From contig NW_026852429.1 of NCBI RefSeq assembly GCF_026571515.1, forward strand, positions 1-64,000: DNA of 64,000 nucleotides, read 5' to 3'. Made by a program: the position numbers and the translations under genes. The stretch comes from Ruditapes philippinarum. Taxonomy: Eukaryota. How positions within the stretch are numbered: the first letter of the stretch is position 1; each line of letters opens with the position of its first letter. Under the pieces are notes generated by a model. It saw only the letters and a program-made list of their open reading frames with translations, was not told where the DNA came from and made no database searches. Positions 1 to 64,000 of this stretch are shown here, one piece after another.

Positions 1-715
1 TTGGCTGATCATCTAAAAGTTATATTTGGAGTAGTTATGTCCCTTTTTCAAATCTATTTTACTGAAAAATAAACATTTTCTATGAGATATCTTTATTGTA
101 TTTCACTCAAAGCTGTTGCATACAACATAACAAGTGATTTGTCATAATAATTCTGCTTAAAGTGACATTATGTCCATCCAGGGGTATATAGTGAGTGAAC
201 GGGTGAATATCAAAACATGTTTTCATGTTGCCATTATCCCTTTTAATTTAATAATTAAGTTCACATAAACAATAAATAACACACAAATCCAAAAGATATT
301 TCTGTAAATATCCGTTAGAATTTACATATAACGCCGCTTTGTTTATAAAAAGAGTGGGGCAGTCTTTTTAAATTTTAGGGAGATTTATAATTTAATCCTG
401 AAGGTTTTCCAATATCAACTGTTGGTCAAACACCATTTTGACAGTCAATCTTTAGAAATATAAAGTCAATTCAGCTCAATTTGACAATGAAAATATGAGC
501 ATAATGTCAATGGAAGCTCATATTTATGTGAAAACTATTTAGAAGTGTTATGCCTTTCATTATCAGATGTATTTATCATTATCCAAAAGACTCATATGAG
601 ACTTAATATGAGTAGAACGGTACAACAAACATACAACAACTATCAACTACTTTCAATATCAAACTATCACCCTATCTTCGTAATTACCATGTTATTTTAT
701 TGTTGTTTGCTGTAG

Positions 716-786
716 GTGTTTGATCTGAATGAAGCCTTGTCAAAACACTTTGGAACAGAGAATATTAATGGATTCAGATGTGAAAG
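716..786 (+). CDS. USP exon (VFDLNEAL...FRCE)
   Basis: tgtag| acceptor, |gtaaga donor, open frame. Confidence 0.8.
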
Positions 787-3700
787 GTAAGAATGGGTAC
801 AGGTTGGATCATGAAATAAAAAATCATAAAATCAAACTTTTTGAATAATGCAATGTCATTTTATCTGTTCAAAATTTACACAAAAGCATATACTGCAATA
901 ACCTAATTGTTATAAAGAAGCATATGAACATGATTTTTATATTATAGTCAAAGGATGATAAAAGTATAACTCAGTATCATATTGGCAATATTATGAAATT
1001 TAACAAAAACTATATGAAACAGCTACATCTACAGAGACTTTAATTGATTTATTCTATTGGACCAAGACCAACAGCAGATATCTGGGCCAGGAGTCTTTGA
1101 GTGCGGGTTTATTGTTGGTTTTCTTTATTATGTTGGTTCATTTCTGGTGCTAATTTTTTTTCAAATAAGGTTTGAGCCGTCAAGAGAGTTAGAAATAAGG
1201 AAAGTATATACATTGTAAGTACATATACATACTTTTTAAGGTGCAACACAGTGACAGCAGCCACAAAAGGATGCCAACTTACTGGTCTTCCAAAGAACTT
1301 TATTATCAGTTTGAAAAGGTAAATAATTTATCAAACTTTGTTTACCAGTTTCGGTCCCCTAGGATAAAAAAACTAGGTCACTTATTAAAATAAAATAATA
1401 GTTTTGGGTTTTGGATAACTTATCCTAACCAAACGTGGTATATAGAAATTTTATTATACCTTATGTGAAAGTGTTGGGGGAACTTTTGATAAGGGGATTT
1501 TTTGTAGATTGTAAATCTAATAATAGACTTTGTCGTACATATTGCTTTTTAGTTTACATTCTTATACCCTTGCCTTGATAATGGCGAAATAACTCTGTCC
1601 ATGTGTGCGTGCACGTTTTTGTGTCAGGTGCAAAAACATGCTGTTTTTCTCAAATGTCAAGGTCAAAGTTGGCTTTAAGTTTCATGTATATTCCTTATTA
1701 TTATGGATATAGTGAAAGATGCTTGCCCATTCATGATGTGTTTTCAAGATCATTATCTCAAGATAACAACTCAAACTGGCATTCATTTTTGTGTACAGTG
1801 TGATTTATCGGGGGCATCCATGTCATCGGGAAAGATTTAAAGTTTCTGAATTGTTTAACCGACAGGTTTACCAGAAAACGCAGGAAGGACACTAGGCATA
1901 TCAAGATTCCATTTGAATTAAGACTTCGACCCTACATTGACAGAGATCTAGTAAGTTTCGAAAATTTGGTTCATTTACTAACGAAATCAGTTATAGCAAC
2001 ATTTCAAAGAAGAGATTAATTCATAAATTAAAGTATATTTTATATTGAAACAAACAAAACTAAATAATTAAAAGCAAAAAATTAAGACTAAATAACAACT
2101 AAAGCATATTTAGAGCTGTCTTTCTCACCCCGGCGTCGGCGTCTGCGTTCATCCAGATTTGAGATTAAATTTTGTGTGCAGTAAAATATTTTTTGCTATA
2201 ACTTTTCTATTTCTTAAGTTATCAACTTCAAATATATGTTCCTTATCATCAACCACATCTTATTTGACAAGGTTTATAACTCTAATGCAATATTTTTAGA
2301 ATGATCTCCCCTTGAACTTAGAAATTTTCTTATAATTTTTTTTTTACTGTAACTTCTTTATTCCGGAATAATCAACTGCAAACTTCAAATATATAGAGGA
2401 TATTCAAGTTTTTTCTATAAATACATGATTTATTTTCATCGAGTGGTATGAAAATAAATATTTCATGAGTGGCGTAGCCACGAGTTAAATATGGTAATTT
2501 TCATGCCACAAGATGAAAATAAATCATGTATTTATAGAAAAAACTTGAATTTTCTGTTTATTATATACATTTTTCTCTTTTTGCGATAAAATTTCAAAGA
2601 CTTTCCCTTAAATTTTGTGTACTGGCAGAATTTAAAAGAAAGTAGTCCGGTAAGACACCAGTGAAAATACGGAAAATATGTTTCACTGCAGTGAAAAATA
2701 AATTTTTACAGTGAAAATACGGAAAATGAAAATACGCATTTTATTTCATCAATATTTTTCAATATTTCATTTATAAGTATATAATAAATGTTCCTTATCA
2801 TCAACCACATCTTATGGGACAAGGTTTATAACTCAATATTAAATATTTTCCGAATTATCTCCTCTTGAACTTTATATTTTTTAGTGTAACATTTCAAGTT
2901 TTGTTAAAAAACTTTCATCTAATTTGCCATTTCTTCAATAATATTGGGAAATTTTGGAATGAAAATGTTGAGTTCGAGAGGTTTTTTGAAAGTTATATCC
3001 TGTGATCTCAAAAAATCTAAAATAAGATTTTTTCTACATGGTGAATCAATATTGCAGACTTCTTAGATTACAAATTTTCAAGTCAATATTTTTAGTATCT
3101 TAAATTACATTGTAATCAAATAATGGTAACACATGCAAAGAAGAACTATTCCTTTCATAAATTATTAAAGAGATGAATTCAGCAATATCAGTGTAGTATT
3201 GTTCAGCCTGTTGTCCTTATATCTTGAAATTTACCTTAATCCAAATTATCATTTCCGGTCAAATATTACATCATTCTTTCTCAAGTAGTCATTTGCCTGC
3301 CATTTTCAGGAGCTAGAGGACAAGGCCAGACTCATTGGTATGGTACAGCATTGTGGTGTATCCGTGACAAGCGGCCACTATGTAGCTTATGTGGAAGTTG
3401 GAATGAAATGGTTTCGAATAGATGACATGAGGGTAAGTTATAGTGTTTGTGTGCTTTATATACATTATCATTTCAGTCAATGAAGTTGTTGCGTGGAATT
3501 TGCCATCTTAAGTTTCTCAACACCAATCAGTTTTAATACATGCTAGTGCATCTTCCATGTGAACATGTTAAAATAACTCAAGTACATTACCATTTAAATA
3601 TGTGATAACCGGTCATATAATTAATAACTTCCCTGTGATAAACGGTTATTTATGTAAAACTTATATTAGCATATTTACATCATAATTATGTATTTTTTTC

Positions 3701-3804
3701 TTTTTTTGCAGATATCAAATATTACAAACAATGCCTTGAGTAATGAGGCTTCATCTTCGTACATATATTTTTATAAGACACTGCCAAGGCCTTACATAAA
3801 CTGA
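716..3804 (+). CDS. Ubiquitin-specific protease (USP/peptidase C19), 3' part; 5 exons, 5' end outside the window
   Basis: Exons 716-786, 1241-1318, 1866-1950, 3310-3432 and 3712-3804 have AG/GT borders with matching phases (2,2,0,0). Spliced peptide: VFDLNEALSKHFGTENINGFRCERCNTVTAATKGCQLTGLPKNFIISLKRFTRKRRKDTRHIKIPFELRLRPYIDRDLELEDKARLIGMVQHCGVSVTSGHYVAYVEVGMKWFRIDDMRISNITNNALSNEASSSYILFYKTLPRPYIN*. It contains CxxC, LPxxxxIxLKRF, the His-box GHY, WxxxDD and YILFY. Confidence 0.9.
1241..1318 (+). CDS. USP exon (CNTVTAAT...LPKNFIISLKR)
   Basis: tttaag| acceptor, |gtaaat donor, USP LKRF motif. Confidence 0.87.
1866..1950 (+). CDS. USP exon (FTRKRRKD...IPFEL...DRDL)
   Basis: gacag| acceptor, |gtaagt donor. 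Confidence 0.85.
2108..2890. repeat. Bivalve-type non-autonomous element with internal ~150-bp tandem units (pearl/HINE-like); related units also at ~4600-5050
   Basis: Starts with a cggcgtcggcgtctgcg microsatellite-like block. The unit aacttcaaatatatgttccttatcatcaaccacatctt...cccttgaactt recurs at ~2225, 2381/2788 and 4629. Confidence 0.55.
2393..2787 (-). mobile_element. Non-autonomous Helentron/HINE-like element nested in a tandem unit
   Basis: Splits the host unit aacttcaaatat|atgttcc. Long hairpin 2402-2550; subterminal inverted repeat ttattatatac (2558-2568) / gtatataataa (2777-2787); atagaggatatt end. Confidence 0.6.
3310..3432 (+). CDS. USP His-box exon
   Basis: ttttcag| acceptor, |gtaagt donor; HCGVSVTSGHYVAYV...WFRIDD. 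Confidence 0.92.
3712..3804 (+). CDS. USP last coding exon (…SYILFYK…*)
   Basis: Strong polypyrimidine tract plus tgcag|; YILFY motif; TGA at 3802-3804. Confidence 0.85.
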   Translation: MSNITNNALSNEASSSYIYFYKTLPRPYIN

Positions 3805-4089
3805 CAAGAATTTAATTCAAGGAGTGATTCCACAAAACATGATTCGGCGATACAGCAAAAAGTACTGTGGTTGCTATGGCAACAAATAGACTCAAAATAT
3901 GGCTAATTTAACACATAAACTGGACCAAGTGATAAAGAAAAAAGTACTGAAAATATTTTTATGAAACTCGGAATATTGGTAGATGGCAGTCTACAGATTA
4001 TGCACATCTTGTTCTGTTCTTCCTTTGTTGAAAAATGTCTTGCTATGGCAACAAATATACTGAAAATAGGCCTAAAATATGTAAAATAT

Positions 4090-4407
4090 ATAGAGGATAT
4101 TAAATGAGTGTAGTTTAATACTAAATTTATTGAACGAGTTGAATAAAATCATATTATGCGAGCCTCTGGCGAGCATAATGTTGTTTTTTTTTCAACGAGT
4201 TCAATAAATTTAATATTGAAACTACACGAATATAATATTCTTTTTATCACATATATAAAATAAGAACGGTAAACTGTTTTTTGAGTCATTTTATTTTTGA
4301 CGCACCTATAGTGTAACGCTAACATTAGCGCGCTTTAACGCTATGTTCATAAAATGATATAGCGCAAATGACGTCACGTTTATGGCGCCGCGGTTTATGT
4401 GATAAAA
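4090..4407 (-). mobile_element. Second HINE-like element with the same architecture
   Basis: Same atagaggatatt end, long hairpin ~4108-4227, subterminal inverted repeat ttttatcacata (4242-4253) / tatgtgataaaa (4396-4407). Confidence 0.55.
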
Positions 4408-7400
4408 CAACATTTGTCATTACACAAAAGGTAGTGAAAACATTTTTATGAAACTTAAAATATGCATAGATGGCAGAATGGAGATGATACAAATTATTTT
4501 AATCTTTATTCTACGGAGTATTTATGGAGCTTTCCTACGCACCAAGCGTTGGCAATCTCGTCAATATTTCTGATTCAAGTTTCACGCTTTTCACAATAAA
4601 TTATTTATTTCATAAGGTACTAACTTCAAACTTCAAATATATGTTTCTAATCATCAACCACATCATATGTGACAAGTTTTACAATCTAGCACAAAATATC
4701 ATAATTACCTCCCTTGAACTGAGAATTTTCATGACAAATATGATATTTTTTAGAACTTCTTTATTTCTTTATGTATCTACTTCACACTTCATATATATCT
4801 GTCTTACTGTATTATCACTCAAATAATTTTGGAGAAGGTACTGTAGATGGACTATTTTCAGACTTATGTCTCCCTTGATCTTGAATTTTTTAGAACTATA
4901 GATTTTTTCTATAAATATATCTTACTTGAATTTCTTCATTTCTTTTAGCATTTTCTTCAAACTCCCACATCATAATAATATGACAATGGTTATAAATCTA
5001 GTGTATTGTCTCCTCTGTTAATGATATTTTATTGAAACTTTATATTTTTTACATGAATAGAGACTATTAAGAGAAAGTGCACAGATTTACAAATGTAAAA
5101 TAGACTATAACTTTTTCTACCGATAAAACTTACATAAATTTGCAGTTATAAATTTAGTTTTACAGGTGATAAAGATACATATCCTCAATTATACTGATAC
5201 AACATAGATTTATTGACTGATATAAGTCATATTTGGTATTTAGATTTATACAATGGGCGTTCCTGTATTTGTGGTGTTAAGACACTAATGAAAAAGATAT
5301 TTTAACTGTCCTTGTACAGCCTCCATTTGTTGGTAAATGTGTGGTGCAAATATGCAGCTTTTGGGAGCATAATTTGCCCTCAATGATATTTTTTGAAACT
5401 CATGTTAGTTAGAAATTATATCAAACTCATGATTAATATGTTGTATTTTACTTGTTTCTTAGGTGAGTGTACCAGGGCAACCATGATGCTCTTGTTTAAT
5501 CAGTATTCTCCTTTAATTCATAAGTCATATAACTATGCATCTTCAGGCCAACACTTCCAAAGTGTAAAGAATTGTCAACATTAAAATCTCTAATCTTTCT
5601 GATAGTGTTATAACAATGCCTACTGAAAATTTGTTTTTTAAGTGGTGTAACCATTACTGTTGACATTACTTGATATTGCAATCGGTTGTCGAACCTAGCC
5701 AGTTTGATAATTTTTTAGACATTTTACTTTAAAATATTTCTAACCAGGATATTCATACTCGATAACAACTGTAATAACAATCTTATTCCCAAAAGTTAAA
5801 TAAGAACTAATGATTTTGATAAATGGTCTTGTCGCTGTTTAGGAATATTATTTAATCTTCTTAAGATTTTGAGTTTCTGCTATATGCGTATACCATGTTT
5901 CGTTAAGTTTAATGCATAAAAATTCTTGGCGTTTAACGTTGAATCGTAAACTGAATGAAACGATTTTAAAACTGCTGGAAAAGATTTAACCCTTGAAGTA
6001 AATTAAAAATTATTTTTTAATGTTAAATATGGGCAGGGGGCCCAAAAAAGATGAAAGTTTTTTTAAAATTTTAAAAGTCTTTTAAGAATTATTTCAAAAT
6101 AATTAAATGGGGAAAAATTTAAATTTAAAACAATTTAACAACCATCCGTATATTTTCTGTAAAAAAAACAATTTTTCAAAATTCAGCAAACTTTAAAATG
6201 TAAGGGACAGTAATAAAAGGAAAAGAAACCCTGGAACATTTAATTTTCCCAAAGAACAAATAAATTTCATTTAATAGTTTTTCATTTTTTCCAAAATACT
6301 TTAATGCCCACAAATCCCCGCTGGGCCTTTTTACAGAATCTCGGGTTTCTTTATTTTTTTTATTTTAAAAATTTCTGGTTTAAATTTTTTTCAATTCCCA
6401 AACGCCGATTTTTTCAAAATTCAAAATTCTCTAAATTGGCCCCCGTGGTTCGGGGCGAATTTTCAGAAATTTCCCAAAAATCTTTTAGTCCAAATTTTTG
6501 AAAAATTGATTTGTTAAAAATGACCAACAAAAATGCCGAGTTCGCCAAAAATTAAAAAAAGGTTCCTTTGAATAAAATGGGATTGTTCTCTTAAACCCAA
6601 CCCAAGAAACCAAAAGATGCCAGAACCCCTTTTAATGTTTATTTTAATTTTTTTCCCAAATTTTTCCCTTCGTTAAAAAGATTGAAATATCATTATTTTA
6701 AAAAATTTTTTTTATTAACGCTTTTTAATTTTTTTAATTACTGTAAAAAACTTACTTTTTCTTTCTTCCCCTTTTTTTAATTTTTTTAAGTATTTTTTTA
6801 AAAAATCTGGCTAAGGGATTCTTAACCCCTTTCCCTTTTTAAAAATTTTTTCAAATTTTTCCCGTTTCTTGGGGTTCTGTTTATGTTGTTTTTTTTTTTT
6901 TAAATTTTAAAGTTTTTAAAAAGGGTTACAAGGATTAAAAAAAGGCCCTGAAAAACAATTTTTTTTTTTTAAACCCCGAAAAAGTTTAAATTTTTTTGAA
7001 TCTTTGTTTTAAAAAATTTTTAACTATATGCTTTTTTTTTCATAAAAATTTTTCCCGATGGATTTAAATTTTTTTTCTCCCTGCTTTAAAAAATTTTTTT
7101 GACCCAAAAAAGGGAATAGTTGAAATTTTATTTATAAAATTTTTAATTTAAAAATTTTGGCCATTTTTTTAAAAGTTAAACCTTTTAAACCCAAAAGGGT
7201 TTAAAAGAAATTTTTTAAGTTTTTTGGGTTAAAAAAAGGAAATTAAACCCATTATTCATTCGCAAAATTTTCAACCTTTTTCAAAATTGGGAAAGACTTT
7301 TTTCAAACTTAACCCAAATTTTTCTTTGGAAATTTCTTCAACTTTTGCTATTGTTTTTCAAAAAAATTTGGAAACTGTTAAATTTTAAACATTTTGTTAT

Positions 7401-7849
7401 TTTTTGGAAAACCTTTTTTTGATTCAACGGAAAATTTTTTAGCCCTCAGGGCTTTCGGGAAATTTTTCAAAAAAAAACAGAACCCGTGTTTTTAAGCACA
7501 TGTGGGGACACAATTGGGAAAAATTTTTGAAAATATTTTTTTTTGGGGGAATTTTTCCCCTTTGTCTTTTTTAAATTTTGCTGGTAAATTATTTTTTTAA
7601 ATTTAACATTTTTTTAAAAAAGTCTTTAAGCTTTAAATAAAAAATTTTAAAATTTTTTAAATGAAAGGAAAATTTTTGCTTTTGATTTTACTTTAAATAA
7701 ACTCAGTTATTTTTGTCAAACCCAAAATTTTATTCCCCAAATTCATGCTTGATCCTATAATACATGCATATGTTTGGTGAAAAATTATCTGTTTTAAAAT
7801 CTTTTTTTGCCCCATAAAAAATTTGTTCCCCTTCATATGGGTTTAAGGT

Positions 7850-9920
7850 AAAATTTTTGTTGTACGCTGTAAAACCCTTTTGTTTAAACCATTTGATCCC
7901 CCCCGATTTTTTTGCCCTTAGTCAAAACTGCAATTTTTTCCCCTTGATATTTTTAATAGGGATTCCTGTTTACATCTATACCAAAACCGTAGTAAGAAAA
8001 AAGGAAAAAACCCCTTTTAAAGTTTTTAGTAAATTTTTCTTTTAAACCTTTGATTTTCCCCTTTTAAAAAAGTTTTGAATTTTTTTCTTAATTTTTAGTA
8101 TAAAAACCCCTTTTTAAATTGTTTTATCCCCCCGGCCCTCAATTGATTCCCTTTTTAAATTTTTTGATAGTATATTTCCAAATTGTAAACTATTTTATCC
8201 CCCAAGCCCCAAAATTTTTTTTCCTCTTTGTTTTGCTTTTTAAAAAAATGTTTCTGTTTTTTAAATTCATATGAATTCCCCCAACCCCCCATCTTTAAAT
8301 TTAATATTTAAATTTTTTAAAAAAAATAATTCCCGTTTTACATCTGTATGATTCCTTGTAAAACCCCTTTTTTTTCCCCGTTATATGTTTGAAAAAGTAT
8401 GGTTTTCTGTTTACATCTTTTTTTGATCCCCTTGTTTCCCTTTGATCCCCCCTTATTTTAAAAGTATTTTTTTTTTTTGGGACACTGTCTTTATCCCTGT
8501 CCCCCCCTTTGATTTCCCCTTTTTTTTTTTTTGATAGTATTTCTCAGTTTTTAAAATTTTTTGATCCCCAAGTAAAATCAAAATTTTTTAAACTTCTTTA
8601 TGGCTTTATATAGTTTTTGGGTTTTAAATTCTAGATCCCCTTTTCAATCAATTGATCTCCTCTTAAAAATTTTTTGGGAAAAAAGAAAAATTTTTATCCG
8701 TTGTACATTTTGTAGATTTTCCTTTTAAAACCCATTTGATTCCCCTTTTTTAGTTTGATAAATTTTAATTTCTGATTGTACTTTATTTTTTTAAATTTGT
8801 CCTTTCATTTTTATCCCTTTAAAATTATTAAAAAGTATAGTTCCCTTTTTTACAACTGTCTGTCCCCTCGTCTTTTATTCGATCCCCCTTTTTTATTTTG
8901 ATAGTTTTCTCAGTTGTAAAAATTTTTTGAAAACCCCAAATTTCTAATTTTTATCCTCTTTGTATCCCTTTTAAAAATTTAAAGTTTTCTGTTGTAAAAT
9001 TTAAAATGATCCCCCATCCATTAATTGATTCTTCCCTCTTAAATTTTTTTAGAAAAATTCTCCGTTGTAACCCCTTTTATGATCTCCTTGTAAACCCATT
9101 TGATTTCCCCGTTATATGTTTGGGTAGTATTTTTCTCTGTTTTACTTAAAATTTTTCCCTTTGTCCCCTTCATTTTATTTCTTAATTTTTTTATAAATAT
9201 ATTTTTCCCCTTTTTACTCTGTTGATCCCCCCTCCCCATTGGGTTCCCCCTTTTTTATTTTTTATAAATATAAATTTTATTTTACATTTTTTTGAAACCC
9301 CAAAATACATAATTTTTATCCCACCTTTTTTTGATTTTTATAAGTTTTTTGTTGTAAAAATTTATATTTTCGATTTACTTCCATTAAAATTTATTCCCCC
9401 TTAAATTTTTGAATTTGAATTTTTCTCCGGTTTACACTTGTTGAAACTTTCCCTTTTACACCCCCCTTTGATTCCCCGTTATTAAAAGTTTGGGTAGAAG
9501 TTTTTGTTGTACATCTGTTTTATCCCTAGTCCTTTTTTATTGATTTCCCCTCTTAATTTTTTAAATAAACTTTTCCCTTTTTACATCCCGTCTGATCCCT
9601 CGTCATCATTCGATCCCTTTTTTTTTTTGGGTAAGTAAAAATTCTCAGTTGTAAAAATTATTTTAAAACCCCCAAATAATCAATTTTATCCTCCTCTTGT
9701 ATGCTTTTTATAAAGTTGTTTTGTTGGGAATTCATATTTTTCCCTTAAACCCTTAATTGATCTTTGGGAAAAATTTTGAAAAATTTTTCCCTTGTTTGTA
9801 TGGGTTTCCCCTTTTACCCATTTTGATTCCTGTTATATTTTTTGATAGTATGTTCTCTGTTGTACATTATTTGGGTCCCCTTTTCCTTCCCCTTTGGGTC
9901 CCCCTAAATTTTTTGGTATA
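7850..9920. repeat. Satellite array A: ~61-bp monomer in a ~365-bp higher-order repeat (~5 copies)
   Basis: Diagnostic monomers recur at ~8196/8562/8928/9292/9665 and ~8341/8706/9071/9435. Confidence 0.7.
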
Positions 9921-9989
9921 TTTTTCTTTAAAATTTTTAAAAACTGGTTTTTACTTTTATCTGATAATTTTTCAAGAAAACTTTTAAAA

Positions 9990-12900
9990 AAGTTTAAAAA
10001 AATTTTAAAGGGCCCCCGGTCAAACTTGTGATTCCTTATAATTTTTTAATGAATTTGTTTTATTTGTACATCAAGGGGGTTTTTTCCCTTTTTAAATTTT
10101 TGTGATCACCGATATCTGTTCCAAAAAAAAACATAGTATATGTTTTAAAAATCGATGACCCCTTGTCAAAGTGATCCCCCTTAAATCTTTCAATGAAAAT
10201 TAAAAGAAATGTTAAAATTAGATGATCCCCTGGTCCCGCTTCCTTATCCCCCCATATTTGTTCCAAAAAATGAAAGAATAAAATGTAAGGTAAAATTTAC
10301 CCCCTTGTCATTTTCTGTGATTTCCCCTTTAATTTTTATTTAAATGGATACTTTAAAAAAAGTAAATTTAAATTTTAGGGGTTGAACCCCCTTTTTACCC
10401 TTTTGGGGATCTCCCTGTAAAAGTTTATAATTAAAAAAGAATTTTAAAAATTTTTTAGATGTTTTTTCAAATAGAATGTGTTTCATTTTAAAAGATCCCT
10501 GGCAACCCATTAAAATATAAAATAATATTGTTCCTAATAAAAAAAAAATGTACATGGGAGAATGAATTTTCTCTTCCCACCCTTTTTTACCCCTTTTTTT
10601 CTTTTTTAATAAAAAATAGTAAAAAGTACATAACAGTAAAAAACCGAAAATCCCTTTGTATCTTACGTATTTCCTTTTGAAAATTTTTCAAAAAAATTCC
10701 TAGATATTAAAGTTTTAAACTTTAAATGATCCCTGTTGGGAGCTTAAAAATTTCCCATTTATTCCCGCCCAAAAATATGAAAGATATAAAGTAAAAAAAA
10801 CCCAAATTTAACCCCCGGGAAAGGCCCCAAGTGATTTTAAATTTCGTCAATGGATACTTTTTAGTAAATGTAAAAAAGTTATCAATTGTCATTTTTCGTG
10901 ATTTCCATTAAAATACCGGGTTCCCCTAAATTTGAAAGAGTTAAAAGTCAATTAGATGATCCCTGGTCATTTTGTGATCCCTTTTATTGTTAATTTAATG
11001 TTTTTAGAATATGCAATTAGGGTGAACCCCATTTGGGCATTTTAGAGATTCCCCCATATATTTTTAAATTTTAATCTTTAAAAACGTTTACATCAAAGAA
11101 TCCCTGGGTTTATGCTTACGTTTTATCCCCCATATTGTTCAAAAAGAAATTTTTATAAAACCGTAGGGACATCTAGACGATCCCCCTGGTCATCTTACGT
11201 GATCACCTTAATTAATTTTTTTTTTCAATTTTAAAAATAATTTAAAAATATGTTTAAAGATTAATGATCCCCCTGGTTCAAAAACAACGTTTTTCCCTTT
11301 ATTAATTCCCCTTTATAATAAAAAAAGTAGAAAATGTAAAATTTTGAGATCCCTTTTATTAACGTGGATGGGGACCTTTATTTTTTGTTACAATGATAAA
11401 ATTTTTAAAAATTGGGGCATATAAAATGATTTCCCCTGGTCTTTTTAAAAATACCCTATAAAACTGTTCATTTAAAAAGAAAAAAATAAAAATTTTTACT
11501 GAGGAAAGAATCCCCTGCTCAAACTCCCTGATCCCTTTATTTTTGTTAAAGAACTTAAAAATTTTTAATGTAAATTTGACGCCCCCTTTGGAAAATTTTA
11601 TGATTCTTAGATTTTTTTTAAAGAATACTATGGGTTTTAAATTTAAAAAAGAATGAATTCCCCTGGGGCCCTTTTAATTTTTCCATTTTAAAAGCTCCAA
11701 AAAAGAAAACAAATAAATACAATCTTAAAATTTCCCCTGGGTTTTTAACTGAAACCCCTTTAAATTTTTGTTCAAAGGGATATAAATTTAAGGGAAATTT
11801 TAAATATTTTAACCCGTTTACATCTTTTGGGGATTTTTATAAAACCGTTCCAATTTAATTTGAAAGGTATAAATTGGGAATTTGACCCCTTTGGCATTTT
11901 AAGTGACCCCCTTTTATTCTTTTTAATTGATTCTTACAGTTAATTCATATTAATGAAAATTCCCTTTTTCAAATTTTCAAGATCCCCCTTTTTTCTATCA
12001 AAAAGAAACTATGATATGTAAAATTTGATGTCCCCCTTTTCTTACCCTTATCCCCTTTTTAAACCCCTTCCCTAATAAGAAAGAGTTTTTATGGGCCCTT
12101 TTGATCTGGCCTTTGGGCAGCTTCATTTATAACCAATATGTGTTTTTATAAAAGCCAAAAAAATGTACATGTAAGATGATCCCCCGTCATTTTCCCTGAC
12201 CACCCCTTTTTTTTTGTTCAATGGAATTTTAATTATAAGTTAATTTTAGTTATCCCCCCTTTTCATTCTTTTTCGTGATCTCCCTAAAAAACTTTCCCTA
12301 AATTTGAAAAAGTAGATAAAAATGAGAAAAATTCCCCCGGTATCTTTCTGATCCCGAAAATCTGTTAAAGAATTTTATACTTTAAATGCAAAATTTTCGA
12401 CGTCCCCCGGGCTCTTACGTGATCCCCTTAAAATTTTTTCTTTCAATAAAAAATAAAAGCATTTTAAAATTAGATAACCCCCCCGGGATCTTACTGATCC
12501 CTTTTATTGTTAATTAAAATATAGTATAAAAGTAATTTAGAAAACCCACTGGTCATTTTTTTAACGTTTAAAACCCCCTTAAAATCTTTTAAAATTTTAA
12601 AAGTAGGTATAAAAGTACATTTTAAGATTTTTTCCTGGTCAAAATTACGTTACATCTGATATTTTCAAAGAAAAATATAAGTTACTTTTTAAATTCTAGA
12701 TACCACTTTTTCATATTACGTTTTTTATCCTATTTCTTTTTTCAAATTATTACTAAATTTTGTGTTTAAATATAGATGACCCCCGGTGCTTAAATGATAC
12801 CCATATATTGTTCCGTAATAAGAAAAAATTAAATTTTCATGTAAGATGAAAACCTTTGTTTATCTAAAGTGTTTGGTTTTCCCCTTTTTTTCTGTTTAAT

Positions 12901-13640
12901 GAATATTATAGTAAAGTCCAATAATGAAACCCCGGCTGTTAAAGATACCCAAAAAATTTTGTTTCCCTAATAAGAAAAAAAAACGTAAAAGTAGGGTTCC
13001 CCCGCTCATTCACTGAACCCAAATTTATTTTTTTTCAAAAGAAATGCATAAGGGAATGTAAATATAGAAGATCCCTTTGTCATTTTTCGGGTTTCCCCTT
13101 TTTTTCTATTTAATGGATAAATATAAAGTAAAATTTAAAAAATGGTTATTCCCTTTGGGGATCTTTTGGGGAATTTATTATAAACCCCTCAAAAATTAAA
13201 AAAGTATTGTAAATGTAGATGATCCCCCGGCCCCTTTTGTTTTCAAATTTAAATTTCTCAATGAATTTTAATTTGTATATGTACAATTTTAAATGCACCG
13301 GTATCTTAAAGTATCCCCTTTATATCGTTCAAGAAAATTCCCTTTTAAAATGATTTGCACATCTAACGATCCCTGGTCATCTTAAAGTGATTCCCCCTTT
13401 TTTTCTGATCAAAAAAAATATAGAATGAAAATTTTGATTTATTCCTGGAAAACTTACGTTTATTCCTTTTCCCCTTTCCCTTAAAAAAGAAAAAGGACGT
13501 GTAATCTGATGATGGCCCCGGTCACCCCCTGTCCAAAAGATACCCCCTTTTCAATTGAAAATTATTTTTTTGGTGTAAAAAGTAGATGATTTCCAAAAGG
13601 GCATTTAAATAACTGGGCCCTGCTGTTTTTGTTCAAAGAA
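9990..13640. repeat. Satellite array B: ~70-bp monomer, approx. CATCTAGATGATCCCCTGGTCATCTTACGTGATCCCCTATATCTGTTCAATGAATACTATAGTATATGTA
   Basis: tagatgatcccc-like anchors recur every ~67-85 bp (e.g. 10219, 10952, 11174, 12471, 12773, 13216, 13582). The consensus was estimated by eye. Confidence 0.75.
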
Positions 13641-15914
13641 AAGTATGTATAATTTCATGGGGGATTACCGGGGGTTTTGAGGTTGTATGTTTTAATGAAA
13701 ATATAGTTTCTGGTTTTTTTTAATTATTTTAAATATTAATTTTTTCAAAATTTAAAAAAGTATTACATTTATATGTATAATTTAGGATGTTCCTTTTTTT
13801 TCTCTAACCTTTTTAAAAATCTAATAGGGTTAAATATGCTGATTTAAAAATTTGGCATTTTGAATGAAAGACCATTTTGCAAGAATTTAAAAACTTTTAA
13901 AGCCTTTTTTTTTTTTTTATAAGAATTTTGTTAAAAATTTTTTAGGGGGATTTAAACATATGCAAATTAATAAGTGAAAATCAAACATTTTAAAGGGTTT
14001 TTAGCTTTTTTAAAAACATGATGATAACGGTTTTTAAAAAAATTACGTTTCTTTTTTAAAAGGGGGGGCTTTAAAGGAAAAATTTTACGCTTACTCCAAT
14101 CCCTTTTTCCCTTTTTCCCATGCAAATGACAAAAATATCCCGGGAAAAATGAATAACCCAGATAAAATTTTTTTAAACGTCCCCAAAAAGACCACAGGTA
14201 AAAATAGGGGTTTGGGGTTTTTTTGGCCCCGTTTGCTAAGGAGGGGCCATTTTTTTTTGCAAAAATCCAATTTAAAACTTCCCGTTTTTTTTTGGTTTGG
14301 GTTTTTTTTTTAAATAACCAAATTTATCTGGGGGCATTTTGCCTGCCCGGAATCCTCACCCCTATGGAAAAAATAATTAATGTCCCTTTTTTACCCTGAC
14401 TGGGGGGCTACCTGTTTTAAATTTACATACAGACTACACTTTAAAGGAAAAGGGAAAAAATGATTAATAAAATTCGCCTTCAACCCCGGCGGGGTTTTAA
14501 ATTCAAAAGGAAAATCCCATTTTTTTATTTGTACAAAAAGATTGATCAAACAAACCCCTACGATGACCCCCGGGGGCCCTTTTCCGGGTGGTCTTGTTTG
14601 GTGAAATATTTTAAAGGGGTATGCAGTATGTTCTGGGAAGTTTAAAACCCTGCCTTGGGCGATCTTTCCTTTTTATATTTGGTTTAATTTTTGATTTCTT
14701 TAATTTTTTTTGAAAATGTCACCTTTGTTTTCCCTTTTTTCAAAATTTGAAAGAACATTCATTTTTATGAACATTATTTTTTTTGTTTTGTTTTTTTTTC
14801 TTTAAAAAAGAACGACAGACGGAGAGGGCAAATAAAAGGGAAAATTATAGGGTTTTTTAAATTTTTTTCACATTTGATTAAATTTGGGCTCGTGGTTTAT
14901 TTGGAAAAACAAAAAAATGCACTGTTTTTGTATATGTTTAATAATTATTTCATAAAAGGGTAATTTTTTAAATAAAATTTCGCTCATTAAATGACAAAAA
15001 TTATTTTAAAAATTTCCCCAATAAAAGGGTGAAAAATTGTGCTAAAGGGGAAAAAGTTCGTATGGGGGAAACCCGGGTTTTTTGGGCTGGCGCAAAGGGA
15101 AAAAGAGCCCTGGATGAAAGACCCGGAAAAGTCAATTTGATTAGCATACCCCGTTTATTGGGGATAGAAACGATATAGGCTCAAACCCGCCCGTAAATCC
15201 TGCCCCCCCCCTTGCTAAGCTGTATCAACGCAGTCGGGGGATATATGGAAAGGGGGAGTGGAAAAGTTTCCGAAAAAAGCCCCTTTACATTAAATTTTGT
15301 TCCGTTAGGAATGAGAAGTACCAGGAAAAATTGGGGGTTTTGTAACTATTTATGAAGTTAAAGTTATTTTAAAAAGAAATAATTTTACTAGTATAATTTT
15401 AAAAGGCCCCCAACCCCCAATGTTGTAATTTTTGCCTTTTTTGAAAATCAAATGTACATTTTTCGGTTTTTACTTTAAATCTTTGGTATTTAATTTTATA
15501 AAAATTAAATTTGTTTTTTTGAAAAATTTAAAAAAACACAAAAATAAAAAAAATGAAAACAACATGGGTTACACAATAAAAATTTTTTTTTTTCTTCCCT
15601 TTTAAAAAAGGGTTTTTAAAATAAAATTTTAATGGTTTACTGGCTAACCCTTTTAATGGGCCAAAATTTTTGCGTTCTAACTTTATACAAAAAACATTGT
15701 ATTTTTTTTAAACCAGGGAAAATATTGGAAACAAAGATAAGTACACATTTTCCAGGGGGGGCTCCAGAGGTTTTTGGGGCTATTTTTTAGCGAAAAAAAT
15801 TTGGTAAAAAGTCGTTGTTAAAAAATTTTATTTGTGGGAAAAAATTCCTGGAATTATTTTGGGGGGAGAGTCTATTTTGATGTTTACCCTAAATTTAAAT
15901 CTTTGGGGAAAGTA

Positions 15915-16752
15915 TCAAAAAATGGAAGTTTTTTTTGCGTTCCTTGAGTACAAATTGTTCATGTTTTCTCGCTCTGCATGACGATGACTTTCAGATTGAT
16001 TATCGCCAGACCTGAAAACATTAAAACCGTCAAAATGGACTTGATTGTTTGGATCTGACTGGTTAACTTCGTGACTGCAATCACCTGACGATCGAAGTTC
16101 TCGGTGTTCTTTTATTTTATTTGATGTACCGATGTAAGAGACGTTTTGATCTTCTGTGTGAACTGAAAGTCGATTTGCATTTTTGTTTAAATATTCGGTA
16201 TCGCGAGATATATTTTCACGTTCAAATACTGATGCAGTTATCCGTTTTTTGATTGGTTTTGGTATTCTTCCGGATTCTTTTACAGGTGACGTCTTTTTAG
16301 ATTTCTTAGGCGATTTACCTTGTTGTTGTTTTAAACTTTTTCCACTTTTTAGTTCTTTAAATGTGTTTATTGTCGTTTTGTGAGAGCCAATATTTGTAAA
16401 ATCTCCGAGAACCCTTCTTTTCTTTGGAATGTTCATTATTGAAGAATCTTTGACCGTATTAACCAAACCATCAACACGTTTGGCATTTGTACCATTTTCG
16501 TTCGGTTCATGATTCATGTCCGTGTTTTCGATATCCTGCATGGGTGAATGTAAACCCCGACCATCTGTTGAATGTCTTTCACTTATTTGAATAATTTTAG
16601 CATCGCTGTTATCAAATCGCTCATGAGATAATTGAGTTTGAAGCGTCGATTTTGCTTGGTTTTCATTGAATGGAACATATGATACTCTACTATCCATTAC
16701 ACAGGGAATTTCACTACCTCCAGTATTAGATAGCGCACTTTGTAATACGTTT
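15915..16752 (-). CDS. HES paralogue A exon 3, continuation after a +1 frameshift
   Basis: Frame open from ~16752 (NVLQSALSNTGGSEIPCVMDSRV...), overlapping the upstream ORF end; similar N/S/E-rich composition. Confidence 0.7.
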
Positions 16753-19313
16753 CATATTTGTATATATGTCATTTTCCTCCTTTGATTCTTGAACATTTAG
16801 CGCCCCTACGGCTTCGTTTTCAGTTCTTTGAACAATCGGCCAAAGTATAAAAGCTGGATTGTCCCCCTCGTTTGGCAAACTTTCATGCACTTTGTTGGCC
16901 TCTCCATGAATACTGAATAATCCATCATGCAACGCTGTATACATAGGATAATGATAATTTTTATTGTTATTTACAACATTTCCCAACACTGTGTATGAAG
17001 CATCTCCGTCAGTAACTGAGTTCAGAATTTCACTTTGCGGAGCGAGGTATCCGGTACAAGATGTTTCGGTAACATTTTTGGTATTCAGACTATGTTCCAT
17101 GTTACACACATTGTTCTGTAACATTGCGTTTGAGTAAGCATACGTATTAGTGTCAACATTACACATTTCATTTGTACTTATGGAATTGACCTCGACGTTT
17201 TCATTACGTTCATTTATACCGGGATCTATATCTTGCCGTTTACTTTTATTACGGAAATCGTCAGTTGACGCAACACTCACGAGATGTTCCAATAGCCTCG
17301 TTTTGATACTGTCGTCTGGAACATCAGTATCAGGTAAAGCACGCATGCATTCAGCCACGTGCGAGGTGCACTCATTGAACCCTGATGTATACTGTAAACC
17401 ATCAAAGACGATGGCATTGTTACCAGGCATTAACTGAGAATTGGCGGGAGATGTGCTCTGGAAGTGTTGCATCTTATGTATGTATTCCACGGTCATTTCT
17501 AGAATATCTGCTTTCTCCAATTTTGACATCATTGTGGACTGAAGGTAAAGAACATGTAGTTTAGAACTTAAGATAACATAGTTGCAATAAACATGTTAAA
17601 AGTAATGTACATGCAGAAAGAAAAAATCTTATTTTCGGCTGCTCATTCTGTATACTTATTTACGATAAGCCTTCGTAAATTTAACTGGTACGAATTATTA
17701 ACATTACATAATAAAGTAGCGGACCAGATTAAGTCATAAAAGGTGTCTATTGAGAGAGTGAATATATCTTGCGGGATACTTTTCTTTTCATTTTTATGAA
17801 ATACTTGATATAAAACGAGTTAGCGGCGGACAAAAAGAACAGGCTTAGCACTGCTGTTACTACTTAGGTCTTTGTAGATAGGTAGTCGCTTATTACAGAT
17901 ATACCCAAAGTGATCTACAGTTGTACATGGAGGTATGTTCAAACTGACTGAAAGTGTTTTTCTTTTCATATGCATACTGCATAAGATAGAAAAATGAACA
18001 CGAGATATACGTGCACAACTCACCTCATTGTTAATACTTTGTAAGACTATTGATTTGAGCTGCAGAAGAGCATCGTTTATTCGTGCACGTCTTTTTCTCT
18101 CTGCGAGTGGTTTGTCAACCTGAAGCAGAAAAATGTAAAAATAATTAAAGCCTGTATATTATATGAGCCGCGTCACGACAAAACCAACATAATGGGTTTG
18201 CGACCAGCATGGATCCAGACCAGCCTGCGCGGATGCGCAGGCTGGTCTGGATCCATGCCGGTCGCAAACGCACTATGTTGGCTTTGTCATGACGCGACTC
18301 ATATGTTTTATTAAAACGTCGCTTAATCGGCATCAAACGATACCCACAGTCTCGGATGGTATTCTACCATGGTTGGCTCTGCCTGTTTAATGTGAACTTC
18401 TCACAATGAAAGTAAAACTTCAACAAAACGGGGTTGTAGAGGTCAAAGAAGTACACTTTATTCATCACTACTAAATAAGTAATAAAGGCCAGTCAGTGGA
18501 ATGTACCAATCTCTAGCTTTCACCGTCAACTTTATATTAGTACATTTAACAGATTTTTAAATTATTTCTTTAATACTTTTTAAACATCTAAATTGCCATT
18601 TTGCTAGGACTTTATATTAGTACATTAACTTGGACAATGGTCACTGGTAAATCACCCAAATTCTCAAATGTAAGAAATACTATCTTGTATTTTGAAGGAA
18701 AACAAAACAAACAAAAAAACGAAAAAGCTTTGTTCAATAAAACTAATTTTATTAAGAAAAATTACGCATTGAATGAATGTTTAAAAAGCAGAGTTGAAAT
18801 ATAAAGTTTCATCTTTGATTCATTTACAATGAAATTGTCTTTCTATAACTTTGNNNNNNNNNNNNNNNNNNNNNNNNNNNNNNNNNNNNNNNNNNNNNNN
18901 NNNNNNNNNNNNNNNNNNNNNNNNNNNNNNNNNNNNNNNNNNNNNNNNNNNNNNNNNNNNNNNNNNNNNNNNNNNNNNNNNNNNNNNNNNNNNNNNNNNN
19001 NNNNNNNNNNNNNNNNNNNNNNNNNNNNNNNNNNNNNNNNNNNNNNNNNNNNNTCACTCCATCCACCATCATTATCATCATCATCACCATCATCATCACC
19101 TCATTTCTATTTTAAACCTACCACCACCACCACCAAAATTACATAATTATCAGTGGTCGGTTGATACATCAAACACAATATATCATTTAACAACAATCTG
19201 TTCTTCTAAGATGCATTAAACTAAATCATTTATGTATTTTTGTTTAAACAAAATTTTGTAAGAAAATGTCGCTGACTTACCTTAGCTTTAGCTTTTCTCT
19301 TGCCATGATCCAT
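15915..19313 (-). CDS. HES: Divergent long HES/hairy-family bHLH-Orange transcription factor (paralogue A), 3 exons, frameshifted in this assembly
   Basis: Exon 1 19313-19281 (MDHGKRKAKAK); exon 2 18119-18024 (96 nt, VDKPLAERKRRARINDALLQLKSIVLQSINNE); exon 3 from 17538 ([20 protein letters not shown]... Orange YTSGFNECTSHVAECM...IKTRLLEHL) to a stop at 16726, continuing in the +1 frame to 15915. Confidence 0.88.
16726..17538 (-). CDS. HES: HES paralogue A exon 3, 5' part (helix 2 + Orange + N-rich region)
   Basis: cttcag| acceptor; [12 protein letters not shown]; 270 codons to TAA. Confidence 0.9.
   Translation of the reverse strand, partial: STMMSKLEKADILEMTVEYIHKMQHFQSTSPANSQLMPGNNAIVFDGLQYTSGFNECTSHVAECMRALPDTDVPDDSIKTRLLEHLVSVASTDDFRNKSKRQDIDPGINERNENVEVNSISTNEMCNVDTNTYAYSNAMLQNNVCNMEHSLNTKNVTETSCTGYLAPQSEILNSVTDGDASYTVLGNVVNNNKNYHYPMYTALHDGLFSIHGEANKVHESLPNEGDNPAFILWPIVQRTENEAVGALNVQESKEENDIYTNMKRITKCAI
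18024..18119 (-). CDS. HES: HES paralogue A exon 2 (basic region + helix 1)
   Basis: cttcag| acceptor, |gtgagt donor, 96 nt as in the second HES gene. Confidence 0.92.
18161..18304. mobile_element. Palindromic MITE (internally deleted copy) in HES-A intron 1
   Basis: Near-perfect 144-bp fold-back atatgagccgcgtcacgacaaaacc...cagcctgcgc-ggat-gcgcaggctg...gacgcgactcatat; same family as 42146-42374. Confidence 0.85.
18854..19053. other. Assembly gap (200 N) in HES-A intron 1
   Basis: N run. Confidence 1.
19054..19134 (+). repeat. (CAT)n/(CAC)n microsatellite
   Basis: catcatcatcaccatcatcatcacc...caccaccaccacc adjoining the gap. Confidence 0.85.
19281..19313 (-). CDS. HES: HES paralogue A exon 1
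   Basis: ATG at 19313, AAG|gtaagt donor, phase 0, basic residues. Confidence 0.8.
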
Positions 19314-19397
19314 TCTTGATTAAAATGATATTTATTATACACAACTATACATAACAGTAAGCAAAACAAATAATCGAAATTTAACCATCTTTCACCT

Positions 19398-19532
19398 CTC
19401 GTGCTGTCGGGCGCTTTTGAACAAGAGTGTATCAGCTGTACCTAATATATACATTTTTTTCTATCATTTTTGTTTTTCATGGACCAGTAATTTAGTCGCG
19501 TGCCTTGTAGGCAGACAAAGACGCCTTTGATG
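19398..19532 (-). promoter_or_regulatory. Putative HES-A proximal promoter: N-box, TATA-like, class-C site, TCF site
   Basis: CACGAG 19398-19403, TATATATT 19444-19451 and GGCACGCG 19497-19504 on the minus strand; CCTTTGATG 19524-19532 on the plus strand. Confidence 0.45.
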
Positions 19533-20074
19533 TTTTAAATTATAATATACCAAAACAGGGTAAGCGTATGTGATGAATAAAGACATTAAAGTTTTTCGAA
19601 GGCGCTAAAATCATAAGCGGAAACTGAAATATAAGGTAAATCTGAAGTGTTCCCCTCTTTCATTGCGTGAAAAGTAAATTGAGATGAAATATTGTGATAG
19701 CAGGTGATCCGAACCACTTCATCAACACGTTATTTAGAGAGACAGTTTTACGTTGGTTAACTTTATTGGATTATGTAGGATAGATAAGCAACATAAGAGC
19801 TTTGTTATTTGATATCTAATAAATCGAAAAAAATATTATTTTACATTGATTACGATGTGTTTGTATAAAATCCTATATTTTTGTTTGATATAGTTATTCA
19901 GAATTCATTTCATTTAAAATTATTCTAAAGATCAACAAAATTTGTGCCTATATTATCCATTAACACCTTTTAAAAATTCATTCAATAAATTTGTGTCTTA
20001 AATCAAAAATTATTTCTTTCGGTCAATTTTCTTCCTATTTTTTTACCATATATCCTCTTGACTTCTTATGATTA

Positions 20075-20440
20075 CTATGTTTCCGCATGGTTTCATTCGT
20101 TTCCCGATGATTTCCTGTTTTCTCATGCATCCCTATGTTTTTCTCATTGTCCCCTATTTTCCGCAGGATACCCTACGTTTCCCATGTTTCCCAACGTTTC
20201 TTTTGTTTCCTCGTGGTTCTTTACCCTATGGTTCCCTATGTTCTCTACGGTTCCCCTTGTTTCCACACGGTTCCTTATGTTTTCTATGGGTCCGTTTGTT
20301 TCCGCATTGGTTTCCCATGGTTTCCTATGTTTCACATAGTTCCCTATATTTTTAAATGGTTCCCCTTGTTTACCTTGGCTCCCTGTGTTCTGCATGGTTC
20401 CCTATGTGCACCATGATTATATTTGTTTCCCATGGTTCGA
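20075..20440 (+). repeat. Degenerate ~20-21-bp minisatellite (atggttccctatgtttccgc-like)
   Basis: Recurring atggttccc...tgtttcc; explains several spurious overlapping ORFs. Confidence 0.85.
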
Positions 20441-21799
20441 TATCCTCATAGACATCCACGGCCCCTCCTGTTCATGTAATTATGGAACTACCTATCATAT
20501 CCCCTATCTGTCCTGTCCTACCTTGTTATTGCGCCAAAATAGAGGGAAATACTGTGACATCATTTTGGTTTGCGTAGGACGAATTTTCGCGTACATGTAT
20601 TTTGCGTTAAGAACAAGCGCTTATATAAAACCTTACAGTTCGTCGAGTTATGAGTTTAGTACATGTCCAATATCTATGCAAATGAAATTGATTCTCAGCT
20701 TTTACAATAAAACATTTGTTTTTATAGTTTATCACTAATCAAACTAAACTAAAAACTAAGTATTCCCTACTAGCTAGTGGTGGGGAGGGGGTATTAAGGG
20801 GCTATTTGTCACCTCTATGTCGCCACAGGGCTGGGTTTCTAGTGGAAATTGACTCTATTCATCGGCGTTATGGCATGATACAACTAGATGGTGCATTAGA
20901 CATATACAACTGCCATTATACTAGTTGTTATTGCATTTTGCAAACGAAATTGCAATGCGAACATTTAGTAAAAAGAACAACTCGAAATATCCACTTTTTG
21001 TGAATGAGATGCTGCAAACTTGCAACATAATATTTTTTCGGTGAATACTTCAAAGTGTGTTTGTAAATATCACAACCTTTCTTATTTTGTAGATAGTAAT
21101 ATACAAACTCATCCAGAAAATTTGTTGATTTTTTGGGTATTGTAGAAGCTGTACAACACTTAAACGTGTAATATTGTAAACATACAGACACATGGACACA
21201 CAGCGTTCTCCAGATAAAAGCTGGTCAAACATTGCAACACTTAAAAACGGCATAAGAATCTATTTGTGTCCATTTTTAAATTTATTTTTGATCATTTAAG
21301 GAAAATAAATACAAATTATACGTTATCAGATATAAATTATATTCACTCGGTAGTCCCCAGTTATGGCTACGTTTTACTTAATGTTAATGATAAAGTAATT
21401 GTTTTTGAATGGGAATTTTCATGACATGTCAATGAATATCGTTTTAGTAATCTTAGTAATCTTAGTAAGCTATATCAAAGTATGTTGTTACCACTTGTTG
21501 AAGTTATATCTTGTTAATGTACATTGATTATATTGACACAATAATTGAGTATATTATGTACCACCATGGACCCGATAAAATCTCGGTTCTAAATAAAGCA
21601 TTTAGTTCTTAATTCAACAAAAAAAGTGAACTAGTTTTATTTTCTTTCATATCTTATTATGGTTTTATTTTACACTATTTTCATCCATAAAATATATAAT
21701 TCTGAATACTTTATACTGAGATTTCAAAATGAACACTCTGTATTTAGGTACAGTACTTCGTAAATGTGTAATAATAACAATTTTTTATCTAACACTTGC

Positions 21800-22096
21800 C
21801 TAACGTGACGATGAACCAGATTATTAAGTGTCACAATGAATTAAACAGAGCACAGTTCAGCTACTGTTGCCATCCCCGTTCCTGGACAAGATGTAAAGCA
21901 GTTTACCAGTACTAGATGCCTTCACTTTCGCAAAGGTCCGCTAGTTACTTCTGTACATGCCAGAGCAGATCTACAATGCAAATGACCACATAAAGAATTT
22001 CATAATCAATTACAATGTACAACGAAACCGTCCGGGATCGAACCTGGATCGCCCGATTCATTGTCCAGCGCTCTTACAATTTTGCTGACCGTGCGG
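21800..22096 (-). mobile_element. tRNA-derived SINE
   Basis: Minus-strand tRNA-like head with B-box GGTTCGATCC (22035-22044); body gttcctgg...gcagtttaccagtac shared with ~63105-63160 and ~28660-28690. Confidence 0.6.
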
Positions 22097-23759
22097 TGAT
22101 GAGGTCGGTGGTTTTATTATATTGCGCCCCTTTCTGCAAATAATGGTATTAAGTCGAAAATTGACCCATTTTTCCATTTATGAATAAAAAAGTAAACAAA
22201 ATATTTATTATATATATTTGAAATTACAATGTACTACTTTATTCATTTTTAAAGTGTTTTTCAACTTTTTTAAAATTCACATTGTAAACGAAGAAGTTTG
22301 AATTTGAATAGTTAAACAGCTGTCGTTTTCTCCCCACATGTTACCTAGTTAATATACATAACATATGTTATACGTATGCACGTATCTTGTATGTAAAATA
22401 TATAAAATTGTTTAATAATTGCCTCAATTTCTCTAGCGCGTGGCAAGCACGCGCCGGACTCGACAAATAGGATTGGTTGAATCGTCTCCGCATTTTTAAT
22501 TCACCTGTAGAGAGAATTTTATCTACTGACATATGAAAATAGATGGGTCTGATAAAGTCACCCTCTGTTGCCCATAAATGACAAAAAATACCCAAATCTA
22601 CATCATATTAACTGCCTTTTATACCTAATTTAATATACTATCACCTCACGTATCTTCGGAATACCTAGACTTTTTACGTCTGACCAACCAGCTGGTTCAT
22701 CTGCTTCAACGGAAAATTCGAAACCATTCAATCAGAAAACGCGGCCTTTTTGAATTGAAACTTTCAAAATACCTTTGTTTATACATACATTATTTACCAT
22801 ATGTCGCTTCATACTGTATTCTACAGGTTGAAGTCGGGAGAACGTTTTGACAAATGACACCCGTTATGGGAGATTTATTCATTGTAAACGAAAAATAACC
22901 TATTTTACACCGTACAAAAAAGGCTTTAAATTTTAAGTGGGTTTAAAAGAGGCTGCACTTTTTTAAGCTATTAAGGCCGAGTGTCAAGTTTCAAGGGGAT
23001 TCAAATGTCTGTTGCTAAAAAAGGTAACGTCTGTTATCCAATGGTATAATAGTTTGGTATAAACTGTCATATATAGAAAAAGTACAAAGCTTCCAATTTA
23101 CAGAATATTACAGCCAGTGCAATGTGCAGTTACGCTATAACGTTAGCCTTTTTATGCGGCAAAGATATACAGTTGCAAGGCCACTTAATAATTTTTGTTT
23201 TCATGAAAACACTTTCGCGGACAAATATTCTAACTTGCAAGTATTTACATTGGCAAACATACATAAGGAGAATGAGAAGTAAATCGACTTTTTTTCTCTC
23301 GCGGAAATGATAATTGTATGTCTTTTTATGAAGCAACATCTTGCAACTTTCGGAATACCCCATAACTTATTTTTGCAGTCTGATATCTATATATAAAATA
23401 AATTGTAGCAAGATATCAAGAAATTTATATCTGGTTTCACGAAATTCTATTTTACATGTATATATATTCAGGAAGGAAAGTTGTCTTGTATAAGTAATAA
23501 TTACTAATTAGCTTTTTTTATGTTTTTTTTTTATGTTTTATGATACATTAATGTTAAAACCCTTAATCATCATCGCAGAAACCTACATAGGTTTTCATGT
23601 TAATTGAGATTTAATTGCTAGCGTATTTATGCCACCGTATACATAAACATTTTTTTGTAAATGTTCTACTTTGTTTGCAACTGTGCTATGGACATCTGAA
23701 CTGACCGTGCATAGTTTAAAAGATATCAATCCAAATGTAAGACTTGATTATCTTTTCTT

Positions 23760-24722
23760 CACTGGCATATTACTGGCATTTCAACATTTTCTTCCTGCCA
23801 TTTCCACACCACTGCCATTTCCACTTTTTCCAGGCTATCATTTCCAATTTGCCATTTCAACGCTGCCATTTCCACTCTGCAATTTCCACACCATTGCTCT
23901 TTCCACTCTGCCATTTTAACTCTGCAATTAATTACTCTTCCATTTCAACCTTGCAATTCCTTTCCTGCCATTGCAATCCTGCCATTTCAACACTGCCATT
24001 TCAACCCCGCATTTCCTGTCCGCAATTTTAACCAAAAGCCCGCAATAAGGTAAAATGAACATGTAATTTCTTATATAAAAACTTGCCATTTCAACACTGC
24101 CATTTTAACCATGTCATTTCCTCTCCGCAATTTCAACCAAAAGCCCGCAATTATGTAAAATGAACATGCAATTTCTTATATATAAGAACTTGCCATTTCA
24201 ACACTGCCATTTCAACCCTGCCATTTCCTCTCCGCAATTTCAACCAAAAGCCCGCAATTATGTCAAATGAACGTGCAATTTCTTATATATAAAAACTTGC
24301 CATTTCAACACTGCCATTTCAACCATGTCATTTATCCTCCGCAATGTCAACCAAAAGCCCGCAATTATGTAAAATGAACATGCAATTTCTTATGTATAAA
24401 AACTTGCCATTTCAACACTGCCATTTCAACCATGTCATTTATCCTCCGCAATTTCAACCAAAAGCCCGCAATTATGTAAAATGAACATGCAATTTCTTAT
24501 ATATAAGAACTTGCCATTTCAACACTGCCATTTCAACCCTGCCATTTCCTCTCCGCAATGTCAACCAAAAGCCCGCAATTATGTAAAATGAACATGCAAT
24601 TTCTTATATAAGAACTTGCCATTTCAACACTGCCATTTCAACCATGTCATTTCCTCTCCGCAATGTCAACCAAAAGCCCGCAATTATGTAAAATGAACAT
24701 GCAAGTTCTTTTATAAGAACAT
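23760..24722 (+). repeat. 14-bp degenerate repeat grading into a 107-bp tandem array (~7 copies)
   Basis: acttgccatttcaacactgccatt anchors at 24081, 24188, 24295, 24402, 24509 and 24614; ctgccatttc(a/c)aca 14-mers at 23760-24000. Confidence 0.92.
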
Positions 24723-24738
24723 GCAGCCTCGGCATTAA

Positions 24739-24971
24739 AGCAGCATGCCTCCAGATTCCAAAAAGAAGGTCAAAATTGCGGAAAAAAACCTTACTGTGTT
24801 AGTAACGCAGTAAATATATGGTGATAAATACACCAAAATCATTAATTAATCGCAAATAACATGTAAATTATTACTTGGATCTTGAATATTTTTACAATTC
24901 TTAAAATCTTAGAAAAAAATTCTCAAGTTTCATTTTCTTAAAGTATTTTAAACATCTGGAGGCATGCTGCT
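24739..24971. mobile_element. TTAA-flanked MITE with AG..CT ends (Kolobok-like)
   Basis: TIR agcagcatgcctccagat / atctggaggcatgctgct; TTAA on the left, TTAC on the right; inverted homologue at 56577-56858. Confidence 0.75.
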
Positions 24972-25139
24972 TTACATGTGTTTGTAAGTTCTAACACACA
25001 TGGTGACATCTTTTATCCCATTTTATCATCTTTTCTTTCTAGTCGCATGTCAAATTAAGTTATCAAGTACGTTAAATTTGTTATAGTACATTTACTTAAA
25101 CAAATTCTTGTAAATTATATCAATCCATTTCAAATCATC

Positions 25140-25262
25140 TACTGGAACTAACCAAGTACATGTTGTACTGGTGTCTTGTGAGGAAACATGGTCGTGACCT
25201 GAGGAGTGCTTGAACCGGCGATCCTTGGGTTGAACGGGACACACTTTTACCACTAGCCTAGA
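25140..25262 (-). mobile_element. Degenerate tRNA-head SINE fragment
   Basis: aacatggtcgtgacc...gaac...accactag shared with 47810-47920. Confidence 0.5.
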
Positions 25263-28023
25263 TCACCGATTCTCTCTGTTCATAGCTATATACCTTGAAT
25301 ATAATTGCATTTAATTCTTCGTTTCTCCGTTTAATTTTGATTGAAATCAAAATCAAAATGATGTGTTAAAATCACCATTTAAAGATTTATACAGTTCGTA
25401 CTTGTAAATACATGCATGCACTAGTAAATATACAATTACAATATCAGTTATGTACAGTATATATAACGCAATTTAAATTTTGAGTTAAATGTGGCTTCAT
25501 TTGAAATTAATTTCTTCGCGCGAGGAGGGCGGAGGTCGGTATCTCGGGTGAACGAAATGAGTGATGGCCTTAACGTGTTTCTGTACTTTCCATATCACTC
25601 ACACGTTTAATTGTTTAATTGATCATATGCAGCAGACGATACGACCATTGCCGCGTGATTTCGAAATAATTTATTGTTATTTGATGTTATTTATCTGTAA
25701 TTTACATAGATTTACTCCATAGACAAATAGATATATAATTTATACAGGAGACAACTTGAACGCTAAAATGCGGGGTTTTTTTGGTCCTAATTGTTTCATG
25801 ATTACCTCCCTTTATTTTCATAGGCTCAATGACTACAAGGGAAATAAGTTTATCATAGCCTGATTTTTAATAAATATTTTGATTACCTCCCTTAAACTAT
25901 TGCAGCTGGAAAAATCTCATGAAGATAGTTCTAATTGAAAGACCCTGATAAAACTCAATAATCAAAATCAAGATGAACATTGTTAATGTAGATTGGATTG
26001 ATAATGGATAGAGAATGAATGCCATGTAACGGAAGTTGAGAGTTCTTTCTTAAATTAAACCGGAAATACTAGGTAACCGCTTTTGGAACCATTTATATTA
26101 TAAAATAACAAGTATACAATCAATCCCATGTGAGGTGTATTGAGTTAAATATGTACTGTGCGCGATTAAGATAAAAATGTACTAGTAATCTGAAAGAAGG
26201 TACAAAGTACAAAAGTAGCGTGCACGAGAAAAATATTACCTCAACTAGCTAGCTCGGATAGGTAGGCAAATAAACTCTCAAAATAAAATACCATTTCAAA
26301 TTTCTTTTACGAAATCAATAACAGTATCTAATACTAATATACATTTATATGTCCGTAAGAGATCGAACTCTGTGATCGATAATCGATTGCTTTTACACAG
26401 AATCAGAATGCAAAAATCAAAACAAAACAAAAAAGCATAAACTCCAAAACACGTTACTCACATATGAGGAAAATGATATATTTGCAAGTTATTTTGCAAC
26501 GTTGCTATTTAAGTAATTGCGTGTTACCATTGCACGCGAAACCTGGTTATAAAAGTGCATACATGTACATTTAAGTTCTACATTGTAACATTTAGATTTT
26601 TCCCACACTTTAACTCCTCTCATCTCACCCTGCCTTCATTGCAAAAATTGGAACCTAATTATCAAAATATTCGGAAAAGTAGCCGCAATCATTCGATTTA
26701 ATTCATTTTACGTGGTAATTTCTCTCTAAAGCGCCAGGGTGCCTCTTTATTTACAATGAAAACACAACTAACATTCGCACTCATGTCCACGGTCCTTACA
26801 ACTGCTAAAAAGGAGGAGCTTTCCCACAGGTCGAAAGTTTTTGAAAATGCAACAAGGTGGAATGAAATTTGTGCACGTGGCCATAAAACATAAAAGACCG
26901 CTAGTGATTATATTAAGATGGGAACACCATTAGCAAACGTTAACAATTACAAATTCTCATGAAGCGAACTGATAGTAAACATCTGTTTTTTAAACAGGAC
27001 TATGGGAATTTTTAAGACGCATGCGTGAAAATATGCACGTGACTAAATTGATTGCATTCCATTGGTTGAATAAGTTTATTGTTTTTGAATTCGCGCGCTA
27101 ACCGCGTGCTCACCGTGAGAAACGCTCTCATATATTTCTTTTGACAAAATTGTTATCGAAAACGCGTGGCCAGCAAGAAACCGAAGAGATAATGTCAAAA
27201 GAAATTCTTATCAGTTTTTCGGAAACAAGATTTCTGTTCCTGTAACTGGCTGATTAAGGCGTGCGAAACTATTCAATTCATTTTTGTCTCATGAAATTTT
27301 TAATTAATATCTTACTGCACTATCTGCAGCTAGATCTATATTTCAAATAACATAAAAAAGATCGGCAGCAGATCAACTGAAATATTGTGATGAACTGTTA
27401 CGTCTAAATGCTCGATGCACAATCTTGAATTGTTTCCAGTGTAGATTTTTGTCATACTTGTGCACTATAGTAAACAGGTGCAAGTTATTTTATTCTTGAT
27501 GATCAAGGGGTGATTATTTTATGATAATTTGACCAGTATTGGCGTGGCAAATGTGCCGAGCGCCTGTGTAAATTTTGGTTTCATTTGTACCAAACCCTTG
27601 CAAAACTTAACTTAATATCACTAAACTTATTTAGATAAAACTTTCTATCAATGTATTTAGAGCTAGTAAATTTAATATTTTTCCCTCCCTTTAAAACTTG
27701 TCAGTTTTAAACCTTTCATTTATACATAGCGTCTAAGTATAAATAACATATTGTTTAATATAAAAAATAAATGCACTCTATGTTTAAGTGCGTATTATGC
27801 ACATTATTTTTATAAAAAGATATTTTATAGTTCATGTAAAGATAAATCATGTTGACATTCGTGATCGTTGTATAGTAGTAGTCTCCCTTCGACACTGTCG
27901 TCTGTTTAGCATATCAGCTCGCTGATTGGTTAGTGTAGTAAGTTGAGCAATTTTCATTGGCTGAATACGAACTATGATGTCAATTGCCAATATATACACT
28001 TACAACAACGATTACTAATGTCT

Positions 28024-28096
28024 GCCGGAATAGCTCAGTTGGGAGAGCGTTAGACTGAAGATCTAAAGGTCCCTGGTTCGATCCCGGGTTCCGGCG
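28024..28096 (+). tRNA. trnF-GAA: tRNA-Phe (GAA)
   Basis: GCCGGAATAGCTCAGTTGGGAGAGCGTTAGACTGAAGATCTAAAGGTCCCTGGTTCGATCCCGGGTTCCGGCG; complete cloverleaf with A and B boxes; T6 terminator at 28126-28131. Confidence 0.97.
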
Positions 28097-28125
28097 CTGA
28101 CGGAACGGTCGGCGGCAGACCACTA

Positions 28126-28131
28126 TTTTTT
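28126..28131 (+). terminator. Pol III oligo-T terminator of tRNA-Phe
   Basis: TTTTTT 30 nt after the tRNA 3' end. Confidence 0.75.
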
Positions 28132-28578
28132 AATGATGAAATATGATAACATATTTAAATCTTTTTTTATAACTGATAACTCAGTATTTAATCATTCACA
28201 TTTTTAATTTTCTAAACGAGTATAAAGCTATATCTTACGAAATATTACAAAATTTATTAACAGAAAAATTATTATGATTTCATTATCTTAGAATGTCTCT
28301 GTTATATGCTTATTGTACGTAAACAGAATGAAATGTTCCTGAAAAAATATTACAAAATGTATTCTGTTTTTGTTTGTTTGTTTGTTGTTTTTAGGGTTTT
28401 ATCTGTTGAGCATGCACTACTCACTTTCAAGGCAATTTACTACTACATGTATATTTTTTTCATACAATTATTTTGCAAGTATTCCTTTTTTTAAAATTCA
28501 ATCAATGATTTTTGCAGCAGATATATAGCTTTATACACTTTAATTAGCACGTTTCTATTTATTACTATCGTGTCTTGA

Positions 28579-28710
28579 TTTGTTTTGTTTGTTTGTTTGT
28601 TTCATTTTACGCCTTTTTCCAACAGTATTTCAGTCATATAGGCGGGTAGTTTCCTAACCATCGTTCCTGGAGAGTTACACCAGTACTAGACAACCTTCCT
28701 CCGCGCTAAA
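28579..28710 (-). mobile_element. SINE 3' fragment with (AAAC)n tail
   Basis: (tttg)n followed by caacagtatttcagtcat...gttcctgg...ccagtact, related to 21870-21915. Confidence 0.5.
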
Positions 28711-31548
28711 CTACCAAAGCATCTCCCGGAGATAATAGCTATATTATGTAAATACGGAAATAAATGATTGCTTTTTTGTGAAGACGTAGATGTGATCAGA
28801 GACTACATCTCAAACGATCATCAATAATTATCCGAAGACTTACGGAAAGGTCCGAAAAGTTCCGATTGTCTCCATCGATTCTGATTGCCTGAGATTCTGA
28901 TTGGCTACACATTATGTGTTAGACCACGGATTTATATTAAATGTCAATTAAAGTCCGTGGTTAGACCTGTGATCAACATTGAAAATAATAATTGTCATTT
29001 TCGACAATATTGGTTTGTGTCGCCATATTTGTGCGATTGGTTTAATAATTATGTCGGGCATAGAAAATCAAAACTTCAGATTGAATACTCATTCGATGCC
29101 ATGTCTTACAATGAAAATCTTTGAGAAAATCAAGTGTGCCGTCCCACAGTACAACTGATGAATTCCACTACACGCGCGCGCGTGCATACAACGTACAATC
29201 TTCGTTAATCAAATCTCGCGAGAGCACAGGTGATTCGTGGCAATTCTCATAATTATAAATTGAAATTAATTCATTCACCGCCTTTATTCAATTAAAACTA
29301 GATGTTCTGTTCTGTCGATGTAACGGCATCTCATTTCTGTGGCATCTTTATTACATGTAACGTGCCCCTGTCATAACAAATGGCAGGAAATAAAATCACA
29401 ACCTGTCGCGCGCGGATGTCAACTGAATATAACGCTACAGTTTGTTAAAAGACGCTGACTGAGTGATTTTTGAGACCAAGTATTAAATGAATCGTCTTAA
29501 ATTCGCGACGGTTCTCCCTCCTTTGGCACGTGAGGTTTTTTTCTGTATTTTTTTTTCATACATGGGGGCGGAACGAAGCTCAGCGTTATAAAGATGAGAG
29601 TAATATTTGATGTAGCTGCCATGGCTATTTAGTTTGGTCAAGAGGAGATTGTTGGTGTTTCATTTTTTCTACTTGTAAAATTCTGAAGAGTTGCCATATA
29701 GCACTGACAGTGTCGGTGTCACTTTATTCTCAACTAATTAAAAAGCACACACACGCACACAAGAAGAGAAAAAACAACAACAACAAAAATACAACAACAA
29801 ACAATAAAACAACAACAACAATACCCCCCTCATTAACCCCCCCCCCCCTCATTAAAAATATCTTAACAACAAAAACGCGCTCTAATAAACTGGCATATCA
29901 TACAACGTCTTTCAACTGCAATGGACTTATCCAAACTACAAATGTATTGAAAGGTTTGAAATTTCTGCGGTAATCATAAAATCTGAACCTATAAATTCTT
30001 ACATAAGTAATGTGAACTCGTAAATATTCTTTATATAAAGAGAAATTCATCACTGAGGACATCTGATGTTTTTAAACCTTTCATAAGACACCATTTTCTT
30101 TACATTTACGTTAATGGTGCATTCGTTTCAATCATTTATCCTAATTTTGAAATTATAATGTTTTTCCCACAATTCACAACTGATGGCGTGTGTCTACCAG
30201 CTGTGGGGTATAGTGACTAAACTCGAAATGTTCACCGTGAGAAAATGGTATGAAAACCACCCGTATTATTTCAAATGATTTCAAATAACCGCTGTCAGAT
30301 GATTTAATCTCGCCGCAGATATTATGGTCATAGTCGCAATGCAAACATATCGCTGTAAGAAAGTATTGTCATGAAACGGGTAGGAAATGACTCAATTCAT
30401 TCACTGTATAAGAGAAAATAGTTAAACGGGTAGAAAAAGTCGTGGGAACTGATTACACTTTGAACTATAAACGACATGTACATATTTTCACAAAATATTT
30501 CCGATTTTTTTGTCAATTATTCAATAAAACCGAAAGACGAACGGATTTTGTATTGGCGAATCAAAAAAGGGAAAAAAAGATCACCATGAAAAATGTTTTT
30601 TATGGGTTTAGATAATTTCTTTTGAAGTAATCGAAGTTATTAATAATTGTCAAATGTGAAATGTGGTTTAAAATTAATATAGTTATTTAAAAAAGGGTGT
30701 CTAAAATATATTCATTGTTGATTTATCTAATTACATTTCTTGAATTCTTTACGGCGAGATTTGGTCATTAGTTTTTTTAATAAAATTGAAATTAAATGAA
30801 AAAAAAATCTGAACATTTCAGACTAAATCATAATCATTTTTATTCCGTGCCCATTGACGGTTAACTTAGTTAGGGTGTCTACCTCTCAACACTGAGCTAT
30901 TGGGTTGGAATCCATCTTGGGGTACGGCCATATTTATCATAATTATTTCACTTAAAAACTAACTGGTTGTCTTGAAGAAATTAATTAAAATTGTAAAAAC
31001 TTAGTTTAAATAATAACCTGAGGTTGATTATAGTTTCTAACTAAACAGCATGTGGGATACAGGAGGGGACCGAGGACTGGGAGGTATAGGAGAGGGAGAG
31101 AGTTAAATAGCTGCGTTGTGGGGAACAACGTGTCAGCAAATGATCTCTGAACGGCGTATCAGGTGGCAAACAACATTAAGGCCAGTTCTTGATCGCCAAA
31201 TTCTTCAAGTGTTTGTCGAGGGCTGTAAAAGAGATTTTAGAAGATTTAAATTGTTTAATCTCTCAGTTTCTCACACACGTTCAAAATAACCATGCATGGG
31301 AAAAGTAAACAAATCGTAAGGTAAATGGATCACATGACCCTTTATGTAAATAAGATAAACCGCCACGTGACCTAATGTACACAAAACAATATTATATACA
31401 CGTGCAGGTATAAATACCTATACGTTTTTATATATTTAGTGTCAGGTAAGGTATTTCCTCTTATTATCTAAGTGAAGAAAAAATATTATAATTAGTTTCT
31501 TTATTTCAAACGGATGATTAAATTCTAATTGATATAAATCTATAACTC

Positions 31549-31937
31549 TTAACCTGATGATGAATTTTTGTACTGGATTTACCCAGCTTTAAATTTGGAA
31601 CAGATTCTACCATTTAAGGGTTATGGGTNNNNNNNNNNNNNNNNNNNNNNNNNNNNNNNNNNNNNNNNNNNNNNNNNNNNNNNNNNNNNNNNNNNNNNNN
31701 NNNNNNNNNNNNNNNNNNNNNNNNNNNNNNNNNNNNNNNNNNNNNNNNNNNNNNNNNNNNNNNNNNNNNNNNNNNNNNNNNNNNNNNNNNNNNNNNNNNN
31801 NNNNNNNNNNNNNNNNNNNNNNNNNNNNNNNNNNNNNNNNNNNNNNNNNNNNNNNNNNNNNNNNNNNNNNNNNNNNNNNNGTCTGGCTCTATATTGGTGG
31901 CAAAGGGTAATAATTTTACTTTCTAGCAGGTAAATGG
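31549..31937. mobile_element. TTAA-CC-start MITE spanning the gap; homologue at 57945-58154
   Basis: Shared atttacc(c/a)gcttt...atttg and ctata(c/t)tgg...ttctagc(a/t)ggtaa blocks. Confidence 0.5.
31629..31880. other. Assembly gap (252 N)
   Basis: N run. Confidence 1.
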
Positions 31938-34900
31938 ATGATTCGTTCGTAAACTCCGAATTAGTGTGGGCTTTACATGCACAAAATGCATATACTTGCA
32001 GATAAACAACTGCACATTATGATAAAATGTATAATCGTTGCAAACAAAAATAAAAACGAACAACAATCACAACAACAACAACTCTTACTTTAAAAACAAC
32101 AACATAAAAAAACAACAACGATTGAAACAGTCATTTTTTTTGAAAAATAAAGTAATCGTAAAACGTTATTTTTGCTCAATGGTATTGTTATAACAGAAGC
32201 TTTTATATACACATATAAAAATTAAATTATGTGAACATTATATACACATCAGTTTATTTAGAAAGGAAAAGAAACAAATTAGAATGATTAACAAGCAACA
32301 TTGTATGGTGTTTAGACCGCCATATAAACATATTGGAAAAGTTCTTCAGTTGAATTTCAAAGTCGCGCGAGACTCAGAATCTGCTCATTACATGTATACC
32401 ATTTTTCTCACTTTAAAAATCTGTAGACCAACGATTTACTCATTTTTTGTGTAAAGTTTTTTTTCTTCAAAAAAAGCCTAACATTTACTGCACGTTTTAT
32501 CCAAATTTTATGATTTAAATAAATGTTTTTAAAAAATCATGACATGACATGCAAAAGTCATCATTTAGATTTTTTTAAATAAAAAAATCGTGGACATTAA
32601 AGTATGACGTAGATGATTTCCAACTCGGAATAACAGAATCACAGAATATTCTCAGGAACGGCACGAATTTTACACGGGTTTTATCTATTCTCGCTGAGTC
32701 AGGTCACGTTTCGCACTCAATACGTGATTTTCTACGAGAACTATTGTAACTTTCATTTTTTATTCATAATTGTATTGGCGTCAATGGTGATAAAATTTAA
32801 ATAGTAAAACATTGTTATAATTTGATATCAAAGGTAGATAAATATTTTACGTTATCACAACATATATATGAAATGCATCTCGTATAACTTTTCGTGAGGT
32901 TCCTATGTGGCTTGTCGGAAGCAACCAGTGGGGGTAATATATCATTTCAATTTATGAAATAAAGATAAACTAAAATCATTCTCATTTTTTGTCAAGTTCA
33001 TCATTTGTCATGCTGATGATCAACATTTTTCTTCATGGATTCAAGTATTTCAAATTAAAACACGTCTTTTGTATGAAATTAGATGTTCTGTGTATGGAAA
33101 TATCAAAGTCACTTGCGTGAAAACAAGATTCATGTGTGGATATAAGTTTCTTGTATTGCATGGAAACAAGAACAATATTCTAGAAAAAAAACTATATAAA
33201 ATGGAAAAGGACTCTTGTATGGGACCAAAACATTGTTACGAAAGCGATTGAGCTTGTCTTCTTAAAGGAATTCCACTGAGGTTTGAGCAGATGAAAAATA
33301 AGTTGTTTGTCCAGACCTACATCAAATGTTACATTAATCTAAAAGGAAACAACAACAAATATTTCAGTCCCTCGTTGGAGTCACTGGTTCTGATCATACA
33401 TTGTAAAAAGTCATTTATCTATCTCAGATTCGAACTAACAACCTGATGAACTAATGAGCCCGGTCATCGAGTTATATCAGCTTTGGTAGTCAGATATAAT
33501 AATAAAACTGAGCATAATGAATGCTACGTTTAAAGTATTTATGCATCTCAGATATGCTAATGTAGCTATATAGAGATCAATGTTATAATTAAATTGATTA
33601 ATTATCATTTTATATCTTATCATATTTACCAAAGCTATCAGTTCCTTTGAATAAAAATGCAACAAAATACTTTACAACATGCACGGAACGTGCCTCTGCA
33701 TCTTGGTTGCGAGATTTAAAGGGTCGAGAATGTCGTCCCCTATTTGCGAGCCCGCGTGTTATGAGCTTGATCTAAGCAAAGGTCATCCGAAAGGGTTCGG
33801 CTAGGCCACGAGTTTAACATTAGTTAGGGGTTATATGTCATCTTGGCCGGTTGCTGTGGGCAAAGGTCATTTACATCAATACAAAACTACGTCGATAAAA
33901 CTCCGTGGCTAAATAGGTACAAAGGGTCTACTTTGATAACTAAAATCGAACTTTATCAATATTGTATAGCAATTTAATGACTAGCCTCTCTCTGATTTAT
34001 TGAAGGAAATGTTTCTAGAATAAAAACAGGATTTGCCATAAACGTCAAATGATATCAGAATAAAGAAAACAAGAAAATGCACGCCTCTTTTATTGAAAGA
34101 TATAATTTGAGACATTTATCAACGGTTGGAATGAAAAATTATCTCCATTTTTGTATTTCATTGTAAGCAATATCAGTGAGGAGTTTCTTGCAAACAATAA
34201 ATAATTGATATCAGACTCTTTAAATCGTCAAGATATATATTAATTTTCATTTGAAAGAAACAGTGACGGGACGGGTTAACTACTGTATCAAATTTAAAGG
34301 CACATTGCGCCCCAGAAATGAATAAATTATATATTTTTTGTGTAGAAAGGGCATTTTTCCCCATAATGTTGTAAAAATGGCTTTAAAACATGTAGGATGC
34401 CTATAATCTGACGGAAATAACGGTGAGTGTGAAAAAATGTGATTAATGTAGCAAAATGTAAACAAAATGGTAATTTGGCTTCCATATAAAATACTCATTC
34501 ACCGTCACTGTACTAACTGCCAAAATGCAAAAGAAACAAAAGATGGCTCAGATATGTGGCCATTGAGCAACATTTTGGAAACTAAAACAGTACATCAAAA
34601 TTATAAGCTTTCTAAAAATAAAAGGGATTGTTTTTTTTGGCTTAACGGGCCTTCAAGAAAAAAAGTAACTTCCCTATGACACCGTATAAGCGTTGCTATT
34701 TAGTAAAGCAATTATATCAGTTATATAAATATTTATTTTATTTTGTGATAAAATACAGTAATGTCTCTACAATTTGAAATGACTAAGATATGCATTCTTT
34801 GACTACGTAACTTGCATGTATGGCATATTTAAATTATTATTTATATAACGTACATGTGCATCAGTTTTTTCCTCCCTTTGAATATACCATATATATTTAG

Positions 34901-37900
34901 AATTTAAATATATAGACAATAGGCAGGAGTAAGCCCTTATCCTGAGTAACAATTCAGATTTTGAATATTTTTCTTTACTGCTTTTTTTCAATTGCGGCCG
35001 GGTTGTAAAGAAAAAATAACATCAAGATTTGCGGCCAGATTGTATACATGAAACAAATTTTCAAATAAAAAATATTACATAATCGCATGTATTAACTTAG
35101 TTCAGTCAGGATAAAAACTACTTTTATATTAGAAATTGCAAAAAAGATAAACATTATGATTAATGATTAAAATTATTGTTGCTTCATAAAGCATTGACTG
35201 AGAAGATGTTTTATTAGCATCGCTTAAAAATTAAAATCGTCAAGAAAACTGCTTAGACTTAACGTACAATATGGTATTGCGACACACCGGGTCATTTAGA
35301 TGTCGTAAAATGCCCGAGGTGACCCGAATGTATGGACATTGGAATCATTTTGACACAGACGATGACTGTGTCGAGGAGGACCAATACAGAACATTCTACG
35401 GCTTCCCATCTGTGCCAAACAAAAGCTGCAGAAGCGAGACAACAACAAAAACCCACGTTAATGACCAAATTATCTTTAAAACAAACATTTTGACATATGC
35501 TTAATCCGCCCATGTTGACAATTTCCCGTTCTGGGGGAATCCTTTAAAATGCATTCAGAGTTCTTTTAATAAGTCCTTTCGAATTTTCATATTTAATTTA
35601 GGAAAAATTGTTTGAGGTAGAGCTATACAAAAGGTTGGGAGTTCATTTTAGCGCACTTTCCGAATAGATACATTTTCTCTCAGCAAACATAATGTCCCGT
35701 TCCCAATAGAAAAAGGCACAAAAGGGGCTGGCAGGGGCACCGGTAAATAAACTACCGGTTAGAGTTCCGACGTTAATTAATAGGATTATAATTTCCCTTT
35801 TCAAATACTCTTCAAGAAGTTTAAATAAATCGGTATAGAACTTTATAATTTCCTTTTATGACGTTTCATTCTAAGATGATTGTTTAAGGAAGTTTAAACG
35901 GTATGTGTTTGTTTACACAACATCTTGTAACTTTTTATTATTTGATAGTCAATATCCGATTCAGCTTTGGCCGAACTACGTAACACTTGTGACTGGGGAC
36001 CACGAGCATTTTCCCGCCAAATTTTATTAAAAATATGGATCTCATAATACCACTTCAGTCTCTATTGTTGTAGATTCTATAATAACAGTATTGGCATCGT
36101 TTAAAATACACATGTAACCGCATGACCTCACTTTTATTTAGTTAGGTTACCTGCTTTTGTCCTGAATTTTCTTTGTATTGTTTTCTGCTCGAGTCATTCC
36201 CATTTCAACAAACTTTATCTAAATATGCCGAAGAGCATACGGACTTAGACATATTTTAGAAATTTTCGATTTCTCTTTAAATTTAGGCTTATTCTTTAAT
36301 GGGTAAAACTGAAAGAAAGAGTGGGGACAAGTACGGATGTTTCCCGGGGGTTAAAGGGTGTATTAAGATTTAATTATAGAATACTAGAGTATGTGAAGCT
36401 GAGGTCACCGGAATAATCATACCAACAAGAAAACGGAGGCAGAAATTAATGAAAACAGTGTTTAACAATGCTCAATAATGGGAAATAATCGTAGTTTTAT
36501 CTCAAACAACGTTCTACAAAGCCTTACCTTCAAAATTATTTGACCTCTGACACGAGACTGTGTGACCCCCGACCTACAACGCGCGTGCAAGGGTAAACAC
36601 AGGTCCTAGCGCGTATCCGATGTCAAAGGGTCGATATGTGCGCTTTTATCGTGCATTATTTAGAAAATGCAAAACCCAAAAGAAGGAACATTTGAGTTTC
36701 CTGGGGGCCTTCGCTAGGCCTTACACGGAATAAATGAATCGTTTAAAGATATTAATCTCTTCTCTCACCGTGGTGCCCTTTAAGGCCAATTTTCCAATTA
36801 ATGCCCGAAAAAAGATGGTGACCTCGTTGAAGAAAGGGATAATGATGAATTTAACAATACGCCTTGATACAAGGTAGAAATTGCTGATCAAACTATCAGA
36901 TCAACGATTTAAACGCTTCCATATGTTCGAGTCTTGTTACTTATAACTGTTACAAAGTGTGTTCGTACTAGTCCCCAATAAATAAATGAAACTTTATGGA
37001 GAGCACCATTTTTAAGAGAAAATTCGTTTCATTTAAAAATTATTTCAATATATTTCTCTAAAATCCACAAAAAAGATAATAACTAAATACTTTAAAGGGG
37101 CCAAATATTACTTACGATATTACAAACGATAAAAAAGATTGTTATCATCTTTATATTGTAATTTAATCGCGTTATTTTTAGCAATTGTGTGCTTTGCGTC
37201 AAACTCCATTACAAAAATTTACCGAACACCAACAGAATTAAATGTTGGCAAATAAAATTCACGCAAACATATTTTTTGTATTAAATTTTGCAGTTTGCGT
37301 TTTACATTAATATTTACTGCTGTACGTAAGACTGAAATCAAAAGAATACAAAAGAATACAAAAAGTGAATTTATTAAACTTGTTCTTTTGTTTTCACAAT
37401 CTTAGAAAGAATGTCTGTTATTCGTTAAACACCCGTTACAAACAACAACTCAATTCATACATTATCAAATTTTCCGCTATTAAATACATAAATTATCAAA
37501 TGAATTACTGCACTGGTATTCGTGTATCATCAAAATAATTTCCACCCCTGGAATTTGATCGTTCATTTACTTTCAAAAGAATGTACACCCTTTCATCTTC
37601 ACGATTTATATTGTTTATTATATCATTTTCTAATTCACTAGGTTATATCGCTAAATTAAGTTGTTGAAATTGCATAATTTTGCTGAAAATTTTCATAAAA
37701 ATTTGCTCTAAATTGTTACATTTAATGTACCCGTTTATGAAATAAAAAATAAACTTTGCACTAGCATGCGCAATTTGAACATCCGTTATGTGGTTTTACA
37801 GGTTAACGCATGATAAAATACCTGGTGATAATGATATAGCTGAGCCCCTAGTCACCGCCCGTGTAAAGGTCACTGTATTATCAAAAACCAAGGTCATCCG

Positions 37901-40900
37901 ACAACTAGTCTCTATAAAAGCCCAAACTTCACCCCCTAGCAGTCCTGTCTGAGGGCAGAGTCGGTATAATTGCATGTTCTGTGGACATGCACAATGTCTG
38001 GGCTTCACCCCATATTATACTATAGTGTCATCACAACTCTCCCTTATGTTAATAAATATAATTTTATATTTAATTAACACGTGTCAACGTCGGCCACTTG
38101 TTTCAATTATTTTCGGCAATTCAAAAAAAGATACTGTAACAGTTAAATGTTATAATAATAGGTTCTGAAAATTCTTGATTTTTTTTTCCTTCAAGAAATG
38201 ACGTCATAATAATGTGGTACATCAGCAATTTGTCATAGACCTGAACAGCTTAAAGTCCCATTAAGCCCCAGGAAATGCTTTCATTTTTATTTCGCAAAAT
38301 CTTCTTTTTTTTTGGTATTATTTTATAGTTGGCCTAATACCCAAACCTTTTTCTTTTTCTGTTGGTTTTTGGTAATTAGCACATTTATTGTGATTTAGTT
38401 TTTTGTTTGAAAGTCAAAATACTGTTTTGTTTGCATGTTGCTGCATTTATGACAAATTATTCTACATTTAGTTTTATTCAGGTAACAAGCATCTAACATA
38501 CTCTAAAATATTATTTTAGCGTTATTAAACTAATGTTTGATCTTTTTAAAGAAGTAAATTTCTATTTATTTCTGAGGCATAATGTGCCTTTAACTTTAAG
38601 AGATAGAAAAAAAATGAAAATATATCTAAACAGAACAATTTATGTACATGCAGCATTTAATAGAAAGTTTAATTTTACAAAACATGTATTTTCAAATACC
38701 GGGTATTCACCATTAAACAAGCATCACCAGTCTTCATGTTCCAGAGATCGCAATTCATTATTGTACAAACTACGACAGAATTTTATTCTGCGAAAAAGGG
38801 GATTTATTTCCGTTCCTTTATTTATTTAAGACGATTTTGTGTACTGTACATTGATGCTGAAATAGGGGCAAAAGGGGCATTCCTTGTCTTCTCTAATGTC
38901 ATAATGTTACCTTTTGTTGCACTGGACATGTGCAAAAATAATGACCACTTTACTCTTTTTAAAAGGCTTAAATTTCAAACGCAGAAGAAATATTTTCAAA
39001 TTAAACTGTGATTAATCGATGTTAGCAGTGTCGGATTTATGTCGATCAACCGTTCTTTCTTTCTCGCGCGTCTCACCTGTTAGGCCGCAATCATTGGTCC
39101 ATTGTTGGGCCATAGTTGAACCATTGTTATGTCCGACAGATATGCAAAACGAAATAATAAATTCTGCACCCTGCCTACAAATAAAACATACCCAATTTGA
39201 AATCCGTTCAAGATAAAGTTCATAGAATTAAGATTAAAGGCTCGATATCGTCACATTGATGTGTCGATGATCTCTTGATAAGTTCACACCGTTCTCTATT
39301 TTTTCGGTCTCGCCATCTTTTAAAGTTAAACGGTCAATTTTATGTTGGTGATGAATATTCATCATCATTAGAATAAATTTAAAATTAGCCATTTTTATAT
39401 TAAAAATCTATAAATAAACTTCCATATTCGATGGGTTTTTTGCTCTGTTGATACGAGGTATCATCCAGTTTATAACTTTTAGAAAAAGAAAAAAAAATGA
39501 GAACAAAGATCAAGAAGGCGGTGTTCACAGAACGCAACCCCCGACACAACCCAATTACACCAGCAGGACACCAAGGAGGCACCAAACACCAAAGGCTTTA
39601 ACAGCGTCGAAAGCATAATTCCCATGCTTGAAAATACATGCACTCAAAGAAACAATTACGTGATACAAACATGTTTCTCACAAAAGCAGTAAGCAAATGT
39701 ATAAAGTACAATGAATATTAATTACATTTTCAGAAAAATCAATAGTTTTTTTACCAATAGGGAAGAAAAAAAAATGAAATAAATTGAATTTTAGGGGAAA
39801 ACTGGATGATCTTGAGGGCTGACGCCTTTATAGATGGTCACTGCAAGAAAACACCTGAAGCAATCTGATTGTTTTTGGTCCCGCTTTATTAGAAAGTTAT
39901 AATTATTTTTTGTAAATATAAATCTTTTTGGCGACTTATAATGAAAAAGAAGAACAACTGTACAATAAAATTAACACCTGTTTTACTATATATGGAGAAA
40001 ATCACTTTTGAGAACATCAAAAAATTAACTTTTGTTGTCTGGGTCAGTTAAAAGGTTAAAGTGGAGATACGACTTAAGTGATTTTAATTAATAGTTTTAA
40101 GAAATTCAACACTTGATAATTATAATGTACTGATAATAGAGATTCAATAAATATAACCAGTGGTAATGGTATATGAAGACTCTCATGTTACTTGTTTGTG
40201 TAAGCGGAACTTGTAATGCAATTGTAACTCTCGAGTGTACCATTACATTGTGGACGTGGCCGTGCTCGATTAGGAAAAGACTGAATTTATGTTACCGGCT
40301 AGAGCCGAACTCATATACGATTCTTACATCAGTGAATTTATCTTGGTGTACACCTTCCATTTCAATGAATCATGATGATTAAGTCAAGTGTCACCTAAGA
40401 AATATTACTTCTGTTCAAAAATGCTTTCATAATAAAGTCATTCAACATGTAACTGATAACACTCGGAACAAAATGTGCTCAATAGTGAAATATAAATTTA
40501 CAATTAATAACATACTAAATTAACAACATATTTTATAGACCTATCTAACATCAAATCTAACATAAAATACACCATTGTATTGTTCATTTGTATGCCCATC
40601 TGTAAACGTGCCCTTTTACTAATGTCCTTTTCATCACAACAGCGATTCTTCCAATGACTTAGCCAAAAATTCTCTGTAGCTTTATTTAACTAGTATCGTT
40701 GATGCGCATTAGTGTTAGTGTTTCCTTGTTTTTAGTGCCTATTTAGGTTGAATGACAAGGCGTGGGTGACATTTTATATAAAGAACGATATCAATAAATA
40801 CTAAAATTATCATAATATACGATTAATATTTATTCTTCGTAATAAAACACGTCAAAAGAGAATCTCCATCGTGTCAAAATATGATTTTACCTTTGGTTAA

Positions 40901-42145
40901 TTCACTCTTCGTGACCTTAAGGGACACAGCAAGTGAAAACAATTAAGAGAACTAAAAACATTTTTTCTTTGATTACACGAAAAAAAAAAACGATAAAAAA
41001 AACGAAACAAATACAACGGAACAAAAACAACAACAACAATAATAAAACATTCGTAAAACTATGGAACAAAAAACATTGTTGTTGTATACTATTAAAACAA
41101 TAAAATATGTACTGCAAATATTTATCCACATTATATGTAATCATTAAAATATAAATGAATTCGTTTCTAAAGACTTGATAGAAAATAAATTTCTAATTAC
41201 CTCCCTTTATTGACATGAAATGTAAGTTTGGTAATATCTTAACAAATTATGCTTTTTGGAACTTACAATATTGATAAATCTTCATTTGAGCATTATATTT
41301 ATGATATAAAACCATAAACAAATTATGTTACAGGATCTTTAAAAGTAAGTGAGCTTGATTATCCGGTATGTATAAAGTAGGAGCTTTGTAATGTTCAAAT
41401 GTAAAGCCAGTCAAGAAGAATCTTTATGAATAAATCATTACTTTTTTAAAAATATATATACACATTTAAGCAAAAGTGTGCGTTTTAAGCTTTTTTTTCT
41501 ATCTAAAGAAATTGTCTCTACATATATTTAGGTGATCATTAATCTGTATATAATCATACACTATAAAGCCGTATGCGATGGCTTAGTATCTTTTTTTTAG
41601 ACAATCAAGATGTCAGGAAACAAACAAAAAAACCCCTCCTCAGACTATGGTATTAAACGATGTGCCTGACTGTATACAAAAATAAACCCTATGTCGCCTG
41701 TCTGAACCCAGAAACGTAATTTCATTCAATAAAAACACCGACAACTTTCTTTCATAATAATAGTAATTGACCAATATATTTTCTTCTCATTGCTTGAAAT
41801 AACATTTTTATATGCGCATATATCTCCGCACCGCCATATTCTACATTAAGAGGTTTTGAGTCGCACAGTACCCAGCCAGCCGGACCGCTTTACGTGTGCT
41901 TAAGTCATATAAAATTATGTTTTATTAAGCGTTTAATTACCGACATGTCCGAAATATGTTCATAATAGTTATTAAACGGACATGTTTATACGGTCTGCGG
42001 CATCAGTGACGCGGCAGTTTTTTTCCCTATCTTACTTTATACGTCCTTTGAAAAAAGCTAAACTTAATCAGAGAGTCATTCCATTGCATTTTATTGTCCC
42101 AAAAGACGATTACGAAGAGAAAAAAAAAATGAAATAGACAAACTG

Positions 42146-42374
42146 ACGACAAAACCAACATAATGGTTTTGCGACCAGCATGGATCCAGACCAGCCTGCG
42201 CATCCGCGCAGTCTGATCAGGATCCATGCTGTTCGCTATCAGTTTCTCTACTTGTTTTAGGGCATGTAAGCGAACAGCATGGATCCTGATCAGACTGCGC
42301 GGATGCGCAGGCTGGTCTGGATCCATGCTGGTCGCAAACGCATTATGTTGGTTTTGTCGTGACGCGGCTAAAAT
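42146..42374. mobile_element. Palindromic MITE, longer copy, left-truncated
   Basis: Long inverted arms gacaaaaccaacataatg...gaccagcctgcgcatccgcgcagtctgatcaggatccatgctgttcgct / agcgaacagcatggatcctgatcag...ggttttgtcgtgacgcggct. Confidence 0.88.
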
Positions 42375-43000
42375 AGACAAACTGACGACTCAATAATGAA
42401 CGAGATGGTATGCGTGGATGATGTATTATTTTTTACTCGTTTTTATTCACAACTTTTACGTCTCCGTCCCGTGCATGATCGGACATCTCGTGCGTTTGTT
42501 CTCCAAATGAAAACAAAAGTAAACATTTTTTTTCTGTTCTCGAAATCAGATTTTTATCAATTTTTCCTTATAGACTGACACATTTCATTTGTTTTTATAA
42601 ATGTTCTATTATATCCCTAAATAAAATCAAACTTTAATCATGGCCAGCATTGGTAGCATTGGCCGCGTCGGTAGAAACATAATATTTTGTCATAGCTGCA
42701 ATCAAACTTCGCTTAAAACCATTCACAATGTTACTTTTATTTTTTCTGCATTTGTTTTCCCAAAAAGGCTTTTTCTTTTATAGAAAAGTTATTTTAGAAG
42801 CGAGCATCACTGGGGACACATGTAAGTATAATATGCTTTTCGTTTTGATAATTACCGGCAGATTGATCTGAAGTATATTATTTCAAGTAAAGAAGGCGGA
42901 AATTCGCATAAATCTAGATGTTAAATTATTCGTATATAGAACAGTCGTATACATGTTACATCACATGACTTTTTGCGAATTGTTTTCAGAGCTAGTCGAA

Positions 43001-43072
43001 TGTAGTCTCTATACGCCGAACTGTAGTCTCTACGCCGAACTATACTTTCTACGCCGAACTGTAGTTTCTACG
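43001..43072 (+). repeat. ~19-21-bp tandem repeat (tgtagtctctacgccgaac) x4
   Basis: Visible directly. Confidence 0.8.
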
Positions 43073-44535
43073 CTGAGACGATCACCAAGTTATATGCTGA
43101 TATTTAAATAATTATGATGCAAAATTATCAACAAATTAATGTTAAATAGACTTCTACTTGGGGGTAAACAGAAAAAAGAAAACCTTAATAACGATTGTTG
43201 CTCTAGTGTTGCAAGGGCCACATACGATGGAACGACCTACATGTACGTGTCTGATAATGCCAATTCAATTTCCATGAATAAATTTACTCCATGTGGACAA
43301 ATGAAGGACTTTTACAGGTGCTAAACGCTTAGTAATTACCCCACCACCCATTTCGAGACCCTCATTCAATTTCGTTAGGTGATATTCAGGGTGTCCAAAG
43401 GACGAGTCGCGTAACAAAAACAGTTGAGCCAATTAAGCCTACGACGAGCAATGAAGATGACACCCTACTGCTTTAATAATTATCAACTTCCGTGTTTGAA
43501 GGAAGATCACAAGAAGTATTTGAACTCTTCACAAAAGGAGTCTTCATATAAATGTCAGAACGAGGCTAAAAGAAGGCGTAGAAGCTATGCTATAATCATT
43601 CGTCCTCGCGCGCGAATGTAACCACAGTAAATATTCGCACCCGCTATGACAAAAGACCCGCACCAGCTAGTTACAATACCCCTAGCAAATGAAGAGTAAA
43701 ACAAACTAATTGAAAGATCATTTCGATTGAATAAATTACCGGTTTTGGCCAAAGTGGGAACTAAAGAATTTACACAAGGGAGTGGAAGCTTGAATTTTGA
43801 TTAGAAAAGATACTTTGTGTTAATTCTTCAAATGATATTGGGGGTAATAAAATCAACCGCGTGGTAAAAATGGTTGAAGTACATTTGGCTATCATTTTTA
43901 TAATGTTTGAAAAAATACTACCGTATCAATTATAAAGCATAAGTGGTTTCTTTATAAGGAAAATTATTTAACCATTACAAAAGTAGAAAGTATCCGTATG
44001 AACCAATTATGCAAATTCAAGTCTGGTTTTAGAACGCAACTCTGAGAAATTAACGAATCAAAGTTTAATATTAAAAAATGCATTTCCGGATACCGCAATT
44101 TATGAGTCATGTATTTCAGGATCGGGATATGGGCTTCTTTTATACCAAAACGAGCAGGACCTACATTTTGTCAAAACCACAGAAAATACGAACAAAATTG
44201 CTAGATAATGTAATCCTATTATAGACAAACTTTGTACATCTGTACAAACTCCGCTGAAGGTCCGCAATGACATAGCCTTTTTATGCTGGATTTTGAATTT
44301 CTCTTTATAATTACATGTATAAAGGTCATATACCAAATTTCAAGACACCCTAATGTAGGAGAACATCCTATTCTACTCCGTGCATTATTTAAGCACGTGA
44401 ATCAAACACCAAACCTCCCGGAGGCCAGCTAGAGATCTTATTTACGTGAAAGAGTCCAAAGTGCCTGGCGGGAATCGAACTTCATAGCAATAAAGGGCCA
44501 ATGGGCCGTATTTTTTCTCGTTTTTATTACAATGT

Positions 44536-44566
44536 ATTATTATTTATTATCATTATTATTTATTAC

Positions 44567-44600
<34 letters not shown>

Positions 44601-44630
44601 TATTATTATTATTAATTATTAATTATTATT
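44536..44630 (+). repeat. (ATT)n microsatellite
   Basis: attattattattatt run. Confidence 0.9.
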
Positions 44631-47600
44631 GATCTATTCAACACATAGAGGCTCTTACTAGGGTAGACACTGCACATTTCTTTTTTTCTTTTTGGAAATT
44701 TACAAGCAATAATTCTTTTAACGAACTTAATAAAATTAATCGAACTTCTTCCCTAAGTATTCACGTGTAATTAGAGAAGTCATTTTCAGATACATGCAAT
44801 TCTTCCTTAATGATGCAAATCGAACAACTTCTTTCAATAACTCATTTGTCAACTAAATAATAAGCATAATCGTTGAATGTTTGTTTAAAGTTGTACATGA
44901 TACGTTACGTTAAGTCGTACGTCTCAATTAAAACATAAATCACAATACAAAGGCAACATTTTTTTTGAACGAAATAAGTTTGTGGCTTTAAACCTACCGA
45001 TTAAGTAATTTGATGGCGTTAATGTGACGATAAAAGAATCATCTGTACATTAAGCTCGCTAATACTAGTATGTTGTGAGCATTACATTTACACAAGAATG
45101 ATTCCGATTCCCCTATTTTTCTATGAACTTTTTAATAATTCACGTTAGATCGGGATTAAATTTAAGATGATCTTCTATTTAAAGCAAGATATACTTTGAA
45201 AGCTGTCTGTACTACATGTAATGGACCGGATAAGGACTTGAACTTACAATTCCTTATTGAGAGGCAACCGCCTTTTCCTACAGGCCGTCTCTACCCTTTG
45301 AAAATGACTTTGGTTACAACATAGACATTTATTTTCAATTAACTTAGGCTTATAAACCCGCGATGACGTAATATCAGCAAATGCATAAAATCACAAAGTG
45401 TAAATGTTCATACATTTACAAAACATTTTTATCAGAATAAAATTATGACCTATAGAAGAAGGTCATAATGACAATTTATTCATTAGATTAATTTATGCCC
45501 ATATTTCTCTCATGTACATGGTATATGTTTAATATGACTTAATTATAAAAATATATGACTAGACATATTAATAATTAATTTTTAAGAAAATAAAACATGT
45601 GACTCTTCAATTTCACCGGAGTGTGGAAAAAAAAGATATAATTTACCAAAATTCAAACTATGAAGTAATGTCAAGGTTTATGCATCAAATAAATATAGAC
45701 ATACAGACCTATAAGGTAATACATTTTGATATCAAAATATCATAAATATCTTATATAAACAATGAACAGGTCAAGTCTTTTTTTTGGACATAATATTATT
45801 TATTTAAATGAGCAAGTAAGTAATCGGGTCAAAATAAACTTTCAATATTGAAAACTGCCTAACTTAATGTTTATCCTGTCTATACAAGAGTATGTAAACA
45901 TCGTTATCTCAATTCTATTACCATTAAAATGTGAAATCTATATAAACAAATAAAAATAGTTCAAAGAATAACTGAATAAACGCATCCAGTGTTTTCTTTT
46001 ACTTTGAAGTTAATAAAGTATCTATCTGTAACCATTTAACAAAATGTCAACCATTTTCCCGGACAAAATCGTTGCTTTTGCAGCTCGTGCAGCTTCTTAT
46101 TATTTAAAACACCCTGGTTTGTGGTATTTTAAATAGATTAAAAACGCTCAGTAATGATTTTATGAGTTTTAAATTTTTGCCTCCCTAAATGCAACGTGCA
46201 ATGATAATGTATAGCACATAATCTCACATAACGAACAATCTTGATAAAATACTATCGCTTTATGCTGTTCATGATCCATGAAAATATAAATACTGACTTC
46301 TTTTGAAGTTGTAAACTTTCTCACGATATTTTCATCTGCCTTTAAAAGTCATAAATATAAAACAGAAGTCGTATCAAAATTTAAAAGAAATTGCCCGGTG
46401 ATTACTCAATAAATATAGATTAAGACAGGCAAATTATAAAACGTTTATCCGCTTCGTGGCTACCGCAGAGAGCGGGCATCGCTCTTGAAAGACCAGGGCA
46501 TATAATGTACGACCGCTATTTCGTATCTACAGACGCAATGTCTGTTTTTCGTCAATGAAAACTGACCATGTTAAGCCGAGCTAAAATATACGGTGGCGCC
46601 GGGTGGAGAGTTTGAACACAGCAATATCAGCACATGTTGGGTCTTCAAAGAGACATTTTAAAATGTGGACCACGAGTTATTTTAGCATTAAAATAAGAAT
46701 ACAGATTAGATCTCGCTTTAAACAAACCCTTCTTGAGTCAAATTATGAATTTACAAAAAAAAAAGAAAAGAAAAAAAAAAAGGATAAAATGAAAAAAGAG
46801 AATTTTGCCTACATGTCTGCATCTTTGTGAACTGATTTGTATATTTGTTAAGACATAATTTTAAAAATCATTTCTATATAGTAGTTCGCCAAAGGAAAAG
46901 ATTTCTATTAGACTCGTCTTTCGTTATTATATACAAATGGTTTGTTTGTTTCTTGTTTATTTGTATGTATATTATATATACTTTTTGGAATAAATATTCA
47001 AGCCAATAGTTACCTATTTTTCAGGATTAAAATCTCTCTCTCACTATGTTAAATAATGCAAGATGACATCAAAAATAACTTTACTAATTATTTAAGTGTC
47101 ATTTCAATATAACTTAACAATCAAAAATCAATATTTTGAACAATTTTGCGGCTTAATATTCAAAAGAAATGAACCAATCAAAATATCAATACTTATTAAA
47201 CTCTTCATGGGAGAAGTATCGCGCGCTTGCTTGGCATTTAGCACGAGAATGACGCCCTTGACTCACGCGGATAGAGGTGAGAGGTCAACCTATATCAAAT
47301 CTCTTGCCTGTCTGCACGCGCCAACAGGCCGTGGGAATGAATATTATTTCGTCTTTATCAAATATATAAATCATTCAAAAACACGAATGTCAAAATTAAA
47401 CCTTGTATTTTTGTGTGAGAAAGTAACTTTTCGTGATAGAGTGTGATTAAATTTAACGCCTTCCAAAAAGAAAAAAAAAAGATCGCCCAAAAACAATGGT
47501 GCCAGGTCGTTACGATTCACCGTATATTAAAATATAAATAGAATAATAAAGCCGAGACTTTGACTTTATTGTATTACAAATGAGATGAGAAACACAAATT

Positions 47601-47809
47601 TGTACTCATTTGTCCCGGACTAGGATCAACATACATGTGTTATGATAAGACCATAATTAATAAATAAATAACTAAACTAATAAATTGAAAGATTATTAGG
47701 CCCAGTCCAGCTTAAATGTACATTGTATGCTAAAAACTTATTTAAGACTATACCAGACTTGTGAAACAAGTCCTTCGCTCGAGCACCCTGCAATTGTTCG
47801 GTTCGAGTT

Positions 47810-47920
47810 GGATTCCTGAAACTAACCAATATGGTGTCATATGAGTTAACATGGTCGTGACCGGGGTAAAACTCGAACTCACTCAGTGTGGAGTGACAGT
47901 CATCTTAACCACTAGGCTCC
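47810..47920 (-). mobile_element. Degenerate tRNA-head SINE fragment
   Basis: Homologous to 25140-25262. Confidence 0.5.
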
Positions 47921-49035
47921 CCTAAAAAATAAAATTTGACATGCACGTGTGCAATCATTGCTGACTATCTGCAGAAAATATTTCTATTGTCCCAATAGGG
48001 TATTCGCTTTGCTTCTTATACGGAAAACCCCTGATACAGTGGGAATAGAGCACATTTCGGTTCAGTTTTAATCTATTTACTGTAGCTGTAAACGGATTTG
48101 GGTGGGTTTTTTCGCTCGTGGCCTGGGGTCCGACTTGTCATCTGAGATTCGAGTCATGCTATTAATCGCCGACCATAAAGCACAATTTTAAATGACCAGC
48201 ATGGCTATCTCAATTCGAGTTTTGGAACTGGTTGGTCCGTGATGTAACTGACCAAGATAAGTATTAGAGCGTTCATTGACGCAGACGATAACTTTCGAGT
48301 AAAATGATACTTTTCTTTGGAAATTAAATTTTTCTACTTTTATCCTTCTGTGAGTTACGTAGTATATTCGACAATATATGTTCAAATTGAATTCGTGTTT
48401 AAAATACCATAGGTTAAAACAACATTGTTACTTAAAATACACAATGAAATCATTATATGCACGAAATAACGGCTCTAAAATAGACTTAACCAGTTTTTCT
48501 CCCAAAAGAAAACTTAAGATTTTCCCCGGAATTTCTTTGAAAATAACATTACAATATTTTCTAAAATATTGTTATAGACGAAATGATAATTACATTAATG
48601 ACAATTAATACCTGAATATGAAGGTCAAGGTTATTTTTCTGGAATTTTGGACAGGATGTACTTGCACCAAAATAAACACGATATAGGGTTTTCATATTTT
48701 CTATTTCGCAACAATCGTAAAAAACAAACATAATAAACATAACATTTTAAACACAAGTAATGCACTTTTTTTACATATTAATCAATAATAATGGTGTAAA
48801 AGTTTATCTCCAGGACAAAGCACTAAAATGTTTGTAAATTGTATTATAACCTCGTGTACATTAACATTGTGTGGTTATATAATGAAAATATGAGGCAGTC
48901 ATGTCAAAAGACATTCTGCACGAGTCTATTGTCTTCCAATGGATATGAGAGATTGCAATGTCAAACCATTTTAATAACGAATTTGGAAGCAATTAAAAAC
49001 TTTTTGTATAATCAATTAATATTAAGTCCAGAAGT

Positions 49036-49884
49036 CTACCAAGGCCGCCAAACATCTTCAACTTTTAATGGACTCGGTGTCCTACCAAATTTAACAAGTC
49101 CCTGTAAATTAATGTCCATTTGAGACGCTGTATATGACGTCATTTCATGTGATGAGGGTGAACAAGATGGCGACGACGAAGTATCTGAAATGTCTGAGTT
49201 CGATACTTGAGAAAACGCGGAAGAATCGTAAGCTTTCATGCTTGCTTTTGTTCTTGGTGGAGATCTCGAGGTATATAGTGGTACAGCTTGGTTACAAACC
49301 GGAGCTGAGGTGGAATGAACATTTTGTTGCATCGGCTGAGATTGTCCGAGGTACACCGCAACAGCGGACGGAGAGTTTGTGTTGGGCACTATTTGAAATG
49401 AACCACACAGCTGAGCAGTATTTCCTGCTGTACGTTGTGGATGCTGTTGTGAGTTTTGTCCCTGATTGTACATGTTTGAAACGTTTAAGTTTTGTACTTG
49501 CTGAAGCACTAATGGCGATGTATGAACGGCTGGCATAAGAAGACAACCATTTTGAGCACTATGTAGTCCTTGCTGATTTGATTGGTGAGGAATTTGAACA
49601 TTAAGCGGTTGCTGACATTGTTCGGATGTCTGACTATTTAACTGAGTTACAACGTTGCCTAAATGGCTCATCAGTCTATTTCTGGTTTCCCCCTCGACGC
49701 CTTGAACTGATCCAAGGTACCTCATGACCTCGTTCGCACATTCGTTGAACCCGGCCTTGTATTTGGTGACGACAGTCGGGTCGCAGGTCATAGCTTGTGA
49801 TACCTGTTGACGCTGAAGCTGACGTAAGTGTTTTACCGTCATTTCCAGGATATCCGCTTTCTCAAGCTTTGAGTACTGGTTTGT
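49036..49884 (-). CDS. HES: HES paralogue B exon 3
   Basis: tttcag| acceptor; helix 2, Orange domain, WRPW-TAG. Confidence 0.97.
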   Translation of the reverse strand, partial: TNQYSKLEKADILEMTVKHLRQLQRQQVSQAMTCDPTVVTKYKAGFNECANEVMRYLGSVQGVEGETRNRLMSHLGNVVTQLNSQTSEQCQQPLNVQIPHQSNQQGLHSAQNGCLLMPAVHTSPLVLQQVQNLNVSNMYNQGQNSQQHPQRTAGNTAQLCGSFQIVPNTNSPSAVAVYLGQSQPMQQNVHSTSAPVCNQAVPLYTSRSPPRTKASMKAYDSSAFSQVSNSDISDTSSSPSCSPSSHEMTSYTASQMDINLQGLVKFGRTPSPLKVEDVWRPW

Positions 49885-50810
49885 CTGAAAAATAGAAATA
49901 AGAAATTCATAAATAACTAGAAATACATTAACCTTAAACCTTTAAAGTACACGTTTTAGTAAAAATAAAATGACTAAATTAATAATGCGATTCTTAAATG
50001 TCACGGTATAAAAAGATGTAATTATATTTCGTTGTATTTGAATATACAATTATACAATACGTTAAGATAGTATCGCGACATATCCAATTATCCGCATTTC
50101 AACTGCCATTTATCAAAGAGAGCTCTCGTGGGAAAATCTTTCTAAAATCTCAGAGAGAAGACACCATGACGTGACCTATGGCATATTATCTTCTCTTTAT
50201 CTCAGAAGTGAAACATTCACGTATATACTAAAGAAACCTGTTGCTACAGAAGTTAAAAGCGTCCAGTTTGCACGGCGTTCTAGCCAGGTCATTAATACTG
50301 CTTAAGTTTACACGTTTGAATAATTTAAATTGATCTTTTAATTAATTATTAACAATTAATTCGATTAATTAACCCAAATCTTCTTCAACAAGTTACTAAA
50401 ATATGTTCATGTAATCATATCTATGTAAACAACTTACATCTTTTCTCATCGCTTGAAGCACCAACGTCTTTAGCTGTGTCAGGCAGTTGTTAATGCGTGC
50501 CCTTCTTTTCTTTTCCATAAACGGTTTATTACTCTAAAATAAGAAACAGATATTATATTTACAATTTTGTTAAAAAGAATGTTAAATGACATCAATATTC
50601 AATTAAATATCGTCAACTTTTATCAATCAGTTAAGTTAATAAAGAGTACAAGCATGTGATGTTTCCGAATTTATTATCATTTTTTATCATAATTAAAAAA
50701 GTAAAATATGTTGTGATATTATTTAAACATACCCTTTTATAAGCAGAATCTTTTTTCTCCATTTTGTTTGGTGAATTCATAATCCTATTTTCGTTGACAG
50801 TGTCAGACAT
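49036..50810 (-). CDS. HES: Canonical HES/hairy-family bHLH-Orange-WRPW repressor (HES1/4-like, paralogue B), 340 aa, 3 exons
   Basis: Exon 1 50810-50733 ([26 protein letters not shown]); exon 2 50533-50438 (96 nt, [32 protein letters not shown]); exon 3 49884-49036 ([20 protein letters not shown]...[16 protein letters not shown]...RLMSHL...EDVWRPW*). All introns GT-AG, phase 0. Confidence 0.97.
50438..50533 (-). CDS. HES: HES paralogue B exon 2
   Basis: ttttag| acceptor, |gtaagt donor, [13 protein letters not shown]. Confidence 0.96.
50733..50810 (-). CDS. HES: HES paralogue B exon 1
   Basis: ATG at 50810; AGG|gtatgt donor. Confidence 0.88.
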
Positions 50811-50916
50811 AGCACTTTAAAGCAACTTGTTTAATTGTACAATATTCAATGTGTCAGTGTGTGAACGGTTAGAAAACTGAAGTAAATCTAAATCTACAAG
50901 TGGTTTTAGATTTGTA

Positions 50917-50922
50917 TTTATA
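50917..50922 (-). promoter_or_regulatory. TATA box of HES-B
   Basis: TATAAA(TA) on the minus strand, ~110 bp upstream of the ATG. Confidence 0.7.
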
Positions 50923-50948
50923 ACCTCGGGCAGACGACATAAGTTCGC

Positions 50949-50980
50949 CATGTGAAGGAATTTGATCTGTCTTTCCCACG
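50949..50980 (-). promoter_or_regulatory. Su(H)/CSL paired site (SPS)
   Basis: Minus strand CGTGGGAA-AGACAGATCAAATTCC(16 nt)-TTCACATG, head-to-head, just upstream of the TATA box. Confidence 0.8.
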
Positions 50981-51000
50981 CTTACAATCCATCACTCGTA

Positions 51001-51441
51001 GCCAATCAGAATCGAGAGATAGCAACAGCGCGTTTCTGGTCTCGTGCCGGATCTCATCTGATTGGTTAAAACGCGAGATCGACCGATAAGTCGCAATTTC
51101 CGCTGTCAGTCAACGGGTAATGAAAGCGGACTCACGTGCCCATGTTATTGTGCACTGGCCTGCTATCAGTATGGGAAAACCACGCCTCCAATACGTTTTT
51201 GTTGGTCGTGATCTCATTCCGTTCCACTTGGGCTAGTCACTAAATAATCTAACTGATACAACCGTGGTTTAACAAAAGCTCTGATTACCGCCCGTGACTA
51301 GCTTATCGCAAGATGTCTATCGGTATGTGAACACTATTGTATAGCAGCGTGGGAAATTCGTCCAAAACTGTTCAAAATGCCTAAAGTGTCTTCATTTAGC
51401 GGTGAAGAGTCAAACCGATTGTCATCAAATACGGTCACGTG
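51001..51441 (-). promoter_or_regulatory. HES-B upstream promoter: CCAAT boxes, N-box, class-B E-boxes, extra CSL sites
   Basis: CCAAT 51002 (+) and 51061-51065 (-); GGCACGAG 51041-51048 (-); CACGTG 51133 and 51436; TATGGGAA 51170; CGTGGGAA 51348. Confidence 0.6.
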
Positions 51442-54400
51442 AGCTAAGCAACCTGTTGGAATACAAACAGCGCATTGTGGCGTCTAATCCCGGAAACGGT
51501 ATCTTTAGTCGCTGGCTATAGACGGTACGGTTAATTATACCGAGTGGCACTTTATTGATTAGGTTTCTCTAAATATTTGTAAAAATTGTGAAAAATGATT
51601 CTGGTTTATGGGAATCACAACCATTGTTAAAACCATTTAAATGGCTTTAAACCTCCGGGCTTAAAGAGCTCTTTAATACTGCGTAGAATGTTTATAAGGG
51701 TGCATAATGATATGTTCCTAACATAGATAGATAGATATACCTAATCAAGGAGATATATTTTATATCTGTTATATGACCTTATATAATGAATTTCTTGAGC
51801 AGTAGTTCACTTGTGCTCTTCAAGATTTTACACCTTCATAAACTCAGACCTGCAACATCGGTCCACGCTCTTGTGGCAATATTTTCTGCCACTATGCATC
51901 CCTGGCCTTGAGAAATTCAATAGTTTGGCAAAGTATAAGCCGGACCAGAGTTGGTGGCACCATTTCTGTCAATCCGTTCAATCAAAAATATTCAATTAAT
52001 TTACGTTGAAACAATAACAAGTGTAAACTATTAATCAAGCTATCACATGCAATTTTTGTAGACTTTCCCACAGTTGAAACTGGCGCATGCGTCACAAACA
52101 TTTACATATGTTGTCACTATCGAATGTTTAAATCTATGCTGTCTTGCGTAATTGCCTGTCATTGATATAAACATGTCAACGGGCGGCTTTTAATTGATCA
52201 ATGTCTTAGATCAATATTTATTCGGCGCACTTCAAAATCGATTTTTGATATCTTTACCCCAGGAGATTTAACGCTGAAGTAACGGAATATTCTTATCGCG
52301 TAAAATCACGTCTGGGATTGATTATCTCGTGTGTAGGTCACATGATAGTGTCAAAGGCGCGTGCGGGAACGAACGCTCGTTGGCAGTATTCATGTATTTG
52401 TGACAAAACTAATGCTCTGCGAGAGAGATTTTTAGTCATCAATGCTTCGTCAGAAAACTGTAATATGTGTTGTATTGAGGGTAATTTATAATACAGAAAC
52501 TATAAAATAAAATTATTATAAAAGTTCATAAATTTATGAAAATACTAGTATTTACGGTTTTTAAGGTCAAAGATTTGAGTATGTTATTGCATACTAAATG
52601 TCTACCACCCTATGGCATAACTATGCAATGCTTTAGAAATCAGTTCACTTAATTAATCAATATAATTTTCATTAAATTGAAATAAACGCCTGGGTCCGTC
52701 TTGTCGGGGCAGTGTGATATATGAGATTATATTTAAGTAAATTTAACAAGTGTGTCAAAAATGCACATACAAACATCATGCTCTTCAATTCTGGAGGAAA
52801 TAAAAGTATCTATCTACGTGTTTTTTTTTACATACAAAGCTTTTAATGCTATAAACCTGAAAGAAATAAATGGTAAGCACGGAGATTTTGAGCAATGTTT
52901 ATCGTATTGTTATTTAATTATATGTTTGCATGATATACATAGAATATAAACTGGCGCTCTTTGTACCATCATATATTATACCGCTTTAAAGCCTACTGTA
53001 GGATCATAAATGGTAAATTATATTTTATACGTGGTTTATTAGTTTTTCATTTCAACATTATTTGAATAGATAAAATCTGATGAGTTCGTGGATCTATGAA
53101 GCGTGGCCCTGAGAAAATCTACCTCGCCGAAAACTAAACTTCAAACAGGTGCCCCGCGTATCAGACCAAGCGATAAACGATAGGATAAAAAGAAATGAAA
53201 ATATTTTATCATAATATTGTGTAATAAAGTAATAATGATAATTAAAAAATACTTGAATCATGAAAATAGAATTCCCCTTTAAAACTATTATTAATATAGC
53301 AGGAAGAGAAAGTTAATGTTAATAAATGGAAATGTATATTGTATTATTCTGGTATATTGTGACTAATTATTCATTTTTGTATAACTTATAGCTTCTAAGT
53401 TTAGTTTTTCAGAAATATGAAATGCATAATCCGTAAGGTTAATTGACAGATACGTTTGACGGAACTTTATGTTATCACTATTTTAGTAAAGTATTATAAT
53501 TATGCTGATTGAATAAAATATTTCATTTTACCAGGAACATAACATTATTGACTATATCTCCGATTTTTGTTTCTATAGCCTTTAATGGGACAGTACTTTA
53601 CTGTGAAATATGTAAGATTTTATAGGCATTTTATAATTTAACAGACTAAAAAAATGTTTCTTTTTACAGTAAGTTACACCCCGCATATATCTCATCTAAT
53701 TAAACGTATACGTACCCGGTAAATTACAGGGAAAATTAGTGGAGACATGGGTTTAAGACTATTTAAATGAACCAAATAATGTTGCGGTTTTCAAAAAAAA
53801 TCAGTTTAAATCCATACAAACCAATTTTCTCACGTCTCAATCGTTATAAATATTACTGTAACAGGTGATCAATTGAACGGTCCATATTTAGAAAAAGAAA
53901 AGAAAAAAAATGACAGAAAAGAATAATCAGAGGAAAGATTATTTTTTACTGACTTCCGGCATTTATAATGGCACGGCACTGTACGGCTTTTATCATACTC
54001 CACGTGCGTTACGCAAACCAAAGTTCGTATCAAAAGCTCAAGTGCTGTTAACATTCCTTATAGCACGTGCGCATGTAGAACCAAGGTCCGAGAAATACAC
54101 TCAAGTATCATTGAAATACTTTGTAATCATGTCAGATGATAAAGAAGCTGAGAGTTATATCGAATTCGTCACGTCAACAGATTTCTGTATGCTTGTGAAC
54201 TTGCAAAAAGAAAAAAAAACTGGTTTGAAAATGTTCAGATTCTATGGTTATTTAAGATAACATTTAAATGATCGTTTAAATATAAGTTGTGGGAATGTCC
54301 ACAATTTATTTTTGTAACTTTATATGGACAAAATTGGATATACGTACACTGGGGAAAGAGACATTATAAAGTATTAAAATCCATACAATAAAATACATAA

Positions 54401-56576
54401 ATGTTCATTGTTTCTCATATAATAAACGATAACGTTTTCTTTTACTGATACATGTAATTAAAGTACTTAAAAACTTCGGACAGTTCCTTTTACAATGATC
54501 CATGTTAACTTCTAACTTGAGATATAATCATATATGGAGCACATGCAGTCAAGACTTTAGATTAGATTTACGCAAATAACAATTCATTTCGCAATAGCAT
54601 CGCTCAATTCAGAATCAAATTTATTACGAACACGTGCACACGTGCAAATGTTACCACCTCTGCGAAGACACTAATAGCCACTTTCATTTTTTTTCACTCG
54701 GATGCGACTTCCTTGGCAATAATTTTGAAATGCTCCGCTCAGTCGGATTATCCTGGTTGTTCTATTGTTCTTTTATTTAAAGAGGACGTCCCTGTAACAC
54801 TTGGAATTTCCTGAATGGACCTCACATGGCTACGGTAGCGTTAATTATGGCAAACCTCTCGCGAAAATTAATGACCTAACAAGTAAAATGTCAGCTCGAA
54901 CCTTATGGTCAACCGATCGGACAGTATTTGTATTGCAGTAAAAATGCAATTAAACTTCTAATTGTGAGAATAAATTTGCAATGAATTTTGCATTACTGCC
55001 CTTCAATAGAGAATAAAGTACACTGGTATTTCATGAGACAAGAAGTTTAAATGAAACTAGTTTTTATAGCATACAGTATATGTTTGATGTATATCAACAA
55101 TTCTCTTTCCCTTTTAGTAAATATGTGCTTTGCACGTGCGGTATGCCAATAGTTAAATATAATACTATAAAAATGTCTTAGAGTTTGCCACATAACGGGT
55201 AATTATTTGAATTTTCTTCCTAATTCGTTTTTAAAATGATTTCAGCTCTTTCATACACTAAAGCACAGCTATAAAAGAATATATTTATTCGCCTTTGCAA
55301 CATTGGCACTACTTTTACACTTAAATATAAAACCTTGAAGAATATATACATCTCCAATATGGCTTCATGAACCTCGTGCTGAGCAAATAACCAATAATAC
55401 TTACAATACAGTCTGGTCAAGCCGACATTGACCATACTTTATATTACGGCAATAAAAACCGTAGCATGAAAATTACATAAATATAAAACAGTGAAAGACC
55501 ACCAAGCGGGCATGTCTCACAACTAGCCGTTAACGTGATATTTATGTCTTTCAAATGACCACATGTAAAACTTGCCTTATAATCAAAACATGGAATTCTT
55601 CGATGTTAATATTCTCCCTAGCAAATGATGAGTAACTTCGGACTTTGATCCAAAACTTTTATCATCGCGTTTTATTATTTTTATTTCATTTTTATTGGGC
55701 GATCACACTTTCACATCTTCGCTCGTTAACGGTCAGTGATTATCTTTATCTGGACAAAGGCTGGTACTTGGCGTGATAGGTCACCGTAAGACCTTGCCTG
55801 GGAATGTGGTCAAACATTAAAGACTCCGGCGGAATGCGTAGTCCACTAGCTGGAATACTGAACATCTGTAGTGATAAATCTGATATAAATCTGATATAAA
55901 TCTGATATATGTTCCATTAATTCAACATAACAAAATAGATATCCGTCAAAAACTATCAGAGAAAAATAGATAAAAATTTGCTATGCGAAGTCTCTGGTTA
56001 TACCAAATGTACGTTTATCGTAACTTGCTGAAAATGTCTAAATGACAACAAAAACACAAAAGACTTTTAATTTCAAATAATTATATTTTAAATAAATGAG
56101 AGACTCGGCCAATAAGGAAGTTATTGGTTGATGATTGGGACGAAAGGTTCTGATTTTATAAGTCACATTATAAACAAGGATGTCATAGATACTTGATTTC
56201 TCTTCTTTTTTATTTATCACTTTTTGCTTTTCTATACACGACAATGAAACAAGTCATGAGGGAAACAATTATTTGAAAGGGTCGAATGTCATGCAACATG
56301 AAAACAAGCAACATGCCGACAGGAGGGCCCCGGCTGCAACAGGAGGGCCCGGTGCCTATACCGTATACCCATCTCACTCAAAAGGAAAATGTCTTCAGAA
56401 TCATATAAAGGATTATCTCTAGTAGTAAAGCTTGAAAATAGCCAACTTAAATTGTTTGTGATAAAAAATAAATACATTTTTACATATAATAGTTGTAGTT
56501 TGTTACAGTTTAATACATGAATAACGTGAAAGCGAAATTCCAAAAGTTATTACAAAAGCGCAATTGCAAACCTTAA

Positions 56577-56858
56577 AGCGGCATGCCTCCAGACGAGCGA
56601 AATTTTTTCAAGAAAATCAAACTTGAGAAAACTATATTCAGATTTTAAGGAAAGTAAAAAGGTTCAAGATTCACATTATAATTTACATGTTATGTGCGAT
56701 TAATAACTGATTTTGCAGTAATTTTGCACCATATTTCTACTGCGTAGTACTGTTTGCAATGTGTAAATTATTTTCTTTGTTCACATCACAATATTTTACC
56801 TTAAAAAACATTTGTAGAATTTTCATGAAAAATACCATGGCTATGGAGGCATGCTGCT
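56577..56858. mobile_element. Kolobok-like MITE, inverted relative to 24739-24971
   Basis: TTAA on both sides; TIR agc(g/a)gcatgcctcca; internal sequence is the reverse complement of the first copy. Confidence 0.78.
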
Positions 56859-57944
56859 TTAAAACAAAAAGCGGAACTGCAAAATCTTTAACAAACGTTA
56901 CAGAGTTCCTTTCTTTGTTTTGTAAAACCAAGACATGTACATTGCATTGCAAAAATATATCTCTGTAAAAAGGTAACCCATTGGTCGTATCAGTGTAAGG
57001 AATCGAAGAAACAAAACCGTGTGTCATAGTTTGAAGTTAAGTCTAAAACTTAAGGTTTTAAGATCGAAAGATTTGTTAATGCCCCCTAGCATCCGTCCTG
57101 TATTTTAAACATTAACATTACACTATAATATATATATACGATACGATACTTTTTATTACAAAACTATTCGTGACAAGAAAAGATAACATAAATAAAAGTT
57201 TGCGCCACGCGATTACATAGATAACAAATATATTTATTTCAATTTAATTCAAAACTAAGATACTATCAATAAAGGGCATGGGTTATCATTTACTTTGTAT
57301 GTTAATATGATATCATTATATACATAATTAATTTTGTTTATGTTATATAGGTTAAAGCCAGTGTCCGCTGGTGGTCCACACAATACCACAATATGTAATA
57401 TACAGCCTAACATTACCCTTTTCTTGTTACGAGTTTACAAAGTCAACTTCACTAGCAATAAAACCCAGTTGAGCGGACTTCAAAAATATCTTTTATATAC
57501 ATTTTAGTACTAAATTAGTATAAAATGTATCTCAATTTTATTTGATACTGATTTTCAAGTGATATTAAAACGCTATAAATTGTAATTAATTAAAAAACGG
57601 TAGAGATAGTGGCACGAGATTCAGCTGTCCTCGAGAACGTTGATGTCAACATGATGAACAAAATAAAATAAAAATTATAGCTCTACATAGGCTATGATAA
57701 TTTAATGATTTTAGTTTAAAAAAGTAATTATCACCACTGCTTAAGTCTGTCATTTTATTATACAATCATCTCAATATATGAAGGATAACGTTTAATATTG
57801 AAAACTTATATGCACTCATATTTGAATACAGTCATATTTTTTGTTCCTCATATTTTCCATATTACAAACAAAAAGATGTTTAACTGTACCTAATCATTGT
57901 GCATGATTTGAAATGATAAAGTAACATATTTTGATCGGTCTTCT

Positions 57945-58154
57945 TTAACCTGCAGAATTTGTTTAATGTATTTACCCTGCTTTGTATTTGTAACGGTCTA
58001 TTCAAATATTAACTGATTTCGATCTGAAAATACAAAATTGAGCCGTCAACAGTATTAGAGCATGGTCAAACTGCCCGGATGTTAAGGCTGGCTGGAAGGA
58101 TCTATACTGGTAGAGAAGGCTAAACACTTCCGGTTCTAGCTGGTAATGTGTTAA
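57945..58154. mobile_element. TTAA-flanked MITE (piggyBac-like ends)
   Basis: ttaacc...gtgttaa; homologous to 31549-31937. Confidence 0.5.
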
Positions 58155-61100
58155 ACAGATCAAGAGAAAACTAAAACTCTAGGCAAAAAGTAACTGTGTT
58201 CATGCTGTGTTTAGCTAAGATATTGTCTATAAACGCGTTTTGCTATATATATTCTTTTATTTAAATCAATATTGCGTGATCAATACTTTCAAAGACCAAG
58301 CCCAAAGTATATTAGGAATTTAGGAATACAAAAAAGACTAAACATGGGTCCTTAAAACAGATTGTCACCTTCTCCCCTTGCGAAATCTTGTCCAACAAAC
58401 GTTTGTTTATACTCGTTTCATTTCGATATTGAACGTGCACCCTTCCTGTACAATAAATAAAACATTTAGAATAAAGTCGATGATTTGTGATTGCGTCTTG
58501 ACCTTTCCTTCCTAGGAATATTTCACTTTTCGTAAAATACTGCTCCTAGTCTGCCAGCTGCTTGTTTTTCGCCGCCAACGCGTTTGACCTATTTCTAACG
58601 TGAAGAATAACAAATTTCCTTTTGTTCCCGATCTTCTCCATTCACATCCTCATGGTTGAGCAACATTTTTTCAAAATCTGAAATCAGAAGCATGAATGAA
58701 ATAGTTTCGGTTTCATTATCCGAATAAATTGAAATACTTTATAAATTACGCATCCCTTTATGTGATCACTATCAACGTGTCAGCTGCGGGCTGCTTGAAA
58801 AACACACCAAAATACCCAAAAACAATCAACAGGGACCAATCCCAATGACGTTCATACCCTGAAAGATACCATCTAGTTATAGTTAGAAAATATTTTGAAA
58901 TACTTTGTAAACAGGTTAATGAATATGTTGTTTTTTTATTTCATTTTTTTTCGAGTCACTGTGACTTTTAAGTAATAAAAAATATTTTGATATTTTTGTT
59001 CTATTATCGCAATGCGCTCATCTTAGGTTATTTTTGAAGTCTTGTCTATATAAATCCTCTTGTTTTTTGACAACTGTCAAATTTTATTCTCAGAAAATAA
59101 AAATATAAACCCAAAATGCATGACTTAAAAAAAGTGTTTTATTGGAAGTATAACTGTTAAGTGATGATTTGTTACGTTCAAAGAGGGGGGGGGGGGGGGG
59201 GTATTTTAAATAATCACCAGCTCCCATCCACATTTATTCTAAGACAATTGTGTAATGTTTTTTTATATAAAAACAGAACAGTATAAGATAAAAGCTTTAA
59301 AATTTTAAACAAAGTCAATATACATGTATATTATAAACAAATGATTGTGTTCTAACCCTTAGTGATTGAGACAGAAAAACTGTTGTAAAAAGTTTGTATT
59401 TGTTAAAAAAAGCGGCAAAAACCCAAATGAAATAGCAAATAATGTGTTCCTAAAATATTTTTAATAAAGTATTCCTACTTTTTAAATGTACAGTACAGAT
59501 CACTTTTTCAATAAAAGTTCTAGAGTGAAATTAAGTATAAGAAAAGGAAATAGTATGAATGACTGACAAGTGGTGTAGATAGCTTTCGTTTAAAAGAAAG
59601 TCACGTAACTCTTGAAGATCAAATAAAAATTTTAACATTTTAATCAATTCTTTGGGTTTGAAGTAAACGCAATATTGCGCAGGGCAATGTTTCGCAAGGA
59701 TGCCAATAGGGTACTTTTAAAGCGTCCCGTGAATGAATAAATGACGTTCTTCTAATCTTACGTGAAATTGTACAATACACGTTAATGGTGACCAAGTTTT
59801 AATCAAAATCTAAATAATGGGATAAACAGATTTGATGGACATAAAGTTAACGATTATACATCATTATCATCACCTCAAGTGTTGTCCGTGTCGGCTACTA
59901 AAGACGATGCCGCTATCGCCGCTTTGATGTCCATTTGCCCTGAAACAAAACACGACAAACATGTCCATCACGGCGTTAACACGGTGAACGTTATTACGTA
60001 AGACGTCAATTACGATTTTATTCAAATACAGCGTTCTGAAAAGTCGCTTGAATGTAACAAGTATGGTACTGATAGTTTAATTTTGGCGGTAATTTCTCCG
60101 TGAAAATACACTGATTGCTCCAGTTTTCATTTATTTAAAGGGAAGATCACACGAACAATCTGAAATATACATGTAGTTTCATTAAAAAATCTTGAACAAC
60201 AAAATATGTAAATGATTAATCTTGCATGTTTGTAAAACATATTTTGATTGGACAATCGTGATGTTTATGTATTTCATATGTACAAAATTGCAGCAAATTT
60301 TATGACTTTCTTTCATTTTGCTTTTAAAGTAGAGCAATTATGCAGTACTATATATATATATTCGGTTTCAGGTTATATGACAGTATATAAATGTGTTATA
60401 AATGTGTTATATAGGTGACTTCTCGGTCATATAACCTGCAAAAAATATATATAACATATAATGTATCAGTGATTTTGATATACATTAGAATTCAATTGCA
60501 CATTTAATGGTCAACTAAAATACTAAATGAATGACTATATCATGCATGATAAATAAAGTACCTGTATTTAGAAAAAAATTCTTGATATCGAATAAATCGT
60601 AAAAATTGTGAAACGCTTAGCAGTATATTAAACGCGCATTATGCCCCAGAAACAATTTTTCCTCACATAAGTTTTGTATTGTTTAATTTAATACATGGTA
60701 TAAGAACATGTTAGATGTTTATCACCTGAAGAAAGTAGCGTTGAATGTGGAATTATTTGTCAGAAAAGTAGAAAAAAATATATACCAAATGACCATATCT
60801 GTACTTATTGCCATTAAAAAGCAACAGTTGCAAAAGATTGTTCAATAACACATATTGCAATCTTATAATAGTGGTAACTTATTGAACTTGATAAACAGTT
60901 CTATTCTCAGTAAACAACCTATACAAAAACGTGATATTGTCCGGATATCGATTTAAAAAAAATGTTAGTAGAGATCATAACTCAACCCCGTTGTATCTTT
61001 TGGAACCATTCCCAGACAATGTATTTAGTCTCTTCACAGGAGAGTCTTACATTAGAGTTTCCGGATTTGTTTTAGGCTGCAAGACTTTGTTAATAATATT

Positions 61101-64000
61101 GCTTTATAAGTAAAACCTTAGACCTTTAAAAACAGAGTTTTTCGTCTCTTTAAAAAAAAGACTGACAGAGTTTGAAGAGGTCTTTTGATGTTGCTCTTCC
61201 TTAAACGATTTGGAAATAAAAGTATATAATTATTATCAACATATTTTTGTCTTCAGTAAAATGTACCATGATCATGATAAGCTACATGTATATGCTTAAA
61301 ATCGCAAACATATTAACTACAAAATACATGTTTTACTTGTCATGGATAAATGAAAGTTTCAAAGCTATACTCTTGTTGTATTTGCGAGATTAGTTACTCT
61401 AGCAGTGTCAAGATAGGAAGTACCAAGTTAGACCATTAATTTAATAGCTAGTGTATAAACGATTTAGTTTCATTAAAGGTTACCATACAATTCCCACCGA
61501 ACTTCCGTTAATGATATTTTTCACTGTCATCATGGAAAGGAGTGTTCCTGTAAAACATAAAAGGGATCTAAAAATTAGGGAGGGGTCCGGGAGAAGAAGG
61601 CCCTTTCAAATTTTCTACGCGTGGCGCAGGTTTTATTACGGAAAACGATTATCGCGGAATCTTTGATTTCGTTAGAAAATATAGGCGTATCACTTTCACT
61701 GACCACAATAAAATCCTCGTCCGATAATACAAGATTTTAAAGACTTCCATACAAATTCCAAATTGGAAATAAATTTGAGCAGGGGTTTATCGAAAGTGAT
61801 AGAGGGCCAATATTGATACATGGAAGCTTTCAAACAATGATAACAAAAGGAGATAATGGCCGACGATTGAAGGGTGATTAATGACGCGTTTCATCATATT
61901 GGTCACTTCAAAGGGAAGCCGTTGATTAGTTAACAGGTGTTCCGGAAAAGTTTAAGAAAATAGAAATTCTTCCCCGGAAAGGTCATTAACTATTTCGGAC
62001 AGTAGCGGCGACTAAATGTAGCCAATACATTCCGAAGCATTGCACTACCTATGTTAGGTTGTCAATAACTGACAAGGCTACATACTGTACGTTTGTCATT
62101 TGTCAGTTAATTATTTTTGAGCTTATTATCTATACATGTTGAATCATGTGAAAAAATCGAATATTGTTTTTAACTGACACAAAGTTACGTCAATTATAAC
62201 ATTGAAACACGCAATTAACCCGTGCGGCGAATACACACCAAGATCAGCCGACAGGTCCGTGCCCACTGATCATGGTCTGCACTGTTCTGTTCGATTTTCA
62301 GTCAGTACATATTTTAAAAATTCCTCTAAAGACTGAAAGATGTACAAGACCATTTAAGATATTTAGCGTTATTCTTTCACTACTTAAGGGCGGATTTGTT
62401 CAAATGCAATTCACTCATGCAGTTTTCTCCATAATTTCTATGGAAAATATATTAATAAAGAATCTGACCAAATGTTTTGCTTTTTTACAGGGAACTTTTA
62501 TAAAGACTTTACTAAAGCCCTTTCACGGGAAAATGTTTATGTATAAATTTCTATGAGAGGATATTCACAATAATTTTAAAGAAGAAATCAAATAGCCGTT
62601 TTCTCTACAAAATCATTTTTCTACAGAACATTTTCTCAGAGATGCAACGATATATAGGTTATACCCTGAAGGAAATATAACCGAACAATATCATACAAAT
62701 ATCAACAAACCAACTTAATCAATTAAGATAAAAGGCACTTCCTGTCCCCTTAGGTTGGCTCTCGGATGTAATGTACATTCTTTAAAATCATAAGGAATGA
62801 CGTGTTCCAATTCAATTTATTATTTCAACACTGCATGCTAGTACAACACAAAGCGCCTCTGGCAACACAACAAACATAGAAATAAAACAAACACTATGAA
62901 ACAATGTTAAAACAATGTTTAAAAAATACACACGTTTTTGGCTATTCTGTAAGTATTTGTCATAAAATAAGGGTCACGTTGAATCTGTATATATTGCTAT
63001 AGACATATAACGTAATTGTTTGTAAATGTTACTGCGTGCAGGTGATGTTTTATTTATAAACGAGTGGAGGGGATTTGGGGGAAACATAGCAAAGTTCAAC
63101 CAACCAATCGTTCTTGGGCAGACTGTCAAGCAGTTTACCAGTACAGTTGCTTCACTTTCACAGTTGCTTCTTCTCAAATTCCAGAGCGAGTCACGGGGAA
63201 GGCACACGGTCAGGCGTGATCAATTTTGCTTATTATACAGTAGCGTGATGGTTGACCTGTCGTGACTAATCTGGATGGCACAAATCTAGCGTTTTGATAT
63301 TCAACTGTCGATTTAGTCCGATCAGAAACTTAAGAAAAATCACGGATTGGCTACCTACCGAACGAAGAACAGGCTAGAAATCGCATAAAAGACGTCTACT
63401 CTATTTAGCCGTAATCCGGGCACGGCTTCAACACATCCATATGATGTAATTCTTCACGCAGACATGTCCCAAGTATCTACTTTTGTGGGGTTTTTTTATT
63501 AGTCTTTTACTATATTTATATTAAAAAAAGAGAATAATGCTAAAATCCCTTCAATTTTAATTAGACTCTTCGAAATTAAAAGCAGGACAAATCCATTTTG
63601 CACATTTGAGAAGTTAAGGGTTAGAGAATGCCACGTAATGCGTTTGTCTGGTGGGTGGGCAACTGTTATAATAAGAAATGATTAATATTTTGAGAGCCGT
63701 TTCTTGTCTCAGTCAAACTCTATGAAGTCTGGGGCGTTTTTCAGGATTTCCGTGATAGTCCTATAAATGCCATATTCGTGTAACACTTCCTTCACAGTGA
63801 AATTCAAAGATGTTATCTATGTCTCTGGTGAAATTAGTACGCCGTACACACGTGGGCTCAAACACGCACTGACACCTTATAAATCTCTGACAACCACTTA
63901 GTATTTTGCTTTTCGCTGCAAAAGAAAATAATAGACTCTTTATATGAAAGCAAAACATTTTATTTAGATGTTTTCAAATCACGTTCTATACGCAACTGTG

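Follow-up and report, generated by a model that had tools for sequence, protein, structure and literature searches.

HES-A, one of two HES genes in the window (the whole 64,000-nucleotide stretch of Ruditapes philippinarum DNA analysed here), is on sequence comparison a fast-evolving clam-lineage HES copy whose long tail carries two short conserved islands, a D-box that is a candidate APC/C degron and a PIKKR motif of the class that recruits NCoR/SMRT. We consider it fairly probable that HES-A is a HES repressor combining a WRPW end with what are likely an NCoR motif and an APC/C degron, and that its repression would be lifted at mitotic exit and in G1, much as for ID2. In hand for this reading are a single open frame in other animals, one clade, HES anatomy and the conservation of both islands. 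The parts of the gene are as follows.

19281..19313, minus strand: HES-A exon 1, start codon, 11 codons (GT..AG introns; joined model equals RefSeq P0121)
18024..18119, minus strand: HES-A exon 2, basic region with its proline, and helix 1 (Pfam HLH, E=5.6e-06; basic-region comparison)
15752..17538, minus strand: HES-A exon 3, helix 2, Orange and a long low-complexity tail to the WRPW end (extent inferred)
17269..17394, minus strand: Orange domain (PF07527, 26.3 bits against a cut-off of 25.3)
15752..15772, minus strand: error-laden remnant NLWSPPW of the C-terminal NVWRPW, in a homopolymer-noisy region

All four structural features compared place HES-A in the HES family. PF00010 scores over its cut-off in exons 2 and 3, confirming the bHLH; the basic region, KP-x-x-E-x-x-RRARIN, aligns with those of HES1 and Deadpan, so that the proline of class VI b(Pro)HLH proteins is present; the Orange domain is there, with a marginal score; and NVWRPW ends P0123 and five other orthologues, with only the corrupted remnant left in the window. 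The delimitation of exon 3 was based on the Pfam HLH and Hairy_orange profiles and on tblastn with P0123 and P0001. The proline bHLH, Orange and the C-terminal WRPW are shared with HES/Hairy repressors such as HES1, Hairy and Deadpan, as are the two introns within the bHLH-coding part and the tandem linkage with another HES gene. A search of solved structures with the clade profile matched HES1 chain 2mh3 (E=2.3e-06), and matches for the clade were confined to the bHLH and Orange parts. The full-length protein would have about 637 aa, and its tail is likely disordered: in the AlphaFold2 model of the Mactra orthologue (P0002) the bHLH and Orange helices are folded and residues 135-454 nearly all have a pLDDT <50, which, with an alignment of only six rows, lends weak support to disorder. 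The surroundings of the D-box consist of 74-78% polar, charged or small residues, with 3-11 lysines downstream, between the D-box and PIKKR.

The earlier note on this DNA had placed the motifs in the HES-A tail, which holds for the sequence and fails for the frame as assembled. The motif ORF (15918-16751) and the ORF of the bHLH-Orange exon (16729-17595) lie in different frames, the latter ending at a stop at 16726-16728. Joining 19281-19313, 18024-18119 and 16726-17538 through GT..AG introns yields a 313-aa protein identical to P0121 (RefSeq XP_060608077.1, Ruditapes philippinarum), a model with neither tail nor WRPW. The break coincides with the following feature.

16750..16752, no strand assigned: run of three T, two T in other animals; probable frameshift truncating the model at 313 aa (contigs X1 and X5; P0123)

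Four runs were compared over 15600-18400, two of DNA type (X1, X5) and two of RNA (X21, X23). One base is absent at 16750 in the contigs of both DNA runs covering the site (2/2, from different studies), and dropping one T there restores the open frame. P0123, a JGI/IMG record, is uninterrupted across the break and ends in NVWRPW. Since the X1 and X5 contigs lack this base and P0123 reads through, an error of assembly is the most likely cause of the frame break. Given the one-base difference, there is no need to postulate an unannotated intron at this point, an option that was also considered. The earlier note had named a downstream ORF outside the translated mRNA as grounds for rejecting its proposal; with the frame open in three independent sources (X1, X5, P0123) and ending in WRPW, an untranslated ORF is unlikely.

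That the frameshift is real in the sequenced animal, or the tail untranslated, leaving the motif without a role there, is in our view very improbable. Both the window and P0121 end before the tail, and RNA depth over the exons was low (<5 in X21, with introns similar, and essentially 0 in X23); in X21 and X23 there was no spliced joint among those listed, no read across the junction and no coverage at 16728-16915. X1 is perhaps the assembled sample itself and contigs lose rare variants, so a rare null allele may exist. Against this stand the open frame in both covering DNA runs and in P0123, five other orthologues that are continuous to WRPW, and the error-laden state of the adjoining 10 kb, where between about 6000 and 15950 runs of at least four identical bases hold 34-47% of the sequence versus 5-19% elsewhere in the window.

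Several further observations concern the assembly. The 10 kb or so at 6000-15950 are homopolymer-inflated and apparently unpolished, and the 3' end of HES-A is destroyed there. P0123 and the window agree at 109 of 116 residues ahead of the break (94% identity) and at 219 of 278 beyond it, in the tail (15918-16751, only 79%); it may be a very divergent allele, a recent duplicate or the copy of a close species. Eight substitutions in the patch 16750-16801 are common to the X1 and X5 contigs, and the window is closer to P0123 within this patch and closer to X1 downstream, so the assembly has the look of two haplotypes joined together, the frameshift falling where one gives way to the other. At 18138-18325, in intron 1 of HES-A, lies a repeat of very high copy number that is palindromic in part and is probably a small mobile element; it reached a read depth >10,000 and absorbed most of the mapped reads.

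Orthologues were gathered by three kinds of search. The tail as query found one protein among 1565 candidates, P0001 of Mercenaria (729 aa); a bHLH search, of which 120 of 234 matches were listed, includes Mactra P0002 and the Logan sequences P0004 and P0019; and P0121, P0123 and Logan P0124 came from the best 150 of 2269 matches of a profile run against 1.84 billion representatives. In a tree of the bHLH-Orange region (59 rows, P0148 left out, 33 of 133 new proteins taken as background), the six placeable HES-A-type sequences form one clade with 100/100 support and a stem of 2.34 changes per column, a length that sets HES-A apart from other HES/Hairy repressors, and HES-B falls among ordinary HES proteins. 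P0123 is unplaceable there because it lacks the bHLH. Identity of the helix 2-Orange core within the clade ranges from 0.35 to 0.70. Mercenaria and Mactra represent two superfamilies of Venerida, to which all named clade members belong, and among the matches listed no oyster, mussel, scallop, unionid or gastropod HES carried the islands. With the island region alone as query only the query itself was returned, two metagenome scans for the island pattern gave 108 and 592 matches with zero confirmed, and the ESM Atlas held no usable match for the island.

Two side observations arose from these searches. In P0001 an array of ~13-residue repeats has expanded in the stretch from Orange to the D-box (residues about 170-430), and the protein bears the automatic name 'uro-adherence factor A-like'. 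Long gastropod HES proteins (P0005, P0010, P0025, P0026, P0205) form a separate clade (100/99) with a conserved LKK[HR]LL island of their own near the C-terminus, which may be a corepressor motif of the PLKKR/HKKF kind that arose independently.

The tail features on which the proposal turns are listed below.

16392..16418, minus strand: D-box RRVLGDFTN, candidate APC/C degron (conserved island in 6/6)
16413..16427, minus strand: basic cluster PKKRR, candidate NLS, overlapping the D-box (PKKR[RK] in 5/6 orthologues)
16302..16313, minus strand: CDK consensus SPKK, partly conserved (3/6 orthologues)
16278..16289, minus strand: CDK consensus SPVK, not conserved (1/6 orthologues)
16236..16262, minus strand: second conserved island PKPIKKRIT, with its core PIKKR at 16242-16256 (NCoR/SMRT-recruiting PLKKR class)

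The minus strand of 16278-16427 translates as the earlier note wrote it, with the D-box and the overlapping PKKRR where they had been described. The corresponding 9-mers are RRVLGDFTN in P0123, RKVLGNHTN in P0001, RKVLANYTN in P0004, RKVFGDISN in P0019 and RKVLGDISN in both P0002 and P0124. By column, R1, V3, S/T8 and N9 are kept in 6/6, L4 and G5 in 5/6, D6 in 4/6 and I7 in 3/6; the exceptions include F at position 4 (P0019), N at position 6 (2/6) and F, H or Y at position 7 (3/6). The check proposed earlier, whether the motif stands out among orthologues, came out in its favour: mean pairwise identity over positions 1-9 is 0.67 versus 0.10 in the upstream and 0.08 in the downstream flank (6 sequences), where anchoring on the motif inflates the first figure and ungapped windows deflate the flanks. 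Free alignment recovers the same islands, though the N-terminal part of P0123 is misplaced there. Between the window and P0123, 0/25 island residues differ, versus 52/235 outside (p=0.003).

In shuffled tails (20,000 for each of 6 tails) RxxLxxxxN arises in 5-10% and Rxx[LF]x[DEN]xxN in 1.3-3.9%, and the latter occurs in the tail of 2/232 complete HES proteins outside the clade. At this shuffle rate a lone D-box match counts for little, and the case therefore rests on conservation. The positions kept are those explained by the coactivator structure, where the available part of one source gives the preferences as G5, D/E6, V/I/L7, S8, N9 and P at -1 (PMC3690534); P at -1 is found in Mactra. Compared with the consensus peptide RLPLGDISN (PMC12401543, seen in part), P0002 and P0124 match at 7/9 positions, P0019 at 6/9, the window at 5/9, P0001 of Mercenaria at 4/9 and P0004 at 3/9. 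In the window R1, L4, G5, D6, T8 and N9 fit, and V3 and F7 are off-consensus. Across the clade the departures from preference are the invariant V3, where A, P or S is favoured, and a basic residue at position 2, where a small one is favoured. A KEN box is absent from 6/6 HES-A-type proteins.

It is possible, though we think it unlikely, that both islands are nuclear import signals only, i.e., importin-alpha sites, and that the resemblance to a D-box merely results from an NLS with R-K-V-L at its end. PKKR[RK]V is found in 5/6 sequences and KKR in 6/6, the tail is long and basic, and in yeast Cdc5 and Cdc20, RxxL motifs turned out to belong to an NLS rather than to act as degrons (PMC4342022). 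The same source, as far as its available text goes, also has minimal Cdh1 degrons in yeast that require an adjoining NLS, so both the degron and the NLS-only readings have precedent. An NLS leaves the conserved G/A5, D/N6 and S/T8 and the invariant N9 unexplained. Moreover, Mactra has SSKP in place of the PKK cluster and retains the 9-mer, so that in one lineage D-box and import signal are uncoupled, which argues for the reading of this island as a degron.

The two S-P-x-K sites that the earlier note had counted as part of the module are present, and their conservation fails, at 3/6 and 1/6. Full CDK sites are absent from P0002 and P0124, and shuffled tails contain one by chance in 12-40%, so that the sites are at chance level. 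They were rejected as part of the core module and are probably lineage-limited extras outside it.

Cyclin-docking sites belong to the RxL-type class. The D-box island could bind another partner, for example as a docking site of this class that feeds the nearby CDK sites, or could have diverged from the motif that ordinary HES proteins have in mid-tail; we hold this to be improbable. Its core, basic-x-hydrophobic-hydrophobic-G (position 4 being F in P0019), would suit another partner, and SP/TP sites lie nearby in 4/6; V and not L stands at the docking position, however, two orthologues are without a full CDK site, and N9 is invariant. As to a mid-tail origin, an R-x-x-x-G-D-hydrophobic motif is present in ordinary HES tails, and its BLOSUM62 score to the D-box consensus is as high. 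A mid-tail profile built from 102 seeds reached at least 10 bits in 125/268 proteins and matched 0/8 clade proteins, but it also misses HES-B and is thus not very sensitive. Descent of the D-box from this motif found no support and was set aside. As judged from its sequence, the D-box is a candidate degron gained independently of that in ID proteins.

The second island, whose PIKKR core lies 22 bases beyond the end of the span described earlier, had been missed there. It lies 29-58 residues C-terminal of the D-box in the orthologues and is the stronger of the two islands, with an identity of 0.88 versus 0.15 and 0.11 in its flanks. The core is PIKKR in 4/6, PLKKR in 1/6 and PFKKR in 1/6, hence P[ILF]KKR in 6/6. 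The strict pattern P[ILFVM]KK[RKWH], drawn up after five of the motifs were known, occurs in 6/253 fetched proteins, all in the clade, and in 0 of the other 247; the class arises in 0.06-0.46% of shuffled tails (20,000 for each of 6 tails). The accessible parts of two sources describe PLKKR as a repressor motif pulling down the Smrter (NCoR/SMRT) complex, with PIKKR cited in MeCP2 (PMC9890238), and TBLR1-binding motifs with the sequences PIKKRKT in MeCP2 and PLKKWKS in SETD5 (PMC13385800). By this resemblance PIKKR likely recruits NCoR/SMRT. HES-A is akin to the PLKKR/PIKKR proteins MeCP2, SETD5 and fly Snail in having the motif in a likely disordered repressor region, and differs from them in combining it with WRPW and a D-box; the residue after the R of the motif is I or L in the clade versus K in MeCP2 and SETD5. 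PIKKR is also a plain basic cluster, and a second NLS is possible.

From these elements we propose the following course of events. HES-A would dimerise and bind DNA, the basic cluster overlapping the D-box would serve nuclear import, and WRPW is predicted to recruit Groucho/TLE, with PIKKR likely recruiting NCoR/SMRT-HDAC3 in addition, through TBL1. The D-box would likely be bound by an APC/C coactivator, Cdh1 or Cdc20; Cdh1 is favoured by analogy, and the sequence data do not separate the two. Lysines near the D-box would then be ubiquitylated and HES-A destroyed at mitotic exit and in G1, and, on the model of ID2, repression may be cleared each time a cell divides or when it leaves the cycle.

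A variant that we regard as having a low probability is that the D-box binds coactivators without cell-cycle-gated destruction, as a competitor or a tether, or for post-mitotic clearing only. The available texts offer precedents: pseudosubstrate D-boxes exist, as in Acm1 (PMC3690534), degradation of ID2 is maximal at completed neuronal differentiation (PMC9018835), and WRPW proteins are already turned over by TLE-bound SCF-FBXL14 (PMC13308096). What speaks against it is that the motif is a single degron-like one, unaccompanied by a KEN box, and that many lysines adjoin it.

The second HES gene provides a comparison within the same window.

49036..50810, minus strand: HES-B, an ordinary 340-aa HES without D-box or PIKKR (exons 50733-50810, 50438-50533 and 49036-49884)

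The earlier contrast between the two tails stands in that HES-B has neither RxxLxxxxN nor a basic cluster there, whereas the count of a single SPxK was too low: full [ST]Px[KR] sites occur at residues 13, 266 and 329 of HES-B, and two of these three are SPxK. Su(H) sites follow the pattern YGTGRGAA. The window contains 20 of these versus 6.0 expected, a number reached in 0/100 shuffles. The 3 kb upstream contain 0 for HES-A and 3 for HES-B, and the 'Notch-pathway' label attached to HES-A in the earlier note is thus unsupported. Direct control by Notch through Su(H) is common in the HES family without being a requirement for membership. HES-A has one YGTGRGAA in intron 1 and clusters 7-11 kb upstream, and the looser RTGGGAA occurs four times in its upstream 3 kb. 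Clusters of Su(H) type were observed between and around both HES genes, at 26600-27121, 30164-30448 and 46318-54970, and by their sequence these are candidate Notch-responsive enhancers. Caution against assuming Notch control of HES genes has been voiced in the literature (PMC4172395, in the part available).

A bolder form of the proposal, which we offer tentatively and think rather less likely than otherwise, is that this venerid/mactrid HES duplicate is a cell-cycle-clocked, Notch-independent double repressor (Groucho/TLE and NCoR/SMRT-HDAC3) that builds up in S/G2 and is lost through APC/C at every mitotic exit. If so, its targets would fire only in G1 daughters, making a division counter from a HES protein.

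Relative to known HES/Hairy repressors, HES-A stands out by its D-box and PIKKR islands, which none of the other HES proteins examined carries, as well as by having no detected mid-tail motif and by the lack of strict Su(H) sites in the 3 kb upstream. Leech Hro-hes reportedly shows cell-cycle-dependent expression, in work ascribed to Song et al. 2004 (PMID 15081366), and would resemble HES-A, by its title only, as a lophotrochozoan HES tied to the cell cycle. Neither PMC10970066 nor PMC5764573, in the text available, adds to this. HES expansion and clustering are known in molluscs (PMC5381572, PMC8166818, both available in part). Neither an APC/C degron nor an NCoR motif was described for any HES in the titles and abstract openings searched, a coverage outside which most subscription journals lie.

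The closest functional parallel is with ID1, ID2 and ID4, where, in the portions of the sources available, APC/C-Cdh1 recognises a D-box that follows the HLH and that couples transcription to mitotic exit (PMC5267474, PMC9018835). Like these, HES-A belongs to the HLH-class inhibitors of differentiation and has its D-box on the C-terminal side of the HLH; ID proteins, in contrast, are without basic region, Orange and WRPW and act by sequestration, whereas HES-A is predicted to bind DNA. Known turnover of HES proteins, which are short-lived, runs through SCF-FBXL14 coupled to WRPW and TLE (PMC13308096). This route needs TLE binding, for which HES-A, keeping WRPW, would be eligible, and in the available text of the same source neither 'APC' nor 'cell cycle' occurs. 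The D-box in HES-A would add a second, cell-cycle-timed turnover route beside SCF-FBXL14.

With the reference gene model truncated and the Mercenaria orthologue carrying an unrelated automatic name, the HES-A subfamily is hidden from annotation-based surveys. If the motifs work, these clams would provide a dated, lineage-limited case in which a developmental repressor gained cell-cycle-timed destruction together with a second corepressor, and did so via two short motifs, convergent on the logic of ID2.
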